Source: a virus. From it: 64,000 nt of DNA. A program made the translations under genes and the position numbers. Positions 1 through 64,000 of the stretch are shown piece after piece. The stretch lies in IMG/VR virus record IMGVR_UViG_3300029425_000240; one strand, 5' to 3'. Numbering within the stretch: position 1 is the first letter of the stretch; the number at the start of each line of letters is the position of its first letter. The notes under the pieces are model-generated. The model did not search any database, was not told where the DNA came from, and saw nothing but the letters and a program-made list of their open reading frames with translations.

Positions 1-316
1 CAGACTCTTCAACTTTCTTTAAAAACTCCCTATTTTCGAGTTTCATGATTTCGTCTTCGTTTTTGCAGGTCTTTACTATTTTCCATTTTGTTTTATTTAT
101 TCTGATTGCCTTTTCTATGGATTCGCAATATTTCGGACTTTTGCCAATAATATAACAATGACATGGGCCAGCATCCTTCCCTTTTAACTCTCGTACGCTA
201 CTCAAACCGGCCGCGTTGTTAAGTATATACATTTTGATGCCAATTCCCTGCATCTTTCCAGGTTCGTATTTGTTTGCTCCTTTCTCAGCAATGATTATGA
301 TTTTTGTTTTTGCCAT
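1..316 (-). CDS. hypothetical protein, C-terminus cut by window edge (N-term MAKTKIIIIAEKGANKYEPGKMQGIG...)
   Basis: Minus-strand frame open to position 1; ATG at 314-316 with AAGGTGAA RBS; absent from ORF track because there is no stop inside the window. Confidence 0.4.
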   Translation of the reverse strand, partial: MAKTKIIIIAEKGANKYEPGKMQGIGIKMYILNNAAGLSSVRELKGKDAGPCHCYIIGKSPKYCESIEKAIRINKTKWKIVKTCKNEDEIMKLENREFLKKVEES

Positions 317-327
317 TTGTATTCACC

Positions 328-615
328 TTAATTATCATCAATATCATCCATATAATCATCAGCATCAATATTGTCACCAGGTGGAACCGTCTGGAATCCA
401 TTTGATACGTTTACATGCCCGCGTATCTGGTCATTTGATAAACGAATACCGTTTGATGTGCTGCCATAAATATAGTTTTTATAATCAGTAGAAACCCCGT
501 TATCTTTAACGGCAAAAGACATAAAAGAAACCACACCAAGCGTTTTACAAAGGTCGTTTAGCTCTTCTGCCTTTTTTTGAATATGCTTTTTAAATACATC
601 CTGTCTGTTGTACAT
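328..615 (-). CDS. hypothetical small acidic protein (95 aa)
   Basis: AAGGAGATGATTAT-ATG RBS; stop abuts RBS of downstream gene; acidic C-terminus IDADDYMDDIDDN; no recognisable domain. Confidence 0.45.
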   Translation of the reverse strand: MYNRQDVFKKHIQKKAEELNDLCKTLGVVSFMSFAVKDNGVSTDYKNYIYGSTSNGIRLSNDQIRGHVNVSNGFQTVPPGDNIDADDYMDDIDDN

Positions 616-627
616 ATAATCATCTCC

Positions 628-1560
628 TTAATATTGTTCTGTCATTTCGTCAAGGAACTCGTCGAAATCATCCTCATCGCTATAGGATTGAACGCTATTC
701 GCTATATTTGGATGTGCGTCAGTGTGTGCGGTTGTCATGGTTTTATTGTTTGACAATTCGAATGAATCTTCTTTTATCTTGTTGTTATTATCTTTGGAGC
801 CAGGCTCAATACTCTTTGCCTTATCATTTATCAGGGCCTTGTGCTCAGTATTTTTTACGATATCTGCTGGTTCTGCTTCATGCTTTTCTGTAGGCAGCTC
901 AACATACCTGGATTCATTATCATCTTTTACATTGTCCCATAAACTCCGTTCATCAGTGTCAACCGTGTCATCTGTTATTCCTTTTTTTTGTTTTTCTTTT
1001 AGTTTAGCTCCTCTGCTTGCTGTTTTTGTCAACTCGCCGACAAAGTCGGACTCGTTACCAGATTCTATTAAAGTTCTCGTCGTCACATCAGGGCTTTTGA
1101 GTTCTGTTTGGGTGCATTTATCTCTTTCTTTTTTTGTCTGTCTTATTTCTTTCTCATCTCTTCCACCCTGAAATTTTCGTGACATTTCATTGAAAAACGA
1201 TGTATCCCCATTGACACAGTACTCTTCAAGAAAAACACCGCAAAGATATTGACGTAGTACGACTTTAATGAAATTGTTTCTGTATCCTGGTGTTATTTTA
1301 TGCAGCAAGGAAATCGCATCAGAGTCTTCCTTTCCATCCAGTACCACATGATAGTGATAATACTTCCGGAAGCTCGTCTTTGGATACTTGGCGAGCCTTT
1401 TATCATTCGTGTGTAATAATTTGACTTTATACACTTCGCCACGGGCATAAGAATTTAGTACTTGCCTGGTTGTTTCAGGAAAGGAAACTTTCCCTGTTTT
1501 ATACAGGCCAACCAGGTCCATGTCATGATAGGAATACAGTTTTACTTCTACCTTCATCAT
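628..1560 (-). CDS. hypothetical protein: folded N-domain plus K/E-rich disordered tail with acidic C-terminus; coupled to parM-like gene (possible segregation adaptor)
   Basis: ATGA overlap with upstream actin-like ATPase gene; C-terminus DEDDFDEFLDEMTEQY; adaptor role is inferred from synteny only. Confidence 0.5.
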   Translation of the reverse strand: MMKVEVKLYSYHDMDLVGLYKTGKVSFPETTRQVLNSYARGEVYKVKLLHTNDKRLAKYPKTSFRKYYHYHVVLDGKEDSDAISLLHKITPGYRNNFIKVVLRQYLCGVFLEEYCVNGDTSFFNEMSRKFQGGRDEKEIRQTKKERDKCTQTELKSPDVTTRTLIESGNESDFVGELTKTASRGAKLKEKQKKGITDDTVDTDERSLWDNVKDDNESRYVELPTEKHEAEPADIVKNTEHKALINDKAKSIEPGSKDNNNKIKEDSFELSNNKTMTTAHTDAHPNIANSVQSYSDEDDFDEFLDEMTEQY

Positions 1561-2717
1561 TCACTTTTACCTGTCCTCTCTTTTCTCAATCGTCTATAAG
1601 CGGACATATAATATCCCCTTGCGTTTGCGTAATAAATTGGAAGCTCGTTTCCATCGTTTCCAGGAATAATCTTCAAATCTTCCAATCCTGATAACGTCTC
1701 CCTGAAATATTGAATCCATGCTGCACCGGTTCCACCAGTCACAACAAGTACATCGTAATCGGTGAAATATTCTGCCATTTCATACAGTTTCTTCGCCGCC
1801 TGCGTTGCCACTTCCTTGCACGCCTTTTCAATGTATCCGTCCAACGGGATTTTTTTACTGGTCATCTGCCGGATATCAACCACCTTGAAATATCCGTCTT
1901 TCATGTATTTCCTCATTTGTGGAATACGGATATCCATCTGATAATCTTTAAAAATATACTCAGCCGCCGTCTCCAATACTCGTTTCATTCCGAGATTGTT
2001 GATAGATTCCTCCAAAACCTTCTTCCTATTGATGATTCCGTATGGGTCAAACGTGCCAAATCCAATATCAGCGATGATGATATTTTCTGCCATCAATTCT
2101 TTAGCTTCATCTCGTCGTTCTCCTTCATCATTGAACAGAATGGAATTTAAGGTTCCGGCTGGCTGAGACATGACGCTCACATCACTATTTCTTAAATTGT
2201 TTTCAAAACGAATCCATCTACCAGTACCGATTTTTACCTCATAAACACCCTGTGCTGTGAATGCGCTTTTGATTTTCGGCGCATCTGCTTTCAGGTATGC
2301 GGCTGGAAGTCCAGTTTGGATAAATGGCTTAATCTGTGGCCCTCCCTCTCTTACTTCATTGCTCATCAATCCGATAGCTACAGCCGTCCTGGCAAGAATG
2401 ATGAATTCCTTTGTAAAATATCGGTTTCTGTCAAACGTAGAACCTGTATCGTTAGTATCATCGGCTCGGACAAGGTCCTGTGCTTTTGTTCCAATCATAT
2501 ACAGGCCTTCTTCATCCCTATAATAGATATCCTCTTCATCTACCGACATCAGATTGCTTTCAATCTGTTTAACATAAGACGGAAAGCAAAACCTTTTATT
2601 CGGAGACATTCCCTTTACTCCTGAAAAACCAATATCGACAGCAATGACCCAGTGTGACACCATTGGGTTTTTACATGCAATAATTTCCTGTGCTGTATTA
2701 AATGCTTTTAAATCCAT
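1557..2717 (-). CDS. parM: actin-like ATPase, ParM/StbA (Alp) plasmid-segregation family
   Basis: Actin-fold phosphate-1 motif AVDIGFSGVKG near N-terminus and VVTGGTGAAW motif near C-terminus; GAGGAGG RBS; 386 aa. Confidence 0.7.
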   Translation of the reverse strand: MDLKAFNTAQEIIACKNPMVSHWVIAVDIGFSGVKGMSPNKRFCFPSYVKQIESNLMSVDEEDIYYRDEEGLYMIGTKAQDLVRADDTNDTGSTFDRNRYFTKEFIILARTAVAIGLMSNEVREGGPQIKPFIQTGLPAAYLKADAPKIKSAFTAQGVYEVKIGTGRWIRFENNLRNSDVSVMSQPAGTLNSILFNDEGERRDEAKELMAENIIIADIGFGTFDPYGIINRKKVLEESINNLGMKRVLETAAEYIFKDYQMDIRIPQMRKYMKDGYFKVVDIRQMTSKKIPLDGYIEKACKEVATQAAKKLYEMAEYFTDYDVLVVTGGTGAAWIQYFRETLSGLEDLKIIPGNDGNELPIYYANARGYYMSAYRRLRKERTGKSE

Positions 2718-2790
2718 TTTTATCCTCCTCTTTTTTCTGCAGTTGTAATTTCAAAACTAAGCAATATATGCTGTGCATTTCCTGTTCTCT

Positions 2791-2806
2791 TTTAATATGC
2801 AGAAAA
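2791..2806 (-). promoter_or_regulatory. conserved upstream box (coding-strand TTCTGCATATTAAA), parM operon
   Basis: Family consensus TT(T/C)nGCATATTnnA; 77 nt upstream of ATG 2717, just after terminator 2843-2888. Confidence 0.5.
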
Positions 2807-2842
2807 AATTGCAGAGTGTTATATGATTTATTTTTTTTTATA

Positions 2843-2888
2843 CAAAAAAAAGAGAGCCGTATATTTTTGGCTCTCTTTTCCTTTTTTT
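2843..2888 (-). terminator. rho-independent terminator (bidirectional hairpin AAGAGAGCC..GGCTCTCTT)
   Basis: 9-bp stem, A-run before and T-run after; ends the giant-protein operon after 2887-3636. Confidence 0.6.
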
Positions 2889-3636
2889 AGAATTGTTTTT
2901 TATAAATAGAATATGTAACAAGTGCAATGCCTACTGCTAATAATACCATAAACACAAGTTTTATGCGGTTTGCAAGAGAACTTGGTTTTTCGTCTTCCTT
3001 CTCTGCTTGCTCCTCTTCTGGCGTTACTATGATTGTATTATCGTCTTTAGACGTACTCATATCGGAAGATGCATTACTATCTGTACTTGCATCCGATGAT
3101 TGTTCGCTGTTCGTACTGTCTGAAACATTTTCAGAGTCTTCTGTCTGACTGTCTTTACTATTTTTTTCAGAAAGTGCCTGTTTCTGGTCATATGTCAAAT
3201 ATGGATTGTCTTCTTCTTTCATTTCTCCATCTTTGATTCTTTGTTGTACAATTTCTTTTGCATTTTTATCCAACGCTTTCATGTTATCGCCAGTCATATT
3301 GTCAATAAAATCCTGAGCCGCTGGTGTCCAGTCGTAATCAGAATCCATATATCCCATGTTATACATTCGCTTGCAGTATTCTTCATACTCGTAAGATGAT
3401 TGAAATAATGATTTTGGACGATAAAAAGACTGCGTATACTCTTCGTCTTTCGTGTAATCATAATCACCATTCGTCGCACTTGTATCTTCTTCTCCATTAT
3501 CATCTGTAAACGTCGTAGAGTCTTCTTGTTCCGCAGCAAATGCTGGTACTACCAATGCTGACGCTACTATAGTAGAAAACATGAAAGAAACTATGATTGT
3601 TCCGGTTATTAACACTGTCATGTATTTTTTTTTCAT
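2887..3636 (-). CDS. secreted acidic Ser/Asp-rich protein with C-terminal TM anchor
   Basis: N-terminal signal peptide (MKKKYMTVLITGTIIVSFMF...AFA), low-complexity D/E/S-rich middle, C-terminal hydrophobic stretch plus KKQF; GGAGG RBS 8 nt before ATG. Confidence 0.55.
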   Translation of the reverse strand: MKKKYMTVLITGTIIVSFMFSTIVASALVVPAFAAEQEDSTTFTDDNGEEDTSATNGDYDYTKDEEYTQSFYRPKSLFQSSYEYEEYCKRMYNMGYMDSDYDWTPAAQDFIDNMTGDNMKALDKNAKEIVQQRIKDGEMKEEDNPYLTYDQKQALSEKNSKDSQTEDSENVSDSTNSEQSSDASTDSNASSDMSTSKDDNTIIVTPEEEQAEKEDEKPSSLANRIKLVFMVLLAVGIALVTYSIYKKQF

Positions 3637-3656
3637 TTTTTTACCTCCATCAAGAA

Positions 3657-5432
3657 TTACAACCCAGGATATCTTCCGAAATGAGCAAATCCTGAATAGT
3701 TATTTATTTTAATAGCTTTTCCTGGCGCATGGTATATTCCGTCTGTATATCCTCCAGTACAATGAAGCCAATATTTTGTACCATTTACAGTTCCTATATA
3801 AATTCCCACATGGTCTTCCCCGCCAGCATTGCCGGGCCAATGCTTTTGTCCGACATCTCCTGGTATAAGTTGACTTTCTGATATCTCTGTAAACGTGCTT
3901 GAAATTGATGGAGTTGCCCAATCCGCAGCCGACTGCCCTTCTTTAGCTGCTACTCCAGACCTCCAATAGCACTGACCTACAAATGATGAGCAATCAAGAT
4001 ATTTGGGACTTTCATATGACGGTGAGTTCCTTGCGTTCATATCATACGTCACGCCATACAGCATAACTCCCTGCTGTATAATCTCACGCCTTTCTTTTGT
4101 CACTTTACTATCCCATGTCGCCATACACTTTTTCAGTATCTCTTTCATATCATCCGGCAATTGTCCCATGTCCAGGTTTCCAGAACCACCGCCAGAGCAT
4201 TTATAATTTTCAAATACCTTTTGATAAAACTTCTGGTCCGAATATTTATATTTGCCATTTTCATCATCAGCATTAGCTCTTTCTTCACCATGGGCGATTA
4301 CTTTTGCATAAGCCTCAATGATAGAGTCATAATCCACCTCTTCTTTTTCTGCGGATTGGTTTTTACTACTTGACGCCTTGTTGTTACAATAGTCCGTAAA
4401 TGTAACAAACCCGGTTTCTTCATCAAGTTTTAGTGGCGACCTATTATATTGATTTTTTATTGCTTTAGAACTTCCACCAAATTCAAATCCCTGGACAACA
4501 CATATCAATGAATCAGTATTATAAGGTGATGGATAGACTGCTTCTTCCACTATATTCGCAAAGGCCTTTGCCGCGGCATCTATGGATTCCTGCACTGTGT
4601 ATTTTCCAGCCTCTTTTTTCTTATTTGCTAGGTTTAGCCTTTCATCTTCTCCATATTCGTCTTTCGGCGAGACATTTGCTTTGCTGCTTACCGGAGTAAC
4701 GTCTCCGTTGCTTGTATCTGCCAGCCATGAACCATTGATATGAAATAAATCAAACTTATCGCTGCCCTCTCCTTTTATATCTTTTTTCATGGCTTCATAC
4801 TCATCTTTATGCTCATTAAACCTTGCTTGCGCAATTGCCTTAAATATCTCCTTATACGTTTTAAAACCATTATCTTCCGCCGCTTTGTCCATCAGGTCTT
4901 CATACTTTGCAACCTCATCAGACAAAACCGCTTCGCAGCTATTACTCAGCTCAACTGTTTCATACATTCCTTCAAATTCATTCCAATTCGTAGAAGAGTA
5001 AAAATCTTTCATTTCTGATTCTGTATCTTCATTTTTCCAAAATATTGGCGTTTTTGTTCCATCAGTATTTAAATCAGATATATTATAAATCCCCTCCGCC
5101 AAAGCGAACGGCATGCCTCCGACGGTTAATCCCGCCCATTCGTATGCTTTATAATGAAACGTAGATAATCCTTTCATTATTTTTTCCAATGCTTTTTTTT
5201 CTTTTTTTGGCATTGTCGTTGGTGTTGGGGTCGCTTTTTTTTGCCCGGATTTATTTGCTTTTGATTTGACGGTTGAAGTTCCTGTAGTAGAGGCCACAGC
5301 CGCATAAACCGGTACGCGAGACGCGGCAATACTTGTGAGTATAAGTGCTAAAACAAGGATTATGGCCACGACTCCCGCAATTAAGCGTTCTCTATGTTTA
5401 TTTTGTTTTTGTTTTTTTCTCAATTTTATCAT
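3657..5432 (-). CDS. membrane-anchored NlpC/P60-family cell-wall peptidase
   Basis: C-terminal ~120 aa has the NlpC/P60 Cys...His...His arrangement (YLDCSSFVGQCYW ... HVGIYIG ... HCTGG); N-terminal TM anchor; start re-assigned to ATG at 5432 (track starts at 5480 upstream of the GGTAGGAGG RBS). Confidence 0.7.
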   Translation of the reverse strand: MIKLRKKQKQNKHRERLIAGVVAIILVLALILTSIAASRVPVYAAVASTTGTSTVKSKANKSGQKKATPTPTTMPKKEKKALEKIMKGLSTFHYKAYEWAGLTVGGMPFALAEGIYNISDLNTDGTKTPIFWKNEDTESEMKDFYSSTNWNEFEGMYETVELSNSCEAVLSDEVAKYEDLMDKAAEDNGFKTYKEIFKAIAQARFNEHKDEYEAMKKDIKGEGSDKFDLFHINGSWLADTSNGDVTPVSSKANVSPKDEYGEDERLNLANKKKEAGKYTVQESIDAAAKAFANIVEEAVYPSPYNTDSLICVVQGFEFGGSSKAIKNQYNRSPLKLDEETGFVTFTDYCNNKASSSKNQSAEKEEVDYDSIIEAYAKVIAHGEERANADDENGKYKYSDQKFYQKVFENYKCSGGGSGNLDMGQLPDDMKEILKKCMATWDSKVTKERREIIQQGVMLYGVTYDMNARNSPSYESPKYLDCSSFVGQCYWRSGVAAKEGQSAADWATPSISSTFTEISESQLIPGDVGQKHWPGNAGGEDHVGIYIGTVNGTKYWLHCTGGYTDGIYHAPGKAIKINNYSGFAHFGRYPGL

Positions 5433-5534
5433 CCTCCTACCGCTTACAAACACAGCTTGCGGTTTCCTTGCCTGACGCAATGACGGGCGGAGTACTCCGC
5501 CCGTACCACAATCACGCGTCGAACATACACAATA

Positions 5535-8500
5535 TTACGACTGTAGCATTGCCTGAATAGTAGCGATATCTGAATCCATCTCGGCTAAACGCTGTGCTTT
5601 ATATTGTGCACCAGGCCTTTCGTAATTCGTAATAAAGAATTCGCCTGCTTCTCTTGCAGTCGTACATGCATAGAATCCTTCTACTCCGCTCGGGGACCAA
5701 TCACTCGTATCTTCCGTAAATTCGCATTCCAAACGTTTTAGCTGGCCTTCAAGCGTATTGTACTGATATCCATTTGCATTACACCATTGAACAAGTTTTG
5801 TTCTGCGTCCAAACGACCATTGAGTTAAGCCATATCCAGTACCGCCAGTTTCTTCTTCTGTATAATTGAATGAGCACTCTCTATAGATATTTACCAATAC
5901 TCCCATTGCCTGTTCAGAGGTTAATTTTCTCGACATTTTTGTTGTCAGGAATTCATATACTTCTTTAGCAACTTTTGCTTGGTCTCCATCCCACGTTCCA
6001 GGATTGAAACTGTCTGTGGTAGAATTTTCTCCTTCTGAGCATGTTCCACTCAGACTCTTATAATAATCCGGCTTTTTAATATACTGGATTGTTCGTTTTA
6101 GCGTATTCTCTTTAGCTCTATATGTATCTGCACTTGCGTCACTGCTTTCATAGTTAGGGTTTTCCTTATCAAAATCATCTACTCCATAGATGTTTTTCTC
6201 CCACCAGTCATCAAGATTTAACAGACTATCAAAATGCAGGGTAATAACTGCTCCACTGTACTTTGTATGGCCCGGACACGGTGCATACTTTGTTTCATAA
6301 ACGATGTTTCCATCCGAGTCCGTTTTATATCCGGTGTAGTATTCGATTTGGATATCTCCGTGCTCGTTTCTGACTTGTCTTGTCTTCGTTTCCATAACCG
6401 GTACTTGATAAGACATACCATCGGTATTATTTTGACCAACAATCCTTCCATCATCGTTATATACTGGATTGATTGTTCCGTCTGGGCCTGCATGGTACTG
6501 CTTAACGGCTGTTCCCGTGATAATATGTGAAGCATTAAAAAGACCAATCAAAGCCGAATATCTCAAATCATCATAGCCGCCTGCTTTGTAATTTGTCAGG
6601 TCTAAGCCTTTTTCATTCAGGTATTCTATCAGCTTCCATTTATCATCAACTTCTTTATCCGTCATACCTTTTTGATATGTGTCGTTTGTTTTTGCCTCGT
6701 CAAAGCCGGAAGCATCTTTTTTGCTAATGATTGTGCTTTTTGTTGAAGTACTAGAACTTGCCTCAAAATCAAACATAGCCATTACCATAGAAATCAGCTC
6801 TTGATTATTATTATAGAATCCATACACTTCACCTTTTGCATCTGCTTTTACATATCCTTCCGGAGTAGGTGTTGGGGTAATACCATCTGGTACTTTTTGC
6901 TCTTCCGGAAAAGTGTAGTATATGTTTTTATCTCTGTTTAAAATGTCGCGATAAACATCCTGGTCTATTTCCTGACGATACAGGATATCGGCATTTACGC
7001 TTACCGACGAAGCAGCTGAACCAGTTCCTATCGTTGATGAATCAAATGTTCCATCCAAAATACTTCCCATATTTGTTGCAGTAGTAGGAATCAATCCATT
7101 TCCATTCAATCCTGCAGGTTTAGAGCCATAACCAATAAATTCTGCAAAATCTCGGTGGCTTCCTAAGTGATGTCCATATATTCCTTCTTGCTCTGCTGGA
7201 TAACCAGTATCTTTCCAAGCCTTTTCATCCGCAATAATAATGTACATAGTATTGGATGCTGGTTGGCTGCCTATTGTGAACTCGTTATTAAATTCCACTT
7301 TAAGGACATCTCCTACTTTTCCCCAATACGAGCCAAAAGCCGCCATATACATCTTTGTTCCGTTCTGGTCGACGACAGCGTAATTTCCATTGCCTTCAAC
7401 TGTTACCTTGTTATCCAACGCCTGTTGCCGTGTTCCGGAAGCCCAATTACCATGAATATATTGGTATGTAAACTCATAATTCCACCAGGTCCCCTCAGTC
7501 ACATCATATAACCCCTGAACCTTAGAACTATCACCCTTTTGTAGCTGTGGTGCATTCATCGTTGAGCCATCTGTACCAGACGCCGAGCCTGTGCTTGACG
7601 TTCCACCAAAATGATTCGATAATTCACTTCTGAACGAATTGTGGCACAAGGTTAAGACGTCAACCATTTCTTGTAAAACTTCAGTAGTGTCTTCATCGCC
7701 TGCATCATAATAGACTTCATTTCCTGCGTTCTTCACATATGAAATAATGCAAAGGATGATTGCCAATACAATAATCAATGCTATGATTATAGGTCCTAAT
7801 GCTGCTACTAATGCTGAAATCAATGTCTGTATCAACTTTATCGCAGCCTGGATTGCTTTAATCGCGGCCTTTTGCGCTACTTTGGCGACTTTTAAAACGC
7901 CTTTTCTGACAACTTTCGTGCCTTTCATCCGTAATTTTTTTACACCTTTTTTTAGCGTTTTTTTAAGTCCGTTTTTCCTAAGATACTGGAAACCTTTTCT
8001 CGCCGCTCTTCCGCCCATATGAACTGCATGAATACCTGCTTTTGCACCTCTATATCCTGCGACCGCAGCATTTCCTATTGACTTTCCAAGCCTGATTGAG
8101 GAATTTAGCAACCTTCCAGCGTTCTCTCTCATCCATTTTATTTTTCTTGATGTGCGATACGCTTTCATAGCAGAGCCAACAATGATTGACTCCATCATGA
8201 GGAGTCCTCGCATCGTATAATCATCGCCCATATATCTATTAGCCAATGATTTTATTTTTCGGTATCCATTTTTAACCGCTTTGACAGCACCTTTGGCATA
8301 TGCCGTTAATGTTGTTTCTGTCAAATTAAGCAAAAACATCCTTCTTTGCAGTTTAAATACATTTCTTATCAACTCTTTCGTTTCTTTTGAAGTTGTTCCT
8401 GCTTTTAATAATTTTTTTAGCGCCTTTTTATCTGACGGAAGTCCCCTTGCCTGAAGCACATATGGCAGCGCGGCAGCATAAAACGCTCTTTCTACTTTGA

Positions 8501-11500
8501 AATCGCCTATGCTCTGGTCCCCGAGCACACCTTTTCGTATAATTTTTTCTCTTGTATTTTCATATACATTCAGATAATCCGTTATTGCACTTGCTGCTTC
8601 TGGAGACAATCCGCCGCCAGCCAGAAGTTCTTTTAATGTATCTGTATTCTCAGTAAGACCAAGGTGCTTAAGTTTTGCCTTTGCGTCAAACAGATATTGA
8701 CGTTCAATATCGCTCAAATAGCGTGTTTCCAAAAACACATTCATTTGATAAAACTGTTTGCTGTTTCCACTGATTGATGTCAATATTTTATCGTAATTTG
8801 CAACCAGCGTATTTAGGTCTAATTTCAAATCAATCGACTTCATATTAGCTGCTGCGCCTGCAAGCAGCTGTGCTCGAAAGACTGAATGCATTGCCATTTT
8901 TTGTTTAAAAATAAGCTGAGAGACTTTGCCTTTGTTTAATGCTTTCTGGTACAAAAGTCCACTATACGATTCTGTTACTTTGTTTGATATAAACTTATCT
9001 CCAACTTTCACAAAATCTGCGTCTGTAATAGGCTGGTTTAATGCTGGGGCTATTGTCATCGCCATTGTCATTTGTTTTGCATTGACCTTAACATCTCTTT
9101 TAATATGGAATTCCAGGCCAGCCAACGTTTTGGTCGTTCCTATGCTTCCATCCGTACTTATATCAAGGACAGTGCCTGTAGCCGTATAAATCTTGCCGCC
9201 ATATACAGCCGCGTTTTTCCAACCAACAAAAGCTCTGTCTTTGTCTACTGAATATACGTTCAATACAATTCCATCTATTCTGATAGTCCCGTCAGAACGG
9301 ACTGTGTATCTTTTTGATTTTCCATTTCTGGATATAGTTACCTGATTTCCTTCTTTTAGGACAAACATTCCAACGTCTGTGAAATTTGAGTTCTTTACGA
9401 CGCCTGGAATTCCCAGTGTATGTATAGACGGTCTCGTTATATTAAAATTCTGTGTTGCGCCAGATGAGGTTGGTCCCACTGGGCCAGATGTAACGCCTGG
9501 AACGTTCAATCCGGAACGAGTCCCCGCTGCTATCTCTCTCGCATTCGCAAGAGCCTGCTCTACATTTATCTTTATCGTTTCTACATCAGCCTGACCTGCC
9601 AAAGCATAGGAATCGGCGATTTGTTTTCCGCTTATCTGCGTTGCTGCCTGCGCACTGTTCACTGCACTGGCATATGCAGCAAGTTCGCTGGCCGACATGA
9701 TTGATGCATCTTTCAGCATCACCATACCTTCCGCTTTGTCCGTAGCAGTCTTTGCGGCATCAGAGGTGGCCTTTGCAGCTTCTCTTGCCGCTAACGCGGC
9801 TGCTACTGCAGTTACAGCTGCAGCTCCGGACACAGTACCTCGTACAGTATGTGTCTGACCTGAGCCTGACGGTACTGTGATTTCAATAACTTTCGTTTCG
9901 TCCTTTTTTTTGATAGATTGAAGGCCATTTTTACTTTCACTCGCAACCGAAGAACCTCTCTTTTGTGGATACACCACATCAGTTTTATCAGACTTTAAGA
10001 CACGGTTTTCGGTGACTTTTCTGTCAGCCTGTCCATCCTTTCTGCCAACGTAGCTATAGGTCTCTCCTGGACCGTATGGTTCTTTCCTCTTCTCATCTAC
10101 TGGAGCCTGTCCCGAAGATTCATATGAATCCCTGCTATATGTCTGCTTTCGTTCATTGATGCCGCCAGACGCCCTATCCGCATCTTGATTTTCTTGATTA
10201 GCAGCCCTATTCCTGAGAACCTCTTCAATAGCACTCGCTCCAGGCTTTTCATCCCGATGGTTTCCTACATCTTGCCGCTGGTCATGCGTCATTGTTTTTG
10301 CTTCGGAAGGCTGGTGACTGTCCCCATCTAATCCTGGATATTGATTCGAGGCAGTATGTGAAGCTGGCATCTGAGAGATTGGTCTTCGGACAATGTTATC
10401 GGCCTGGAACCTTTCACTTTTAGATAAATCATCTACTGCAGATTGACGCCTAGATGTCACCTCTGATGCACTATGTTCTCTTGTACTACTCTTTTCATAT
10501 TTTCTTTCTACTTCTCCAATTCCGTCAGAGAATGGTGGCTGCACACTTCCTGTATGCTTATCCGCAAGCCCCTGTCTTTCCAGATTTTCATAACCACGGT
10601 CTTTATGCTCGGCTTCTCTCTGTCCAGCCATTTCATATGAACTGCTTACATATCTTTTTGCATTTTCTGAAGCCGGTTCAGCAGACGGACGTTTATCTGC
10701 GCCAAAGTTTAAGACAGAGTGTGAATCTCCATTTTCTTTTCTTGCGATGCTGTCCGTACTATTCGCTGTGGCATCATAGGCTCTTCTTTCATTCCGTGCT
10801 ACGAATGTCGAAGATTGGTCTTCATTCTTAGTAGCATCATATGCCTTGGGTTTAAACGATGCGTACGTATCCTCACCGGTATCCTTGTGAGATTGAATAT
10901 CAGCAGATTCCCGTTGCCCAGCCTGCTCATATGAATCATTAATGTATTTTTTACTTTCTGATGCTTCTCTTTTATATTGTGCGGTTCCATTTGACGCGTT
11001 TCCTGAGTCTGGATTGCTGATGGCATTCCCGTCATATACTGATTCCTTTTCATGCTGAGGAATGCTGCTCGCTTTATACGGTTCGCTGCTATTCGGCTTA
11101 TCGAATCCCTGTGTGCTTCTATAACCTTCTGTATCATGCTCTCTGCGTTTTTCTACAATAGAGCCATCTGACTCCGCGTGTTTGTTTATACCGGCATCCT
11201 TCTTGTATATAAAACCTTCGTTATATTCACTGCCTTGATTTGGTCCAACCCTTTCAGTATTGCGATTTGTGTGGTTATTCTCAGCTTCATATAAACGGTT
11301 TTCCTTATCAGTACCACCATAACCTCCGTCATATTGATGGCGCTTATAAGTTTCACCAGTATCTCTTTGTCCAGACTTCTCATACGAATCAGATATATAT
11401 TTGTTTTCCGATTCAGTCCTTCTTGTATTATCTACTGCCGCTTCTGAGCCTGCCTCTGAATGATATTGAGACGTATCCTCAGCCTTCTTTCGGTCAAGTA

Positions 11501-12848
11501 CGCCAGCACCCACCGAATCCTCACGGCTTCCCCGCGATGACTGGTACCTTGATTCGTTATGAACGTTTGCACGATTTCTTTCATCCCTTACCTCGGGTCT
11601 GTCCTGTCCAAAAAAATCAGAATAAGTATCTCCTTTTACAACATGACTTACATCCTGAGCGCTTTTCGTGTTAAGTTCTTCATGACCAGATATTTGTTCT
11701 ACATTTTCCCGCTTTGGTTCAAATACTTGAGGACCAGTTCTATTTATGTCTTCTGTAATATGGGAATCTTTTTCCGCATAGTCATTTGTGATACGAGAAG
11801 AATACTCATTTGTCGCAGACCTGTTATTATCTTTCTTTTCAGGCTCCGGCCTTTCATCTCTCTTATCATTCTTATGCGACCTGTCTTGTGCATCTGATAA
11901 TGTGTCATTGTCCTTGGTCTGCATCTGCTGATACAAATCAGACGACTTTCGAGCTTCGCGCTCGTACCCAGACGCTGAACGTGGATTCAAACCCTCGTGC
12001 GACGTTAAAATTGAAGTATTTGCCTCATGAGCGGATTCTTGCCGGTCATGGATTTCCCGTTCTTCGTTAAACGTATCTGGTTCATAATACTGAGTTTTAC
12101 TCTCATTGTGTTTTGTCAATTCGTCCGAAATATTACCTTTCACCACATTTGTAACATCATCTGCACTTTTACTCTTATCGTGTATACTTGTGATATTAAC
12201 AGTTGTTTCAGGTCTCTCAGCCAGTTCCTTTTGCCTTAAAGCTTCTCTTTGCCGTTGCTGTTCTTCAGCCCTGGCCATGGCCTCTCCACGTTCGTCTTCA
12301 AGTTTGGATTCCAGAGACATACGATGCTCATTATCATATCGCTCCTGTTCCGCAGCACGAGACAATGCTTCACGGCGTTCTTCGTCAAGATGAGCCCGCA
12401 TCTCGTCACCTTTTCGGTATTTTTCACTGTCCCTCTGGTTTCCGGTATGTTCTCCACCTACGATATTCTTTAAAACTTGGTCTTTCGTTGAAAGCCCCTG
12501 TGGTTCTTCCGGTCCTGGCTCCTCTTCGCCCTCTTCTACCTCTTCATCTGCAGAGGCATCTTCAATGGTTCTTTCACCATGTCCATCTTCTTGTCTCTCA
12601 AGCTGAAGTTCTCGCAGATATTCATAAAATTCCGGATACTTATCTGGAATTTCTAAAATTTCCGCATTATCAAAAAGTTCATCCAGGTCGACTCTGCTTA
12701 AAGCCTCATCTGCCGCTTTAAAGCTAATCCTTTCCTCGTCTGATATATCTGGGGAATCCTGTTTTCCGTCTATATCTATCATATCCAGACATAAACCTCT
12801 CTGAAACAGATTGGCCAATAAGCTTATATATTCTTCTTTTGGCAACAT
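5535..12848 (-). CDS. giant (~2440 aa) multidomain membrane protein: disordered acidic/Arg-rich N-terminal ~1000 aa, Ala-rich helical region, Lys-rich amphipathic segment plus single TM, C-terminal peptidoglycan-hydrolase region ending in a phage-tail-lysozyme/SLT-like domain (GYGLTQWSFGRR...)
   Basis: Single uninterrupted frame; start re-assigned to ATG 12848 after GGGAGGTGAAAAGG RBS; K-rich segment then LISALVAALGPIIIALIIVLAIILCIISYV TM; architecture resembles VirB1/PrgK/TcpG-type conjugation hydrolases (inference). Confidence 0.75.
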   Translation of the reverse strand: MLPKEEYISLLANLFQRGLCLDMIDIDGKQDSPDISDEERISFKAADEALSRVDLDELFDNAEILEIPDKYPEFYEYLRELQLERQEDGHGERTIEDASADEEVEEGEEEPGPEEPQGLSTKDQVLKNIVGGEHTGNQRDSEKYRKGDEMRAHLDEERREALSRAAEQERYDNEHRMSLESKLEDERGEAMARAEEQQRQREALRQKELAERPETTVNITSIHDKSKSADDVTNVVKGNISDELTKHNESKTQYYEPDTFNEEREIHDRQESAHEANTSILTSHEGLNPRSASGYEREARKSSDLYQQMQTKDNDTLSDAQDRSHKNDKRDERPEPEKKDNNRSATNEYSSRITNDYAEKDSHITEDINRTGPQVFEPKRENVEQISGHEELNTKSAQDVSHVVKGDTYSDFFGQDRPEVRDERNRANVHNESRYQSSRGSREDSVGAGVLDRKKAEDTSQYHSEAGSEAAVDNTRRTESENKYISDSYEKSGQRDTGETYKRHQYDGGYGGTDKENRLYEAENNHTNRNTERVGPNQGSEYNEGFIYKKDAGINKHAESDGSIVEKRREHDTEGYRSTQGFDKPNSSEPYKASSIPQHEKESVYDGNAISNPDSGNASNGTAQYKREASESKKYINDSYEQAGQRESADIQSHKDTGEDTYASFKPKAYDATKNEDQSSTFVARNERRAYDATANSTDSIARKENGDSHSVLNFGADKRPSAEPASENAKRYVSSSYEMAGQREAEHKDRGYENLERQGLADKHTGSVQPPFSDGIGEVERKYEKSSTREHSASEVTSRRQSAVDDLSKSERFQADNIVRRPISQMPASHTASNQYPGLDGDSHQPSEAKTMTHDQRQDVGNHRDEKPGASAIEEVLRNRAANQENQDADRASGGINERKQTYSRDSYESSGQAPVDEKRKEPYGPGETYSYVGRKDGQADRKVTENRVLKSDKTDVVYPQKRGSSVASESKNGLQSIKKKDETKVIEITVPSGSGQTHTVRGTVSGAAAVTAVAAALAAREAAKATSDAAKTATDKAEGMVMLKDASIMSASELAAYASAVNSAQAATQISGKQIADSYALAGQADVETIKINVEQALANAREIAAGTRSGLNVPGVTSGPVGPTSSGATQNFNITRPSIHTLGIPGVVKNSNFTDVGMFVLKEGNQVTISRNGKSKRYTVRSDGTIRIDGIVLNVYSVDKDRAFVGWKNAAVYGGKIYTATGTVLDISTDGSIGTTKTLAGLEFHIKRDVKVNAKQMTMAMTIAPALNQPITDADFVKVGDKFISNKVTESYSGLLYQKALNKGKVSQLIFKQKMAMHSVFRAQLLAGAAANMKSIDLKLDLNTLVANYDKILTSISGNSKQFYQMNVFLETRYLSDIERQYLFDAKAKLKHLGLTENTDTLKELLAGGGLSPEAASAITDYLNVYENTREKIIRKGVLGDQSIGDFKVERAFYAAALPYVLQARGLPSDKKALKKLLKAGTTSKETKELIRNVFKLQRRMFLLNLTETTLTAYAKGAVKAVKNGYRKIKSLANRYMGDDYTMRGLLMMESIIVGSAMKAYRTSRKIKWMRENAGRLLNSSIRLGKSIGNAAVAGYRGAKAGIHAVHMGGRAARKGFQYLRKNGLKKTLKKGVKKLRMKGTKVVRKGVLKVAKVAQKAAIKAIQAAIKLIQTLISALVAALGPIIIALIIVLAIILCIISYVKNAGNEVYYDAGDEDTTEVLQEMVDVLTLCHNSFRSELSNHFGGTSSTGSASGTDGSTMNAPQLQKGDSSKVQGLYDVTEGTWWNYEFTYQYIHGNWASGTRQQALDNKVTVEGNGNYAVVDQNGTKMYMAAFGSYWGKVGDVLKVEFNNEFTIGSQPASNTMYIIIADEKAWKDTGYPAEQEGIYGHHLGSHRDFAEFIGYGSKPAGLNGNGLIPTTATNMGSILDGTFDSSTIGTGSAASSVSVNADILYRQEIDQDVYRDILNRDKNIYYTFPEEQKVPDGITPTPTPEGYVKADAKGEVYGFYNNNQELISMVMAMFDFEASSSTSTKSTIISKKDASGFDEAKTNDTYQKGMTDKEVDDKWKLIEYLNEKGLDLTNYKAGGYDDLRYSALIGLFNASHIITGTAVKQYHAGPDGTINPVYNDDGRIVGQNNTDGMSYQVPVMETKTRQVRNEHGDIQIEYYTGYKTDSDGNIVYETKYAPCPGHTKYSGAVITLHFDSLLNLDDWWEKNIYGVDDFDKENPNYESSDASADTYRAKENTLKRTIQYIKKPDYYKSLSGTCSEGENSTTDSFNPGTWDGDQAKVAKEVYEFLTTKMSRKLTSEQAMGVLVNIYRECSFNYTEEETGGTGYGLTQWSFGRRTKLVQWCNANGYQYNTLEGQLKRLECEFTEDTSDWSPSGVEGFYACTTAREAGEFFITNYERPGAQYKAQRLAEMDSDIATIQAMLQS

Positions 12849-12862
12849 CCTTTTCACCTCCC

Positions 12863-13279
12863 TTAATCTGAATTTTTTGCTGCTGCAATAATCTCCGACA
12901 GCCTTAGTGTATGGATATTACGAACTTTAAACATCTCGTATTTTCTCGGGTCATCCAAAATCACATCAATTTTATTTGTCATTGCATAAAGTATTGCATA
13001 TGCTTCATCTTCCGATAATATTTCATCATTTCCGATAATACTTCGGAGAACTATCTTACTCGTTTTAAGCTCTGCTCTTTTGATTTCGCTCCTGAATATC
13101 TTTAGACTGTCTAAATCCAGGTTCTTCGCAAAATAGTCGTATATCTCCGAAGTCGTGTAGACCTCATCGTATAGATTCAAAATCAGGTATTCATAGCCTG
13201 AACGAAATAAAGTCTGTATAATTTCTTTATCAGCAATGAGTGCAGATTTTGCTTCTGGCAAATCACTGTATTTTGTCAA
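12863..13279 (-). CDS. hypothetical protein (138 aa), first gene of the giant-protein operon
   Basis: TTG start preceded by AAGGAGGAAAGGAAA; conserved box 98 nt upstream; no recognisable domain. Confidence 0.5.
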   Translation of the reverse strand: MTKYSDLPEAKSALIADKEIIQTLFRSGYEYLILNLYDEVYTTSEIYDYFAKNLDLDSLKIFRSEIKRAELKTSKIVLRSIIGNDEILSEDEAYAILYAMTNKIDVILDDPRKYEMFKVRNIHTLRLSEIIAAAKNSD

Positions 13280-13373
13280 TTTCCTTTCCTCCTTGCCTTT
13301 GCTTTTTCTTTTTTTTGCATTTTGTGGTTGTCACCTGTTGCTATTTCAGAAACAGGAATTAATTACCGCTTAT

Positions 13374-13389
13374 TCTAATATGCTAAATT
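13374..13389 (-). promoter_or_regulatory. conserved upstream box (TTTAGCATATTAGAA), giant-protein operon
   Basis: ~98 nt upstream of TTG 13279. Confidence 0.5.
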
Positions 13390-13480
13390 TTTTAAAAAAC
13401 GAATGCATTTTGTACACAAAAAAAAGAGAGGTAAGGTTTTGTCCTCATCTCTCTCCTTCCCTATTTTTTTTTCGTTTTTT

Positions 13481-13730
13481 GCTATCTTGATAGCTCACGC
13501 TTCGCGCTCGTGATACCTTGCCGTATCGGCTCGGTACCAATTTGCGCAGCAAATGTCAAACGAAGCCGTAAGGCTGAGTGGTTCGGCGAACTTGCGTTCG
13601 TCATCACCAGACGTTGACTGCCGTCCAGCAATGAAGCGTGTTTCGAATGGGGATTCAGACCCGCGTGCGAAGTTAAGACCTGAACCTTTGACCCGCGGAC
13701 GACTTTTTGTCAGCCGGGGGTTTTCGCCCT
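13481..13730. repeat. mosaic hairpin-repeat cluster R1 (modules C-A-B)
   Basis: GGTACCAATTTGCGCAGCAAATGTCAAACGAAGCCGTAAGGCTGAGTG (module A) and GTGCGAAGTTAAGACCTGAACCTTTGACCCGCGGACGACTTTTTGTCAGCCGGGGG (module B) recur at other loci; module B forms the last ~20 codons of ORF 13673-14497. Confidence 0.7.
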
Positions 13731-14497
13731 TCGTAAATACTTTGTTTCATTGCTGTATCTAGCGCTATAGCCCATATCACTCCAAAGCACATTGCGCTTA
13801 GCATAAAAATACTTGCGCCCATATTCACGAACAGTCCTGAAATGCAAGCAACAGCAGAAACTAAAGCATTTGCCCAATTTCTTTTCAATAGAAAGATAAG
13901 CAACACAATTAGCATCCCTGCAATTGGAAAATACGCCAACCACCCTTGCTGCAATGGGCTTAACATTAAATGACAGTCTCCTACATGTAAAATTTCAAAA
14001 ATGGCTTTTTTTACTTTTTCGAAATACCATGCACCTTCTCCTGCATTATTAAAGACAGAATCCCACTGCTTATCGTTTAAATACAGCGCCATTTTAAACA
14101 ATGATTTTTTATTTTGTACATTGTCTGGCAAATTTAATGCAAATAAAAACGCATGGCGGTTTGTTTTAAATGACAGCACGTATTCAAAATTCGACATCAC
14201 GCGCTGTAGCTTACTGTTCCATGTATACGCTGTATTAACAAGATAATTTATAAAATACGTGATTAACAACATGATTCCAATATACACCGGAAAGAATAAA
14301 TTTACTTTTGCTGTTTCCGTCTTTTTTTTATTCTTTTTTATCCCTATTACCCAAAATAGTCCCTTCACCGTTGACCCGATAATCACTGCCGAACAAAAAG
14401 CGACAAAAATAACAGACCATGCGATTGACGTTGCACCAAAATATTTTTCAAAGAAATAAGAAGACTCAGCAAGCAACGATTTTAATATTCTCAACAC
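13673..14497 (-). CDS. polytopic integral membrane protein (274 aa)
   Basis: GTG start after AAGGAGGG RBS; at least 5 hydrophobic helices; last ~20 codons lie inside repeat module B (13641-13730), so the true C-terminus is uncertain. Confidence 0.5.
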   Translation of the reverse strand: MLRILKSLLAESSYFFEKYFGATSIAWSVIFVAFCSAVIIGSTVKGLFWVIGIKKNKKKTETAKVNLFFPVYIGIMLLITYFINYLVNTAYTWNSKLQRVMSNFEYVLSFKTNRHAFLFALNLPDNVQNKKSLFKMALYLNDKQWDSVFNNAGEGAWYFEKVKKAIFEILHVGDCHLMLSPLQQGWLAYFPIAGMLIVLLIFLLKRNWANALVSAVACISGLFVNMGASIFMLSAMCFGVIWAIALDTAMKQSIYEGRKPPADKKSSAGQRFRS

Positions 14498-15030
14498 ATC
14501 CCTGCCCTCCTTATGTCTTCGAAAATCTTACAAATTGACTCCCTGCATTTTGAACTTGGATGCAGTGTGTCCAGATTTGAAAAATAGAATTTCGACAATT
14601 CAATTATCATAAGTTCAACATATCTTTGTTCCTTTTCTGTCATCTCCCCTCTTTCACTTATATCTTTAAACCATACAGCCGCATCCATATATTGTTTTAC
14701 TTTTTCCTCCGCTACAGCATTGACTTTTTGTTCTACCTGTGCAGTTCCTTTTTCTGATTTTTTTCTTTCTTTTTCTTTCTTATCTTCGTCACTCCAGAGG
14801 TCGTCTTCTGTGGATTCATCTTCATCAACAATCTCATCATCTCTGTTATCTTTATACATCCACATGCGGTCCGTTTCGTCTTCGCACTTTTTATCAATCT
14901 TTGCCTGCGCATGAGATGCAATAAGAGCCTCTCCGCTCTCATTATCAACAAACTCCATGTCTGAATAATCAGCTATATGCTCTACCAATGGATTAATTAC
15001 TTTTCTGCTTTTTTTTCTTCCTCTGGACAT
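14491..15030 (-). CDS. hypothetical acidic protein (179 aa)
   Basis: GGGGGAAATAAT-ATG RBS; overlaps helicase stop; D/E-rich middle. Confidence 0.5.
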   Translation of the reverse strand: MSRGRKKSRKVINPLVEHIADYSDMEFVDNESGEALIASHAQAKIDKKCEDETDRMWMYKDNRDDEIVDEDESTEDDLWSDEDKKEKERKKSEKGTAQVEQKVNAVAEEKVKQYMDAAVWFKDISERGEMTEKEQRYVELMIIELSKFYFSNLDTLHPSSKCRESICKIFEDIRRAGMC

Positions 15031-17192
15031 ATTATTTCCCCCATGTTTTTTAGTTTTTCTTTTAATCTTGTTATCCTGTTCCTCTTAAAACGATTACTTG
15101 CGGCAGTCTGTAAAGCATCATTAACCACTATAAGGACAACGCTCTTGCGCGCCCTGGAAATCGCTGTATTCACCATATTCCTTGTTAACAATGAAACTGG
15201 CTTATCCGGGAGCATAATATAAATATCATTATATTCGCTTCCCTGGCTCTTATGGATGGTAATCGCATCTGCGTGTTCCATGTCCACCGCATCATCTTTG
15301 TTTATATCTATTACTTTATCTTCACCCTGCATCCTGACTTTAACTGGATTTGTCAGCGTTTCAATAAATCCAATATCACCATTACAATACCCGGAATCGT
15401 AATTATTTTTTGTAAAAACAACCTTGTCTCCAATCTTAAAATGGTCTCCGTGAAACCAGATACCGGGTTGTTCCACATCCTCAAATTCTTTATTTAAAGC
15501 CATCGTACCGACCACGCCCTTTTTGGTCGTGGATAAAATCTGCGTATTGTGAGGGTCGCCGTGATACCGTGATTTTAAATAGGCCCTGGCTTCCTCTTCC
15601 GACTTACATGTTCTTACCACAAATGATTCATTTTCAATGAAATTGCTCTTGCCAGCAAGCACTTTCCCGCAGTTATCAATAACCGCTGAGCCTTCTCCCT
15701 GACGCATGATTTTTTTGAGTTTCACCTTTGGTATAACGTCTGAATCAATCATATCTCTTAAAACTGCACCACATCCAACACTTTCAAGCTGGTCAGGGTC
15801 TCCGCTTAGAATCAGTTTTGCACCTGATTTGACAGCTTTCAAAAGATGATATATCAGGTCTGTATCTACCATCGACATTTCATCAACTATAATAAGTTTT
15901 TCATTTAATGGGTTCTCCTCATTCTTACCGGCATCATCCGGCATATATGGATTCAACTCAAGCATTATATGTATTGTTGAAGACTCATGCCCTGAATGCT
16001 CTTTCAGCACACCTGCTGCACGTGCAGTTGGTGCGCACAGCCGTATCTCTTCATCTGGGTGTCTTTTTTTAAAAAGGTCAATAGCGCCACAGATTGTATG
16101 CGTTTTTCCGGTTCCGCCTCGTCCAAGGAGCAAGACAACACTGTTTTTATCAAAACTTTTCAGAAATTCGAGCTGTTCTTTATTGTATTTATCTTTGATA
16201 GATTCAAATACCTCTTCCTTTGTTCCCATCTCGGTATTTATCTGCATCAACCTGCTAATCTGGAACGCGATATCGGCCTCCTTATCCATTGTCCGGATAA
16301 ACCCAAGCATGCCATTTTCACAATACACGCTCTTCATATCTACAAGAGTCGCCAAAAGGTAATATGGAGACACAACATAATCCTTCCATGCTGAATATCG
16401 ATGAAGCCTCGCACAATTGATATAAAAATCTTTCAATTTGATTGCTGTGTTTCCAGACTGTTCGTTATTTACCAATACCTGATATATCATTGACCTGACC
16501 CGTTCTGTAGACAAATATCCAAAGCCGAGGTCCTTTGCAAAATTATCTGCGACCTGAAAATCCAGTTCCATTTTTTGCAAGACAGCATAAGGGTTCTGAC
16601 ACAATTTTTCTTCTGCTTCCAGCCCATACCATGCAGTCAGCATATCTATTTGCGGATACCCGATTCCATACTTTTGATACTTTTTTACGAGATGGTCTTT
16701 TTCCATCATCGCTCCCACTGTCTCTTTAAGTTCAGACAAGTAACGCTTTGAGCCCTTCAGTCCTTTCCAGAATTCCTTGTCATTCCACACATCAGAAAGC
16801 CTGCTTATGTCACCATCAACAGCATCCAGTATTCGGTTTGCAGTTTTACTTGATATTCCTTTCACCTTCACCAATAGCGTTTTTGCATATTCTTCGTCGT
16901 TATAATTAATACACGTATATGCTACCCGGTTCATGTATTTTTCTTTTACATATTTTGTAATCTTTTCAATCTTCAATTCACGAAAATCTATCTTCAAAAT
17001 CTTGTCCATATTATCTGCTGCAAATTCTGTAGTAATCGGGACACCTGGGACAACATCCGGGATTTTTCCGGCGCACAACGCTTCAAATCGCGGGCAGTCT
17101 TTATCGTAATCACTTTTAAATAAAAATTCAGCATACCCGTCACTACAACGGTCTATTAAAAAATCGACAATCCTACCTCTTACTGGAATCAT
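14997..17192 (-). CDS. RecD-like SF1 DNA helicase
   Basis: Walker A GRGGTGKTHTI, motif LILSGDPDQL, C-terminal IHKSQGSEY (RecD/TraA-type helicase motifs); start re-assigned to ATG 17192 after AAAGGAG (track starts at 17225). Confidence 0.75.
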   Translation of the reverse strand: MIPVRGRIVDFLIDRCSDGYAEFLFKSDYDKDCPRFEALCAGKIPDVVPGVPITTEFAADNMDKILKIDFRELKIEKITKYVKEKYMNRVAYTCINYNDEEYAKTLLVKVKGISSKTANRILDAVDGDISRLSDVWNDKEFWKGLKGSKRYLSELKETVGAMMEKDHLVKKYQKYGIGYPQIDMLTAWYGLEAEEKLCQNPYAVLQKMELDFQVADNFAKDLGFGYLSTERVRSMIYQVLVNNEQSGNTAIKLKDFYINCARLHRYSAWKDYVVSPYYLLATLVDMKSVYCENGMLGFIRTMDKEADIAFQISRLMQINTEMGTKEEVFESIKDKYNKEQLEFLKSFDKNSVVLLLGRGGTGKTHTICGAIDLFKKRHPDEEIRLCAPTARAAGVLKEHSGHESSTIHIMLELNPYMPDDAGKNEENPLNEKLIIVDEMSMVDTDLIYHLLKAVKSGAKLILSGDPDQLESVGCGAVLRDMIDSDVIPKVKLKKIMRQGEGSAVIDNCGKVLAGKSNFIENESFVVRTCKSEEEARAYLKSRYHGDPHNTQILSTTKKGVVGTMALNKEFEDVEQPGIWFHGDHFKIGDKVVFTKNNYDSGYCNGDIGFIETLTNPVKVRMQGEDKVIDINKDDAVDMEHADAITIHKSQGSEYNDIYIMLPDKPVSLLTRNMVNTAISRARKSVVLIVVNDALQTAASNRFKRNRITRLKEKLKNMGEIICPEEEKKAEK

Positions 17193-17226
17193 TGATGATA
17201 TGCTCCTTTCCTGTCCTTTCTGCAAA

Positions 17227-17242
17227 ATCAGTATGCTGAATT
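17227..17242 (-). promoter_or_regulatory. variant box (TTCAGCATACTGAT) at topB/helicase junction
   Basis: 46 nt upstream of helicase ATG 17192; CATAC variant. Confidence 0.3.
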
Positions 17243-17255
17243 TTTTTCGATGATA

Positions 17256-19904
17256 TTATTTTTGCGGTTTCTTTTTTCTCTCTGTGTCTGCGAATTCCAT
17301 ACCTCTTGTAAAATCGTCTTTTAAGGTTATATAGGCATTAAATGTGTTTCCACCTTTACTTTTCAAATCCTTTTTGAGGCCTGTCTTTTTCTTTTCAAGC
17401 AAATCCTTCATATCTTTTTCTGTCAATACGACCTTATCGCCTGGAAGCATTCTCCAAATCTGAAAATCGCACTTACCGTCTTTTTTATCTGCGCAGGAGA
17501 AAGCCTTGTCTGTTGCAACAATTGGCTTTCCGCATTTCGGACACTTGAGACCGGTATCTTTTGCAATGCTATGTTCCCATTCCAGTTTTCCATCTTTCAT
17601 TATCAGACTGGCATTAAAGGATGTACCATCTTTTTTCTTAAATCCTTTGATTGTTCCGGTAGACTGCCCAGAAAGTAATTTTTTCACCTGTGTATCTGTC
17701 AATGTTTTTCCACAGATTTTCGTCCAGAATATGAAACCGCACTCGTCGTCATCGCATTTATAAGACATAGGAGTCTTAACCAGAGGCTTTCCACACTTTG
17801 GACACGTCAAGTCTGTCTTACTTTCAAATGGAGCCCATGTAATTTTATGTTCTTTATTTAGTATTAACGCGGCAGAGAAAGTGCTCCCATCTTTCTTCTT
17901 AAAACTCATAACTTTCGTAGCCTTTCCGTTCAGCATATCCGCCATATCCTTATCTGTAAGGTCTGTTCCTGCAACACGTTTAAATACGGAAAAATCACAG
18001 TCAGGATAACCGCTGCAGCCGTATCCTTTTGGCAGGGCAACGACAGGTTTTCCGCATTTCGGGCATTTGCCGACCTCTTTTCTGTTTCCTGCAGCCACTT
18101 TCTGGATTTCCATTCCTTCCAGTTCTTTTAAAGCCTGATATACATAATCAATGACCTTTTCATAGACTTCATCATATGTCTTGGTGCCTTCACGTATATC
18201 ATTCATATATACTTCCCACTGTGCAGAAAGTTCAGGGCTTACAATAGAACTGCTGCCAAGATTCTCTATGTAACGTTTACCGGAATCTGTAATATGGAGG
18301 CCCTTTCCTTTCCCAGACTTTACGTCATCAATATATCCAGTAGAAACTAGTTCGGAAATGATTGCGGCTCTGGATGACGGCTGGCCAATGCCTCCTGCTT
18401 TCTTCAGCGCCTTCTTAAGCTCTGTCTCATCAGCCGCCATATATTTCTGGACATTCTCCATCGCTTTAATAAGTGTTGCCTGTGTAAAGCGCGCAGGCGG
18501 CTTGCTTACGATTTCGTGCAAGGATGTTTCTTTTTCTTTTAATTTCTGCCCCTTTTTAAAGTCTGGAAGCGGTGTCTCCTTTGGCTTTGAGGTAAGGACT
18601 GTAAAGCCAGGATTCACAACTTTGGAGCCGGTGCAGGAAAACTTAATATTATTGTCAGTCAGCACTGCTTTTGTTTTCTCTTCTTCCAATGGAGGGAAGA
18701 ATATTGCAAGAAATCTTTTGAAAATCATTTCACAGATATGCATTTCGTCCATTGTTAAATTACCGAGTGCTGCTGTATCGCCTGTCGGGATAAGCGCATC
18801 ATGCGAGGATTTCTGCACTTCAACATCATTTACAAATCGTTTATTCCCCTGTGCAGCAGCGATTGCTTCCGGGGTAACCGTTTTCACTGCTGCAGAAAGA
18901 CTCGGCATAGCCTCTACCGCTTTCAGTAATCTGGCAAAGTCTTTTGATTTTTCGGTAGACACATACCTTCCATCAGTTCTTGGATATGAAATAAGCTTAT
19001 GTCTTTCATACAGAGACTGAATCAGCTCCAGAGTCTTTTCCGGGGTATATCCATACTTAGAACCGGCTTCGACCTGGATGTCGGTTAATTTATATAACTG
19101 GTCCGGCTGCGTTTTCTTTGCTGTTTTTTCAAAACTCAGCACCTCCGCTTCACCGCTTAATGTAGTCAGAACTTTCTGGGCTTCATTTTTATCAGCATAA
19201 GACACTGCCTTGCCTTCATCGTCAATCATATATGCAGCAACTTCCGGGTTTTCTGTTACGATTGCCGGCTGATATGCCGTCTTAGAGCTAAATCCGTCAA
19301 TTGCCTTACAGTTGTCATACACGAGTTTTAATGTTGGCGCCTTAACTCGTCCAACCTTCATCAAAAAACCTGATTTCACTGTATATGCGACAGTCATATT
19401 AAAACCAATCAGCCAGTCGAACCGGCTTCGGATTCTAAAAGACTGTGTCATTCCTACATCACGTGGATTTGTATGATAATCTGTCAGGTTATTCATTGAT
19501 TTCATGATTCCAGCCGGCGTCAGGTCAGATTCAAAAAATCGGTAAGTCTTATAATTCTGCAGCCCGAGGTATGTTTCAATCAGGTCATAGATACCGTTAC
19601 CTTCCACATCACTATCGGTACCGACAATGATTGCATCGTATTTAACTTTTTTTAACTGTTCTTTTAAGTCTTTTACTTTGTTATCTGTCAAAATTCCAAC
19701 CCTAAACGGGTTCGGAATCATTGGCAGCTTTCGGTCTGCCCATTTTACATCCCAGTCTTCATATTCTTTTGGTTCACATAAACGGCAGATATGTCCGGCG
19801 AGAGCGAAAAAATCAATATCGCCGAGCGGCTTATTGCTTGCATTATAAGCAGCCTTCACCGATTTCATAGCAGATGGCTTCTCCGCCAGATATAAATATC
19901 TCAT
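17256..19904 (-). CDS. topB: DNA topoisomerase III (type IA) with C-terminal zinc-ribbon repeats
   Basis: Toprim start MRYLYLAEKPS, type IA core, four C-terminal CPKCGK-type Zn ribbons; AAGGAGGG RBS. Confidence 0.85.
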   Translation of the reverse strand: MRYLYLAEKPSAMKSVKAAYNASNKPLGDIDFFALAGHICRLCEPKEYEDWDVKWADRKLPMIPNPFRVGILTDNKVKDLKEQLKKVKYDAIIVGTDSDVEGNGIYDLIETYLGLQNYKTYRFFESDLTPAGIMKSMNNLTDYHTNPRDVGMTQSFRIRSRFDWLIGFNMTVAYTVKSGFLMKVGRVKAPTLKLVYDNCKAIDGFSSKTAYQPAIVTENPEVAAYMIDDEGKAVSYADKNEAQKVLTTLSGEAEVLSFEKTAKKTQPDQLYKLTDIQVEAGSKYGYTPEKTLELIQSLYERHKLISYPRTDGRYVSTEKSKDFARLLKAVEAMPSLSAAVKTVTPEAIAAAQGNKRFVNDVEVQKSSHDALIPTGDTAALGNLTMDEMHICEMIFKRFLAIFFPPLEEEKTKAVLTDNNIKFSCTGSKVVNPGFTVLTSKPKETPLPDFKKGQKLKEKETSLHEIVSKPPARFTQATLIKAMENVQKYMAADETELKKALKKAGGIGQPSSRAAIISELVSTGYIDDVKSGKGKGLHITDSGKRYIENLGSSSIVSPELSAQWEVYMNDIREGTKTYDEVYEKVIDYVYQALKELEGMEIQKVAAGNRKEVGKCPKCGKPVVALPKGYGCSGYPDCDFSVFKRVAGTDLTDKDMADMLNGKATKVMSFKKKDGSTFSAALILNKEHKITWAPFESKTDLTCPKCGKPLVKTPMSYKCDDDECGFIFWTKICGKTLTDTQVKKLLSGQSTGTIKGFKKKDGTSFNASLIMKDGKLEWEHSIAKDTGLKCPKCGKPIVATDKAFSCADKKDGKCDFQIWRMLPGDKVVLTEKDMKDLLEKKKTGLKKDLKSKGGNTFNAYITLKDDFTRGMEFADTERKKKPQK

Positions 19905-19918
19905 TTTTTATTCCCTCC

Positions 19919-20170
19919 TTATAAAATCTTGATTGTTTGATTAGTTATCTTTGTAATTTTTTTTAAAATCTTTTTTTCTTCCTCTGTCTGAGGCTTTGGC
20001 TTATGTTCGCTGTACCAAAGCAAATACAGGTAATATCTTTCTGGATTTTTTTCAATATAATCAAAAACGTCTTCCTCTGACGGAATATATCCATCGTTTT
20101 CCATTTCAATCTTTTCCAGTTTATCCATTAAGGCATCAAAGTCATGCTCTGTTATTTCAATATGTTGCAT
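19919..20170 (-). CDS. hypothetical small protein (83 aa), first gene of topB-helicase operon
   Basis: AAAGGAGAGAAAGAT-ATG; conserved box 41 nt upstream. Confidence 0.5.
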   Translation of the reverse strand: MQHIEITEHDFDALMDKLEKIEMENDGYIPSEEDVFDYIEKNPERYYLYLLWYSEHKPKPQTEEEKKILKKITKITNQTIKIL

Positions 20171-20206
20171 ATCTTTCTCTCCTTTTTTTTATTTTTGCGG
20201 TTTGCC

Positions 20207-20222
20207 TTCAATATGCCGAATT
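20207..20222 (-). promoter_or_regulatory. conserved upstream box (TTCGGCATATTGAA), topB-helicase operon
   Basis: 41 nt upstream of ATG 20170; follows terminator 20255-20305. Confidence 0.5.
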
Positions 20223-20254
20223 TTTCATTTTTCGAACGGAGTAAAAATGTTTTT

Positions 20255-20305
20255 TTTGCAAAAAGAAAGGGCACCGCGTATTTTATACGCGGTGCCCTTT
20301 CTAAC
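20255..20305 (-). terminator. rho-independent terminator after coupling-protein gene
   Basis: Hairpin AAGGGCACCGCGTA-TTTTA-TACGCGGTGCCCTT with flanking A/T runs. Confidence 0.65.
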
Positions 20306-20313
20306 CAACAATG

Positions 20314-22863
20314 TCAATCATTATCATCATCATAATCATCAAAATCTACATCGTTATTTTTTTGTGAAGCCATACAATGAGCACCATTTTTACATCCTTT
20401 TTTTAATTCTTCAAATTTATCTTCTGACAGGATATCATTAACTTTATATAAATCCTGTCTGGATATGTTTCCTCGTTTTTTCTTGGATATTGACAACTGT
20501 AATCGTTCTGCTACTTTAACGATATTACATTGGTCATTCTTTGCGCCGAACCAGCACACATGTCCATCACTGATTCCGTTGCAGGCAACGGCTAAATCCT
20601 CAAATTCCCCGTCGTGTTGCTCAAAAGCCCTGTTTATCAGACCTTTTGCAAGAGCAATATCCATATTTTTTCCGTCAAACAATATCGTTGTTTCGTCGTT
20701 ACCCATAGACATCTGGATTGTGTCTTCCAGTAATTCACTGTACTTTGTAATCATTGAATTCCTTGTTTTGTTATTATCTGCATCCTTAATCAGATAATAT
20801 CCATCTTCTTCCGGATAGTTGACCAGAATTCCGTCCAGCACTTCTTCCAGTGTTTTAGGCTGGTACTTTTCGCTTACTGTATCATTATTTTCTTCCTGCT
20901 CGGCTATCTCCTCATATTCTACTGACTTATCAACGCACGAAAACTCTTCGTCCTGCTCCAGGAAATAAAAGTTTTTTTCATCCCCATCACCTGTTTTCAT
21001 AAACTGTGGATGCTTTTCCAGTGGATATTTACTATCATAAAATGGGTCGATTCCTCGCATCATGACAATACATTTGTCAAACGGCATGGTCATTATCTCA
21101 TCTGGAAGCATCAATTCACGTCCTGTTTGGTTAAACGATAAATTGCCTCCGCTCTTGCCCACGGGCGTGGATTTACTTCTCGACGTGATGGTACCTTTTC
21201 CAAGTTTTTTACTGAAATAATCTGCCGTAGTCTGCTCATTTGTACCAAGACAGATTGCGGTGTCACAGTTACCGATGATTGTCTCATAGTCATCCTTATA
21301 CAGCATTTTTATCTGTGCAATAGACTGCAGGACAATTGTTGTTGATATATTATATTTTCGGCAAGTGGAAATCTTCTGTGGGAATTCCGGAATCTTGCCG
21401 ATGTTGGCGAACTCATCGAGCAGGAACCTTACATGATATGGAAGCCGGCTATTCGGTATTGTGGCACCCTTATAATATAAAGATTCAAACATCTGAGAGA
21501 ACAGCATGGAAATCAAGAAGTTAAATGTGCTGTTCGTCTGCGGAATGATTGCAAAAAAGCACGTCAATTCATCACCCACCTTCTCCAGTTCCACGTTATC
21601 ATCATCTGTCAGATTCTGGATTGCCGGAATACTAAATGGGTTCAGTCTAACAGCAGCTGAAATCAAAATGGATTTCAACGTTTTTGTTCCACCAAGTTTG
21701 AACGTCTTATAGTTGGTGAGGCAAAGTGAAGTTTCTATTTTATCACGCAGCCTTCCAATTTCTTTTTGGTCCGTAACCTCCACAGCATCCAGCACCGTCT
21801 GTTTCTTTCCTGTCTTTTTATCTGTAATTGTTTTTTTACCGATTTTTTTTGTTCCATCAAACAATTCATCAAGTGGCATATCTATAGAGAAGCCAAATTC
21901 AGACGATGGCTTCTGCCCTGGCCGGCCGTTTTCATCCATCTGTGCCAACTGTACCATCCACAAAATGGTTGAGAACTTCCTAAACTCTGCATCAGCAATA
22001 TCAACAAGATAAAATACCAGCGCTGAGAGCAAAGCCTTTTCCGATTTATCCCAGAACGGGTCGCCGCTTTTTTGGTCCGGACCTGTTGTGTTTGAAATAA
22101 AACAGTCCACCAGAATACTGACATCTGTTTCGCTCCTGACGTATCGGAATGGATTGTACTTATTTGAATGAGACATATCGACCAAGTTAAATACTTTTAT
22201 CTTATACCCATTCTCAACCAATACGTTATGCATTGATTTCAGAAGCTCTCCGGAAGGGTCTGTTACTATGTAAGAGCAGTTCATCTGTAATACGTTTGGC
22301 TTTATAAAAAATCGTGATTTACCAGTACCAGCACCACCGACAATAAAAACATTGTTATTCAAATGTGTTTTCATATCAGCTGTTGACAGCCTTACCAATT
22401 CCGATTCTATCATGTTAGGGTTTCCTGGTACTGGTGGTGTCTTTTTATTGTTCAGGTTTTCCCCACCCATTTTTTTTGTCAGACCAGGCTCGTCACTAAA
22501 AGTCTTTTCACCAAACGGCTCCGAATGTCCTTGGTTAAATTCTTCAACTTTCTTATTCCAATGAGCCGAGCCGGCCTCTTTACCGGCCGCATCATGTTTC
22601 CATTTTTGCTCATATATCATGAAAAGCGCTACACCAATCCAATATATAAACGTCCATCTCAAGCATGTACCCCAGCTTACCGGATTTAACCAATAGAAGA
22701 TACCAAAATGGGATACCGCTTCCACTGCTGAAAAAATACTTGCTCCATCCTGTGTATGCTTCTGATAGCCAAATGCACCAGCTATCATCAGGCCAATAAA
22801 CCACAAGATGCCATACAAGACAAAGGCAAGCTTTTTCTGTTCAAGTTCTTTATCATCTTTCAT
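20314..22863 (-). CDS. type IV secretion coupling protein (VirD4/TraG/TraD family ATPase)
   Basis: N-terminal TM helices, Walker A VGGAGTGKSRF, large TraG/TraD-type domain; GGGAGGGG RBS. Confidence 0.8.
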   Translation of the reverse strand: MKDDKELEQKKLAFVLYGILWFIGLMIAGAFGYQKHTQDGASIFSAVEAVSHFGIFYWLNPVSWGTCLRWTFIYWIGVALFMIYEQKWKHDAAGKEAGSAHWNKKVEEFNQGHSEPFGEKTFSDEPGLTKKMGGENLNNKKTPPVPGNPNMIESELVRLSTADMKTHLNNNVFIVGGAGTGKSRFFIKPNVLQMNCSYIVTDPSGELLKSMHNVLVENGYKIKVFNLVDMSHSNKYNPFRYVRSETDVSILVDCFISNTTGPDQKSGDPFWDKSEKALLSALVFYLVDIADAEFRKFSTILWMVQLAQMDENGRPGQKPSSEFGFSIDMPLDELFDGTKKIGKKTITDKKTGKKQTVLDAVEVTDQKEIGRLRDKIETSLCLTNYKTFKLGGTKTLKSILISAAVRLNPFSIPAIQNLTDDDNVELEKVGDELTCFFAIIPQTNSTFNFLISMLFSQMFESLYYKGATIPNSRLPYHVRFLLDEFANIGKIPEFPQKISTCRKYNISTTIVLQSIAQIKMLYKDDYETIIGNCDTAICLGTNEQTTADYFSKKLGKGTITSRSKSTPVGKSGGNLSFNQTGRELMLPDEIMTMPFDKCIVMMRGIDPFYDSKYPLEKHPQFMKTGDGDEKNFYFLEQDEEFSCVDKSVEYEEIAEQEENNDTVSEKYQPKTLEEVLDGILVNYPEEDGYYLIKDADNNKTRNSMITKYSELLEDTIQMSMGNDETTILFDGKNMDIALAKGLINRAFEQHDGEFEDLAVACNGISDGHVCWFGAKNDQCNIVKVAERLQLSISKKKRGNISRQDLYKVNDILSEDKFEELKKGCKNGAHCMASQKNNDVDFDDYDDDND

Positions 22864-23953
22864 CTACCAGCCCCTCCCTGTCTTGTCTATATCCTTTCGC
22901 AAATTGTTTTATATGTTGTTCATGCATCTGTTTATAATCCTGCTTATCCTGCTTAGACATCTTGTACGCTTGGATATCTTCTATCTTGTAATCCCGACAT
23001 ACCCGCATCCGCATCAAAGAATAAATCGCTTTTCTTTCGCGGTCTCCATAGTCCTCAAGATTGTTTACCATCTTTCCAATTTCATCAACAGAAGGGATGT
23101 CGCTTAAATTTAGTATATCCAATGCTTCTCTTTTTTTTAGCATTAGAGGGGATTCCCGTAAACTTTTACGCGTCATATCCTTGCTCATCACATCGGCGAG
23201 TTCTCCATAAAAAACTTTCACAGGAAATTCTTTTCCATTCATCGTATTCAGAATTTCACTCAATACTTTACGCTCATAATCCGGGTCATTTTTTGGAATA
23301 AAACGTCCTTTTTTTAATGGATTCATACTGATTGCTCCATTTTTGTCAACTCTTATTCCACGCGTCCCTGCTTCGCTCCCTAAAAATACAACGCCATCAT
23401 GATTTAGCGCCTTTGAAGCCTGGTTGATGGCATAGCGCCAATACAAATTCTGTGATACGAAATGTTTTTTGCCAACTTCCGTGGTTTCTTCTTGCTTTAT
23501 TGTATCCATCGCGTTTTTAAATATATATTCTTTATTTTCTGCAAGCAAAAAGCTAATCCTTCCATCCTCTCCGATGGACTGCTTATAATCCACTCCTGCT
23601 TCCTTAAGAAAATCTATCATACCTTTTGCTTCGCTGTGCGAAAATCCTCCATACTGCACCAGTTTTTCTCCAAGCACCAAATGTGGCTGAATTTCCATGT
23701 ATTTTTCTCTTTGTTCTCGTGGATATATTAAAACCAAGTTTCCAGCAATATCCAACAGCCATGAGTCAAAAGCATCATTTATATCTGTTTCTTTTAATAT
23801 TTTTTGAGCCAGTCCTTTATCTTTCATATCAAGGACCACTGCATCAACTCCGCGATTGTAATGGATGCATTGAGCAAGAGTTTCTGCATGTCCGTTTTCA
23901 TTTACTTCCTGTCTGGCTTTAAAATATCTGTACAAAATATCTGTTGTCGCCAT
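22853..23953 (-). CDS. hypothetical protein (366 aa) co-transcribed upstream of coupling protein
   Basis: Start re-assigned to ATG 23953 (MATTDILYRYF...) after AAAGGAGG; the track ORF extends to 24247 across the promoter box; no relaxase HUH motif recognised. Confidence 0.55.
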   Translation of the reverse strand: MATTDILYRYFKARQEVNENGHAETLAQCIHYNRGVDAVVLDMKDKGLAQKILKETDINDAFDSWLLDIAGNLVLIYPREQREKYMEIQPHLVLGEKLVQYGGFSHSEAKGMIDFLKEAGVDYKQSIGEDGRISFLLAENKEYIFKNAMDTIKQEETTEVGKKHFVSQNLYWRYAINQASKALNHDGVVFLGSEAGTRGIRVDKNGAISMNPLKKGRFIPKNDPDYERKVLSEILNTMNGKEFPVKVFYGELADVMSKDMTRKSLRESPLMLKKREALDILNLSDIPSVDEIGKMVNNLEDYGDRERKAIYSLMRMRVCRDYKIEDIQAYKMSKQDKQDYKQMHEQHIKQFAKGYRQDREGLVDER

Positions 23954-23978
23954 ATATTTTTCCTCCTTTATCTTTATC

Positions 23979-23994
23979 TCCAATATGCAAAATA
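23979..23994 (-). promoter_or_regulatory. conserved upstream box (TTTTGCATATTGGA), coupling-protein operon
   Basis: ~30 nt upstream of ATG 23953. Confidence 0.5.
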
Positions 23995-24032
23995 AAAAAA
24001 ATATCGGCACGGCTAGGTTAAAAAGGGATTCA

Positions 24033-24046
24033 TTTCGCATATTAAA
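24033..24046 (+). promoter_or_regulatory. conserved upstream box, plus orientation (TTTCGCATATTAAA)
   Basis: 45 nt upstream of plus-strand ATG 24088; orientation follows gene strand. Confidence 0.5.
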
Positions 24047-24087
24047 AGAAAGAAATAAAAAATATCGGAAAAAGGAGTTAAAATACA

Positions 24088-24768
24088 ATGGGAATATTAA
24101 ACGATTATGAAGATGTCCTGCTTGGAAACCGGCAGCGCATACCGACAAGCTATTTTTTGTTTGACAAAAAGGGAAACGAGAGGATTGCACTTTCTGTAAT
24201 CCGATATGCGATAGAGAATTTATTAGGATGGGATATCCACAATGCAATAAAGCTATTTAATAAAAATTACATTTCATTTATGAAACTTGACCAGATGGTA
24301 AAATACATTGCGTTTCCATCTGATGTTACCAAGGATGATACAGAATATATACTTTATCTTCTTTATCCTCGCTATGTGGATTACGACGTAAAAAGGTATA
24401 CACTTCGTGTATATGATAAGGTAATGGCAGGAGAGGGGCGATACCCAAAGGACTATATGTACGGATACTTAGGTATGCTTCGCGCCAAAATATGTCTTCA
24501 ATACGTAATCAACAAAACATGTATGTTCAAATCAGAAGATGAACTATACAGGTTCTTTTCTTCAAAAGAGTGTATTAAATATTTAAAACAAAATAAATTA
24601 TATCAATTATATATCAGTTTTTACGCAACACCGCTGGAATACATGCACGACAGCATGCCGTCTGCAGTGAAAAATGATTTTCTTTTTCATAACTATATGT
24701 TCATGTCAAAATATGAACAATTAGAGGATATAAAGCGGGAATCCTCGGCAATTAAATTACCGAGATGA
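24088..24768 (+). CDS. hypothetical protein (226 aa), plus-strand island
   Basis: AAAAAGGAG RBS; plus-oriented conserved box 45 nt upstream; own terminator. Confidence 0.55.
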   Translation: MGILNDYEDVLLGNRQRIPTSYFLFDKKGNERIALSVIRYAIENLLGWDIHNAIKLFNKNYISFMKLDQMVKYIAFPSDVTKDDTEYILYLLYPRYVDYDVKRYTLRVYDKVMAGEGRYPKDYMYGYLGMLRAKICLQYVINKTCMFKSEDELYRFFSSKECIKYLKQNKLYQLYISFYATPLEYMHDSMPSAVKNDFLFHNYMFMSKYEQLEDIKRESSAIKLPR

Positions 24769-24805
24769 AAGCGCGAAATAAATAAAAGTATCGTTTACGA
24801 TTTTT

Positions 24806-24842
24806 ATCTTCGTGTCCAGATATGGATGCGAAGATTTTTTAC
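24806..24842 (+). terminator. rho-independent terminator after plus-strand 226-aa gene
   Basis: ATCTTCG..CGAAGAT stem followed by TTTTTT. Confidence 0.55.
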
Positions 24843-24886
24843 TTCCATACAGAAATTTTTCGCAAAAAACGACCGGTCTGTAAATT

Positions 24887-24901
24887 TTTCGGCATATTAA
24901 A
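24887..24901 (+). promoter_or_regulatory. conserved upstream box, plus orientation (TTCGGCATATTAAA) in front of tnpB
   Basis: 35 nt upstream of tnpB ATG 24933, after terminator 24806-24842. Confidence 0.5.
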
Positions 24902-24932
24902 TATGTAATGAAAAGGCAAGGAGGTGAGACGA

Positions 24933-26534
24933 ATGGCAAAGGCGAGAAGACGCAAAGATACGCAGTTTGAAACTTCTATGACGAAAAGTGTATTTCTGTA
25001 TGGCAGCCCGAATAAAGACAAATCTAAAATCATCCGGGATATGCAGAATGAATTTACAAAGATGGTAAATGGATATATCAGACTCCTTGCGGGTAATGAT
25101 AAATTTACACTTCAAATCGTAAAAAATGATAAGAAGAGCAGTGACATCCGCAAGTTTGAAAAATCCATCCGTCCGAAAAATGCAAATTCTGCATTCTCTC
25201 AGAATGCCTTTGACATGGCGGTGACCCATCTTTCTAACCGTATGGATAGCATCCGGCAGGATATGTATACAGAAGAACAGTCAGTCTTTACATCATCAAA
25301 AGTCCTGTTTGCAATGTCCATTGATTCCAAGACGAAGTCTGAGATGCTGAGCACTATGAAACAGATTGCGTCTAAAACAAAGAAAGACAAGGCTTTCTAT
25401 GAAGACTGTATCAGTATCCTGAATGAAATGTCAGACGACGAGTTTACATTTAAACAGGTGGAATTCATGGATATGTATATCAGTTTATCAATGGAATACC
25501 GTGTCCCAGAATTAAGACGGGCGCATATGCCTCTTGACAGCAGGCTGATGAAGATTGAAGTATCAACAGATACCGTCATGCCATATGTGATTAAGATAAG
25601 CGACGCTTTACATAAAAACGCAGAAAGAATCGTAATACCGATTAACACAAGCAGACATCCTGCCAATAAAATCAAATCACATAAAATGGCCGGTACGGTC
25701 ATGGCGTCAATTGATGAAAACGGAATCCTGCAGGTCGGATGGAGTTATGAGTCAAAAATGAAACAGCCAAAGACTTCAAATGTGGTAGGCGTTGATGTCG
25801 GTATCTCTGACACACTGCATACATCTGAAGATAAAGCAATCGGCAGCATGAAGCCGGTGATTGCTTTTTACCACGATACAGTGGAAAAGTCATTCGCTTC
25901 GCTGTCTGACATGAGAAATAAAAAACGCAGTATCAGCCATTACCTGCGAAGACATAAGGCCCTTCCGGAAGATGTGAGACGTTCTCTCATCAAAAAGATG
26001 GACCGGCTTGACCAGATGATTCAAAAGGCTGATGCCCCATACCGCAAGAAGCGCTGCTATTATGAAACACTTGACCATGAGATTAAATCAAGCATAGACA
26101 GATATATAGAATCAATCTCACATGATACCCTGACAGTCCTAGAAAAACTGGATATCAGGGAATTTAACAAAAGCCGTAAGTCTAACGGTATGATGTCAAC
26201 ATTTGCGAGAGGGAAGCTGCAGAAGAAGCTCATGGAGACTTTAAACTGGTATGGCTATGATTTCAAGGAAATTATACCGGATTACACCAGCCAGACATGT
26301 CCGGTATGCAGCCATCTTGAAAAAGACAACCGCAATGGCAAGTCTTTTAAATGCAAGTGCTGCGGATATGAAGCGGATGCGGATTATGTTGGAAGCCTGA
26401 ACATCAAGGCAAGAATCGACGACCAGGAAATACAGGAGATATGCGAAAAGTATAAGTATAAACATAATGAGTTACAGAAGAATCTTAAGATGATATACAA
26501 ATCACGTAACGACCAATACAAAGCAGCGGCCTGA
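24933..26534 (+). CDS. tnpB: TnpB-like RNA-guided endonuclease (IS605 OrfB / Cas12-ancestor family), RuvC triad intact
   Basis: RuvC-I VGVDVGISD, RuvC-II LTVLEKLD, Zn finger CPVCSH...CKCCG, RuvC-III ADADYVGSLNI; ATG 24933 after AAGGAGGTGAGACGA (track starts at GTG 24924); no adjacent tnpA. Confidence 0.8.
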   Translation: MAKARRRKDTQFETSMTKSVFLYGSPNKDKSKIIRDMQNEFTKMVNGYIRLLAGNDKFTLQIVKNDKKSSDIRKFEKSIRPKNANSAFSQNAFDMAVTHLSNRMDSIRQDMYTEEQSVFTSSKVLFAMSIDSKTKSEMLSTMKQIASKTKKDKAFYEDCISILNEMSDDEFTFKQVEFMDMYISLSMEYRVPELRRAHMPLDSRLMKIEVSTDTVMPYVIKISDALHKNAERIVIPINTSRHPANKIKSHKMAGTVMASIDENGILQVGWSYESKMKQPKTSNVVGVDVGISDTLHTSEDKAIGSMKPVIAFYHDTVEKSFASLSDMRNKKRSISHYLRRHKALPEDVRRSLIKKMDRLDQMIQKADAPYRKKRCYYETLDHEIKSSIDRYIESISHDTLTVLEKLDIREFNKSRKSNGMMSTFARGKLQKKLMETLNWYGYDFKEIIPDYTSQTCPVCSHLEKDNRNGKSFKCKCCGYEADADYVGSLNIKARIDDQEIQEICEKYKYKHNELQKNLKMIYKSRNDQYKAAA

Positions 26535-26835
26535 AACGAGTATGCAGAAAAGAAATAGTCTCTGACTATTACACCTTCTGTCGAAAGCTTCAGGCCCATA
26601 GGAGCCTCGTCGTGTCCTGCTGTAGCATGTCTGCAGCCGGGCCTCTGTCCAGGGATAGTTCTGGTGCATATGCTTGCATATGTGTCGGTTGTATTTCTCG
26701 CAGGTAAAAGTAATTGTTTTACCTGGTGTCTTCGGATACTCGGTAATTCATATTTATTCTGGTAACGACTCCGGCAAAGCCGGGGAGTTATCAATTTCCG
26801 AGAGGTTCACAAAGCGTGCAAGATTAAAAAAAGCA
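26535..26835 (+). ncRNA. candidate TnpB guide (omega/right-end) RNA scaffold
   Basis: ~300 nt ORF-poor structured region directly 3' of tnpB, with hairpins caggtaaaag..cttttacctg (26700-26726) and ccggcaaagccgg (26771-26783), then a strong terminator; by analogy to IS605-family omega RNAs. Confidence 0.35.
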
Positions 26836-26862
26836 AGAGGGCTGCCCTCTTGCTTTTTTATT
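26829..26862. terminator. bidirectional terminator between tnpB/omega region and dnaN-like gene
   Basis: GCAAGAGGGC-TGC-CCTCTTGC stem with A-run upstream and T-run downstream. Confidence 0.65.
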
Positions 26863-26885
26863 ATGTTAACTTTTCTATTTTTATC

Positions 26886-28037
26886 TTATTCGCGTTTTCT
26901 TGGAAGCACACAGTAAACATATTCGTTACTGTCCCCACAGCACATCCAGATTGGCGCTTTCGGTCCAATCACTCCGATTGTAATTTTGTCCTTAGGATAA
27001 ATGCTTGCTGCTTCTTTCAGAAAATCCGGGTTAAAATAAGCAGGCTCTGGAACTTCTCCGACTGTCTCAGCCTCAATCTTTTCTCCATACTGAGAAAGAC
27101 CGATTCCTCCAATCTCGAGTTCTTTTTCTTTGAATTTCAGCATCGCTGATGAGTTCACTCCAGATGCCCCGGTCTCCTGAAGTACATACTGAACACAGGA
27201 GATGGATTCAATAAAGTCTCTCTTGTCAATTGTGATAGAGAATTTGCAAGCGTCTTTTCCGATTTCTCCGTCAATCATTCGCTGTACGGCCGGATATTTT
27301 TTATCCAGGACCGGAATGCACACATGCTTTTTACTGTAATCCATATATAATTTTCCGCTATCGATAGTAATATCGATATTAGCATCATCATCTGATGCAT
27401 CTACAATGTCAATCATTGTCTTAAACTGCTCAGGCGGAACAATCACAGTTCCGGTGTAGTCTCCATTCTTGACAGCATATGCAGTTCGCTGAGCCACGCG
27501 TAAGCCATCAAGGCATGTAATCGTAAGAGCCAGCAGCCCGTCCTCATCTTCACGGATATTCAGATGTACGCCATACCCTGCATTTGTCTCCTCACGGCTT
27601 GCAGCAAAAATTGTTTCTGCAACCATTTTCTTTAATGTTGCAAACGGAAGCGCAACCTTCGGTGTATCTTTTTCAGGCTTTGCTACGTCATTAAATACAA
27701 CATCAACTCTTGTGAGTACAGTCTTGGCATTTCCGTCTCTGTACATCATGGTCATAGCGTTGCCATCATCACTTGATGATGCAGAGATTTTTCCGGTGCA
27801 CTTTCTAAGACTAAAGATGTTAAGTTCTGAAAATGACACGACAAACTCTCCATCTTCTCCATCTGTCAATTCAACCTGGACGATGCATCCAATATTACCA
27901 TTTGTAGATAATTCCAGGATATTTCCTTTTACCTCCATCTTAACAACGGCCATTTCGTTGATACCGTTTTTCTTTACAGCTTTTCCAATTGTTGCGATTG
28001 CTCCTCTAAATGTCTCATAGTCTGTTTTAAATTTCAT
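26886..28037 (-). CDS. dnaN: DNA polymerase III beta sliding-clamp (DnaN)-like protein
   Basis: 383 aa, N-terminus MKFKTDYETFRGAIATIGKAV typical of beta clamps, three-domain length; GAAAGGAAAAAATATT-ATG. Confidence 0.6.
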   Translation of the reverse strand: MKFKTDYETFRGAIATIGKAVKKNGINEMAVVKMEVKGNILELSTNGNIGCIVQVELTDGEDGEFVVSFSELNIFSLRKCTGKISASSSDDGNAMTMMYRDGNAKTVLTRVDVVFNDVAKPEKDTPKVALPFATLKKMVAETIFAASREETNAGYGVHLNIREDEDGLLALTITCLDGLRVAQRTAYAVKNGDYTGTVIVPPEQFKTMIDIVDASDDDANIDITIDSGKLYMDYSKKHVCIPVLDKKYPAVQRMIDGEIGKDACKFSITIDKRDFIESISCVQYVLQETGASGVNSSAMLKFKEKELEIGGIGLSQYGEKIEAETVGEVPEPAYFNPDFLKEAASIYPKDKITIGVIGPKAPIWMCCGDSNEYVYCVLPRKRE

Positions 28038-28090
28038 AATATTTTTTCCTTTCTTTTTTTAGCTATTTTAGCTATATTTTGTTTAGCATC

Positions 28091-28106
28091 TTTAATATGC
28101 CAAATT
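28091..28106 (-). promoter_or_regulatory. conserved upstream box (TTTGGCATATTAAA), dnaN-like gene
   Basis: 58 nt upstream of ATG 28037. Confidence 0.5.
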
Positions 28107-28202
28107 TGATTGTCGCTAAAAAACACCAGAGCAGCATCTCCAGCCTGAGACTTCTGTCCTTTGTTACTGACTTCCCGGATTTGCCGGACTCATTTCCAGA
28201 TA

Positions 28203-29072
28203 TCAGACTGCCATTCTTTTTTCTCTTTCTTCTGCTTTTTCTTTGAGCAGATTTTTAAGTTCCATCATGCTATTCACTCTATATTTATCCATCAATTGTT
28301 TTTTTACATCAAAAGTATCAACACTTTCGATACGCAGCCCATTTTCTTTTTCCTCTTTTTTTGTAATCCCCCATTTCTCAGTCAACGTGTCATAATAAAT
28401 CTTCCCAATCGAAGTATCGCAAAAAATCCATTCTGCATAGTTTCGATACGAACTCTGCCAAAAATACGCATAGTTTACAACGCAGGCTTTTTTATTTTGT
28501 TCCATCTTTTTCATCCTGCGGTAACTTCCGGTGCAGTCTATAAACGTTTCTTTTAGATTTTCCAGACTGTTCTTATCTGTAAAATTTTCACCGCACTTTT
28601 TAGCCATTCTTTTTATATCAAAATATGAATTATCAATAGATTTATACTTGGATTCAATGATATCATTATTCAGCATCGAAATAATAGAATATGGTTTGCA
28701 AGAAACTATAATCCCGTCATATTTTATAAAATAATCAGACACAGCTCTTGCCATTTCCTTCTTTTCCATACCATTTCTTAATTCTTCAAGCGTTACTCCA
28801 ACTTTTCTTAATGTTTCCGGTCTTCTCTTTCTTTCATCTTTACAAACGATGTTCAATTTGGCACAAGGGTCAGAGTTTGCAATGAATTTTCCGATTATAT
28901 TAATAACATCGCCATTCTCAAGAACATCTTCCACATAATAGGTTTCTGCTTCGATACGCAGGATTTCTTTACCTACGCTAAATATATTCAAAAAAGTAAT
29001 ATTACGAGAGCCTCTAATCATATTTTCCACATTTTTTGTTTCATATTTTGCCGTTTCTGTCATAAATGCCAT
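28203..29072 (-). CDS. hypothetical protein (289 aa)
   Basis: GGAGGAATAAGGT-ATG RBS; no domain recognised. Confidence 0.5.
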   Translation of the reverse strand: MAFMTETAKYETKNVENMIRGSRNITFLNIFSVGKEILRIEAETYYVEDVLENGDVINIIGKFIANSDPCAKLNIVCKDERKRRPETLRKVGVTLEELRNGMEKKEMARAVSDYFIKYDGIIVSCKPYSIISMLNNDIIESKYKSIDNSYFDIKRMAKKCGENFTDKNSLENLKETFIDCTGSYRRMKKMEQNKKACVVNYAYFWQSSYRNYAEWIFCDTSIGKIYYDTLTEKWGITKKEEKENGLRIESVDTFDVKKQLMDKYRVNSMMELKNLLKEKAEEREKRMAV

Positions 29073-29104
29073 ACCTTATTCCTCCATACCTTCTTATGCG
29101 TTTA

Positions 29105-29200
29105 TCTCGATACCCCACCAGCTCTGCCGGATTCGTTACCAATTTGCGTAGCAAATGACAAGCGAAGCCGTAAGACTGAGTGCAGAGATTAAAATTAGTA
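29105..29200. repeat. repeat locus R2 (module A copy)
   Basis: CGTTACCAATTTGCGTAGCAAATGACAAGCGAAGCCGTAAGACTGAGTGCAGAG: ~90% identical to module A at 13536 and 34193. Confidence 0.65.
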
Positions 29201-29226
29201 TGCCAAAAAAAAGAAACCGGAGATAT
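29193..29226 (-). terminator. rho-independent terminator after 29255-30448 gene
   Basis: ACCGGAGATATCTCCCCGGT imperfect stem, T-run on minus strand (plus A-run 29194-29203). Confidence 0.45.
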
Positions 29227-29254
29227 CTCCCCGGTCTTATATTTTTTGAAAGCA

Positions 29255-30448
29255 TTATCTTATCAGAGCGCGCCCTAACTCCAACTCATAGCGACGCTTT
29301 CCGCCGTCATATCCGCTGCTTGTATGCTTTTTGTTTTTTATATTAAATATCCCTGTCTTTATTACATCTGAAGCCATAGCGATTGGCGTATCAGTGTTAA
29401 TAGATGACATGTAAGTTACAAACCTCTCTTCTGCTTTTTTTGGAACAAGTCCTTTTTGCAGCACGTTTTTAATGATATCATTTGCTGTAATATTTAGATT
29501 TAAATCTGCCGTATAACATACTTCGAATCGTTTAATGATGTTATCGGCAATCTCGTCTCCGGACATCTTAGTACGATGGTTAACTTCCATACTGTCAAGG
29601 ATATACAGCCTGTTATCAATCTTTACTGCAAAATCGACGCGCATGCTCTTTCTCCCAGATAATGTATCCTGGAACAAAATACATACCGGGATTCCGTCGG
29701 AACGCAACCGGGCAGGTTTGCATCTAAAAGTAAAGCTTAATGCTGGCTGTCTTTTTATCTGCTCTAGGTATGCAGACTCAAACAGCATACTCCTTCCGCA
29801 TTTATTATATAGACATCTAGCAATCTCTACCGCAGAAATCTGATTCTCACCATTCATAGATTTTAGCCCAACAAGCCGTGCATATACTTTTTTTCTGGCA
29901 CGGACCGGTTTATAATGAATACCGATAAGCTCATCTGTCCGCCTTAATCTTCCGGCCAGTGTTTTCAATGTGTCCGGTGATGAGAAATGATTTACCGTTA
30001 TAGGAGGTTCTTTTGTTTTTCCTTTGTTCATACAGTCATCAACAATATTCTTGCGGCTGTAATCGTTCAGCGTTCTGCTGTTTACTTCACGGCTTGGGAT
30101 ATAGCGTATTCCGTCAATCTCATAAAAGCACTCGGATTTATTGATGATATAGCACATTTTATCAGGCAATTGTTCAAAAATCGTCTCCTGTTTTCCAGTA
30201 CTTACGGATGTGACCAGCATTTCCAGCCCTCCTGTTTTTATTTCCTTTGCCTGATAGATTTTTGCTTTTTTAAAATCAATCTTTGTCGATTTTATTGCAG
30301 AAGAATAGTCTTCCCATAAATCTTTCAGGCCTTCCATATTAAATGTTCTCAAATTAATTTCCCCTTTCTTATTTGTTTTTGTTTCACATTTAATATGAAT
30401 GTTTTTCGTTTCATCAAAAAAGCAGCGGAGCTCATGCCGCTGCCTCAT
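29255..30448 (-). CDS. hypothetical protein (~397 aa), possibly replication-associated
   Basis: Track ORF begins at 30493 inside the SSB-like acidic-tail codons; first ATG after the SSB-like stop is 30448 (MRQRHELRCFFDE...), weak RBS; start uncertain. Confidence 0.45.
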   Translation of the reverse strand: MRQRHELRCFFDETKNIHIKCETKTNKKGEINLRTFNMEGLKDLWEDYSSAIKSTKIDFKKAKIYQAKEIKTGGLEMLVTSVSTGKQETIFEQLPDKMCYIINKSECFYEIDGIRYIPSREVNSRTLNDYSRKNIVDDCMNKGKTKEPPITVNHFSSPDTLKTLAGRLRRTDELIGIHYKPVRARKKVYARLVGLKSMNGENQISAVEIARCLYNKCGRSMLFESAYLEQIKRQPALSFTFRCKPARLRSDGIPVCILFQDTLSGRKSMRVDFAVKIDNRLYILDSMEVNHRTKMSGDEIADNIIKRFEVCYTADLNLNITANDIIKNVLQKGLVPKKAEERFVTYMSSINTDTPIAMASDVIKTGIFNIKNKKHTSSGYDGGKRRYELELGRALIR

Positions 30449-30452
30449 ATAG

Positions 30453-31307
30453 TTACTCTGAGTCTTCGTTCTCATCATCGTCTTCTTCGTCATCCGGAGC
30501 CAGGTTCGGAAGTCTAAGATATTCTGTATCGTATGAAAGGACTTCCAGTGTCCTTCCCCTTACGTCATACTCTTCGCCGCATACTCCACAGGTATACTGT
30601 TCTTTAAATTTTCTTGCCTGCAGGGCGCCATCTACAAATACGAGGGCACCTTTTTCAAGATTCTGGTAATCTTCAATAGATTTGTCACCATAAGAGTACA
30701 CCCACGGATAGTCTGTTCTTTCGTACATTTCATTTCCGCCCTTTGGACAATACTTACGGTTGATAGCCAGCTGGAATCTTGTATACGGCTTTCGTCCTCC
30801 CTGCAGCTCCCCGTGGATAGGAGAGTTTGTTAAATTACCAAGCACAAACACACGGTTTGCATCCTCTTCGTTTGCATGCAGATACTCGTACGCTGCCTGT
30901 TCGGTTTCAAACTTCTCCTCTACTCTTAGCGTAATTGGATATACAAAAATCTCATTACCGCCGGATTTTGGCTTTCCGTTTCTTACGCATGCATCAACTC
31001 TTCGGTTGACCGCATTGCAAAACGGACACTCTGCTTTTTTATCTTTTTCTCTTGTTGCTAAAAATCCTGTCATTTTTACAACATCCCATAACTGCAATGT
31101 ATCCATCACATCAAGGATTTCTTTTTCCTGTGTTCTGGCACAAAAAGAAACACTGTTTAATTGATAACCGCTTGTAGCCTTGTCGTACTCTCTTCCACTC
31201 ATAATCGTTGTAAGACCAACGATTCCGGCTCTTCCGTCAACTGTGTCTTTGAATTTTGGTTCCTTTCGTACCAGCGCAAGAACACTCACATAATTATGTC
31301 TTGCCAT
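30453..31307 (-). CDS. SSB-like protein with acidic C-terminal tail and two Cys-x2-Cys pairs
   Basis: N-terminal OB-fold-like pattern (NYVSVLALVRKEPKFKDTVDGRAGIVGLTTI), C-terminal DDEEDDDENEDSE tail as in SSBs; CPFC / CGVC motifs; GAGGAGG RBS. Confidence 0.45.
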   Translation of the reverse strand: MARHNYVSVLALVRKEPKFKDTVDGRAGIVGLTTIMSGREYDKATSGYQLNSVSFCARTQEKEILDVMDTLQLWDVVKMTGFLATREKDKKAECPFCNAVNRRVDACVRNGKPKSGGNEIFVYPITLRVEEKFETEQAAYEYLHANEEDANRVFVLGNLTNSPIHGELQGGRKPYTRFQLAINRKYCPKGGNEMYERTDYPWVYSYGDKSIEDYQNLEKGALVFVDGALQARKFKEQYTCGVCGEEYDVRGRTLEVLSYDTEYLRLPNLAPDDEEDDDENEDSE

Positions 31308-31377
31308 ATTTTTTCCTCCTCTTTTTTTTCTATAGTTTTCTTTCTTTTAGAGAGTCTTTTTTTTCTTTTCTCTATTC

Positions 31378-31393
31378 TCCAATATGCAAAATA
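31378..31393 (-). promoter_or_regulatory. conserved upstream box (TTTTGCATATTGGA), SSB-like operon
   Basis: 75 nt upstream of ATG 31307; overlaps T-run of terminator 31391-31432. Confidence 0.5.
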
Positions 31394-31432
31394 AAATAAA
31401 AAAGGTACATCGTAGCATTTCGCGATGTACCT
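31391..31432 (-). terminator. rho-independent terminator after SPFH gene
   Basis: GGTACATCG..CGATGTACC 9-bp stem plus T-run that merges into the next promoter box. Confidence 0.65.
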
Positions 31433-31465
31433 TTTTCTTATTTTTTTTGTCTATTGCAGCGCCTG

Positions 31466-32530
31466 TCAGTCAGTTTCGTCCTTATGCATATCATGGACCA
31501 TTCCCGCATTAGTCATCGCCGACTGCATACTTACTTTCGTCCTTGGTGTTTTCATGCAGGCATCCTCAGACACCGTCTTTTTGACGCATTTTTCTTTTCG
31601 GATTTTTTCCGCTTCGGCATTTGAGAATTCCTTTTTAGGTTCCTTTGTTGCTCCCCAAAAAGCCTCGCCGGCAATCGCTGCAGGCCCGACACCTTCTGCC
31701 AGATTATTTGGGATAAAGATTTTTGTAGCCCGGCCATCGGCCACATCCTTCATCGCTTCAATAGATTTTAAACGTAAAATATTTTCATTTACGCCTGACT
31801 CCGCAAGCCTTCTAAGTCCTTCTGCTTCTGCTTCATATACAAGCCTGATAGCCTCCGCCTGGCCTTTCGCAAGAGCAATTTTTGCGTCTCTCTCAGCTTC
31901 TGCGTCAAGCAGTTTCGCCTGCTTATCACCTTCTGCCCTGGATACTACAGATTCTTTATGTGCCTGTGCTTCCAATACGGTCTGGCGTCTTTCTCTTTCA
32001 GCCCTCATCTGCTTTGTCATGACCTCTTCAATCTCTTTCGGTGGCTTGATATTTTTGACCTCCACGCGTGATACCTTAATACCCCATTCATCAGTTGCTT
32101 CATCAAGCACATCCTGCATCTGGCGGTTGATATCTGCTCTCGAAGACAGTGTCTGGTCTAATTCCATGGCGCCAATAATACTTCTGAGAGTCGTGGCTGT
32201 CAAATTCTGTAAACCAGTGATAGGTTTCTCAATTCCATATGTATACAATTTTGGGTCGAAAACACTTGCATACACGACAGAATCGATACTAATTGTGACG
32301 TTATCTTTTGTGATAACATCCTGTGGCGGAAAATCGTACACCTGTTCCTTGATGGAGATTTTCTTTACAATCTTATCAATGACTGGAACTTTCACATGCA
32401 GGCCAGCCTCCCACGTTGTGCTGTATTTTCCAAGGCGCTCAATAATGTAGCATGCCTGCTGAGGGACGATACGTATCTGGTTCGCCAGGAATACAATGAT
32501 TATTACTAGAATAACTATAACAAAAAACAT
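31466..32530 (-). CDS. SPFH/band-7 (stomatin/prohibitin/HflK-C-like) membrane protein
   Basis: N-terminal TM, SPFH core, then Ala/Glu-rich coiled coil (AEAERDAKIALAKGQAEAIRL); AGGAGG RBS. Confidence 0.75.
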   Translation of the reverse strand: MFFVIVILVIIIVFLANQIRIVPQQACYIIERLGKYSTTWEAGLHVKVPVIDKIVKKISIKEQVYDFPPQDVITKDNVTISIDSVVYASVFDPKLYTYGIEKPITGLQNLTATTLRSIIGAMELDQTLSSRADINRQMQDVLDEATDEWGIKVSRVEVKNIKPPKEIEEVMTKQMRAERERRQTVLEAQAHKESVVSRAEGDKQAKLLDAEAERDAKIALAKGQAEAIRLVYEAEAEGLRRLAESGVNENILRLKSIEAMKDVADGRATKIFIPNNLAEGVGPAAIAGEAFWGATKEPKKEFSNAEAEKIRKEKCVKKTVSEDACMKTPRTKVSMQSAMTNAGMVHDMHKDETD

Positions 32531-32743
32531 ATTTTATCCTCCTGTGTGTTTTGTTGCCGATAACCGAAACAGGAATTTAAAGTGTTGATACAATGGCCAG
32601 TTGTCGCAAGCACGTTGTTTATGTCCCGGGTCTCTATGTACAATATGATAAATATTTGGAAGAACAGTGTATTTGTATATAAAAAACGTATAAAAAAAAA
32701 ACATGGAGGTCATCCTAATCGGCAAGCCGATTACTCTGACCTC

Positions 32744-32897
32744 GAGACAAGACATATACACTGCAAAATCGCGGAAGGTTCTATCCGCTCCGATACTGGA
32801 TATCCTATAAGTTTTCTTAAAATTCATATATATCGTGATATCCAGTATCTTCGCGTTCCAGATATATGAAGATTTTGCAGTGTACATGTCTTGTCTC
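32744..32897. repeat. 154-bp nested inverted repeat (27-bp outer arms, 13-bp perfect inner arms, AT-rich centre): candidate origin / oriT / operator
   Basis: Outer arms GAGACAAGACATATACACTGCAAAATC (32744-32770) and its complement at 32871-32897 (26/27); inner GATACTGGATATC (32792-32804) / GATATCCAGTATC (32837-32849); 32-bp AT-rich core. Confidence 0.7.
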
Positions 32898-34042
32898 AGC
32901 TTTTTTCTTTCGTTAGTGCGGGCGTGATTCATATATTCTAAAAGTTTTGACATGTTGAGTGTTATTACGATGCGTGATGTCGCTTTACCGGATAAATCAC
33001 ACCCTTCGTTAATGGGCTGCATTCCCAGTTGCCATCTCAACGTTACACCTTGCAAAAAGTAAATTTATATTTCGTAACCTTACGTTTTGAAAGGCGGCCT
33101 TTGGCCGCCATGCAGCCCAGAGGAGGAGGGAGCTGAGCAGATTGACATAGCTTCTCCTTGCGAAAAAGCGCAGACTCTCCCTATAATGGTATGCGTCTGC
33201 GCGGAAGAAGGATAACGCTATGCCATTCTGCTCAGATTTTATGTAGCCCGTCGGAATCGGTCGCTTCACATCATGACGGTCTTAGATAGCAGTCGCACTC
33301 ATCGAAAAACTTATCGAAGAGTTTATCGGAAAGCGCAACCCTGCAGTTCAAATCAGCCGTGCTGATTTTGGCGTAGTCTAAATTATACATTTCTTCTGTA
33401 CAATCTATGGCACATCCCACACGCCATGATGTTTCCATCATCCTACAGGTCCCGACAGCCCGCAAGCTGCCTGTGCATTTGTGCTTCACTTCCTCCTGTT
33501 GCGGTTTTATTACATCAACTGTATATACAATTTGTCTTTATTTCCGCGGATTCCGTTATCCACAAACTCCCCCGCGTCCTACTCTTAACCAGGTTTCCAC
33601 CCGTGCTTTCGCATCTTACGCATACAACTACGTATTAGGCAAAGGGCTTGCAACGCACTACACCCCCTTAGGTCATCGGATAGTCTAAGACCAAACTATT
33701 TTTTCCGCTCCCTGCTCGACTTTTGCCGCTCGGCAACACTTAACGTTGTTTTAGTAACCAGATTGGTCCTTGCTCTGCATTACTGCAGCATATGTCTCGT
33801 TCTCATCACGTTTTTTTTATTATTTTTGCTGATTTTGTCTTTCTTTTTTTATCTTTATGCAAAAAAAACAATAATTAACGTCCTCTTGGTAGAGGTGACA
33901 CCTCAATATTCAATTTGACCGCGTGATATTTCCACAAATTTCCTGCCTCCTTTTATTTCTTTTTTTTCGCTTCTTTGTACAATATCAGTAAGGTCCTTCA
34001 GGACTTTTTGTAAAGTTCCTGGCTGTCATCTGTATCATCAGA

Positions 34043-34058
34043 ATCAATATGCAGAATA
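34043..34058 (-). promoter_or_regulatory. conserved box (TTCTGCATATTGAT) inside the 2-kb noncoding region
   Basis: No annotated CDS downstream; AAAGGAGG-type RBS and a ~20-codon TTG/GTG mini-ORF follow ~75 nt later; may drive a leader or noncoding transcript. Confidence 0.35.
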
Positions 34059-34117
34059 ATTTGTGAACCGGACGGATTTTTTTATTTTTTTTAAAAATCA
34101 TCGACGGGAGGAAAGCC

Positions 34118-34560
34118 CTCGTCCAACTTTGATACCTCGCCGGCTTTGCCGGAGTCGGTACCAGAGCACGCATGATACCTTGTCGCATCGGCTCGTTACC
34201 AATTTGCGCAGCAAATGTCAAGCGAAACCGTAAGGCTGAGTGCAGAGAATAAATATGATACTTCGTGCTTCGCACTCAGTACCAGAATGAATATGATAAC
34301 TCAGGCTTAGCGCCTTCGTTACCAGAATAAATATGATGCCTCACCGGCCTTGCCGGATTCGGCACCAGAGCACGCATGATACCTCGCCTGCTTTACAGGA
34401 CTCGGCACCAGATTAAAAATGATAACTCAGGCTTAACGCCTTCGTTACCAGAATAAATATGATAACTCGCCGTTACCGGCTCGTTACCAAGCCTCGCAGA
34501 GGCTGACAAGCGAGCATAGCTCGCGGTATCATGAGCCTGTATGACAGGCTACTTATTTTT
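34118..34560. repeat. tandem hairpin array R3 (~10 units, period 39-45 bp)
   Basis: Unit = ~27-nt conserved block (C)GGTACCAGA-ATAAATATGATAACTC alternating with short 4-5-bp-stem hairpins (GCCGGCTTTGCCGG, GTGCTTCGCAC, AGGCTTAGCGCCT, CCGGCCTTGCCGG, CCTGCTTTACAGG, GCCGTTACCGGC); one unit carries a module A insertion. Confidence 0.75.
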
Positions 34561-35565
34561 TTTCGTTCTTTTCCATCCTTCCGACATGTCCATGTCATCG
34601 AACTCCTCATACATGTCGTCATCTTCATTTCCATCATCACCCATGACTGGTATGTAATTATCCTCCAATGCTTTTTCCTGTGCGATAATATAAGGGTACA
34701 ATTGTGCAAACTGTTTATTATTTTTTAGCTTTGTGGTAATGCGTGATATCTTACGTTTTACTTTTGGAATATTACTGCCTGGAATCTGTTCTGCAATCTC
34801 ACGATAACTGGAGTGCTTTTTACTTGAATTCTCAGGATTTAACAACAGTTCTAAGAGATTAAGCTCTTCGTCCGTCAATACATCCTTAAGGATTGTTTTT
34901 AAGTTTTCCTCTGATTCTGATTCAATAACAGATTCTTCCGGTCCTTTAATTGATGCTGTATAGTCTGCGCCCGCATCAATTAATGCTTCGTATGAGACGC
35001 TGTCTTTTTTTGACATTAAATCAAGAGTATTCTTTACGGTCGCTTCTGACAGCCCTGTCAGGCTCATGATTGTCTCAATGTCCTCTGCATTTAATCCATA
35101 TTGTTTGCAGTAATTCTGCGCGCCATTGATTTTTTTCATGGCATTCGCATAATATACAGAGGTTTTTCTGAAATTTTTGCTTGCATAATCGCTTACCACA
35201 TGGCGAATCCATGGCGCTATGAACGTAGTGATAGCACCTTTGTCAGGGTCGTAATTTTTTAATTCCGAAAAAATCTTAATCCACACATCTTGAACAATGT
35301 CTTCCTGGTGATATCTGTTCTGCATAAGTGTGCGATAGTTATCCCAAAGTGTTTTATAAACGTAATTTTTGATAAAATAGTATATCTGCGTAAATGCGTC
35401 CTGTACCGTTGCGTTGTCGCCTGCTTCAAGCGCCATATGGTATACTTTGACCAGTTTATTAATCTCTTGTGGGTCGTATTTTCCATTTGAACTGTAGACT
35501 ACCTTCTTTTCTTCTAATAGTTGAGTATTATCGGCAGCATTCATCTTTGTCACTGACGTGTCCAT
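34549..35565 (-). CDS. sigma-70 family RNA polymerase sigma factor (element-encoded), acidic C-terminal extension
   Basis: Region-2-like DIVQDVWIKIFSELKNYDPDKGAITTFIAPWIRHVVSDY, region-4 HTH SYREIAEQIPGSNIPKVKRKISRITTKL; ATG 35565 after AAGGAGGAG. Confidence 0.65.
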   Translation of the reverse strand: MDTSVTKMNAADNTQLLEEKKVVYSSNGKYDPQEINKLVKVYHMALEAGDNATVQDAFTQIYYFIKNYVYKTLWDNYRTLMQNRYHQEDIVQDVWIKIFSELKNYDPDKGAITTFIAPWIRHVVSDYASKNFRKTSVYYANAMKKINGAQNYCKQYGLNAEDIETIMSLTGLSEATVKNTLDLMSKKDSVSYEALIDAGADYTASIKGPEESVIESESEENLKTILKDVLTDEELNLLELLLNPENSSKKHSSYREIAEQIPGSNIPKVKRKISRITTKLKNNKQFAQLYPYIIAQEKALEDNYIPVMGDDGNEDDDMYEEFDDMDMSEGWKRTKKNK

Positions 35566-35824
35566 CAAAAAACTCCTCCTTGTTGATTTCTGGCTTTAAC
35601 ATCTTTTTTATAGTTTCACGATAGCTCCTCTCCGGCACCGATTTGATGTCACTCTTATCTATCTGACATAAACTTTCTCCCATCTTTTTTAATTCTTTAG
35701 TAGTTTCTTCTAATGGTTTATATTTGGAACTCCATTCTTTCCAGATAGTTTCAAAGTCATAACTTTCGTTCCCAGCAATATATTCTGCTAGATTTTTCAT
35801 TGCTGAATACATTGTTTTTCGCAT
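35528..35824 (-). CDS. hypothetical protein (98 aa), overlaps and is co-transcribed with the sigma factor gene
   Basis: ATG 35824 after AAAAGGAGG (track ORF starts at 36103 inside the previous gene); C-terminal DKDECCR; 38-nt overlap with the sigma gene. Confidence 0.45.
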   Translation of the reverse strand: MRKTMYSAMKNLAEYIAGNESYDFETIWKEWSSKYKPLEETTKELKKMGESLCQIDKSDIKSVPERSYRETIKKMLKPEINKEEFFDGHVSDKDECCR

Positions 35825-35860
35825 ATTCTTCGGCCTCCTTTTCAGGTCTTCGTGTTCTAT

Positions 35861-35876
35861 GTTAATATGCCGAAAA
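35861..35876 (-). promoter_or_regulatory. conserved upstream box (TTTCGGCATATTAAC), sigma-factor operon
   Basis: 41 nt upstream of ATG 35824, follows terminator 35895-35938. Confidence 0.5.
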
Positions 35877-35894
35877 CAATATGAAGGATTACGT

Positions 35895-35938
35895 TTTTTT
35901 TGCAAAAAAAAGAGCAGGAATATAAATCTCTGCTCTTC
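35895..35938 (-). terminator. rho-independent terminator after 35952-37028
   Basis: AGAGCAG..CTGCTCT stem followed by T8 on minus strand. Confidence 0.6.
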
Positions 35939-35951
35939 GTGTTGCTTAGAA

Positions 35952-37028
35952 TTATTCGATTGAATTATCGTCCTCGGTGTTATCAGTTTCAGCAGCATCA
36001 GAGCTGCTTGTTGAACTTTCCTGACTGTTAATTTGAACTTTTTTATAAATGCTGGTGACAACATCCTCCTCAAATAAAAGGTACTTTTTTCTTTCAATTT
36101 CATATTTCGAAAGTCCTTCTTTTTCCGATTTGTCTAGCTTTTCATACCTTTTTTCCAGGTCCGTTTTTGTCGCAACGCCATCATTCTTTATAACCGATGC
36201 GATAAAGAAAATTTTATAAAGACTATGCTTTGCCTGTTCATATGTTGCATTTGGGTCATCTTTCTGGATGACTTCCAGCTCTCTTTGGATAAGGCTTTCC
36301 GGAAGCTGAATGAATGTAGTCTGTTCCATCATCGTATCAATCAGTGAATTTATCGTATGTTCCCTTGCAATTTCTTTGGCCTCTCCGCTTGCATCGTTTT
36401 TTAATGCGGAACACATATCATGCACACTGTCGTATTCTGTATTGTTCTGAATGTAATCGTCGGTAACTGGATATGGCATATTCAAAATATCAGATATCGT
36501 TATGTCTACTGATGCATCTTCAACACCATTAAAATTTGTATCCGTTACCCTTACAGTGTCTCCTTTTTTAGCGTTATTCAATGCAGTATATACGTCGTCA
36601 CCGTATATCTTCGAGTTGTCGCTGTATGCCATTTTAAAATTACTTTTAACTTCTTTTACTTTGCCTTTTTGCGTTACTGTATAATCCACAATAAGAGTGA
36701 TATTATCGTTACTGTCTAATTGCACTGAACCTAATCGGTCTGCAGTTTTATCGAGCTGTTCATACATAACATCTTGCACATTATCATCTGTGACCTCAAT
36801 ATTATCCAAGTCTTCTGTGATGTCAATGTCTGAAAATGATTCTGGAAGCGAAACATATGATGTCATGTCAATCTCTGATAACAGTTCTGGACTTTTCACC
36901 TTTGAAACTGTTTCCTCTGTCTTTTGCGGCTCAAGCCCAGCATTCTGCCTGTTTATGTATAAACCGGCAGAGATAAAGCATGTGGCTCCAGCAAAAAAAC
37001 ATAAAAACACAACTATTTTTTTTACCAT
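35952..37028 (-). CDS. secreted hypothetical protein (358 aa)
   Basis: Signal peptide MVKKIVVFLCFFAGATCFISAG; GAAGGAGAG RBS; acidic C-terminus. Confidence 0.55.
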   Translation of the reverse strand: MVKKIVVFLCFFAGATCFISAGLYINRQNAGLEPQKTEETVSKVKSPELLSEIDMTSYVSLPESFSDIDITEDLDNIEVTDDNVQDVMYEQLDKTADRLGSVQLDSNDNITLIVDYTVTQKGKVKEVKSNFKMAYSDNSKIYGDDVYTALNNAKKGDTVRVTDTNFNGVEDASVDITISDILNMPYPVTDDYIQNNTEYDSVHDMCSALKNDASGEAKEIAREHTINSLIDTMMEQTTFIQLPESLIQRELEVIQKDDPNATYEQAKHSLYKIFFIASVIKNDGVATKTDLEKRYEKLDKSEKEGLSKYEIERKKYLLFEEDVVTSIYKKVQINSQESSTSSSDAAETDNTEDDNSIE

Positions 37029-37030
37029 TT

Positions 37031-38269
37031 TTATTGACTCTCCTTCTCTCTGTTTAATCTTTCGTTCTGTTTTGACGCTGCTTCAGGGTCAGCCATCACG
37101 ATATTACTGTTTGAAGCATTTTTTTGTATTGCAAGAAGATTACCGCAGTTTCCTGATATACTTAATTTGTCACCGTTTGTTGTTGCCCCCATCAGTACAC
37201 CTTCAAATGAATCCGAGTCTGAATTGATTTCCAACTTGCCATTTAAGGACTCGCAGCCATTGTAACAATCAGTAAAATTTATTACGGATTCTGGAATCGT
37301 TGCTCCCGTCAGCAATCCGGTACATCCTGCATATGCTGCGCTGATTTCTTCTATACTTTTCGGGAATTTTACCGCTTCTTTAATATTGATACAGTCTTTA
37401 TATGTTTCGTTCATGTAGATAACACTATCAGGTATTGTCGTTGCCTCCCTCAGGTTTGTGCACCCAGAATATAGTCCAGAGACGTTCGTCAGATTACTTG
37501 TTTTATCAAGACTGATTGGGCTTTGGAGTGAAATGCAATCGGCATATGTGTATTTCATTGATGACACATTGACCGGGATGATGTCTGCTTCTTTTAATGC
37601 AGAGCAGCCAGAGAATGCATAATCCATAATTTTTAAATTCGAGCACTGGAAATAATCAGGAGTCTTCTCTATTGCCGTACATCCTGCGAATGTGCTCTTC
37701 ATTGTCTTTAACGTTTTTGGCAAATTGTCGCAGTATACCAGATTTTCATTCCCCTCAAACCAGTTGTCCATATTCTCGATTTTTAGTGAATCGTCAATAT
37801 ACACATGGGAATATGTACTTGATGACCACGGAAACGTTGTGAAGTTTGTAATATCCCCCTTTCCTGTGAATTCCAAATCTCCATTTGAATAGCATGTCAC
37901 TTTTGCGCTTTTCTCATTTGGATATCCGATATTTTCTTCAAGTACCGGTTCTCTTGTGATGTCAACAATGACTGTTGCCGACTGTCCTTGAGCCTCAATA
38001 TTCACTTCACAAGATGCTCCGTTTTCTGCAGCAGTAGTTGTTTTTGAAGAAAAGTCATTTATCTGCACAACCTTACCCGCCTCAGTGGTTCCAGTCACTT
38101 TAAACATGTTTTTAGATAACGACCCTCCCGGTCCTACCTTTCCAACGAATTCAGCCTGCAGTCCGGTTATCTCAGGGTCTTTGTTCATTTCTTTTGATAT
38201 TTGTGTGTATCCAATCATCCCAACTGCAACAACGGCAACGGCGATGATTGCTTTTATTTTGTTGTCCAT
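37031..38269 (-). CDS. membrane-anchored BspA-type leucine-rich-repeat (LRR_5) surface protein
   Basis: Repeated Cys-containing ~22-aa units (FAGCTAIEKTP.., FSGCSALKEADI.., YSGCTNLREAT.., YAGCTGLLTGAT..); start set to MDNK ATG 38269 after AAGGAGAGG. Confidence 0.6.
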   Translation of the reverse strand: MDNKIKAIIAVAVVAVGMIGYTQISKEMNKDPEITGLQAEFVGKVGPGGSLSKNMFKVTGTTEAGKVVQINDFSSKTTTAAENGASCEVNIEAQGQSATVIVDITREPVLEENIGYPNEKSAKVTCYSNGDLEFTGKGDITNFTTFPWSSSTYSHVYIDDSLKIENMDNWFEGNENLVYCDNLPKTLKTMKSTFAGCTAIEKTPDYFQCSNLKIMDYAFSGCSALKEADIIPVNVSSMKYTYADCISLQSPISLDKTSNLTNVSGLYSGCTNLREATTIPDSVIYMNETYKDCINIKEAVKFPKSIEEISAAYAGCTGLLTGATIPESVINFTDCYNGCESLNGKLEINSDSDSFEGVLMGATTNGDKLSISGNCGNLLAIQKNASNSNIVMADPEAASKQNERLNREKESQ

Positions 38270-38282
38270 CTCCATCCTCTCC

Positions 38283-39179
38283 TTAGCCAATTTTGAAATC
38301 ATCTAAGTCGTCATCTTCAAAAGATTCACTTTCGATTTCCTGATTTCTTTCTTTTTTGATAATGTGCGAAGTTAAAACCGGAGCGCTTGACCCGCGGACG
38401 ACTTTTTGTCGGCCGGGGATTTCCTGTTCTCCATTAATAATCCGCGCTTCCCTCCTGTGGCCAGTTCTTAGACTCGGTGCCTCCTGTTTCTTATCAGTAT
38501 TAACGTTATCTAAAAGTTCCTGTGTGCTGTTATACTCTTCGTCTTCTTCCTCATCTTCTTCCTCGTCTTCTTCATACTCATCCTCTTCATTCGTCGGCAA
38601 TTTGTCAGCAAAACTTGATTCGTTATCGAACTCAGGGCGTGAATTTAAGCCTTCATGAAAAGCTGAAACCGCAGGACCTGGCTCACAGACGATATCATCG
38701 GCCGAGTCCCCTTCGCTCTTTGCTGATTTATTGTGACTCTCTCTTGCTTTTTCTCGTTCCGGTTTCTCTTTAACATCTTCATGAGCGTTATTTCTATTTC
38801 CAATGTTTAACGCCTTTTTTATCGCGTTATTATGCATCTTCATGATACTTGTATCACTGTCAACATTGATACCCTCCAATGCAGTCTCATAATCACCCTG
38901 GTCTTCTTTAAGGAAGTTAAGGGCATTGATAATCAGATTATACATATACTGATTTCCAGTATAAATATCAGCCAGCTGTTCAAGCGTGTCCTCAATGTTT
39001 CCAGTGTTTTCAAAACATTCCTGGAAATTTTCTGCATAATCGTCTGCAAGCAGTTTCTTATTTCCTGATGCTTCACTCTCTTCCTGTGAGCCCATTTTTG
39101 CCAATTTAACAAACAGAGCGAAACCAATCACGACGCAAGAAACACCGGCTCCGATTAAAATAATCACTGTATTGTCCAT
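38283..39179 (-). CDS. TM-anchored acidic low-complexity protein (298 aa); C-terminal region carries repeat module B in frame
   Basis: N-terminal TM (IILIGAGVSCVVIGFALFV), EEDEYEEDEEEDEEEDEEY run; AAAGGAGGAG RBS; repeat 38364-38418 inside the CDS. Confidence 0.5.
   Translation of the reverse strand: MDNTVIILIGAGVSCVVIGFALFVKLAKMGSQEESEASGNKKLLADDYAENFQECFENTGNIEDTLEQLADIYTGNQYMYNLIINALNFLKEDQGDYETALEGINVDSDTSIMKMHNNAIKKALNIGNRNNAHEDVKEKPEREKARESHNKSAKSEGDSADDIVCEPGPAVSAFHEGLNSRPEFDNESSFADKLPTNEEDEYEEDEEEDEEEDEEYNSTQELLDNVNTDKKQEAPSLRTGHRREARIINGEQEIPGRQKVVRGSSAPVLTSHIIKKERNQEIESESFEDDDLDDFKIG
38362..38420. repeat. repeat locus R4 (module B copy inside CDS 38283-39179)
   Basis: GTGCGAAGTTAAAACCGGAGCGCTTGACCCGCGGACGACTTTTTGTCGGCCGGGG; read in a different frame from the copy in 13673-14497. 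Confidence 0.65.
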
Positions 39180-39241
39180 TTTTCTACTCCTCCTTTATGC
39201 GTGCCCATCAGTAATGAGTAAATTACCGATGGGCTGTACTA

Positions 39242-41110
39242 TTATTTTTTGAAATTTTCAGACAATGATGCTACAATGTCGTCGACATCTTCAGCAGCGG
39301 CATTTTTCTTGAAATATGACCTTGCTGCAATCCTGTCATCTTTTGTACTGTAAAATTTGACATCATTGTACTTTGTGTTAAGTTTCCTCAGAATCTGGTC
39401 TTTTAGCGCTGCGCTTCTTGATACTTCAACGTAGTTTGTCTCTCCGATACGGATTCTAACTTCAAGAGCCCCGTCATTGTATACAACAAATTCTGCATTT
39501 GGGGCATGAAATTTTTTGATTTCAGCATCGGAATACTGCTCATAATAAGAAATCAGGTCCTCCGGTGTCAGGATATGCCCGATTTCGTCCAGCTGCTTCT
39601 GGATACTTTCCGCGCGTTCTTCTACTTTTTTAACTTCATCTGCTACCTGGCTTTTAACCATGTCTTCAATATTGCTTTCAATCTTTTTGATTTCACGGTC
39701 CTTCTTTCCAATGGAATCAGAGAGTTCTTTGATTTTTGATTCTTTTGTGACAATTTTTTCTGTTAATTTTTTCTCCAAGGCAATCTTCTGTCCTACCAGC
39801 TGCTGCACTTTCTGCTTCATTCTGAACACTTCTTCTTCCGCTTCGTTATCAGTTTTTCCCAGAGCATTCTGTCTATCCTGCAATGCAGCCAGCTGCTTTG
39901 CGAGCTGCTGCAGATTCAGTATATTTTTTGTATCCCTTTCCTCATATTCTTTGATTTTATTCTGCATCTCCTCTTCATGCTCTTTTACTTTCGCCTCTTC
40001 TGACTTGATTTTCTCCTGAAGTGCAGCCCTTTCTTCTTCCAATACAGCAACCTGTTTTTGTAGTTCTGCCTCTTTTTTCTGCATCTCTTTTTCTTTCTGT
40101 TCCATTTCATTTTCACGCTCAGCGACAGCCTTCTCTCGCTCAGATACCATTGCTGTTTGTTCTGACAAAATCTGCTGTACGTCTGACGCAAAGTCCGCGG
40201 AATCTTTCTTTTTTAGCGTTCTTTCATATTCCTTCATGCATGCAACTAGAGCCGTTCTGCATAAATCCAGACGCTCTTTTGTTTCATCCGGTGCGTATTT
40301 GTCTGGGCTTGAATACGTTCTTACTTTGAATACTTCATTGTCTGCGTCATAAGCAGCCATCAATTCCGGATAATTTGCATTGATGTAGGAAACATATATC
40401 GTGCCGGCATCATTATCTGCCGGAGTAGATACGGAAACCAGAATCTCCGCATCCAGAGGAAAAAAGATACAGTCTGTTGTAATTTTTTCTTTTTCGTCGG
40501 TGAGGATAACTTCATTTCCATTTAATGTCCCACCAATTTCAGCTGCTAAATCACGGAAAATTTTTTCCGCAAATTTGCGATGCTCTTCCTCATAGTCCTC
40601 TGTATCCTGCATCGTAGTGGATACCGCATGGTATGCATTATCCACGTGTACAAGATTTACGTTTTCTTCCGGGTTATAGTCTTCCTCTTTGGCCTCAACA
40701 TCTTTTTCAAGAAAGTTTACGCAGTCGTTCTCAAATGTCACCACAGCGTCCTGCATCGCATCAATGATTTCTTCTGTTGTTTTTACTGCTTCTTCTACTG
40801 TCTGGTATGAAAAAAACTTTGAAAACGCAAATACCTGGCCGCTTACATATACATTACATCCGGAATATTTTTCCATCATCTCCTGCTGAAACTCTTCTAC
40901 GGATTCTTCGGAAATCGGATACTTATATTCCTGCGTACCTTTGATTTTTACTGTATTTGGGGCACACTCAATCGCAATGCTTATACCTTTAATGCCTGTC
41001 TTTAATTCTGCATTAATCGTAATCTTGCTGTCCCCCTCTTCAATACTTGATGTGCCGGGAATATATGATTTGATTTCCTCTGCCATCCCAATTAAATAAT
41101 TTTCTGCCAT
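39242..41110 (-). CDS. long coiled-coil protein (622 aa)
   Basis: E/K/Q-rich heptad-like central region; GAAAGGAGAAAG RBS; conserved box 54 nt upstream. Confidence 0.55.
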   Translation of the reverse strand: MAENYLIGMAEEIKSYIPGTSSIEEGDSKITINAELKTGIKGISIAIECAPNTVKIKGTQEYKYPISEESVEEFQQEMMEKYSGCNVYVSGQVFAFSKFFSYQTVEEAVKTTEEIIDAMQDAVVTFENDCVNFLEKDVEAKEEDYNPEENVNLVHVDNAYHAVSTTMQDTEDYEEEHRKFAEKIFRDLAAEIGGTLNGNEVILTDEKEKITTDCIFFPLDAEILVSVSTPADNDAGTIYVSYINANYPELMAAYDADNEVFKVRTYSSPDKYAPDETKERLDLCRTALVACMKEYERTLKKKDSADFASDVQQILSEQTAMVSEREKAVAERENEMEQKEKEMQKKEAELQKQVAVLEEERAALQEKIKSEEAKVKEHEEEMQNKIKEYEERDTKNILNLQQLAKQLAALQDRQNALGKTDNEAEEEVFRMKQKVQQLVGQKIALEKKLTEKIVTKESKIKELSDSIGKKDREIKKIESNIEDMVKSQVADEVKKVEERAESIQKQLDEIGHILTPEDLISYYEQYSDAEIKKFHAPNAEFVVYNDGALEVRIRIGETNYVEVSRSAALKDQILRKLNTKYNDVKFYSTKDDRIAARSYFKKNAAAEDVDDIVASLSENFKK

Positions 41111-41159
41111 TATTTCTTTCTCCTTTCAAACTATCTAAATCAAAATTAATTTTCTCTAA

Positions 41160-41175
41160 GATAATATGCCAAATA
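41160..41175 (-). promoter_or_regulatory. conserved upstream box (TTTGGCATATTATC)
   Basis: 54 nt upstream of ATG 41110; after terminator 41215-41260. Confidence 0.5.
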
Positions 41176-41214
41176 ATTTCAAGAATCGTTGCTTTTTTGC
41201 GCATTTTTTTTACC

Positions 41215-41260
41215 GACAAAAAAAGCCCTCATCTGTGAATAAATGAAGGGCTTTTTCTAT
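41215..41260. terminator. bidirectional hairpin terminator
   Basis: AAGCCCTCAT..ATGAAGGGCTT stem flanked by A and T runs; separates surface-protein operon from coiled-coil operon. Confidence 0.55.
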
Positions 41261-41280
41261 CTATTTTTGCTAGTTTCCTA

Positions 41281-41380
41281 TCGGCTGAGCGCTTTCTGCT
41301 TGATACCTCGCCGTATCGGCTCGGCACCAGATTAAAATTGATAACTCTCCGTTCGACCCGGTACCAGATTAAAATTAATT
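41281..41380. repeat. repeat locus R5 (two module C units)
   Basis: GATACCTCGCCGTATCGGCTCGGCACCAGATTAAAATTGATAACTC...GGTACCAGATTAAAATTAA, ending on the stop codon of 41375-42235. Confidence 0.6.
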
Positions 41381-42235
41381 TTTCTTTTTCTTCTTATAAA
41401 TCAGCACTCCTGCGGCAGCACCAAGACAAACAACAATCAGCGCTCCGATTGCGATGATATTGTTCTCATCTCCTGTTTCTACAACATTATTCTGAACTTC
41501 CACGTTTCCTACTGCTGTATCAGCGGCTGCCTGTTCAGGCTGTGAATTACCTTCTGTTTCTGTCGCTTCAGGCTGTGCTGTATTGTCTTCCGGTTTTGCC
41601 TTTGGGGTAGCGGTTGGCTTCGGCGTTGCAGTCGGTTTTGGAGTTGCCGTTGGGGTTGGCGTTGCAACTTCGTTGACGGTACAGGTGTAACCTTCTACTG
41701 TCTTCATGTCTCCATCTGCACCAAGAACCGTGTAAGAGATATCGTAAGTTCCAGCCTCTTCATTGTCTACCTCATCGGTATTTAATGTTACGGAACTTAC
41801 ATAATCATCGAATGTACATCCGGATTCTGTAGGCAGTTCATCCCCTTTGTCAATCTCGATATCTTGCATGCCCTCTACATGTGATGCCAACTCAGGTTTT
41901 ACGGTGCATTTTACAGTTGCAGTCCTGTCTGTGCCATGGCTGTCTTTAAAAGTGTATTTAACATCATATTCACCCGGCTCGCTTGTATGTACACCACTGA
42001 TATCAGGTGTTATAGAATCAATATTGATATTTGATTCGGTACCTTTGAACTCTTCCTCTACGGATGGGAGGTCTTCTTTTTCGTATACCGTGATAGCCGG
42101 CAGGCTGGATATCGTTTTCGTCATATCCTGCTCATATTTTTTTTCTGCTACTTTTTTCTGGTATACAGTATAGCCCCCAGCGCCTCCAGCGGCTAAAACT
42201 GCAACAAGCACTACAGCAATTAATCCTTTTTTCAT
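41375..42235 (-). CDS. cell-surface protein with Thr/Pro linker and C-terminal sorting signal (VVETGDENN + TM + KKKKKN)
   Basis: Signal peptide; TPTPTATPKPTATPKPTATP linker; tripartite C-terminal sorting-signal architecture. Confidence 0.6.
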   Translation of the reverse strand: MKKGLIAVVLVAVLAAGGAGGYTVYQKKVAEKKYEQDMTKTISSLPAITVYEKEDLPSVEEEFKGTESNINIDSITPDISGVHTSEPGEYDVKYTFKDSHGTDRTATVKCTVKPELASHVEGMQDIEIDKGDELPTESGCTFDDYVSSVTLNTDEVDNEEAGTYDISYTVLGADGDMKTVEGYTCTVNEVATPTPTATPKPTATPKPTATPKAKPEDNTAQPEATETEGNSQPEQAAADTAVGNVEVQNNVVETGDENNIIAIGALIVVCLGAAAGVLIYKKKKKN

Positions 42236-42314
42236 TACGTTTTCCTCTTTTCTATGAATTTTTATGTATGAGGCAGTCTGTGCTGCCTCATGTAATGGTT
42301 ACATCGTTCCGTTC

Positions 42315-45300
42315 TTATCTTTTAATGAATTTCTTCAGTGAAATAAATGCTGCTGCAAGTGCCGCCGTGATTGCAGCCCCTGCTATTGCAATGATACCCA
42401 TATTATCGTCGCCGGTTTTTACTCCGCTCGTTGTGGCAACATCGCTTCCCTTCTCTGTTGCTCCTGAACCGGAACCATCAAGAGTCGTAGATGTATTTCC
42501 GTTCGGGGCTGGGGTATTATCTGTTACATCAGACGCTCCGTATTTCTTTAATTTGGTCTTGCCTTCTTCCAGGTCATTTTTGATGGCATCTTCTGTTGTG
42601 TCTGAGTTAATCTTTTCTACGTAAGAATCAAACACTTTCTGTGCATCTTCTTTCTTGTCTGAAGGGACTGTATCAAGCATTTTCTGGAGTGTACTGATTG
42701 CGTCTGCCCTTAACTGCGCAAGTTTTGATGCATCTGCCGTGCTGCTCGCATCAACCCCTGCGTCTTTCAGTGCCTGCTGACATCCATCAACAAGTTTATT
42801 GATATCATCTTCTGACGTTGCTTTGTTGATTTTGTCTGTGTAAGTATCGATAATCTTGTTCGAAGTATCTGTAGGATTTGTTACCATTGCCTTGATTTTT
42901 GCTATCGCATCCGTTTTTGCTTGTGCAAGTTTTGCTGCTGCGTCCTGCGCGTTTACAAGCTTCGCAAGGTTGTCTTTGGCAAGGTTGTAACATTTTTCCA
43001 TTGCTGTTTCATTTTTTGCTTTGTTAATGTTCTCTTTCTGCTTGTTGATTACTTCCTGTGCTTTCTGAGAATATGTATCATCTGTAAATTTGTACTCTGT
43101 AAGGAGTGCATCCAGCTTATTGTTAAATGCAGACCGCATTGATGTCAGGTATGCATTGTTGTAATCCGTTTTTGCCTGGGCGTAAATCTTAGAGCATTCA
43201 GATGCAGACTGTGCATTTTCAATGTTTGCTTTCGCAGTGCTGATGATGCTGTTCATATCTGCTGTTACATACTCAGACTTCACTTTTGACTCAAGAACAG
43301 ACAATTTACTTAATGTGTCTGCTTTCACTGATGCAAGTTCTTTGTCTTTTTTGTAAGCATCTGTAGTTGTCTGTACGTCAGATTTAAATTCCTCTACTAT
43401 ATCTTTTACTTCATCCTCTGTTGCAGCATTCTCTATTTTTTTCAGTGCGGCACCAGCCAGCTGCTGAATTGAGGCCTTCAGTTCTTCGTCAGACTGATTG
43501 TCTACAGTATTCTGAATCTCTTTCTTGGCGCTCTCTTTCACTGAACTCAGACCCTCATTATTTGTAATTTCATCTTTCAGGTCCTTGATTTCGCTTTTAG
43601 CATCACTGACAATAGTCTCTACTTCTTCTGCAGATGCTGCGGCATCAATTTTTTTAAACACCTCGTCTTTAATCTGACCTTTCTTGTCTGTTACTTCTTC
43701 ATTGTCACTTGTAATCTCATCAAGTGCTTTCTGGATTTCTGACTTTGCATCTTCTTTTACTTTTGTGAGGTCTGCATCTGGGGTTCCGTTCGTAGCTTTT
43801 ACGTAAGCGGCATAAGCCTCTGCTTTTGTTTCTCCAGAAATTGTTTCACCGGCGCGTCCGGTAAGATATGCTGTAAACTCATCCACGTCGCTCGTGATAG
43901 CCTTATGGATATCTGAAATCTTATCTTCTCCATCAGAAATATCACTTGGTGTGCCGAGTAATATGATTTCGTCAATTGTTTCCGTTGTATCGCTGTCTGG
44001 AGCAATGCCCTTAAGGTCTTTATACAAAGCAAACATTGAATCCATGTCACCTTCAATCGCAGCTTTCACATGGGCAAAAGCGCTGTCTGCGGAATTTGTT
44101 ACGGAATCAATTTCTTTCGCTGTTGTGCATGTATCGAGTTTGAAAATTAATGAACCGTATACATTCTGCAGTACGGTTGTTTTATCCTTGATTCCATCCA
44201 TAGCAGCATTGATTTTCTTCTTCGCCTCGCTCTTCAGCGCATCAATAGATGAATTATCCTGCGCAGCGATTTTTTCGATGCTTTCAATTCCTTCATCCAT
44301 TGCCTGCTTAGCGTCTTCAACTGTTTCGGATTTCTTGATTTTTGCGACTGCGTCTTTTAAGACATCGTTTGCCATGTTTTTCTGCGCATCAGTGACAAAT
44401 TCCATGGACTCAAATTTACTATACATTTCGCCAACATATCCGTTTTTAGTTACATAAAGCTGCTGGTCATTAAGGATTGATGCGGCTGTTTCTGTCAGTT
44501 TATCCAACACTGCCTGCATCTCTTCTTCATTTTTCTTCTTGTTGATTTCTGCTTTTGCTGCTTTTACGGCTTCATCCCATTTGCTTTTGAAATCTTTTTC
44601 GGTAAACTTACCTTTTTCAATCTCGCCGGCTTTTTCACACATCTGTTTTCTCAGTTCCTTAAGGACCGGGTCTTCAGATACTGCACACTGTTTATTTACA
44701 ATCTTAGTGGTACCATCAACTCCTTTGATGATGTAAGAAATCGTATACACTCCGATTGTGTTTTTGTCTACTTTTGAAGTGTCAAGTGATACAGATACGA
44801 CTTTTGTATCATCATAGGAAACGCGTGGACTCGGAAGGTCATCTCCAAGCTGGATTTCAATATCGTCAAGCCCTTCCACATATTCATCAAGGCTTCTCTT
44901 CTCTTCCTCTGCAGAATCTGAATCTGTTGTTACGTCTCCTGGGGTATCCGGGTTTGTTGTATCAGACGGCGTTTCTTCTGTAGTTGAGTCATCTGCTCCG
45001 TTCTGGTCTTCGTCTTTAGTAACTGAATCTGTGTCGTTTGGTGAGTCTGTAGCACCTGTCTCATCTGGATTTTCCGGTTGTTCGGATACCGCTTTAAAAA
45101 GAGTAGTCGGAATCGCTGTTGTTCCGCCTGCGCTGATGTATACCGTATCAGCCTCTGCAATTGTTCCGCATACAGCAAAATCTTCATCTTTACTGCTATC
45201 TGCAATCAGTGCACGTCTGATATCCCGTCCTGGCATAAAAGCGTCCTCTCCATAAACACTTTCAAATGTCAGAGCAACCTGGTATTTTGATGCAGCAATC

Positions 45301-45743
45301 GCTTCTGCACTTTCATCTTTGGTAAGTTCGGCTACCTTATCTACCATATCCATTTCGCAATTGTAAATAGAACCTGTATCTACCTCGCTGCCATTGATAT
45401 ACTCGTTTAATGAATCCGCATATCTTCCAAATACATCATCAGAAAAAACAATGTTGCTCAGTTTAGGTCCGAAATCGTCTGGTGTATCTGCGACTTTTGC
45501 ACTCTCGTCTGTTGCATAGTCAATCATTTTCTGGACAGCTGTATCAGTATCCTGTTTATCCTGGCTCTCCTCATCGTTCTGCTCTGCCTCAGACGCTCCT
45601 CCTTCTGTTTCTGGGACCTCAGCTGCGGTCTCCTCTACTGCGGTAGACTCGGAACCGTCTTCCGCTGCCATAACTACTGTGCCTGGCACAGCCATTGTTG
45701 CTGACATGCCTAAAAGCATGGCTGAAATAACTTTATTTTTCAT
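42315..45743 (-). CDS. large (1142 aa) alpha-helical/coiled-coil surface protein with C-terminal sorting signal (GVKTGDDNM + TM + KKFIKR)
   Basis: Signal peptide MKNKVISAMLLGMSATMAVPGTVVMA; long A/K/E/D-rich helical body; TAGGAGAT RBS. Confidence 0.65.
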   Translation of the reverse strand: MKNKVISAMLLGMSATMAVPGTVVMAAEDGSESTAVEETAAEVPETEGGASEAEQNDEESQDKQDTDTAVQKMIDYATDESAKVADTPDDFGPKLSNIVFSDDVFGRYADSLNEYINGSEVDTGSIYNCEMDMVDKVAELTKDESAEAIAASKYQVALTFESVYGEDAFMPGRDIRRALIADSSKDEDFAVCGTIAEADTVYISAGGTTAIPTTLFKAVSEQPENPDETGATDSPNDTDSVTKDEDQNGADDSTTEETPSDTTNPDTPGDVTTDSDSAEEEKRSLDEYVEGLDDIEIQLGDDLPSPRVSYDDTKVVSVSLDTSKVDKNTIGVYTISYIIKGVDGTTKIVNKQCAVSEDPVLKELRKQMCEKAGEIEKGKFTEKDFKSKWDEAVKAAKAEINKKKNEEEMQAVLDKLTETAASILNDQQLYVTKNGYVGEMYSKFESMEFVTDAQKNMANDVLKDAVAKIKKSETVEDAKQAMDEGIESIEKIAAQDNSSIDALKSEAKKKINAAMDGIKDKTTVLQNVYGSLIFKLDTCTTAKEIDSVTNSADSAFAHVKAAIEGDMDSMFALYKDLKGIAPDSDTTETIDEIILLGTPSDISDGEDKISDIHKAITSDVDEFTAYLTGRAGETISGETKAEAYAAYVKATNGTPDADLTKVKEDAKSEIQKALDEITSDNEEVTDKKGQIKDEVFKKIDAAASAEEVETIVSDAKSEIKDLKDEITNNEGLSSVKESAKKEIQNTVDNQSDEELKASIQQLAGAALKKIENAATEDEVKDIVEEFKSDVQTTTDAYKKDKELASVKADTLSKLSVLESKVKSEYVTADMNSIISTAKANIENAQSASECSKIYAQAKTDYNNAYLTSMRSAFNNKLDALLTEYKFTDDTYSQKAQEVINKQKENINKAKNETAMEKCYNLAKDNLAKLVNAQDAAAKLAQAKTDAIAKIKAMVTNPTDTSNKIIDTYTDKINKATSEDDINKLVDGCQQALKDAGVDASSTADASKLAQLRADAISTLQKMLDTVPSDKKEDAQKVFDSYVEKINSDTTEDAIKNDLEEGKTKLKKYGASDVTDNTPAPNGNTSTTLDGSGSGATEKGSDVATTSGVKTGDDNMGIIAIAGAAITAALAAAFISLKKFIKR

Positions 45744-45811
45744 TTCTTTTATCTCCTATTTTTTTTGCTTTCGCATATTTTTTTGCTGGTTCTTTTAGAA
45801 CTATCTGCAGG

Positions 45812-46078
45812 TATCATTTGTCAGCGGCTAAAGCCTACTGCGTTCAGCCTTTACGAGACTTGGGTAGACGCGAGCACAGCTCGCGGTATCATCAATTGAT
45901 AACTCGCCAGCAGAGCCGGACTTGTTACCTGACTTCGAACGGGGATTCCGGCCCGTGTGCGAAGTTAAAACCGGGACATTTTACCCGCGGACGACTTTTG
46001 GTCGGCCTGGGGCTTTTCGCTCTCCGTTGATAACAAAAGGGTTTGTTCCGAGTTACCAATCGGCCGTATATGCCATGC
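45812..46078. repeat. repeat locus R6 (modules C-like plus B) inside the long 5' UTR of the 1142-aa surface-protein gene
   Basis: CGCGAGCACAGCTCGCGGTATCATCAATTGATAACTC...GTGCGAAGTTAAAACCGGGACATTTTACCCGCGGACGACTTTTGGTCGGCCTGGGG; a plus-oriented copy of the promoter box (TTTCGCATATTTTT, 45768-45781) lies just 5' on the plus strand. Confidence 0.65.
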
Positions 46079-46093
46079 CTGCATGTTCTCTAT

Positions 46094-46109
46094 ATTCAAT
46101 ATGCAAAAT
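46094..46109 (-). promoter_or_regulatory. conserved upstream box (TTTTGCATATTGAA) with GTGTTACA 17 nt further upstream
   Basis: ~355 nt upstream of ATG 45743 with repeat cluster 45812-46078 in between (long structured 5' UTR). Confidence 0.45.
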
Positions 46110-46149
46110 AAATTTTTTTTTGTAACACTTTTTCTTGACAATTTATTTT

Positions 46150-46192
46150 TGTCAAAAAAAAGATGACCGGACATTATATCCAGTCATCTTTT
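46150..46192 (-). terminator. rho-independent terminator after sortase gene
   Basis: AGATGACCGG..CCAGTCATCT stem plus T-run on minus strand. Confidence 0.5.
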
Positions 46193-46197
46193 TGCAC

Positions 46198-47034
46198 TCA
46201 TTCCGGTTCTACTCTTACGCCCTGTACTACAAATCTTGTTGAAGAATCGCCTGTACATGTTGAAAGTGTAACAATCTTATCAGTTTGTTTAAATTGATAA
46301 TCTCCTGTATTTATCAGCGATTTTGCCTTCATACTTTCACCATATTCAATAGTCTCTTTTCCCGGGCCCTTAATCAAAGTGTACGTATCGCCATCCACAT
46401 TTGCCACATACATCGCAAAAATCTTATATTTATATGCTTCTTTTGGCGTGATTACCCAGAAGTATGGACTTTTATCAATGGTCTCCTGCAGCTTATATTG
46501 TTTTAATGTTCCGAACATAGAACCATTCTTCATATTGTGCCCATAAACTATGGTATTCTGGTCGGAAAAATCTTTTGTGTTCTTGCAGTCAACAAAAATA
46601 GAACCTGCGAAAATAGATTCTTTTTTGTATGTGTGATGTAAATAAAAATCATTATCACTTCCCTGGACAATCGGGTAATTAATGTTTGGTAAAGCCTCCA
46701 TATAAAGCCAACCTGCTACATCTTGATTAATGCTCTTCAACTCATCAAAATTAATTTCCAACGGTGACGTCCAATGTTTGGTCTCATGTCCTTTTGCGTC
46801 TTTCAGTTTTTTTACATCCTCCGCGTCCGCATCTCTTTCTTTGACAACCGTGTCTGCAATTTCGTTGTACTCATCGACACCCGCTTTGTATTCCATCATG
46901 ATAGAATATAATTTATAACCAGAGACAGCGGCGACCGTAATCGCAACGACAAAAATCACAATCAAGACAACGTCGCTGGCTGTCATCTTCTTTTTTTTAT
47001 TTTTTCTGCTTTCTTTCGCTCCTATCTTTTCCAT
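46198..47034 (-). CDS. sortase (class-B-like transpeptidase)
   Basis: N-terminal TM anchor, His motif IVYGHNM, catalytic Cys in TLSTCTG, downstream Arg (STRFVVQGVR); GAGGAGG RBS. Confidence 0.75.
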   Translation of the reverse strand: MEKIGAKESRKNKKKKMTASDVVLIVIFVVAITVAAVSGYKLYSIMMEYKAGVDEYNEIADTVVKERDADAEDVKKLKDAKGHETKHWTSPLEINFDELKSINQDVAGWLYMEALPNINYPIVQGSDNDFYLHHTYKKESIFAGSIFVDCKNTKDFSDQNTIVYGHNMKNGSMFGTLKQYKLQETIDKSPYFWVITPKEAYKYKIFAMYVANVDGDTYTLIKGPGKETIEYGESMKAKSLINTGDYQFKQTDKIVTLSTCTGDSSTRFVVQGVRVEPE

Positions 47035-47100
47035 TCAGGCAGCGTCCTCCTCTCGTCTGTTTTCAGAAAAAAGCAGGCTGAATATATCAGCCCGCGCTGC

Positions 47101-48336
47101 TTATCTTCCGATAAGACTATTCAGATAATTATACAGTTCAGTGCTTGTTGCCTCGTCATAATCTTGTCCGTCTGTTGTACTAAATCCAGAACTTACAAGA
47201 TGATTGTAAGCATCAATAAACGGAATGCTCAGGTTCTGATACATGTAGGTATTAAATGTTGAAATCTTCTGGTTTGAAGTGGTGCTTTCAGCAGATACCG
47301 GTCCCACTGCTACAAAATAAACAGAGGCCCCTTTGTCCTGCCACTCTTTCGCTTTTGTATTGATGGAAGATGCGTAAGCCTGGTAGTTATCAAGGTCGTT
47401 AATGCCCATACTGATAAATATTTTTGTTCCATTTCCAATCTTTGTATCTACATCCGGGTATGCCGTGTCTGTCATCCATGAAAAATCACCAGATGCAGAG
47501 CACTCCCATAAATCAGACTGCCCGCTAGCGTAGTTTGCCATCGTTCGGAATCTCTCATCACCAAGGAAAATTACCTCTGCTGGCTCCTGTGACTGTGAGT
47601 CTGAGTCCGCAACAGTAGTATCACCGGTGTTCTCGGCTTCCGTACTGTCTGTTTCATTATTTGCATCAACAACATCCGTGTTCTCTTCTGTATTTGGTAT
47701 GTCTGTTGGTATTGGAGTGGCAGTAGGTAATGGCTTTGGCGTTGAAGTCGGCATGGCATCGTTTTCATCTGTACTGCCATCTTCATCTTCGTCAGTGGAA
47801 TCACTGTCTGCATCAGCACTGTCTGCACCGTCGTCGGTCTCCGTACTGTCGTCACCGAAGTCTTCTTCGTAGTCGCTGTCTTCACTTGCGCTGTCAGCCT
47901 CAGGCGTCGGTGTCTCTGTTACTTCGGCTGTTTGCTGCTCCTGATGCGTTCCTTCATTATTTCCTTTTAATTTCTGGTATGTACATACGCCTGCCGCTGC
48001 TACGGCCGCTGCGACAATGATTGCAATGATAATGATTTTCTTCTTTCCGCCGTTTTCTTCTTCATCGTCATCGTCGTCATAATCATAGTCATCTTCTTCC
48101 TCTTCCTCGTCATGGATTATTTCTTTTTTCTCCTTTTTGGTATTTGTCCTTTCAGTGCCCGCTGCGTTGTTAGACGTAGTCTTTCTTTCAGGTTTTTTAT
48201 TAACCCGGGTCTCTGCTTCCTCCTCTCCTTCCGGCTCTTCCGGTTCTTCATCAAGGTCGTCATTGGTTCCGCCTATCATAAAGTCCTCATCTTCATCATC
48301 TTCTTCGAGATTGTAATTCTTATCTTCGTCTTTCAT
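47101..48336 (-). CDS. acidic membrane protein with C-terminal SGNH/GDSL-hydrolase-like domain (nucleophile Ser replaced)
   Basis: Central TM (IIIIAIIVAAAVAAAGV); blocks VIFLGDERF (GDS -> GDE), GIND, DGQD resemble SGNH blocks I/III/V; AGGAGG RBS. Confidence 0.45.
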   Translation of the reverse strand: MKDEDKNYNLEEDDEDEDFMIGGTNDDLDEEPEEPEGEEEAETRVNKKPERKTTSNNAAGTERTNTKKEKKEIIHDEEEEEDDYDYDDDDDEEENGGKKKIIIIAIIVAAAVAAAGVCTYQKLKGNNEGTHQEQQTAEVTETPTPEADSASEDSDYEEDFGDDSTETDDGADSADADSDSTDEDEDGSTDENDAMPTSTPKPLPTATPIPTDIPNTEENTDVVDANNETDSTEAENTGDTTVADSDSQSQEPAEVIFLGDERFRTMANYASGQSDLWECSASGDFSWMTDTAYPDVDTKIGNGTKIFISMGINDLDNYQAYASSINTKAKEWQDKGASVYFVAVGPVSAESTTSNQKISTFNTYMYQNLSIPFIDAYNHLVSSGFSTTDGQDYDEATSTELYNYLNSLIGR

Positions 48337-48375
48337 TATTTATTTTTTCCTCCTGTTCTTTCTCTGATATCGTTT

Positions 48376-48391
48376 CGATGTATGCAAAACG
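48376..48391 (-). promoter_or_regulatory. variant box (TTTTGCATACATCG)
   Basis: 45 nt upstream of ATG 48336; abuts hairpin 48391-48422. Confidence 0.35.
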
Positions 48392-48424
48392 GCCAGCGCA
48401 ACAGAAAACTGTCGCGTTGGCCGG
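48389..48424 (-). terminator. hairpin terminator after lepB
   Basis: 14-bp stem GGCCAGCGCAACAG / CTGTCGCGTTGGCC (one mismatch, one wobble); short T-run. Confidence 0.45.
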
Positions 48425-48516
48425 AAGGAGTCCTGCATATCGACATCTTTTATTTTAGCATGCCCGTCTAGACCGGGCCCTGCCCATCAGAGAGTCGTTA
48501 CAGGGTTGTTATTTTG

Positions 48517-49089
48517 TTACTTTACCACCTTGAACCCCTTCCAATACCTGAAAGAAGCCTTGGCTACTATTTGGTCAGCGGATACATATGGATTATCCCA
48601 ATACCGTGAATCTGCGGATTCATTCCTGTTGTCTCCCAACATGAAATAGCATCCCTCAGGGACATTGAATTCCATATCGGGTTCTGTCTCCATTTTTTCA
48701 CGGATAAACGAATCATCGAGTGGAGTGGAACTGTCATTGATGTAGACCTTTCCTTTTTTGATTGTTACTTTTTCCCCTGGTAGACCGATGATTCTTTTAA
48801 TATAAATCATGCTCGGGTCATCCGGGAAATGAAACATAACAATATCAAATCTTTCCGGGTCGTGTCCAAACTTATAGGCGAGACGGTTGCCGATTACCCT
48901 ATCGCCAGTCATCAGTGTGTTTTCCATTGATTCGGATGGAATATAAGCATTCATAAGTACCTGCGTATATAATACGACCATTGCAACCATTGTCATAACG
49001 GCTATCGTCAGGTATACAACTATAGTATGCCGAATATTTTTTAAATCGTTCGTTTTTTCTTCTTCTTTTTTAACTTTATCTTCTTCCAT
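48517..49089 (-). CDS. lepB: signal peptidase I
   Basis: SESMENTL (Ser box), KRIIGLPGE, GDNRNESADSRYW motifs; N-terminal TM. Confidence 0.8.
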   Translation of the reverse strand: MEEDKVKKEEEKTNDLKNIRHTIVVYLTIAVMTMVAMVVLYTQVLMNAYIPSESMENTLMTGDRVIGNRLAYKFGHDPERFDIVMFHFPDDPSMIYIKRIIGLPGEKVTIKKGKVYINDSSTPLDDSFIREKMETEPDMEFNVPEGCYFMLGDNRNESADSRYWDNPYVSADQIVAKASFRYWKGFKVVK

Positions 49090-49107
49090 AAAATTTTCCT
49101 CGCCTTT

Positions 49108-50490
49108 CTATTCTGTTCCTTGTGCAGTCTGTCCCGTGATATTGGAATCATCGTAGACTATAATCGGCCAGTTGTCCTGAAATGTGGTGAATATTGCATT
49201 CATAGATGTCTCATCAACAGCAATGCATCCCTGTTTTACACCATTCGATGTTGCCGTTGCTGAAATATCTTCGTTTCCGGAGAAACCAGGCATCGCCGCA
49301 GTATCATCAAACTGATAAACAGCACCATCTCCGAAATACATGATATTTTTTGTACCGTCTTCTGCTGCTGCCTCTCTCAGCTTTAATCTATAGAATCCGG
49401 ATGAGATGTCTGTGCCAAGCCTTGCCTGACATTGAACCACTGGATTTCCATCTACGTATAAGACCACGCTTCCATGTGACTTATCAATTTCCAGATAAGA
49501 ATGACCGATGTCGTCTGAATTCCTGCTGACTGTACTCTGGCTGTATGTTGGATTCACAACATCAATTGTCTTATCTGTAATCATCTGTTTTAAATCCTGT
49601 GCCGTCTTTTTTATATCTATCTGCCACCCATAATCGCCTCCGGAAATGCTGGAAGTCCGATTATCATAGGTAACAAAGCTTCTTTCATTTCCAATTGTAT
49701 CATATTTTTCCGCTAATGATTTCACATACTCTTCAATCTTTTTCTGGCTCAGTTTAAAATCTTTACTGAGCATATTCTTTCTTATCGTTTCAACATCCAC
49801 AGTTTCTTTTCTATCCCCAAAGTCATATGTTATGATAACATCTTTGATTGAGTTTAAAAAGTCACACTGCTTTTGCAATTCTTTTTCATCTGTTTTTTCT
49901 GCTTCTTTGTAGCATCCTTTGTCTTCAAGGTTTACGCTCTTGTGCCATTGCCTTATGGACGTTTCTATCACCTGTTTTGCTTTCTCCCTGTCGAGTTCAG
50001 TTCCTATGACCTGCTGCGCTACCTGGTAAAACCCATCTGTGTCAACGATACGTGCGCTCTCAGGGCTCACCATATTGTGCATACATTTTAATTTCGCGAT
50101 TGCTTTTTGTATCTTTGCTGAATCTATCGCATAACTTTCCTCATCAAGATTATGTTCCTTTATTTCTGGCATAAACCATAATCTATAATCTTGATTGTTG
50201 ATGATGTCCACTAGTCCTTCTTTTCCATTGAACGTCATTCCTACATCTTTTGCAGTTAGTTTTTCGACCCCTCCATTCCTCGTATCTATGGCGATTGCGT
50301 AACTGCTGACTTCTTTTGATAACAGTGCCTCGGCCTCGTCAACCGTCTTAAACGCACAATGAAAACCGTTGATTGTAGTGCCTATTTTAAAATGTGTCTG
50401 AAAATACGCCATTCCCAGAAAATAGGATGTGCCCAGTATAATACATAGCGCGCATAACATTGTAATGATTATCTTTCTTGTTGTCTTCAT
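49108..50490 (-). CDS. membrane-anchored protein with C-terminal L,D-transpeptidase-like (YkuD-type) region
   Basis: N-terminal TM; C-terminal ...SHGSV...KQGCIAVDETS resembles the YkuD active-site region; start re-assigned to ATG 50490 after AAGGAG (track starts at 50511). Confidence 0.4.
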   Translation of the reverse strand: MKTTRKIIITMLCALCIILGTSYFLGMAYFQTHFKIGTTINGFHCAFKTVDEAEALLSKEVSSYAIAIDTRNGGVEKLTAKDVGMTFNGKEGLVDIINNQDYRLWFMPEIKEHNLDEESYAIDSAKIQKAIAKLKCMHNMVSPESARIVDTDGFYQVAQQVIGTELDREKAKQVIETSIRQWHKSVNLEDKGCYKEAEKTDEKELQKQCDFLNSIKDVIITYDFGDRKETVDVETIRKNMLSKDFKLSQKKIEEYVKSLAEKYDTIGNERSFVTYDNRTSSISGGDYGWQIDIKKTAQDLKQMITDKTIDVVNPTYSQSTVSRNSDDIGHSYLEIDKSHGSVVLYVDGNPVVQCQARLGTDISSGFYRLKLREAAAEDGTKNIMYFGDGAVYQFDDTAAMPGFSGNEDISATATSNGVKQGCIAVDETSMNAIFTTFQDNWPIIVYDDSNITGQTAQGTE

Positions 50491-50521
50491 TTTTTTTCTG
50501 CTCCTTTGCATATCGTTTTCT

Positions 50522-50537
50522 TACAGTATGCAAAAAA
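50522..50537 (-). promoter_or_regulatory. variant box (TTTTTTGCATACTGTA)
   Basis: 36 nt upstream of ATG 50490. Confidence 0.35.
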
Positions 50538-50546
50538 CAGTCTGTT

Positions 50547-51212
50547 TTATGATGCGTATTTCTTTAAAATCTCATAATATTCATTAATCTTTTCTGCCTC
50601 TTCATTGCTGCCGCCGGCATCCGGATGTGCGGTCTTCATAAACTGTCTTCTACGTTCTTTCAGTTCTTTTTCTGTAAAAGGCATCTGAAGTTTATAAAAT
50701 TCAAGTGCCATTTCATAATCGCTCTTCGTATTTGCTCTTCCAGAATAGTTATAAGAATAATCTCTCTGACCGGTTCCGGTATTGTTGTAACCATAACCGG
50801 CATTTCCGGAATTATATCCGTAACCGCTATAACCATAATATCGACCACCCTGCTGCTGATTTTGGTATCTTTGGTATCCATTTTCAGCGTTACTATATGT
50901 GTTATTGCTATCGCTATTATTGTCATGTGTATATGAATAATGGTCTTCTGCATTTGCATCGTTTCCTAATGCATACAAAATCATTCGGCAAATAAATGAA
51001 GGGATTATTATCAGAACTGAAAGGACAAGACCAAGAAGAGGATAGATAACCAATACAGAGAACAGTACGATAAAAACGTTCATGCCGTCTTTATTCACAG
51101 CAATCCAATGGCCGGTCATAATGATGCACATGACGATAGTGATAATTCGCGCAATATCCGGCGCATGATAGCCGATTACAGTGAGAATCTTTTTTAGGAT
51201 ATTTTTAGCCAT
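50547..51212 (-). CDS. membrane protein with Q/N/Y/G-rich low-complexity region and C-terminal J-domain (HPD motif)
   Basis: Two N-terminal TM helices; NNTYSNAENGYQRYQNQQQGGRYYGYSGYGYNSGNAGYGYNN; C-terminal LEFYKL...AHPDAGG...INEYYEILKK J-domain; sigmaA-like promoter upstream. Confidence 0.6.
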   Translation of the reverse strand: MAKNILKKILTVIGYHAPDIARIITIVMCIIMTGHWIAVNKDGMNVFIVLFSVLVIYPLLGLVLSVLIIIPSFICRMILYALGNDANAEDHYSYTHDNNSDSNNTYSNAENGYQRYQNQQQGGRYYGYSGYGYNSGNAGYGYNNTGTGQRDYSYNYSGRANTKSDYEMALEFYKLQMPFTEKELKERRRQFMKTAHPDAGGSNEEAEKINEYYEILKKYAS

Positions 51213-51245
51213 CTTCTTTCTCCTTTCTTTCTATTTTCTATTTAT

Positions 51246-51274
51246 ATTATACGTCATTTTTGAGATTGCTGCAA
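51246..51274 (-). promoter_or_regulatory. sigmaA-like promoter (TTGCAG-17-TATAAT) upstream of J-domain protein gene
   Basis: Near-consensus -10 TATAAT (minus strand) 17 nt after TTGCAG; ~30 nt 5' UTR; the conserved element box is absent here. Confidence 0.45.
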
Positions 51275-51343
51275 ATTTTTGCGGGTTAAAAGAAAAAATT
51301 ACCTAACTCACGATTAAAGTCACGAGAATGCGGAGGCTAATTT

Positions 51344-51378
51344 TTCAAAATGTCTACACGATGTGTAGACATTTTGAA
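51344..51378. promoter_or_regulatory. perfect 35-bp palindrome TTCAAAATGTCTACAC-GAT-GTGTAGACATTTTGAA (candidate operator)
   Basis: 16-bp perfect arms, 3-bp centre, ~70 bp upstream of the sigmaA-like -35; dimeric-regulator-site geometry. Confidence 0.45.
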
Positions 51379-51461
51379 CAGACTAAAACCGTGAACACCC
51401 CTCCCGACTACGTTACAAGAAATGGTAGCTTTGTCGGATGAGGTGTTCTGCGCTAAAGTTA

Positions 51462-51502
51462 AATAAAAAAAACAGGCTCGTTGATTGAGCCTGCCTTTTA
51501 TT
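51462..51502 (-). terminator. rho-independent terminator after pilin-like gene
   Basis: CAGGCTCG-TTGATT-GAGCCTG stem, A8 before and T-run after. Confidence 0.65.
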
Positions 51503-51508
51503 TAATCA

Positions 51509-51883
51509 TCATGATGTTCCATCAAGTCTAGTATCGTTAATCTTGGTAGTATCAATCACTGTGCTATCAAGTCCAAGATTTTTAACAACAGCCGCTACTC
51601 CCATAAGTGCAATTCCACAAACTGCTGTTTGTACCGCATCAGCTTTAGAATCCGCATCCGAACGTTTTGTGGCAAGGATAAACTGAATAACAGCCCAGAC
51701 AAAAATTGCAGCGCCTACAAATTTAAACATGGAACACATTAAGCTAATTAAGTTTGACATAACAGTCTTTGCTGTCACTGCTGCAAATGCCGGCACAATA
51801 AACATCATGCTTCCCAGCACCATTATCGCCAGGCACCATGCCACCTTCTTATAGTCAATCTTTCTTTTTGCTTTATTTTGCAT
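51509..51883 (-). CDS. small three-helix membrane protein (124 aa), possibly VirB2/TrbC-like pilin
   Basis: Signal-like TM1 plus two further hydrophobic helices; size and topology fit conjugative pilins (weak inference); CAGGAGG RBS; own terminator. Confidence 0.4.
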   Translation of the reverse strand: MQNKAKRKIDYKKVAWCLAIMVLGSMMFIVPAFAAVTAKTVMSNLISLMCSMFKFVGAAIFVWAVIQFILATKRSDADSKADAVQTAVCGIALMGVAAVVKNLGLDSTVIDTTKINDTRLDGTS

Positions 51884-52042
51884 TGGCCTTTCCTCCTGTT
51901 AGATTTTTTTGCGCTTTCTTTTGCGCATCTATATATTTATTTTGCAAAATCCAGGTGCTTTTAAAAATCGGGCCGGAGGATTACCAATTGAGGCAAAGCC
52001 CTGTTTTTTATCCCGCTTTTTTGCATCTCTTTTGCATCCATA

Positions 52043-52058
52043 TACAATATGAAAAATA
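52043..52058 (-). promoter_or_regulatory. variant box (TTTTTCATATTGTA) with GTGTTACA 17 nt further upstream
   Basis: ~165 nt upstream of ATG 51883; the 45-nt context is near-identical to box 46094-46140. Confidence 0.4.
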
Positions 52059-52109
52059 AAAAAATTTTTGTAACACTTTTTTGACCAACTTTTGAAAAAA
52101 AATTTTTTC

Positions 52110-52838
52110 TTATTTTTCTAGCTGAATCTGAGCGAATGTTTCTCCAATTGGCTCACGGATAACCAAATCTGCATGCATATCACGCGGTGACGGGGTTTTG
52201 TTAATCACCACCAGATGATTACCGTAAAAATAGTCAATCAAACTGGCGGCAGGCCAAACAGAAAGTGATGTTCCTCCAATGATTAGCACTTGCGCTTCAC
52301 GGAGTGCCCTTGCAGCCTTGGCCATAATACCGTCATTGAGATTTTCTCCATATAGTACTACATCAGGTTTAACGATTCCGCCGCATTCACAATGCGGTAC
52401 TCCATCAGAATCCTTAATGTAATCAAGGCCGTATGCCTTTCCGCATTTCGTACAATGGTTGCGGTATACGCTTCCATGCAGTTCCAGTACATTTTTACTT
52501 CCGGCCATCTGATGCAGATTGTCAATGTTCTGCGTAATAATAGCCTTAACTTTTCCAGCTTCTTCCAGCTCAGCTAATTTTAAATGTGCAGCATTTGGCT
52601 TTGCTGCATCGCATAACATTTTATCACGGTAAAATTTAAAAAATTCTTCCGGGAATTTTTTAAAGAACTGTTTGCTTAAGATTGTCTCTGGTGAATATTC
52701 GTATTCCATATTATACAGCCCGTTTTGGCTTCTGAAATCCGGGATGCCGCTTTCTGTTGAGACCCCTGCGCCTCCAAAAAATACAATGTTATCGTGGTTA
52801 TCGATTAGTTCCTGCAACTTCTCTACTTCTTTCGTCAT
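52110..52838 (-). CDS. Sir2-family NAD-dependent protein deacylase (sirtuin)
   Basis: GAGVSTESGIPDFR Rossmann motif, Zn ribbon CTKCGK...CECGG; start re-assigned to ATG 52838 (MTKEVEKL) after GAAGGAGG. Confidence 0.8.
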   Translation of the reverse strand: MTKEVEKLQELIDNHDNIVFFGGAGVSTESGIPDFRSQNGLYNMEYEYSPETILSKQFFKKFPEEFFKFYRDKMLCDAAKPNAAHLKLAELEEAGKVKAIITQNIDNLHQMAGSKNVLELHGSVYRNHCTKCGKAYGLDYIKDSDGVPHCECGGIVKPDVVLYGENLNDGIMAKAARALREAQVLIIGGTSLSVWPAASLIDYFYGNHLVVINKTPSPRDMHADLVIREPIGETFAQIQLEK

Positions 52839-52864
52839 TTCTTTTCCTCCTTCTTTTTTATATT

Positions 52865-52880
52865 TACAATATGCAGAATT
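52865..52880 (-). promoter_or_regulatory. conserved upstream box (TTCTGCATATTGTA), sirtuin gene
   Basis: 31 nt upstream of ATG 52838. Confidence 0.5.
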
Positions 52881-52932
52881 TCTTTCCTGAAATACGCACA
52901 ATTTTCTCTGTATGCAAAATAAGAGGCAGCCG

Positions 52933-53535
52933 CTATTCTTCGGCTGCCTCTTCACTCTTTTCTTTTTTCTGCTCTTCTTTCTTGCTTAAAAGACTGTATA
53001 TATTTTTATTTCTATCCAGTGCTATCAGGATAAATGCTGTATCTGTGTCGTTTTTGTACATCTTTGCCATTTTTCTATTGAGTGTAAATTCCTGATAATA
53101 CACATTTTCCTGTTCATCCTGAATCTTTACAGTTAGTTTGCCAAAATTTGTTCCATAGCCCGGCATCACATGATGCACTTTAACATCTCTTATCGTGTAC
53201 TTTCTTTCTTTGACTATCTTGTCAAGTTTTTTATCCACAACAGCAAAGCGGTATGTATTTACAATAACAATCATGACAAACACAGCAAGAGTGATAAAGA
53301 AATAAATGGTTATTTCTGATTTCGATTTTACATGGATATAAATATATACGATAATAAATGCAATCCCAATTATTGACCATAGAACAGATGCCAAAAGCTC
53401 CCTGCTTATTTTTTTATGCATTATATCTTCTATATATTCATGCTCTTCGTCATCTGGTGGATGAAGGCCAGCCACTTTGCTGATTGGCAGTTCACCCCTG
53501 CCGGTCATTCTGTTAAAAAAATTATCTTTCTGCAA
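52933..53535 (-). CDS. hypothetical membrane protein (200 aa) downstream of ftsH
   Basis: TTG start after GGGGAGGAAATTAG; two TM helices; K/E-rich C-terminus. Confidence 0.45.
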   Translation of the reverse strand: MQKDNFFNRMTGRGELPISKVAGLHPPDDEEHEYIEDIMHKKISRELLASVLWSIIGIAFIIVYIYIHVKSKSEITIYFFITLAVFVMIVIVNTYRFAVVDKKLDKIVKERKYTIRDVKVHHVMPGYGTNFGKLTVKIQDEQENVYYQEFTLNRKMAKMYKNDTDTAFILIALDRNKNIYSLLSKKEEQKKEKSEEAAEE

Positions 53536-55345
53536 TTTTTCTAATTTCCTCCCCTGTGAGTGTTTCCTTTTTCATAAGTTCTTCTGCAATATCCCGCAGC
53601 CTGTCAATGTTTTCTTTCATTAGTATCAGAGACTGCTCCTGAAGCGCCTTTGCGAGTTTGACCGCCTCTTTTGTAATGACTTCCGGCTTTACATCGAGAT
53701 TATCCAGATTCAGCAGTCCGAACTCATCATTCATGCCATATTCTACAATCATTTTCTTGATGATGTCTGTAGCCTTTTCAATATCATTTGATGCCCCGGT
53801 TGTAACTCCTTCCTCTTCGCCGTTGCTCTCTGTCAGCAGTGCTTCAGCGTTTCTTCCTGCATACAGCATGATTACCTGCTCTTTTAATTCTTTGACTGTG
53901 AATAATCCAAGTTTCTTTGGAGTGATAAAGGTTGCGCCTCCAGCACCAGATGTTGACGGGATGATGGATGCCTTTGTCAGGTCCTGACCAAGCAGGAGCC
54001 CTGCCAGCGCATGTCCTGCTTCGTGCCATGCTACGACTTCAATATTATTTCTTTCACCGTTCCTTCTTAAATGCCCTTCCATTAACTGTTTCATCCATGC
54101 TTCATCAAGGATTTTTCTGTCGATGATTCCGTTATTATCTCTTGCTGCAATAATAGCCGCTTCGTTTAATACAGTCTTGATTGTCGCCGGGCTGCTGCCC
54201 ATGGTTTCTTTTGCAAATGCATCAAAATCAACGTCCTCGGCAAATTTCTTGTTATTCGTATAAAGGTCAATAATAACCCTTCTTTCTTTTGCGCTTTCCG
54301 GAAGGCTGACTGCAAAATGGTTATCAAATCTTCCTGGTCTTGTCAGCGCCGGGTCCAGGTCTTCCAGTCTGTTTGTTGCTGCAATCACCACAACACCATT
54401 GCTTCCGTCAAATCCGTCCATCTCTGAAAGCAGCGTGTTCAGCGTCTGTCTGTCATAATTATTCTGTTTGGAGTGCCTACGGCCGCCCATGGAGTCAATC
54501 TCATCAATAAAGATGATGCATGGTGCATTGTTCTTTGCGTCGTCAAAAAGTTTTCTCATTTTGCTCGCTCCAACACCGACATACTTTTCATCAAAGTCTG
54601 AACCGGACGTTGCAATAAACTTTACTCCGGCTTCTCCTGCCACAGCCTTTGCCAGAAGTGTTTTTCCTGTTCCTGGAGGGCCGTAAAGCAGCACACCTTT
54701 CGGTATATCTGCGCCTGCTTCTTTATATTTATCCGGATTTTTCAGGAAGTCAACGACCGTCATGAGGTCTTCTTTTACCTCATCCAGGCCGGCAACGTCT
54801 TTGAATTTAACATTGCTTTTTTGTTCTTTCTTTCTGGTTGATTTTATGGAACCAATACCCATTATCTTTGTCATTGCATAGAATAAAGCGGCATACATAA
54901 GTAACTGAACTGCCATCATAATCGGCGTTTCATATTTCTTGAGCATTCCTGATTCTTTAACTTCTACGCCCTGCTCCAGCATATCTACTTTGAAATCATC
55001 GTATTTTGGATTTGACGTTGTATATTCTTTATCTTTTTTGTCATAGGCAGTGATGGTCTCGTCATCTTCATTCCACTTGATTTCCTTAATCTGCCCCGTA
55101 TCCACCATATCCAGGAATTTTTCATATTTTATTTCTTTTGGCTTTCCTGGCCTTCCAGGACCCGAACCGACATAAAGCCCAGCTCCAGCGGTAACTATCA
55201 GAACGGCCAGCATGATATATGAAATAATTTTTACTATCTTATCTTTCCCGGGACCCTTTCCTGCTGTTCCATCGTTCCTGCCGTTATCTCTGTCTGTTAC
55301 GTTTGACTTCACCGTATCTTTTTTTACGTTGTCTTTTTTTCTCAT
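53522..55345 (-). CDS. ftsH: FtsH-type membrane-bound ATP-dependent zinc metalloprotease
   Basis: TM1 - extracytoplasmic domain - TM2 - AAA+ (GPPGTGKT, Walker [12 protein letters not shown]) - M41 protease HEAGHAL. Confidence 0.85.
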
Positions 55346-55384
55346 TTTTCTATTGTTTCCTTTCTGCTATATTTTTTTTCTAAC

Positions 55385-55400
55385 TGTAATATGCAGAATC
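55385..55400 (-). promoter_or_regulatory. conserved upstream box (TTCTGCATATTACA), ftsH
   Basis: 45 nt upstream of ATG 55345. Confidence 0.5.
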
Positions 55401-55538
55401 TTTTGATTTCCGTTCGTTTTTTGCGAACAAAAAACTTGGAGATGATTCTCCAGGTTAGTCTTTGCACATAGCGAGAATTCTTAAGGCTTCAGCAAATATG
55501 GCAAAAAAGCTGCCGCGAAGCGGCAGCTTGCAAGAAAG

Positions 55539-56444
55539 TCAAACTATTTTATGCAAGGTGTATGTTTTTGCATCCTTTTTTCCCGTTCCTTTTGTATATG
55601 GCTTTACATATCCGACTTTCCCGGATGCATAATGACGGTAATGACCGCGGACAGTCCAGGATTCAGTCAGTCTCTGATGCGGCTTGCAGGCAAGACGATG
55701 TATTGTCTCCTCATTAAGCGAAACGATTTTCGTTCCGTTTAATACAATTGCCTTTTGTCCATATTGTCCATACTTTACATTTTCGTGATGCGATATGGCT
55801 TGCTCCTGTTTCATTTGGTTTGAAGGTTCTACCTGTTTGATTTCAGGGTTTTTGCTAATGTAGTTTAGCATTCCTATTGTCTTTAAGAACATACGAAATT
55901 CATCAAAAGTATCATTCATCAAATTATTACAATCTGACGAAACAAAATCTCGATATCCTATTCCGTTTTCGTTCGGCATTAAAGCACACGGCATGTCCAT
56001 ATCTCGGATTACAATTTTGGGATATGTTCCAGTGCGAGAACTGTTTGGATAAATAGTAAAACAAGCATTATAATAATATGTGGGATTATTTTCCTTTCTA
56101 ATATCAATAAAAGATTCCACTATGATGTCGTAACTATTTTCCCCAACATTTGTAACATTGAATACCATAGAAAATATTGAATCATCTTTATGTTCAATAA
56201 ATACCCCATTATTTAATATAGGCAAATATTGTAGTTGCTTATTCGCCAAATCAAGACGACTTATCTCTAATTCTACACGTTCTTTATCGACAATGATTTT
56301 ATCCATCTTTTCAGCTTTAGACATAAGACTTTTCAGTTTGATATCTGACTTCTTTTTCTTCTCTATTATCTCGTTCATTCTAATCTGTTCAAATATCTTT
56401 TCCTGCATTTTTCCTGCATATCCCTTTTTTCTTTTGATTTTCCT
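55539..56444 (-). CDS. hypothetical basic protein (~300 aa)
   Basis: Track ORF starts at GTG 56486 inside the promoter box; first ATG at 56444 (MRKIKRKKGY). Confidence 0.5.
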   Translation of the reverse strand, partial: RKIKRKKGYAGKMQEKIFEQIRMNEIIEKKKKSDIKLKSLMSKAEKMDKIIVDKERVELEISRLDLANKQLQYLPILNNGVFIEHKDDSIFSMVFNVTNVGENSYDIIVESFIDIRKENNPTYYYNACFTIYPNSSRTGTYPKIVIRDMDMPCALMPNENGIGYRDFVSSDCNNLMNDTFDEFRMFLKTIGMLNYISKNPEIKQVEPSNQMKQEQAISHHENVKYGQYGQKAIVLNGTKIVSLNEETIHRLACKPHQRLTESWTVRGHYRHYASGKVGYVKPYTKGTGKKDAKTYTLHKIV

Positions 56445-56487
56445 CATTGTTTTTCTTCCTTTCTTTGTAAAAATTTTCTTTGTCACC

Positions 56488-56503
56488 TCTAATATGCCGA
56501 ATC
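56488..56503 (-). promoter_or_regulatory. conserved upstream box (TTCGGCATATTAGA)
   Basis: 48 nt upstream of ATG 56444. Confidence 0.5.
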
Positions 56504-56570
56504 GCTATTTTTACAAGAAAAAATGCCGCCGCAAAATGCGACGACATGTCATAGCTAAGTCATAGAATTA

Positions 56571-57068
56571 TTATGCCATTTTTTTGTAAACTTCCAGAAG
56601 TTGTTTAACTTCTTCAGACTCGCAACACTTTTCTAATGCTGTAATACAATCCAATATTGGCGTGCTGATTCTTACCTGAACCTTTAAAGGACCACATTTG
56701 TTATCTTTTGATTTAACCTCAAATACTGCATAAATCCCATAGAATCCATCCTGATTTTTCACATCAAGGAATTCATCTGAATGTTCTAATTGCATCTGAT
56801 GTTCACAAGAAACATTCTGCAGCCATTTCAGGAGGGTTGTTGCTTCACTTTTAGAGTCCACAATTATCATAACGTTAATTGTATCGTCTGCATTTAATGC
56901 CGCATCAATTCCGGTTTTGCAATCTGGCCTTTTTATAAATCCATCAGTTGATACAATCGCCACTTTTGAAAAACGTGCTGCCTCGCCAATCGCGGCATCC
57001 ATACACCACATTGCCCGCTGCATGTATTTATAGTGTTCTCCATAGAATTTTTCTACTGATTTCTCCAT
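56571..57068 (-). CDS. hypothetical protein with possible RelA/SpoT-like nucleotidyltransferase fold
   Basis: ATG 57068 after AAAGGAAAATGAT (track starts at TTG 57095); pattern FIKRPDCK...DDTINVMIIVD...GFYGIYAVFEV...LKVQVRIST loosely parallels small-alarmone-synthetase motifs; tentative. Confidence 0.45.
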   Translation of the reverse strand: MEKSVEKFYGEHYKYMQRAMWCMDAAIGEAARFSKVAIVSTDGFIKRPDCKTGIDAALNADDTINVMIIVDSKSEATTLLKWLQNVSCEHQMQLEHSDEFLDVKNQDGFYGIYAVFEVKSKDNKCGPLKVQVRISTPILDCITALEKCCESEEVKQLLEVYKKMA

Positions 57069-57099
57069 ATCATTTTCCTTTCTTTGCTGATTCAATAAA

Positions 57100-57115
57100 A
57101 GTTTTCATTCTTAAT
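57100..57115 (-). promoter_or_regulatory. conserved upstream box (ATTGACATATTAAG)
   Basis: 36 nt upstream of ATG 57068. Confidence 0.45.
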
Positions 57116-57177
57116 ATGTCAATTCTCCATTTTTACAAAAAAAAATACAGCCAAAAGTTCTGGCTGTATCAAAAAAC

Positions 57178-57396
57178 TTAAACCTGCTGGCAGATTTCTC
57201 CATATCCATAGCATCCGCCCCCCTCTGCGTCCACAGTCCAATGTGGCATATTGTTGTCATCTACCCAAAAATATGCATCATGTGCCGCAGTTATGACTCT
57301 GGCAGCATTTGGATTGAATTCGCCATCCACAAAAAATTTGTCTCCTTTTCTTATTTTCTGAATAGTCTCTTCCGGCATTAGGATGTATTTTACCAT
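57178..57396 (-). CDS. hypothetical small protein (72 aa)
   Basis: GAAAGGAGAAAAAAGAA-ATG; own box 58 nt upstream. Confidence 0.45.
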   Translation of the reverse strand: MVKYILMPEETIQKIRKGDKFFVDGEFNPNAARVITAAHDAYFWVDDNNMPHWTVDAEGGGCYGYGEICQQV

Positions 57397-57449
57397 TTCT
57401 TTTTTCTCCTTTCTTTCTTTATATAAATAATATCATATATCTGTAATAA

Positions 57450-57465
57450 AATAATATGAAGGATT
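57450..57465 (-). promoter_or_regulatory. variant box (TCCTTCATATTATT)
   Basis: 58 nt upstream of ATG 57396. Confidence 0.4.
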
Positions 57466-57534
57466 TCTATTTTTACAAAAAAAACAAGCGCCGCCGAAGG
57501 CAGCGCCCGTCTCTAATCACATTAAAAATTTCCC

Positions 57535-58290
57535 TCAATCCCACAACGCGAAAAAATATTTCTTCGTTAAATCAAACACCTCATCTTTGCATTTTTCTCT
57601 ATACGCCATCAGTCGCTTCTCCTCTTCCATATGCAGCCGGCTGATTTCTTCATACTCTGGCAGTTCACTCATAAAATGCATTCTTCTGGAGCCTGTCTTT
57701 TTTGTTTTTTCTTTTTCTTCTTCTGTTTCCAGGCCTTCCCCAAAGAAACCATATTTCTCATTAAACTCTTCGAATGCTTTTGAATATTCTTTTTCATATT
57801 TATTTTTTTCGCTGCAAGTCTCTTCGTCAAGTTCCCGCCAGAGGAAAATCATCCGGTCAAGGATTTTATCCCATTCTTTATGGCAAGCATCGTTCTGCAT
57901 TATGCCATGCTCGTCAGTATAATTTTCACCGAGCATCGCCGGGCTTCCCATCCGGTTATCTTTCAGATACTGCAGCATTGCCGGCATCAGTTCTTCTAGA
58001 TATGTGTACATGCTCCACACATCAGAGTCAGCAAAACCTCTTTTTGCTCTTTGCTTTGACCATTTGATGCATCTGAAGAAATGTTTGATTTTTGCTAACA
58101 TTCGGGATTTTTTCCCAAGCCCGCACATTACGAATCCATTTCCATTCCAGATATTCAGCAGAGAATCATCTTCGTACATCTTCTTATTGCGGCGCTGCTT
58201 GCGCGAAGGCCGTTTGCAGGTGGAGGACTTTGTCTTTAGACTTCTTTTTGGTTTGGTTTTTGTTTTTGTTTTAAGCTTCTTTTTAAGCAT
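57535..58290 (-). CDS. hypothetical protein with highly basic N-terminus (251 aa)
   Basis: AAAGGAGATG RBS; KKKLKTKTKTKPKRSLKTK N-terminus; overlaps upstream gene stop. Confidence 0.5.
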   Translation of the reverse strand: MLKKKLKTKTKTKPKRSLKTKSSTCKRPSRKQRRNKKMYEDDSLLNIWNGNGFVMCGLGKKSRMLAKIKHFFRCIKWSKQRAKRGFADSDVWSMYTYLEELMPAMLQYLKDNRMGSPAMLGENYTDEHGIMQNDACHKEWDKILDRMIFLWRELDEETCSEKNKYEKEYSKAFEEFNEKYGFFGEGLETEEEKEKTKKTGSRRMHFMSELPEYEEISRLHMEEEKRLMAYREKCKDEVFDLTKKYFFALWD

Positions 58291-58675
58291 TTTGAATCAT
58301 CTCCTTTTCAGGGCGTATGTATCCTTCGTGTTGCCGTGTATATCGCATATATTCATGCTTAGCAAAAGAATTTCTTTTCAGCAAAGCTGTGACATCGCTG
58401 GACAGAAAACATACTGTTTCGGTGTGCGTGTTACTGTTCTGACGGTATTGAAGTCCAAGGTATTTGTTTTCGGCATGCTTAGCAATCCAGTCTGCATCCA
58501 GAACAATAGTTTCACACGTGTGGTCTGAGAGAATCTCCTGGTTTGCTGCATTTTTGCCGTCTGACAGGAACCAATACAGGTTCTGTGCATTTCGTATACC
58601 TTTCTCGTCTTCTGCTACTGCGTGGCAGATTACGAAAAAAGTTGAGTTATCCAAGACTAGTATTTTTTCAGGCAT
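58283..58675 (-). CDS. hypothetical protein (130 aa)
   Basis: AAAGGAGAC RBS; box 31 nt upstream. Confidence 0.5.
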   Translation of the reverse strand: MPEKILVLDNSTFFVICHAVAEDEKGIRNAQNLYWFLSDGKNAANQEILSDHTCETIVLDADWIAKHAENKYLGLQYRQNSNTHTETVCFLSSDVTALLKRNSFAKHEYMRYTRQHEGYIRPEKEMIQNA

Positions 58676-58701
58676 TTTTTGTCTCCTTTGTTTTTTCTAT
58701 A

Positions 58702-58717
58702 TATGATATGCGGGATT
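58702..58717 (-). promoter_or_regulatory. variant box (TCCCGCATATCATA)
   Basis: 31 nt upstream of ATG 58675. Confidence 0.4.
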
Positions 58718-58740
58718 TTTTGGAGAGAAGAAAAATTTGC

Positions 58741-58772
58741 GAAAAAAGAGCCTGCAGAATTTCTGCAGGCAA
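58741..58772 (-). terminator. rho-independent terminator after 59-aa gene
   Basis: Perfect GCCTGCAGAA-T-TTCTGCAGGC stem immediately after TAA, T-run on minus strand. Confidence 0.65.
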
Positions 58773-58787
58773 AATTGCTTCACGGAG

Positions 58788-58967
58788 TTATCTTCCGTAC
58801 TGGAAATCTCCGTTAGAATCCACGAACTCATCCCACCAGTCCTCGCCGTCAAAGACCTCATATCCGGTTGCATGGCAAAGTTCAGAGTTTCCGTCCACAT
58901 CAAAACGCTTATCAAACGGCATTTCCTCAAGGTGGCGGCGTTCTTTCCAAAATTCATGTTCGTTCAT
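58788..58967 (-). CDS. small acidic Trp-rich protein (59 aa: MNEHEFWKERRHLEEMPFDKRFDVDGNSELCHATGYEVFDGEDWWDEFVDSNGDFQYGR), below ORF-track threshold
   Basis: AAGGAAAAAAAGAT-ATG, TAA stop immediately followed by a perfect hairpin terminator; own conserved box; the overlapping 86-aa track ORF (58697-58957) is the wrong frame and runs through the next promoter. Confidence 0.45.
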   Translation of the reverse strand: MNEHEFWKERRHLEEMPFDKRFDVDGNSELCHATGYEVFDGEDWWDEFVDSNGDFQYGR

Positions 58968-59006
58968 ATCTTTTTTTTCCTTTCTTGAATGGTATTGCTA
59001 GATACA

Positions 59007-59022
59007 TCTAATATGCGGAAAA
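59007..59022 (-). promoter_or_regulatory. conserved upstream box (TTCCGCATATTAGA)
   Basis: 45 nt upstream of ATG 58967 (59-aa ORF). Confidence 0.45.
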
Positions 59023-59052
59023 TTTTCTCTACTGAAAATTCAGAAAGTTTTA

Positions 59053-59093
59053 GAAAAAAAAGAAACCGCCGTCTACTGGAACTAGACGGCGGG
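59053..59093 (-). terminator. rho-independent terminator
   Basis: CCGCCGTCTA..TAGACGGCGG stem plus T12 on minus strand. Confidence 0.55.
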
Positions 59094-59125
59094 CATAAGC
59101 CAGTTTAAAGATTCCTGAAAAACAT

Positions 59126-59154
59126 TTGCTTATACAGGAATTTCTTGCTATACT
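59126..59154 (+). promoter_or_regulatory. sigmaA-like promoter (TTGCTT-17-TATACT) on plus strand
   Basis: Correct 17-bp spacing; drives the plus-strand small ORF 59267-59410 through a ~110-nt leader containing a GAGGAGG..CCTCCC hairpin. Confidence 0.4.
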
Positions 59155-59266
59155 GTTATGCATAGGAAGCCGGAATTACGGCAGGCGGTTTATCTCCTCC
59201 AAAGCAGCAACATCGCTGAGGAGGTTCATCCTCCCAGCTTTATTTTTACAAAGGAGGGTGATGCGT

Positions 59267-59410
59267 ATGTACGAAAAACTCGCTCTTGAGTTAACTGCGT
59301 TAGCTTTTTTGTTTCAGTGTATCCGTTTTATATGGAAAATTGAAATTGAGCGTTACAAGATGCGTAAGAAAAAACCGTCGACTACTGCCAATAGACGACG
59401 GAAGAAATAA
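59267..59410 (+). CDS. small hydrophobic/basic protein (47 aa: MYEKLALELTALAFLFQCIRFIWKIEIERYKMRKKKPSTTANRRRKK)
   Basis: AAAGGAGGGTGATGCGT-ATG on plus strand, ~110 nt downstream of a sigmaA-like promoter TTGCTT-17-TATACT; below track threshold as a separate ORF. Confidence 0.3.
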   Translation: MYEKLALELTALAFLFQCIRFIWKIEIERYKMRKKKPSTTANRRRKK

Positions 59411-59716
59411 AATTACATCATAGTAATATTGGAGATAGACCGTTTGCACGGCTTCCTATATTTATATATATCATACTCCCCCGCGCTATCAAAGTCAAGC
59501 GCGGGTTTCCCATTCGCTCTATCTTTTTTACTCCATTTTTTTATTTCGCTCCTCACTTCGCAACCTGATTCCCCGTCATTCTCACCAGCCCTTCCATATC
59601 CCGGTTCAGCCTGTCCAACGATTCCTTGCTCGGCCTTCTCTCTGGCGGGACCTTTACCAGTTCCGCCCAGCCGCCGCTTTTGCTCAGTTCTTTTTCCAAT
59701 ATTTTTCTTATTTCCA

Positions 59717-60592
59717 TCAAGATTCCTCACAAATTTTTCTCGAACCAGCACCTTCAATTTTAGAGCAAACAATACTGGTCATTTTTACAGCGCGTTTCTT
59801 TCCTTTTTTATTGCGCTCTACTGTTACATATGTTAACATCTTACATCTGATTTGCAAAGTTCGCTCTTTTCCAGGCTTAAACAGCCCTCTCATTTTTACC
59901 TGTTTGTCAACTTTAATAAGAACATCTTTTTTGAAGTCGTAATGTTCATACGTGACCATATCACAATCACTGGAAACATATGCGGATTTAATTCTTACGA
60001 CATCGTAATCGCTTCTGTTGCGATTAACATCCCACTTAGAAAACTGCATGTAAATTGTTTTATTATCAAAACATTCTAATTCTTTAATATAATCTTTTCC
60101 CGGTGGCAAATCTGATATATCATTGTACTCATTTTTTCGTTGCCCTTTCTTCCACATTGAAAAGCAGCGAAAACCTAATCCCTTTTTTCCAGCATCTTCT
60201 GATTGTTTAGTTTCTGAAATCTGATATTCATAAAACACTCCATCCAGCTGGAGTGGCAAAACGCCATTTATTTCCGTTAAATTAATACGTTTCTTTAAGT
60301 CTTTGTTGATTGCTGTCCAAAAACGTCCAAATATCTTTACCGGAATTTGTTCTTCGTCAATTGAATTGCATTTAATAATTTTAATTGAATGAAACATTAT
60401 GGTATCACAGATTTTATTTCCAATTCTTCCAGGCATTAAAGCCCAATCGTCAGATTCTATTAATACATTGTGACCAATCCAGGGTTCTAGCTCGTCAATA
60501 TAACCGCTGCTTTTCTGCAAGCTTGAAAAATCAGTATTTTGCTTATTCCTTACCGTTGGTTTTGTTAGTTTGTTTTTGAATTTTTTATTCAT
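59717..60592 (-). CDS. hypothetical protein (291 aa), paralogue of 62435-62938 product
   Basis: AGAGGAG RBS; N-terminal ~110 aa aligns with 62435-62938 protein (YIDELEPWIGHNVLIESDDWALMPG vs YVEELEPLLGAVIVLECDDWVFIPG; GFRCFSMWKKG vs GFQCFSMGKVG). Confidence 0.55.
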   Translation of the reverse strand: MNKKFKNKLTKPTVRNKQNTDFSSLQKSSGYIDELEPWIGHNVLIESDDWALMPGRIGNKICDTIMFHSIKIIKCNSIDEEQIPVKIFGRFWTAINKDLKKRINLTEINGVLPLQLDGVFYEYQISETKQSEDAGKKGLGFRCFSMWKKGQRKNEYNDISDLPPGKDYIKELECFDNKTIYMQFSKWDVNRNRSDYDVVRIKSAYVSSDCDMVTYEHYDFKKDVLIKVDKQVKMRGLFKPGKERTLQIRCKMLTYVTVERNKKGKKRAVKMTSIVCSKIEGAGSRKICEES

Positions 60593-60629
60593 CTTTTACT
60601 CCTCTTGCGTGCATTTCTGCCCGCTTTTC

Positions 60630-60746
60630 TCACACTGCTCCCGCAATCGCCGGGTTCATCTTTTCTGTCTTTCCATAATGTCTTACTTTATTTGCATCAA
60701 GAATTTTCTTGAAATATTCTTCTACCTTTTCTTCTACGCTTGGCAT
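60630..60746 (-). CDS. very small protein (38 aa: MPSVEEKVEEYFKKILDANKVRHYGKTEKMNPAIAGAV)
   Basis: Strong GGAGGCAAAAAT-ATG RBS, two conserved boxes upstream; below track threshold. Confidence 0.3.
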   Translation of the reverse strand: MPSVEEKVEEYFKKILDANKVRHYGKTEKMNPAIAGAV

Positions 60747-60776
60747 ATTTTTGCCTCCTTTTTTTGTCTTTCTGCA

Positions 60777-60792
60777 TGTAATATGCCGCGAA
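60777..60792 (-). promoter_or_regulatory. conserved upstream box (TCGCGGCATATTAC)
   Basis: 36 nt upstream of ATG 60746. Confidence 0.45.
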
Positions 60793-60823
60793 TTTCAAAA
60801 AACCTTATTTTTTTGCGGATTTT

Positions 60824-60839
60824 TTCGCTTGAGGTTAAT
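60824..60839 (-). promoter_or_regulatory. conserved upstream box (TTTTGCATATTAAC), tandem with 60777-60792
   Basis: Second copy 47 nt further upstream, just after terminator 60858-60892. Confidence 0.45.
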
Positions 60840-60857
60840 ATGCAAAACGCAGAGAAG

Positions 60858-60892
60858 AGTGGAACGTCCAAAGAAAAAGCCCGCAGCAAAAG
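60858..60892 (-). terminator. rho-independent terminator after 60914-61174
   Basis: GCCTGCAGC-UUUU-GCUGCGGGC stem (one wobble) plus T-run on minus strand. Confidence 0.55.
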
Positions 60893-60913
60893 CTGCAGGC
60901 GTGAGATTTTTTT

Positions 60914-61174
60914 TTAAAGCCTTTCGCACATCTTCTGATGGCCCTTATCTTCGTAGTAGTTCTGCCCCATCCATGTCAGCTGCCCAACCTGTACAACGCC
61001 ATATCGGGTTGTTTCATCGAAAACAAGCCCTCTGTCCAGCATCAGTTTCAGGGTATACTTAACTTCTTCTTCGCTAACCTCAGCAGATTTGAAATCATTG
61101 ACTCCAAAGATATCCTTATCGCTTTCTGCGATAGTTTTAACGATGGAATTAATCAGTTTCCAATTTCTTTTCAT
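60914..61174 (-). CDS. hypothetical small protein (86 aa)
   Basis: CAGGAGGC RBS; terminator right after stop. Confidence 0.45.
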   Translation of the reverse strand: MKRNWKLINSIVKTIAESDKDIFGVNDFKSAEVSEEEVKYTLKLMLDRGLVFDETTRYGVVQVGQLTWMGQNYYEDKGHQKMCERL

Positions 61175-61200
61175 CTTTTTTTGCCTCCTGTTTTTAGTAT

Positions 61201-62301
61201 TTATATTTTTACCACTTCAAAATCGCAAGAATTAAAATATTCCGCTAATTCACTTTCGCTTATCGTGGAAGTAGTAAGATTTTTATACACAAGAATATAA
61301 CAATCTTTTGTAATCACTCTCCCGCAACGGCCGTATTTATCATAATCATCATAATAATCTTTATATATAACATCTTTGCTTCGTGACATATGATTTTTAT
61401 GAACTTTCATCTCCCTCAACACCGACGGGTAATCATCCCCAACAGAAGGTTTTAGTTCCAAAAATATATTTGCATTATAAGGAAATCCTAAATGTATATA
61501 AACATCCCATCCATTTACCTCAAATGTTGTTTTTTCTATCACAAATCCGTTATTTTTTAATTTTTCATATAATTTATTTAAATACGACTTCTTGCCTAAA
61601 ACTTTAGATTGCTTCTTACTCAGCGTCTTGATACTTGAATCTATATCTCTAATTTTATTAGAAATCTCCCACTTCTTATTTCTATATTTATTTTCCGGTT
61701 CATTTAATTTGTCTATTTTAGACTCGCATTCATTGTATTTCTGCTGGATTTCTTCGTATTCTTCTTTTTCTAACTTAGTTTGACTATAATTGCTTGTTTT
61801 CCAATCGTCGTAACTCCGGCTCATTAAGTACGGATTATTGCACATTTTGCGATATTCAGCGCATTTATTTTTCAAGTACTCAATTTCATCTTTATGCTCT
61901 TCGTGCTCCTTTTTCTCAAGGTCAGAAAATTCTTTTTCTTTTACCTCGTGTTCTTCTTTTTCTTTTTGTAGTTCAGTAATCTGTAGTTCAATATCACTTA
62001 TTCTTTCATCGCAATCTTCAATGCGCTTTTTATAGCCTTTCATTAATTCTTCTGGTTCTTTGAATAATTGCCTTATAACTTTTTCTTTGACCTCAGTTTT
62101 CATAAAATCGGCCTGCATTCTGTTGTGTTCAGGAGTATCCGATGGCTCGCAAAAATTATTAACGATGACGTTATAGAGCTGAATATGGCCCGTCCTAAAC
62201 CATTCTTGAGCCATTAGCCAATCCGTGTATTTTTTATCATTCGCCAAAACCTCTACCGGCTGGCCTTTATACTTTCCGAATGTAATTAATTCAGCGCTCA
62301 A
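61201..62301 (-). CDS. coiled-coil protein with DUF3820-like N-terminus (FGKYKGQPVEVL...YTDWL)
   Basis: TTG start after AAAAGGGGAAG; N-terminal FGKYKG motif as in DUF3820 / Qsr-type proteins; E/K-rich coiled coil. Confidence 0.5.
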   Translation of the reverse strand: MSAELITFGKYKGQPVEVLANDKKYTDWLMAQEWFRTGHIQLYNVIVNNFCEPSDTPEHNRMQADFMKTEVKEKVIRQLFKEPEELMKGYKKRIEDCDERISDIELQITELQKEKEEHEVKEKEFSDLEKKEHEEHKDEIEYLKNKCAEYRKMCNNPYLMSRSYDDWKTSNYSQTKLEKEEYEEIQQKYNECESKIDKLNEPENKYRNKKWEISNKIRDIDSSIKTLSKKQSKVLGKKSYLNKLYEKLKNNGFVIEKTTFEVNGWDVYIHLGFPYNANIFLELKPSVGDDYPSVLREMKVHKNHMSRSKDVIYKDYYDDYDKYGRCGRVITKDCYILVYKNLTTSTISESELAEYFNSCDFEVVKI

Positions 62302-62336
62302 AGTATCTTCCCCTTTTTATGTTTTTTTTGCTTTAT

Positions 62337-62352
62337 TTTAATATGCCGAACA
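62337..62352 (-). promoter_or_regulatory. conserved upstream box (TTCGGCATATTAA)
   Basis: 41 nt upstream of TTG 62301. Confidence 0.5.
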
Positions 62353-62434
62353 TTTTTCTTTTTTGTCGTTTTTTAGAGCCATTTTTTTCTTTTTACAAAA
62401 AAAAGGCAGCCGCCGGCTTCGCCGGCGTCTGCTC

Positions 62435-62938
62435 CTATCTGTCTCCAACTTTCCCCATGGAAAAGCATTGAAACCCAATGTTTTTCTTTACGAATTTGCC
62501 ATTTATCCCGTCAATAAAGACCTTGTGTTCATATACTCTCCCGCGCACATGAATCGGAGTCCTTCCATGGATGCCTGATTTATATTTGTCTATTTTTCCT
62601 TTCAGTCCAAGACGTTCCCTGAAATCAGCATCCACAGCCGTCCAGATTTTCTTTGAAATTTTCACCGGACATTCAACTCCTCTGCTTGCCGGACACTTGA
62701 CAAGCTTCACAGATTTCAGCAGTAACTTCTCGCACGGCATACCGCCAAGCTCTCCGGGGATAAACACCCAGTCATCACATTCCAGAACAATCACTGCGCC
62801 AAGCAGCGGTTCCAGTTCTTCCACGTAGCGCTTACCTTTCGGAATCTCAGCAAATTCTTTTCCGAATTTCTTTTTTCTTTCTGGTTCAGTTTCCAATTTG
62901 TTTTTATGTATATACTTTTCATCTCTATTGCGGCTCAT
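62435..62938 (-). CDS. hypothetical protein (167 aa), short paralogue of 59717-60592 product
   Basis: AAAGGAGAGG RBS; shared N-terminal domain with 59717-60592. Confidence 0.55.
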   Translation of the reverse strand: MSRNRDEKYIHKNKLETEPERKKKFGKEFAEIPKGKRYVEELEPLLGAVIVLECDDWVFIPGELGGMPCEKLLLKSVKLVKCPASRGVECPVKISKKIWTAVDADFRERLGLKGKIDKYKSGIHGRTPIHVRGRVYEHKVFIDGINGKFVKKNIGFQCFSMGKVGDR

Positions 62939-62975
62939 TTTTTTTGCCTCTCCTTTTCTTTTTATTTTTTATATA

Positions 62976-62991
62976 CCCAATATGTCAAATT
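62976..62991 (-). promoter_or_regulatory. conserved upstream box (TTTGACATATTGGG)
   Basis: 43 nt upstream of ATG 62938; follows terminator 63001-63033. Confidence 0.5.
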
Positions 62992-63000
62992 TCTGCCGAC

Positions 63001-63033
63001 AAAGAAAAAAAACGGCCGGAAAAATTCCGGCCA
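63001..63033 (-). terminator. rho-independent terminator after LRR gene
   Basis: GGCCGGAA-AAA-TTCCGGCC stem plus T-run on minus strand. Confidence 0.6.
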
Positions 63034-63043
63034 GACTTAAAAA

Positions 63044-64000
63044 TTAAAGTGAAAATGATGATTTTCCGCCTGTTATATCTTTCTGTGCTTCGCAGATGTA
63101 CGCCATCACAGTTGTGAGGCCTTTTTCTTTTGCTTTTTTGTAAGTATCATCTAATGCTTTTGGTGTCATGATACCAAGCTTGATAAAATCAATCAGTCCA
63201 GTCTCATCATTTAATTCCATGTACATTGCGATAATGTTCTTGCTGACTCTTCTGAGATATGTTTTAACTGCATCGTTCGGGCATTCTTTTATTGTTTTTA
63301 TCGCAGTCTTCCACTTGATTTCCGGCTGCATTCCATAATCATACAGTAATTCTTCGCATTTTTCTCTGAATGATGGGATTGCAAGCCGTGTGTCTAATGT
63401 GGCAGCATCTGCTGTAACAATATATCTTGGCATGAAAACCGTTGCAGCTGGCTTTTTGATTTTAATATATATAGGGCTGTTATCTGGTATCGTATTTGAC
63501 GTTATTGCTTCTGCGATACCATAAGGCATGTTATCCGATGACAGTGTGACGCTATCCATACCAGGAAAGCTCTGTCTTCCGATATATTTTAACGATGCCG
63601 GCAGTGTAACCTCCTTAATACAACTCTGCTTGAACGCATAATCCATAATTTGCGTCAGTCCTTCATGAAAAGTCACTTTGCTGATTGCTGTTCCAAGAAA
63701 TGCACTTTCTCCAATTATTCTAACTTGCGACGGAATTTCAATCTCATGAAGCATGCTGCATTGCATAAACAACCTGCAATCATGTCCGATGCCTATTTCC
63801 TCAATGCCATGTCCAAAATCTACTTTTTGTAATTTATTACACAGACAGAAACACTTCGGCATCAAGACCCTCAGTGAATCAGGAAAATATACCTCCTCAG
63901 CCTCACTGAGAATGAATGCATACGATGTAATAGTTTCAATTCCATCAGGAATATGTACTGTTCCAGAAATAGCCGATGGATATTTAACTAAAACCAACCC
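63044..64000 (-). CDS. BspA-type leucine-rich-repeat (LRR_5) protein, N-terminus beyond window
   Basis: Repeated ~22-aa units with conserved Cys/Phe (ITSYAFILSEAEEVYFPDSL, IGESAFLGTAISKVTFHEGL, IMDYAFKQSCIKEVTLPASL); frame open to window end. Confidence 0.55.
   Translation of the reverse strand, partial: GLVLVKYPSAISGTVHIPDGIETITSYAFILSEAEEVYFPDSLRVLMPKCFCLCNKLQKVDFGHGIEEIGIGHDCRLFMQCSMLHEIEIPSQVRIIGESAFLGTAISKVTFHEGLTQIMDYAFKQSCIKEVTLPASLKYIGRQSFPGMDSVTLSSDNMPYGIAEAITSNTIPDNSPIYIKIKKPAATVFMPRYIVTADAATLDTRLAIPSFREKCEELLYDYGMQPEIKWKTAIKTIKECPNDAVKTYLRRVSKNIIAMYMELNDETGLIDFIKLGIMTPKALDDTYKKAKEKGLTTVMAYICEAQKDITGGKSSFSL

Follow-up and report, generated by a model that had tools for sequence, protein, structure and literature searches.

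The window, meaning the whole stretch of 64 kb that was analyzed, contains a gene module encoded entirely on the minus strand. In the order of transcription, the module consists of genes for a 467-aa membrane protein with a PG_binding_4 domain, signal peptidase I, a 411-aa membrane protein, a class B sortase, and two surface proteins of 1142 and 286 aa (Table 1). The 411-aa protein had no family match in Pfam or NCBIfam. Signal peptidase I retains both the Ser box (SESM, 52-55) and the Lys box (IKRI, 97-100), and it is predicted to be catalytically competent. The element that carries these genes is 200-400 kb in size and is best read as a large, very prevalent conjugative plasmid-like element of gut Lachnospiraceae with Blautia-like hosts. 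It also carries giant surface proteins, TnpB insertions, and Phage_lysozyme2 domains.

Table 1. Features of the sortase locus in the order of transcription (positions in the window).
Feature	Position	Strand	Evidence or remark
467-aa membrane protein with PG_binding_4 domain, opens the conserved module	49108..50511	-	PF12229, E=6e-13
Signal peptidase I (S26)	48517..49089	-	TIGR02227, 144.9 bits; PF10502
411-aa acidic, single-pass membrane protein, unknown family	47101..48336	-	Always between signal peptidase and sortase genes
Class B sortase, 278 aa, N-terminal membrane anchor	46198..47034	-	TIGR03064, 181.1 bits vs cutoff 153.75
Intrinsic terminator after sortase gene	about 46154..46190	-	AAGATGACTGGA-loop-TCCGGTCATCTT then T run, read from sequence
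Substrate-operon leader	45744..46153	-	Holds GC-rich element of ~100 nt, about 45934-46033
1142-aa secreted fibrillar protein	42315..45743	-	AlphaFold model pLDDT 78; weak fold matches; sub-threshold PF16403
Sorting signal of 1142-aa protein, V1108-K-T-G-D-D-N + helix + KKFIKR	42318..42422	-	Sequence, homologue alignment
286-aa surface protein	41375..42235	-	PF16403, E=6e-10
Sorting signal of 286-aa protein, V252-E-T-G-D-E-N-N + helix + KKKKKN	41378..41482	-	TIGR01167, homologue alignment
Terminator-like hairpin closing the two-gene substrate operon	41226..41249	-	9-pair stem then T run

The score of the sortase passed the curated equivalog cutoff of TIGR03064 (class B, MEROPS C60B). The triad residues were found in conserved motifs, His166 in YGHN, Cys260 in TLSTC, and Arg267 in TRF, and the His and Cys motifs aligned with the corresponding motifs of L. 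monocytogenes SrtB. In a PDB search, 15 of the 15 matches were chains of the SrtB family (5jcv, 5b23, 2oqw, 5gyj, 1ng5, and 3psq among them), and the top matches were SrtB of L. monocytogenes, C. perfringens, B. anthracis, C. difficile, and S. aureus. These results bear out the original prediction of a class-B-like sortase near the surface proteins and indicate that the 278-aa protein, judged by its sequence, is a bona fide class B sortase.

The sortase gene had been placed two genes downstream of the surface proteins, but it is the immediate upstream neighbor, in transcription, of the 1142-aa gene, with a gap of 454 nt between them. Since an intrinsic terminator follows the sortase stop codon, this gap belongs to the substrate operon as its leader, and the proposed sharing of a structured 5' UTR with the sortase is wrong. 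The terminator hairpin also surfaced as a terminator-like stem in sub-threshold Rfam alignments. The GC-rich element of the leader recurs upstream of other genes of the element (13642-13734 and 38363-38440), and a 24-mer was observed 3 times vs 0 expected. The fold z-score of the leader was -2.5, and it had no Rfam family match. In the window, sortase and cargo are, on this reading, separate transcription units. The gap between sortase and cargo was merely 1-157 nt in the related loci L100-L102.

The 1142-aa protein consists of a signal peptide, a helical head, an acidic linker, a Rib-like Ig domain, a helical-repeat stalk of ~700 aa, and the sorting signal. In a fold search, no match among the 50 listed reached E<=0.001, and the best of these weak matches were to EbhA helical repeats, the BibA N-domain, and Rib domains; a PDB sequence search gave no match at E<=1. 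The model suggests a helical-repeat rod. PrgA-type architecture had been suggested for this protein, but PrgA was not among the 50 fold matches listed, and we rejected a PrgA-like surface-exclusion protein because there was no sequence or listed fold match to PrgA. The 286-aa protein consists of an N-terminal hydrophobic helix, two tandem Rib/cadherin-like Ig domains, a Pro/Thr linker, and the sorting signal. Its model had a pLDDT above 90 across residues 30-190, and a Foldseek search with it returned tandem Rib domains (E=2e-8). Of the signal peptides predicted for both proteins, that of the 1142-aa protein is classical (VVMA/AE); the N-terminus of the 286-aa protein lacks an A-x-A site, was modeled as a single long helix (residues 5-43), and may be an uncleaved signal anchor. 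The modeled folds of the two proteins appear typical of Gram-positive wall-anchored fibrils.

The very C-terminus of both proteins is made up of a motif, a hydrophobic helix, and a basic tail. No other ORF in the 64-kb window has a T-G motif with a hydrophobic segment and a basic tail behind it. The C-termini are TTSGVKTGDDN-MGIIAIAGAAITAALAAAFISL-KKFIKR (1142 aa) and QNNVVETGDENN-IIAIGALIVVCLGAAAGVLIY-KKKKKN (286 aa), which confirmed the predicted V-x-TG-D-(D/E)-N pattern as GVKTGDDN and VVETGDEN, respectively. The T-G is at the canonical distance from the helix. Against TIGR01167 (NCBIfam LPXTG_anchor, cutoff 15.9), the 286-aa protein scored 22.4 bits and the 1142-aa protein 15.1 bits, slightly below the cutoff. 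V252, T254, G255, D256, and N259 of the 286-aa protein were invariant in 30 sequences, and V1108, T1110, G1111, and D1112 of the 1142-aa protein were invariant in 20 aligned homologues (29-92% identity). V[EAQ]TGD was present in 64/64 complete homologues of the former and V[KRQ]TGD in 49/49 of the latter. Thus, V-x-T-G-D was invariant in 113/113 complete homologues with identity down to 28%, and it stays fixed even where the flanks and the rest of the proteins have drifted to 28-50% identity. Pro at motif position 2 (L-P-x-T-G) was found in 0/113 complete homologues, and both window proteins have Val. This conservation supports the assignment of a genuine, strongly conserved tripartite sorting signal without proline to both proteins. 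Nearly all known anchoring signals have a proline at the position where V-x-T-G-D has valine.

The order of sortase, big protein, and small Ig protein was kept in four diverged lineages (L087, L100, L101, and L102), whose linked loci have sortases of 62-80% identity. L100 combines a big protein of 28% identity with a sortase of 62% identity, and only 1 nt separates their genes. The adjacency of sortase and cargo held in all element lineages examined, down to a cargo identity of 28%. The PG_binding_4 gene kept its position in L081-L086 and L100-L102. The signal peptidase I gene was conserved in L081-L086, L101, and L102, each with a gene of 382-411 aa at the position of the 411-aa protein. It is missing in L100, where two genes, of 86 and 265 aa, separate the sortase gene from the PG_binding_4 gene. 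These results support a genetic linkage of the substrate genes to a true class B sortase that survives deep divergence.

A profile search returned 75 other clusters at E<=1e-3, 54 of them with V-x-TGD; as the profile was built with Val invariant, the 54:13 ratio of Val to Pro is biased and uninformative on true frequencies. The wider pattern in these at least 54 protein clusters is [SA]V[KQ]TGD[NESD][TN][NP]. Named members include proteins of Blautia obeum, Blautia sp. MSJ-19, and Blautia sp. SUG67. The Blautia proteins are chromosomal, and some are auto-annotated as "LPXTG cell wall anchor"; that of SUG67 lies between tRNA-synthetase, Maf, and Hsp90 genes. V-x-TGD is not private to this sortase-cargo pair, and the original prediction of a dedicated pair with an undescribed motif was not supported. 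Element sortases are 62-100% identical to each other and at most 54% identical to chromosomal sortases; a chromosomal class B sortase (L026) in the SUG67 assembly is 50% identical to the element sortase. Since the chromosomal sortases lie a few kb away from lgt and rarely have an adjacent substrate (2/80 loci), they are suggested to be generalist enzymes. Because chromosomal Blautia surface proteins use the same signal, the element sortase is probably a mobile copy of a host-type anchoring enzyme and not an orthogonal system.

The signals of C. difficile SrtB include SPKTGDNTN, SPKTGDSTN, and PPKTGDSTT, and CbpA (CD3145) of the same species has NVQTGDQSN (PMC4155245). In the window proteins, as in these SrtB signals, Asp comes directly after T-G, and a polar stretch with a final Asn or Pro leads up to the helix (TGDDN and TGDENN); both kinds of signal share the downstream part TGD-x-[NT]-N. 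Charged and polar residues after TG are normal for clostridial SrtB signals, although the charged ones had been pointed out as a peculiarity, and the native residues after TG raise cleavage by C. difficile SrtB at least 2-fold (PMC4155245). Both enzymes belong to the class B family (5gyj and 4ux7 were matched at E about 1e-25), and the C. difficile substrates CD0386, CD2831, CD3246, and CD3392 are likewise adhesin-like cargo. However, Val replaces Pro at the second position of the C. difficile [S/P]PxTG(D) motif, and the sortase here is plasmid-borne and adjoins its presumed cargo. C. difficile SrtB was only the sixth-ranked PDB match, with low sequence identity to the window sortase. CbpA has the identical pattern x-V-x-T-G-D-x-x-N with helix and basic tail, and homologues of the 1142-aa protein even have NVKTGDEN. 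The motif had been called undescribed; CbpA is a literature precedent, though it is regarded as a probable SrtB non-substrate (PMC5569036), and the 286-aa protein passes the LPXTG_anchor cutoff. CbpA is chromosomal without a dedicated sortase, whereas the window signal is linked to a sortase gene and shared without variation by two protein families. The conservation described above identifies the signal, at the sequence level, as the clostridial class B signal in a Lachnospiraceae form, with Val replacing the near-universal Pro.

The FCT loci of S. pyogenes encode a class B-type sortase, SipA, and pilins with EVPTG or QVPTGV, in which Val is also part of the motif; SipA is an inactive chaperone. 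The window locus is similar in its class B-type sortase (3psq was matched), Val at motif position 2, and signal-peptidase-family gene. It differs in that Pro is wholly absent, the Ser and Lys boxes of the signal peptidase are intact, and the substrates are not pilin folds; TIGR03065 (QVPTGV class) was not among the NCBIfam matches at E<=0.1 for either cargo protein. Class E sortases, which recognize LAxTG signals, are an accepted precedent for a functional signal without Pro at position 2, but they are of another class and phylum (Actinobacteria), and their signal has Ala instead of Val and no TGD tail. PrgA, PrgB, and PrgC of pCF10 in Enterococcus are likewise wall-anchored surface proteins on a conjugative element; their signal is a canonical LPXTG, and pCF10 depends on the class A sortase of its host. 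By analogy, a similar role of the cargo in mating or exclusion is possible. The 'Hodor' gut conjugative megaplasmids encode class A, B, and C sortases (bioRxiv 10.64898/2026.02.21.707213). They resemble the element studied here in that they are conjugative, exceed 200 kb, and are very prevalent in gut Bacillota, and in carrying a class B sortase, giant surface proteins, TnpB insertions, and Phage_lysozyme2 domains. The Hodor markers Rep_3, ParA, and ParB are not encoded in the 64-kb window; the comparison covered sortase neighbors, GC, and gene content. In Hodor, the neighbors of the class B sortase are trigger factor and SecYEG, none of which occurred within 10 kb of the window sortase; the Hodor cargo proteins are >7300 and >2600 aa, and the GC of Hodor is 44.6-47.1% vs about 40% for the sequence here.

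We consider it fairly probable that the locus is a self-contained surface-display module of signal peptidase I, sortase, and cargo, which uses a Val-for-Pro clostridial class B signal. From knowledge of these families, the module would supply its own signal peptidase I and class B sortase, with the cargo operon for the fibrillar and tandem-Ig proteins just downstream. Both cargo proteins would be exported via Sec, and their C-terminal helix, together with the basic tail, would keep them in the membrane. Cys260 of the sortase would cut them between Thr and Gly (V-x-T/G-D), and the cut cargo would be transferred to the peptidoglycan stem peptide; the acceptor of C. difficile SrtB is meso-DAP. 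Judged from architecture, the cargo likely serves cell-cell or cell-substrate adhesion that aids conjugative spread or colonization.

As chromosomal Blautia proteins carry the same signal, a host housekeeping class B sortase could anchor both proteins, and the element enzyme might be redundant or have other targets elsewhere on the element. V-x-TGD proteins in chromosomal housekeeping contexts of Blautia, class B sortases in the same genomes, the generalist-like sortase loci, and the terminator that parts sortase from cargo all favor this explanation. However, the linkage of sortase and cargo in every element lineage, with abutting genes in L100, is hard to explain without a functional tie. 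We regard host anchoring as unlikely, although it and the module explanation are not mutually exclusive. It is less probable still that the C-terminus is a mere transmembrane anchor that is never cleaved, as proposed for CbpA, with V-x-TGD kept, for example, for membrane-proximal structure. C. difficile SrtB failed in two laboratories to cleave NVQTG of CbpA, the only V-x-TG example that has been assayed (PMC4155245, PMC4371152). The LPXTG_anchor score of the 1142-aa protein is also slightly too low to pass the cutoff. These negative assays were on a different sortase, and one of the two studies used a non-native GG after the motif. A mere anchor would also leave four invariant residues in a disordered, variable tail of two unrelated families and 54 further clusters, the helix distance of T-G, and the linkage to a sortase to be explained.

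A covalent pilus or fiber, as built by the S. pyogenes FCT loci with [EQ]VPTG pilins, is very improbable. The gene set is similar, with a signal-peptidase-family gene, a class B sortase, and two substrates, and Val occupies the second motif position as in S. pyogenes. SrtB of S. parasanguinis makes AbpA ladders (PMC4974636). However, the 286-aa protein has Rib/cadherin-like Ig domains, a pilin was described in none of its 50 fold matches listed, the 1142-aa protein is modeled as a helical-repeat rod, and no pilin-motif lysine was identified. Moreover, the signal peptidase retains its catalytic boxes, unlike inactive SipA. Neither FCT-type pilin folds nor an inactive SipA-type homologue was found, and a pilus role is unsupported.

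Beyond the module explanation, we tentatively propose that the Blautia-type and element-type class B sortases may have switched from Pro to Val, so that they read V-x-T-G-D-x-N and discriminate against [SP]PxTG; this possibility is the more doubtful of the two. If true, protein ligation would gain an orthogonal sortase/tag pair, and the rejection of CbpA NVQTG by C. difficile SrtB would be explained. V-x-TGD would then be a distinct, widespread, and so far unrecognized class of sortase signal in gut Lachnospiraceae.

Two adjacent surface proteins, of 1142 and 286 aa, ended in tripartite sorting signals with V-x-T-G-D. The 1142-aa protein ended with GVKTGDDN, a 22-residue uncharged helix and KKFIKR, and the 286-aa protein ended with VVETGDENN, a helix and KKKKKN. 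In the window, this architecture was found only in these two ORFs. The 286-aa protein passed the NCBIfam LPXTG_anchor profile (22.4 bits vs. 15.9), and the 1142-aa protein was just under the same threshold with 15.1 bits. All 64 complete homologues found in databases for the 286-aa protein, at 50-100% identity, carried V[EAQ]TGD[ESK][NT]N, and all 49 found for the 1142-aa protein, at 28-99% identity, carried V[KRQ]TGD[DENSV][NH]. Pro was found at the Val position in none of these 64 and 49 sequences. In the alignments of both families, V, T, G, and D were invariant, and the rest of the tail was variable or disordered. The original prediction had described both signals, and this observation was confirmed, while its interpretation was supported in part. 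Since all complete homologues carried V-x-TGD and none carried Pro, the possibility it had raised that homologues end in an ordinary LPXTG does not hold.

The 278-aa protein encoded next to the cargo genes scored above the class B sortase equivalog cutoff (TIGR03064, 181.1 bits vs. 153.75) and had His166, Cys260, and Arg267 in the usual motifs. All 15 of its PDB sequence matches were SrtB enzymes, with L. monocytogenes, C. perfringens, B. anthracis, C. difficile, S. aureus, and S. pyogenes among the sources. Every gene of the module region (window 41226-50511) was on the minus strand. The gene order and the terminator place the sortase directly upstream of the cargo operon, not two genes downstream as had been proposed, and the long gap is therefore the leader of the cargo operon alone rather than a 5' UTR shared with the sortase. 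The 411-aa protein, highly acidic at its N-terminus, had one transmembrane helix and a C-terminal domain containing VIFLGDERF and ISMGINDL. It matched no Pfam or NCBIfam family, and its motifs showed a faint likeness to SGNH hydrolases without the Ser. Its position between the signal peptidase and the sortase was kept in related elements.

Features of the module region, of the repeated GC-rich element, and of compared loci (coordinates without a locus name are those of the window)
Feature	Location	Strand	Remark
467-aa PG_binding_4 membrane protein	49108-50511	minus	first in transcription order
Signal peptidase I	48517-49089	minus	TIGR02227 at 145 bits; Ser and Lys boxes present
411-aa acidic membrane protein	47101-48336	minus	
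278-aa class B sortase	46198-47034	minus	
Intrinsic terminator	about 46154-46190	minus	after sortase gene
Leader of cargo operon, about 410 nt		minus	between terminator and 1142-aa gene
1142-aa cargo gene	42315-45743	minus	
286-aa cargo gene	41375-42235	minus	follows 1142-aa gene
Terminator-like hairpin	41226-41249	minus	after 286-aa gene
GC-rich element, about 100 nt	45934-46033	minus	upstream of 1142-aa gene
GC-rich element, copy	13642-13734	minus	upstream of 2440-aa lysozyme-domain gene
GC-rich element, copy	38363-38440	minus	upstream of 423-aa BspA-LRR gene
GC-rich element, copies in relatives	L102:15862-15956, L102:5061-5122, L101:19752-19808		
298-aa ORF as called	38283-39179		3' end overlaps GC-rich copy
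TnpB/Cas12f-like gene (PF07282)	24924-26534	plus	only large plus-strand gene
222-aa gene	L085:14745-15413		replaces 286-aa and 622-aa genes (39242-42235)
Cargo beside class B sortase	L094:7021-9555		signal TVTTGDNTN
Cargo beside class B sortase	L057:7524-11954		signal AKKTGDE
Cargo beside class B sortase	L090:5510-7678		signal TPVTGDIG

Public assemblies contained the exact sortase protein in 1544 blocks, with contigs of up to 403 kb, and its neighbours were always the same. In diverged relatives, the order PG_binding_4, (signal peptidase), X, sortase, big protein, ~280-aa Ig protein, ~620-aa protein, and LRR protein was kept. This was observed in L087, L101 (an NCBI assembly with the protein named Ruminococcus sp.), L102, and L100, whose sortases were 79%, 80%, 78%, and 62% identical, respectively. 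The big protein of L100, which starts 1 nt after the sortase stop, was only 28% identical. As judged from these identities, the sortase is far more conserved than the presumed cargo, in which the signal alone is fixed. In Blautia and other Lachnospiraceae, the chromosomal class B sortases were at most 54% identical to the element sortase and often lay a few kb from lgt, and an adjacent substrate was absent at 78/80 of the chromosomal loci. A recurrent ORF near the Blautia sortases ('xLSTSQ + helix + basic tail') was first taken as a new substrate and was rejected as a regex false positive, being Lgt (PF01790, E=5e-65). At three loci, the cargo adjacent to other class B sortases (33-43% identical) carried other x-x-x-T-G-D signals, and further non-canonical variants therefore exist beside enzymes of this class.

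Pro at position 2 is treated as near-invariant in sortase signals, and predictors using [LNSP]PxT[GN] would miss V-x-TGD proteins. Signals without Pro have precedent: LAxTG is accepted by class E sortases, and [EQ]VPTG by the class B-type pilus sortases of S. pyogenes. In C. difficile, the SrtB substrates have [S/P]PxTG and then D with polar residues, as in SPKTGDNTN and PPKTGDSTT, and cleavage increased at least 2-fold with the native residues after TG (PMC4155245). Clostridial class B signals thus typically have a tail such as the charged one that the original prediction singled out. The RadA/SrtB locus of R. gnavus has a different variant, LPQTP (PMC8615915).

We searched a 39-position signal profile against 1.84 billion representative proteins and obtained 94 matches at E<=1e-3. 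Among the 75 matches outside the two cargo families, 54 had Val at the 'Pro' position, 13 had Pro, and 4 had Ala; the V:P ratio is biased because the query profile had Val invariant. The consensus of these matches was [SA]V[KQ]TGD[NESD][TN][NP]. Cluster members included proteins of Blautia sp. SUG67 (MCI5901119.1, named 'LPXTG cell wall anchor domain-containing protein'), Blautia obeum (RGN02359.1 and NSC70779.1), and Blautia sp. MSJ-19 (WP_253288320.1). Two of these clusters were flanked by tRNA-synthetase, Maf, and Hsp90 genes, a plain chromosomal setting. The SUG67 assembly also encodes a class B sortase (locus L026) that shares 50% identity with that of the element. The proposal of a dedicated pair with its own motif was not borne out, as the 54 further Val clusters include chromosomal Blautia proteins. 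These sequences indicate that V-x-TGD is a native Blautia sorting-signal type, already filed under LPXTG by annotation pipelines.

Both cargo proteins would most likely be anchored to the wall by a sortase through predicted cleavage of V-x-TGD between T and G, and the enzyme would be a mobile copy of the Blautia-type class B sortase. A host enzyme is a plausible catalyst of the anchoring, either instead of the element sortase or in addition to it. That the C-terminal segment is an uncleaved anchor is improbable; this reading is kept alive by negative cleavage data from C. difficile. The single described Val example, CbpA (NVQTGDQSN) (PMC4155245), was not cut by C. difficile SrtB in two laboratories (PMC4155245, PMC4371152) and is viewed as a probable non-substrate (PMC5569036). 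A full-text literature search for Val pentapeptide signals and Blautia sortases found nothing beyond the CbpA papers. The locus shows that very prevalent gut conjugative elements carry their own signal peptidase and sortase, presumably for host-independent adhesin display.

The modelled 286-aa protein (pLDDT 77) had an N-terminal helix (residues 5-43), two Ig domains, and a disordered Pro/Thr linker. The Ig domains matched tandem Rib domains (E=2e-8), and also InlK, SraP, and cadherin repeats. Residues 1-43 (MKKGLIAVVLVAVLAAGGAGGYTVYQKK...) had no A-x-A site and were modelled as one continuous helix; without cleavage there, the N-terminus of the mature protein would serve as a membrane anchor and its C-terminus would be linked to the wall. 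In L085 (GCA_046994865.1), an otherwise identical copy of the element, a single 222-aa gene takes the place of this gene and its 622-aa neighbour, so that the element can dispense with the small Ig protein or exchange it. The model of the 1142-aa protein (pLDDT 78) had a helical head (60-205), an acidic disordered linker, a Rib-like Ig domain (285-356) akin to the Ig domains of the 286-aa protein, and about 700 residues of helical-bundle repeats. Its top fold matches, S. aureus EbhA and GBS BibA, were weak. The suggested PrgA-type architecture found no support, as PrgA was not among the 50 fold matches listed, none of which reached E<=0.001, and a PDB sequence search gave no match. In these models, both proteins look like ordinary Gram-positive wall-anchored fibrils. 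A role in pili was judged unlikely, given that neither protein has a pilin fold and that the signal peptidase keeps its catalytic motifs intact.

The leader contains a GC-rich element that recurs in gene orientation, and its core GACMAAAAGTCGTCCGCGGGTMAA was present in 3 copies vs. 0 expected. In L102, it lies upstream of the sortase. A hairpin consensus formed, but covariation across the 6 sequences was almost absent, at 1 compensatory pair. For the leader and the GC-rich element, Rfam gave no family at the gathering threshold on the whole window or in E-value mode on 45650-46250; a c-di-GMP-II riboswitch, considered by analogy with C. difficile sortase substrates, had no Rfam support. The GC-rich element may act as a regulatory leader or as a site for the conjugative element's own sigma factor, or it may be a small repeat. 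The 298-aa gene may be shorter than called, with the GC-rich copy intergenic upstream of the 423-aa LRR gene.

The window is part of a large plasmid-like, conjugative element (GC content about 40%). It encodes a coupling protein (T4CP), topoisomerase III, a RecD2-like helicase, a ParM-like ATPase, SSB, a pol III beta-like protein, a sigma factor, FtsH, Sir2, and a 2440-aa lysozyme-domain protein, and it carries a TnpB insertion. GC and AT skew reverse locally only at 24001-26000, which coincides with the TnpB/Cas12f-like gene; this gene, the only large one on the plus strand, is therefore probably an IS605-family insertion. A PLSDB megablast of 41000-48500 gave no match. The element is alike in kind to the 'Hodor' gut megaplasmids, and both have class B sortases, which in Hodor adjoin trigger factor and SecYEG; this relation is one of resemblance. 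The extremely prevalent element may represent a gut megaplasmid lineage that is undescribed or was described only recently.

The named members of the 54 further Val clusters are proteins of Blautia, a genus abundant in the human gut whose surface proteome has barely been studied. The locus offers a putative enzyme-substrate pair for testing, a 278-aa sortase with two natural peptides (QNNVVETGDENN and TTSGVKTGDDNM). Its main value lies in offering a compact test of a Val-for-Pro sortase signal that is widespread and uncharacterised; such a test bears on the status of C. difficile CbpA.

What the first reader, a model, noticed from the sequence alone, without database searches (positions are those of the whole stretch)
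50547..51378. Membrane-anchored J-domain protein with a prion-like Q/N/Y/G-rich domain, driven by a sigmaA-type promoter next to a perfect 35-bp palindrome
Architecture is two TM helices, then ~70 aa of N/Q/Y/G-rich low complexity (GYQRYQNQQQGGRYYGYSGYGYNSGNAGYGYNN), then a C-terminal J-domain with HPD. This is one of only two genes in the window using a canonical TTGCAG-17-TATAAT promoter instead of the element box. The palindrome TTCAAAATGTCTACAC-GAT-GTGTAGACATTTTGAA and a long imperfect hairpin (51395-51450) lie just upstream, suggesting separate, possibly host-sigma-dependent and repressor-controlled expression.
Basis: seen in the sequence. Interest (0 to 1): 0.55.

Follow-up and report, generated by a model that had tools for sequence, protein, structure and literature searches.

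The report
Plasmid-encoded membrane-tethered J-domain co-chaperone
A common gut Blautia conjugative plasmid carries an unannotated membrane-anchored protein whose tail is a genuine J domain, the module that switches on the Hsp70/DnaK chaperone, while the striking palindrome next to the gene is a dispensable, strain-specific hairpin and not a control site.

Summary
The ORF (50547-51212, minus strand, 221 aa) is real. It has an N-terminal two-helix membrane hairpin, about 78 aa of disordered Y/N/G/S/Q-rich linker, and a C-terminal three-helix J domain with HPD. Pfam DnaJ is below threshold. A family profile nevertheless hits Tim14/Pam18 (E 1.5e-7), and the AlphaFold models match almost only J domains.

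The domain defines a large unannotated family: 721 clusters at E ≤ 0.001. Most carry the J domain at the extreme C-terminus, and about half of those sampled have the same membrane module.

Linker length (18-145 aa) and composition vary widely. "Prion-like" is therefore not a conserved property, and the window protein has only 21 Q/N per 80 aa.

The gene lies in a conserved block: pilin-like protein, J protein, PG_binding_4, signal peptidase I, sortase and adhesins.

The promoter CGCAAAAA-TTGCAG-17-TATAAT is conserved down to clades about 35-44% identical. It stays distinct from the element's GCATATT[AG] box, and the element also encodes a sigma factor.

The perfect 35-bp palindrome and the neighbouring hairpin are absent from close relatives with the same protein. 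They occur nowhere else and sit about 120 bp upstream of the inferred transcription start. The operator idea is not supported.

The parts
50547..51212 (-). CDS of the 221-aa membrane-tethered J-domain protein. It is identical to WP_195656714.1, annotated 'MULTISPECIES: hypothetical protein [Blautia]'.
   Evidence: ORF list. Exact-sequence look-up. Found in 2065 blocks of the assembly collection.
50961..51155 (-). N-terminal membrane module, residues 20-84. It consists of TM1, a short polar loop, and a long proline-containing TM2. Inferred topology is N-in/C-in.
   Evidence: Hydropathy. AlphaFold helices 2-39 and 46-84. Homologous module aligned in 29 family members, with an acidic loop and often a K/R-rich stretch after TM2.
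50724..50960 (-). Disordered low-complexity linker, residues 85-163, rich in Y/N/G/S/Q, with seven [G/S]Y[G/S/N/Q] motifs.
   Evidence: Composition. pLDDT 25-31 over most of it. Large indels between relatives. No DNA tandem repeat beyond a 9-nt unit repeated twice.
50550..50723 (-). C-terminal J domain, residues 164-221. Helix I is 165-172, basic helix II 181-195, HPD 196-198 (nt 50627-50619), helix III 203-217. There is no helix IV.
   Evidence: Profile vs PDB: Tim14/Pam18 2guz_A, E 1.5e-7. Domain model pLDDT 90. Foldseek top hits are almost all J domains; 2guz_A has TM 0.76 and 41% identity. Viral J proteins also match. phrog_13942, E 2e-8.
51246..51283 (-). Conserved promoter: CGCAAAAA (51283-51276), -35 TTGCAG (51274-51269), 17-nt spacer, -10 TATAAT (51251-51246).
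   Evidence: Sequence. The same layout is kept in L001-L008, L015/16 and L019-L028, and in weaker form in L010 and L013/14. It is not evident in L011, L012 or L017/18. Homology between alleles resumes at 51283-51287.
51220..51226 (-). Ribosome-binding site AAAGGAG, 7 nt upstream of the ATG.
   Evidence: Sequence; invariant in close relatives.
51344..51378 (.). Perfect 35-bp palindrome (16+3+16). It is allele-specific, single-copy, and not part of the conserved promoter.
   Evidence: Absent in L002-4, L021, L027 and all distant loci. 0 hits in genome contigs. The only metagenome hit is the same locus. No other copy in the window or in other fetched loci.
51393..51448 (-). Imperfect G+C-rich hairpin in the same allele-specific cassette.
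   Evidence: RNA fold of 51280-51510: -79.4 kcal/mol, z = -8.1. Unique in the window.
51467..51499 (-). Intrinsic terminator of the upstream pilin-like gene: a 13-bp stem followed by a T run.
   Evidence: Terminator scan.
51284..51599 (-). Hypervariable cassette. It holds the codons for the C-terminal ~30 aa of the pilin-like protein, the terminator, the hairpin and the palindrome. At least three non-homologous alleles exist between 94-99% identical flanks.
   Evidence: blastn breakpoints. Sequences of the alleles.
51509..51883 (-). Conserved upstream neighbour: a 124-aa protein with a signal peptide and two hydrophobic helices (VirB2/TrbC-like topology). It has no Pfam family.
   Evidence: Translation. 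52-76% identical in all TM-type loci. Homologues are annotated only as hypothetical.
49108..50511 (-). Downstream neighbour: a PG_binding_4 membrane protein (probably starting at 50490; 460 aa as called in relatives). A degenerate element box GCATACTG lies ahead of it at 50531-50524.
   Evidence: Pfam E 6e-13. Gene calls in relatives. Sequence.
48517..49089 (-). Type I signal peptidase (S26) with the SESM, KRIIGLPGE and GDNRNESADSR boxes. It is the recurrent partner of the J gene.
   Evidence: Pfam E 5e-45. Follows the J gene, directly or after PG_binding_4, in window/L001-4, L005-8, L010, L011, L013/14 and L017/18. 38-70% identical across these contexts.

Best explanation
The gene encodes a class-C (type III) J-domain co-chaperone carried by a conjugative plasmid of Blautia.

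**Proposed mechanism**
- An N-terminal helical hairpin anchors the protein in the cytoplasmic membrane, with both ends in the cytoplasm.
- A roughly 78-aa disordered, tyrosine/asparagine/glycine-rich tether holds a compact three-helix J domain near the inner face of the membrane.
- The J domain has a basic helix II, an invariant HPD, and a Pam18-like HPDxGGS motif. It would bind ATP-loaded host DnaK and trigger ATP hydrolysis.
- This would concentrate Hsp70 activity at the membrane, as DjlA does in E. coli and Pam18/Tim14 does at the mitochondrial import channel.

**Likely clients**
The gene is consistently embedded between a VirB2-like small membrane protein and PG_binding_4, signal peptidase I, sortase and very large surface proteins. 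An FtsH-like protease lies upstream. The most likely job is therefore to keep the element's own secreted or membrane-inserted proteins export-competent, or to help assemble the mating apparatus.

**Expression**
Transcription comes from a conserved sigmaA-type promoter (CGCAAAAA-TTGCAG-17-TATAAT). Most other element genes instead carry a GCATATT[AG] box, probably read by the element's own sigma factor. J expression would thus be independent of that factor.

**Palindrome**
The palindrome and hairpin are not part of this unit. They belong to an allele-specific cassette at the 3' end of the upstream gene.

**Shown:** fold, motif, architecture, synteny, promoter conservation, and dispensability of the palindrome.
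**Inferred:** topology, DnaK partnership, the clients, and which sigma factor reads the promoter.
For: **J domain**
- A family profile hits Tim14/Pam18 at E 1.5e-7, and more weakly Ydj1, DNAJA1 and T-antigen J domains.
- The domain model has pLDDT 90.
- Foldseek hits are almost exclusively J domains; the top hit 2guz_A has TM 0.76 and 41% identity.
- HPD is invariant in the close family. It is present in 165 of 172 retrieved proteins; 135 have HPDxGG.

**Family**
- 721 clusters at E ≤ 1e-3.
- Of the 172 retrieved proteins, 153 have HPD within 35 aa of the C-terminus and 95 have an upstream TM segment.
- The membrane module aligns across 29 members, with an acidic loop and often a K/R-rich stretch after TM2. 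This fits an N-in/C-in topology.

**Synteny**
- Signal peptidase S26 lies downstream of the J gene in six distinct sequence contexts, including a soluble Zn-ribbon variant of the J protein.
- PG_binding_4 directly follows J in window, L005-8, L010, L013 and L031, with a sub-threshold hit in L029.
- The pilin-like gene lies upstream in window, L002, L005, L013, L029 and L031.
- FtsH-like and sortase genes are in the same block.

**Promoter**
- It is conserved from CGCAAAAA onward across clades about 35-44% identical, while the sequence immediately upstream is replaced.
- The element box is present before about 20 other genes here and in the related element L007.
- The element encodes a sigma factor.
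Against: - The Pfam DnaJ score is below the gathering threshold.
- The domain lacks helix IV.
- No biochemical evidence exists for DnaK stimulation.
- Topology rests only on charge distribution and on the logic that a J domain needs a cytoplasmic Hsp70. The second hydrophobic stretch is 39 aa long and could in principle cross the membrane twice, which would put the J domain outside.
- S26 is missing from the immediate neighbourhood in L031. Two short contigs, L029 and L030, are uninformative.
- All these loci may be backbone variants of one broad element family, so conserved synteny could reflect common descent rather than functional coupling.
- A soluble Zn-ribbon variant exists, so membrane tethering is not universal for this J-domain type.
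- Promoter assignment is by consensus only. The J promoter shares the CGCAAAAA-N24 geometry with five box promoters, so it might be read by the same holoenzyme.
Confidence: 0.6

Rival explanations
1. The low-complexity region is the functional core. It would be a prion-like or FUS-like domain that self-assembles into amyloid or a condensate at the membrane and clusters J domains, DnaK and clients, possibly with heritable or switch-like behaviour.
For: - 78 aa of predicted disorder, with Y+G+S 44% and Q+N 25%, and seven [G/S]Y[G/S/N/Q] motifs.
- The sister clade (L005 type) and P0029 reach 30-43 Q/N per 80 aa.
- Hsp70/J-protein systems are the known handlers of such assemblies (general knowledge).
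Against: - The window protein reaches only 21 Q/N per 80 aa. This is below the 30-per-80 criterion of Michelitsch and Weissman, which I recalled from memory.
- Across the family the linker varies from 18 to 145 aa, from 6 to 43% Q/N, and from 14 to 69% charged residues; P0063 is almost pure E/K/R. One close relative has lost about 66 aa of it. Selection therefore appears to keep a hydrophilic disordered spacer, not a particular aggregation-prone composition.
- No PLAAC run and no experimental test were possible.
Confidence: 0.12
2. The protein is a host-manipulation or establishment factor rather than an envelope-biogenesis helper. It would capture or redirect host DnaK to change stress regulation, support plasmid replication, or counteract a defence. 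The phage RB43 J protein Rki, which stabilises sigma32, is a precedent, as are DnaK/DnaJ-dependent plasmid initiators.
For: - The sigmaA-type promoter, independent of the element's own box promoters, would allow expression straight after entry into a new host.
- Mobile-element J proteins are known (PMC3486835), and phage J proteins are structural neighbours.
- Sir2 and FtsH-like genes lie nearby.
- The soluble Zn-ribbon variant sits among DNA-metabolism genes.
Against: - The membrane anchor is conserved as a homologous module.
- The tight, recurrent linkage is with signal peptidase, PG_binding_4, the pilin-like protein and sortase, not with replication or defence genes.
- No Rep or regulator partner was identified.
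Confidence: 0.2
3. The 35-bp palindrome is the operator of a dimeric repressor that controls the J gene.
For: - It is a perfect 16-bp inverted repeat that cannot be chance.
- It lies in the intergenic region upstream of the promoter.
Against: - It is absent from loci that encode the identical or 96% identical protein behind the same promoter (L002-4, L021, L027), and from all distant clades.
- Its centre lies about 120 bp upstream of the inferred start, outside the -35/-10 region.
- The half-site does not recur in the window.
- There were 0 hits in 185,579 species genomes, and the only metagenome hit is the same locus.
- No HTH gene is adjacent.
- Arms of 16 bp are much longer than typical operator half-sites (general knowledge).
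- It sits in a run of three hairpins at the 3' end of the upstream gene.
Confidence: 0.04
4. The C-terminal domain is a degenerate J-like fold that no longer works with Hsp70. Pam16/Tim16 and other pseudo-J proteins are examples of this.
For: - The Pfam score is sub-threshold.
- There is no helix IV.
- 2guz_B (Tim16) is also among the fold hits.
Against: - HPD is invariant in the close family and present in 96% of retrieved relatives. Pseudo-J domains characteristically lose it.
- Helix II is strongly basic (KERRRQFMK).
- The domain is by far the most conserved part of the protein.
Confidence: 0.04

Closest known systems
Pam18/Tim14 (DNAJC19 family), the membrane-anchored J protein of the mitochondrial presequence translocase motor
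   Same: - It is the closest solved sequence and structure: profile E 1.5e-7, and 41% identity with TM 0.76.
- It has a short three-helix J domain at the extreme C-terminus and the HPDxGGS signature.
- The J domain is held at a membrane by an N-terminal transmembrane part, to activate Hsp70 locally.
   Different: - Pam18 has one TM segment with almost no linker. It works as a heterodimer with Pam16 at the TIM23 channel.
- Here there is a two-helix hairpin of a different family and a 78-aa low-complexity tether.
- No Pam16-like partner was identified.
- The host is a Gram-positive bacterium and the gene is on a plasmid.
DjlA of E. coli and other Proteobacteria (class C membrane J protein, DnaK partner)
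   Same: It is bacterial, has an N-terminal membrane anchor, carries the J domain at the C-terminal end facing the cytoplasm, and acts with DnaK on envelope-related processes (PMC8215388, PMC10754441).
   Different: - DjlA has a single TM segment and a central TerB-like domain. No such domain was detected here.
- The J domains are not specifically related.
- DjlA is chromosomal and proteobacterial.
Rki of phage RB43 and other phage-encoded J-domain proteins
   Same: The J protein is encoded by a mobile element and presumably uses the host DnaK (PMC3486835). Phage J proteins are structural neighbours.
   Different: Rki is soluble with an N-terminal J domain and targets sigma32. Here the protein is membrane-tethered with a C-terminal J domain, in a conjugative plasmid next to secretion and surface-assembly genes.
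G/F-rich and FUS-like low-complexity regions; Q/N-rich prion domains
   Same: The linker is disordered and rich in G, Y, S, N and Q, with repeated [G/S]Y[G/S] motifs, and it lies next to a J domain. In class A/B J proteins a Gly/Phe-rich region adjoins the J domain.
   Different: - It lies N-terminal to the J domain and contains tyrosine rather than phenylalanine.
- Its Q/N density is below the classical prion-domain criterion in this protein.
- Its composition is not conserved across the family.
RP4 TrbC pilin with the TraF maturation peptidase (S26 family); plasmid-borne SipP signal peptidases of Bacillus
   Same: A conjugative element carries its own S26 peptidase close to a small protein with a signal peptide and two hydrophobic helices. 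The comparison with TrbC/TraF and SipP is from general knowledge.
   Different: No J protein is part of those systems. Neither the peptidase-substrate relation here nor the pilin identity of the 124-aa protein has been tested.

Membership tests
J-domain proteins (Hsp40/DnaJ superfamily, class C) | J-domain fold: helix II and helix III form an antiparallel hairpin joined by a loop | tested here: met
   AlphaFold domain model, pLDDT 90, with helices 5-12, 21-35 and 43-57. Foldseek hits in PDB and BFVD are almost all J domains.
J-domain proteins (Hsp40/DnaJ superfamily, class C) | Invariant His-Pro-Asp motif in the loop between helices II and III | tested here: met
   HPD at residues 196-198. It is invariant in alignment A1 and present in 165 of 172 retrieved proteins.
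J-domain proteins (Hsp40/DnaJ superfamily, class C) | Significant sequence match to J-domain profiles | tested here: inconclusive
   Pfam PF00226 gives 17.1 bits, below the 27.8 cut-off. A family profile nevertheless matches Tim14 at E 1.5e-7 and other J domains more weakly. phrog_13942 matches at E 2e-8.
J-domain proteins (Hsp40/DnaJ superfamily, class C) | HPD-dependent stimulation of Hsp70 ATPase | not testable with these tools
   Needs purified proteins or genetic complementation.
Pam18/Tim14 (DNAJC19) subfamily | HPDxGGS signature and a short C-terminal J domain following a membrane anchor | tested here: met
   HPDAGGS in the window protein; 135 of 172 relatives have HPDxGG. The best PDB match is 2guz_A.
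Pam18/Tim14 (DNAJC19) subfamily | Heterodimer with a Pam16/Tim16 J-like partner and association with a protein-conducting channel | not tested
   No Pfam-recognisable partner among the neighbours. No dedicated search for a J-like partner was made.
DjlA family | Single N-terminal TM segment, central TerB-like domain, and C-terminal J domain | tested here: not met
   No TerB or other central domain was found in the Pfam or NCBIfam scans. The centre is a disordered low-complexity linker, and the anchor is a two-helix hairpin.
Q/N-rich prion-like domain | At least 30 Q/N in an 80-residue window (Michelitsch-Weissman criterion, from memory) | tested here: not met
   The maximum is 21 for the window protein. 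It is 30-35 in the L005-type sister clade and 43 in P0029.
Q/N-rich prion-like domain | Intrinsic disorder and low sequence complexity | tested here: met
   pLDDT 25-31 over most of residues 85-163. Entropy is 3.24 bits, against 3.8 in the flanking domains.
Q/N-rich prion-like domain | Self-propagating aggregation | not testable with these tools
   Needs PLAAC/PAPA scoring and in vitro or in vivo aggregation assays.
SigmaA (sigma-70 type) promoter | -35 TTGnnn and -10 TATAAT separated by 17 +/- 1 nt at a suitable distance from the start codon | tested here: met
   TTGCAG-17-TATAAT, with the -10 hexamer ending 33 nt before the ATG.
SigmaA (sigma-70 type) promoter | Conservation of the hexamers and spacing in orthologous loci | tested here: met
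   TTGCAG, TTGAGA or TTGCCG, then 17 nt, then TATAAT in L001-8, L015/16 and L019-28. Weaker versions occur in L010 and L013/14. The layout is not evident in L011, L012 or L017/18.
SigmaA (sigma-70 type) promoter | Mapped transcription start and dependence on the host sigma factor | not testable with these tools
   Needs 5'-RACE or RNA-seq and in vitro transcription.
Repressor operator | Position overlapping or abutting the core promoter | tested here: not met
   The palindrome spans 51344-51378. Its proximal edge is 70 bp upstream of the -35 hexamer.
Repressor operator | Conservation with the regulated gene, and recurrence of the half-site | tested here: not met
   Absent in L002-4, L021, L027 and all distant clades. 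No second site in the window. 0 hits in genome contigs. One metagenome hit, which is the same locus.

The most novel reading that the evidence does not exclude
This would be a previously unrecognised, widespread class of mobile-element J proteins in gut Firmicutes that builds a bacterial counterpart of the mitochondrial import motor. A Pam18-type J domain would be tethered to the membrane by a self-associating tyrosine-rich low-complexity domain. It would recruit host DnaK to an element-encoded export and assembly site (signal peptidase, pilin-like protein, sortase, T4SS). There, Hsp70 would provide the unfolding or holding power needed to move giant adhesins or T4SS substrates, with the low-complexity domains forming a membrane-associated condensate that concentrates clients.
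Probability: 0.1. Interest if true: 0.8.

Novelty: new variant of a known kind. Interest (0 to 1): 0.45.

Why it matters
**Chaperone biology.** J proteins decide where and on what Hsp70 works. Membrane-anchored bacterial examples are few: DjlA, DjlB/C, and alphaproteobacterial Pam18-like proteins. None is described for Gram-positive conjugative elements.

**Scale and annotation gap.** This protein is annotated only as 'hypothetical' in Blautia. Yet the exact sequence occurs in more than 2000 blocks of public assemblies, and the domain type defines hundreds of clusters. If it recruits DnaK to the plasmid's secretion and mating machinery, host chaperone capacity becomes a determinant of plasmid transfer and surface display in a dominant gut genus. 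It would also give a tractable bacterial analogue of the Pam18 arrangement.

**Transcription.** Most genes of this plasmid family carry an unusual GCATATT[AG] box and the element encodes its own sigma factor, while a few genes, including this one, keep a host-type promoter. That split is directly testable.

**Negative result.** Eye-catching perfect palindromes in intergenic DNA can be allele-specific passengers rather than control sites.

Tried and rejected
- **Nucleotide searches.** Megablast of 46000-56000 against PLSDB plasmids and INPHARED phages gave no match.
- **Protein vs curated records.** tblastn of the J protein against both collections gave no match. The family is absent from curated plasmid and phage records.
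- **Species-representative genomes.** The exact palindrome was not found, and the back-translated J family confirmed no relative.
- **IMG/VR.** One relative was found, L008.
- **Metagenome scan for the palindrome.** It returned only the same locus, L009.
- **Rfam.** Nothing credible around the hairpins: STnc450 and Thr-leader fall far below threshold and merely overlap the terminator. Nothing reaches gathering threshold anywhere in the window.
- **NCBIfam.** No meaningful hit for the J protein or its neighbours.
- **Tandem repeats.** Only a 9-nt unit repeated twice in the linker DNA, so the low complexity is not a recent DNA repeat expansion.
- **MITE or IS200/605-derived hypothesis for the hairpin cassette.** Rejected. 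There is no second copy in the window, including near the TnpB gene, and none in unrelated loci.
- **Signal-peptidase site hypothesis.** A-N-A|E after TM2 looks like an SPase I site that could release the J domain. Rejected as a family feature because it is not conserved and the inferred topology places it in the cytoplasm.
- **AFDB fold library.** Not available.
- **Literature.** Searches found DjlA, Pam18, Rki and AtcJ work, but nothing on J proteins of Gram-positive conjugative elements. The survey by Barriot et al. 2020 is not in the library.
- **Neighbour annotation.** A homologue search with the 124-aa neighbour returned only 'hypothetical' or evidently wrong automatic names.
Full report
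**1. What is in the sequence**

The minus strand carries an ORF at 50547..51212 (221 aa). It has a good ribosome-binding site, AAAGGAG at 51226-51220.

Hydropathy shows two hydrophobic stretches, residues 20-39 and 45-84. AlphaFold2, run with the family alignment, predicts helices 2-39 and 46-84. It then gives an unstructured stretch (pLDDT 25-31 over most of residues 85-162) and three helices at 165-172, 181-195 and 203-217.

The unstructured part is 78 aa long. Its composition is Y 19%, N 18%, G 15%, S 10% and Q 8%. HPD lies at residues 196-198, between the last two helices.

Upstream features on the minus strand:
- the promoter TTGCAG (51274-51269), a 17-nt spacer, and TATAAT (51251-51246);
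- a perfect 16+3+16 palindrome at 51344-51378;
- an imperfect 24-nt-arm hairpin at 51393-51448;
- the intrinsic terminator of the upstream gene at 51467-51499.

The 231-nt intergenic stretch folds far better than shuffles, with z = -8.1.

**2. Is it a J domain?**

Pfam alone is not convincing: DnaJ gives E 0.006 and 17.1 bits against a cut-off of 27.8, covering profile positions 12-55 of 63.

Other evidence is clear:
- A profile of the C-terminal 61 residues from seven family members finds Tim14/Pam18 (2guz_A) as the best solved sequence, at E 1.5e-7. The alignment runs through helix II, HPD-GGS and helix III. The Ydj1, DNAJA1 and T-antigen J domains follow more weakly.
- The domain modelled alone reaches pLDDT 90.
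- Foldseek against the PDB returns almost only J domains. The top hit 2guz_A has TM 0.76 and 41% identity (the full-length model gives the same picture).
- The viral structure library returns phage and giant-virus J proteins.
- PHROGs gives phrog_13942 at E 2e-8.

HPD is invariant in the family, and helix II is strongly basic. The domain is a short, three-helix, Pam18-like J domain.

**3. The family**

The word-indexed search found 24 relatives. All share the same plan: a conserved hairpin, a linker with large indels, and a nearly invariant C-terminal domain.

The exhaustive profile search of 1.84 billion representatives found 721 clusters at E ≤ 1e-3 and 58 at E ≤ 1e-10.

Among the 172 sequences held:

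| Feature | Count |
|---|---|
| HPD present | 165 |
| HPDxGG present | 135 |
| HPD within 35 residues of the C-terminus | 153 |
| Hydrophobic segment upstream | 95 |

The membrane part aligns as one homologous module in 29 diverse members. It consists of an amphipathic N-terminal helix, a TM1 ending in W, a short acidic or polar loop, and a long TM2 with a conserved Pro. The stretch after TM2 is often K/R-rich. By the positive-inside rule this fits N-in/C-in, which puts the J domain in the cytoplasm. That is an inference.

A second architecture uses the same J domain behind a Zn-ribbon, a globular domain and an E/K/R-rich linker (P0052, 54, 56, 66, 68, 70, 71).

The window protein is identical to WP_195656714.1, 'MULTISPECIES: hypothetical protein [Blautia]'. 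It occurs in 2065 blocks of the assembly collection, on contigs up to 527 kb. It has no tblastn match in PLSDB or INPHARED.

**4. The linker**

Across the family the linker is 18-145 aa long, with Q+N from 6 to 43% and charged residues from 14 to 69%. One member (P0063) is almost pure E/K/R.

The window protein has at most 21 Q/N per 80 residues. That is below the classical 30-per-80 criterion, which I recalled from memory. The sister clade reaches 30-35 and P0029 reaches 43.

The window clade is notable for seven [G/S]Y[G/S/N/Q] motifs, which is FUS-like. There is no underlying DNA tandem repeat.

What is conserved is a hydrophilic disordered tether. The prion-like reading is possible for this clade but is not supported as the family's function.

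**5. Genomic setting**

The window is part of a large conjugative plasmid-like element of Clostridia. Genes identified by Pfam:

| Gene | Coordinates |
|---|---|
| ParM/ALP-like | 1557-2717 |
| 2440-aa protein with a C-terminal lysozyme domain | 5535-12857 |
| RecD2-like helicase | 14997-17225 |
| Topoisomerase III | 17256-19904 |
| VirD4-type coupling protein (about 35% identical to the CD1115 family in known plasmids) | 20314-22863 |
| Pol III beta | 26886-28037 |
| SSB | 30453-31307 |
| Sigma-70-family protein | 34549-35568 |
| Sortase | 46198-47034 |
| Signal peptidase I | 48517-49089 |
| PG_binding_4 protein | 49108-50511 |
| Sir2 | 52110-52955 |
| FtsH-like protease | 53522-55345 |

The order around the J gene is conserved: FtsH-like, 200-aa TM protein, Sir2, 124-aa protein, J, PG_binding_4, S26, 411-aa protein, sortase, 1142-aa protein. 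It holds in close relatives (L001-4, L019-28) and in a clade whose J proteins are 33-44% identical (L005-8).

More distant J proteins show these arrangements:

| Locus | Gene order |
|---|---|
| L010 | J, PG_binding_4, S26 |
| L011 | J, S26, CAP, ClpX-like |
| L013/14 | FtsH, ..., 121-aa protein, J, PG_binding_4, S26 |
| L031 | FtsH, ..., 145-aa protein, J, PG_binding_4, ..., sortase (no S26) |
| L017/18 | soluble Zn-ribbon J, S26 |

The S26 proteins are 38-70% identical to the window's.

The 124-aa upstream protein has a signal peptide and two hydrophobic helices separated by a charged loop, which is VirB2/TrbC-like topology. It is 52-76% identical across all TM-type loci. It is unannotated everywhere.

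The recurrent company of secretion, surface-assembly and membrane quality-control genes is the basis for the proposed role. It remains guilt by association. All these loci may be variants of one broad element lineage.

**6. Promoter**

Most genes of the element are preceded, about 33 nt before the start codon, by TTnnGCATATT[AG]. There are about 20 intergenic copies on the coding strand. The related element L007 has the same box before nearly every gene.

The J gene instead has GTATAATA at that position, with TTG 17 nt upstream. This distinction is kept in every clade with a recognisable promoter:
- TTGCAG, TTGAGA or TTGCCG, then 17 nt, then TATAAT in L001-8, L015/16 and L019-28;
- weaker versions in L010 and L013/14.

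The J promoter shares with five box promoters a CGCAAAAA motif 24-25 nt upstream of the hexamer. It therefore looks like a relative of the element's promoters that has been held at the sigmaA consensus.

Together with the element-encoded sigma factor, this makes host-sigma-dependent expression a reasonable inference. It is untested.

A degenerate box (GCATACTG, 50531-50524) precedes the next gene, and no terminator follows the J gene. The sigmaA-type promoter may therefore also feed PG_binding_4 and the peptidase.

**7. Palindrome and hairpin**

Alignment of the upstream regions shows that L002-L004, whose J protein is 96% identical, lack both structures and carry a different terminator hairpin. 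Identity resumes at CGCAAAAATTTGCAG.

L021 and L027 encode the identical protein and carry a third, unrelated upstream sequence.

blastn places the breakpoints at about 51599 and 51284-51287. The flanks are 94-99% identical. The palindrome therefore sits in a roughly 315-bp hypervariable cassette. That cassette also encodes the C-terminal ~30 residues of the pilin-like protein.

Further negatives:
- Distant clades have only a terminator followed directly by the promoter.
- The half-site has no second copy in the window.
- The exact palindrome is absent from 185,579 species genomes. A relaxed pattern finds only the same locus in the metagenome collection.
- The cassette has no other copy in the window or in other loci.
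- Rfam finds nothing credible.

The palindrome is real and non-random, but it is not a conserved regulatory element of this gene.

Its own role is unknown. Candidates are an extra 3' hairpin or insulator for the upstream gene, a structure used in single-stranded DNA, or a recombination scar. I rank it as a passenger of the variable cassette.

**8. Comparison and verdict**

By sequence and fold, the J domain is closest to Pam18/Tim14. By organisation, it resembles DjlA (bacterial, N-terminal anchor, C-terminal J domain), but it lacks DjlA's central domain. By genetic context, it parallels phage-encoded J proteins such as Rki (PMC3486835; review PMC8215388).

It is best filed as a new variant of class-C membrane J proteins. 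The new features are a new membrane module, a long low-complexity tether, carriage on conjugative elements of gut Firmicutes, and conserved linkage to signal peptidase and surface-assembly genes.

Confidence:
- about 0.75-0.8 that it is a functional, cytoplasm-facing, DnaK-activating J protein;
- about 0.35 that its clients are the element's exported or mating-apparatus proteins;
- 0.6 for the combined statement.

Interest is moderate. It is a solid, testable, widespread but unannotated co-chaperone family. The most eye-catching parts of the original finding, the palindrome operator and the prion domain, do not hold up well.

Noticed in passing
window, minus strand: e.g. 62346, 60786, 56497, 55394, 52874, 46104, 41169, 35870, 31387, 28100, 23988, 20216, 13383, 2800. 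Also L007 2228-19639.: A recurrent promoter-like box, TTnnGCATATT[AG], lies about 33 nt upstream of start codons. There are about 20 intergenic copies, and the box is conserved in a related element. Five copies have CGCAAAAA 24-25 nt upstream of the hexamer. It does not match the sigmaA -10 consensus and probably marks an element-specific transcription programme.
   Followed up: partly
window 34549-35568 (-): A 339-aa protein has a Sigma70_r2 domain (E 8.6e-11) and sits in an operon preceded by a GCATATTA box. It is a candidate element-encoded sigma factor for the box promoters.
   Followed up: no
window 51509-51883 (-); also L002, L005, L013, L029, L031: A 124-aa protein has a signal peptide (…VPAFA|AV…) and two hydrophobic helices separated by an invariant ATKRSDADSK loop, which is VirB2/TrbC-like topology. 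It is 52-76% identical across all TM-type J loci, has no Pfam family, and is annotated only as hypothetical.
   Followed up: partly
window 51284-51599: A hypervariable cassette has at least three non-homologous alleles between 94-99% identical flanks. It covers the C-terminal ~30 residues of the pilin-like protein plus the terminator and hairpins. The pattern suggests diversifying replacement of an exposed tail.
   Followed up: partly
L017/L018 8001-9601; proteins P0052, P0054, P0056, P0066, P0068, P0070, P0071: A second architecture carries the same J domain: an N-terminal Zn-ribbon (CxxC…CxxC), a globular domain and an E/K/R-rich linker, with no TM segment. In L017/18 a Peptidase_S26 gene follows it directly, within an element that has RecG-like, RNase T, methylase, HU and SSB genes.
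   Followed up: partly
L011 357-10989: A distant J protein is followed by S26, a CAP-domain protein, a ClpX-like AAA ATPase, Cas6, a protein kinase and a CARF protein. This is an unusual mix of secretion, proteolysis and CRISPR-associated signalling genes.
   Followed up: no
window 24924-26534 (+): This is the only long plus-strand gene in the window. It encodes a 536-aa TnpB/Cas12f-like protein (TNB domain, E 3e-16), preceded by a plus-strand GCATATTA box at 24892. It is probably an IS200/605-type insertion.
   Followed up: no
window 53522-55345 (-), 52933-53535 (-), 52110-52955 (-), 31466-32530 (-): The plasmid carries its own FtsH-like AAA protease with a small TM partner, a Sir2-family deacetylase and an SPFH/Band-7 protein. 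Together with the J protein and the signal peptidase, these look like an element-encoded membrane proteostasis set.
   Followed up: no
window 50947-50955 (-), residues 86-88: A-N-A|E directly after the second hydrophobic stretch fits the -3/-1 rule of signal peptidase I. It is not conserved in relatives, and the inferred topology places it on the cytoplasmic side.
   Followed up: yes
window 59470-59498 (-), within the 58676-59412 gap region: TTGACT-17-TATGAT is the other good sigmaA-like promoter on the coding strand. It lies in a 737-bp stretch without a convincing ORF and has no Rfam hit. It may drive a small ORF or an unknown RNA.
   Followed up: no
window 5535-12857 (-) and 42315-45743 (-): Two very large proteins are present. 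The 2440-aa protein ends in a phage-tail-lysozyme domain. The 1142-aa protein, next to the sortase, has no Pfam domain. They are likely cell-wall-crossing or adhesin components of the mating apparatus, and plausible clients of a membrane-localised chaperone.
   Followed up: no
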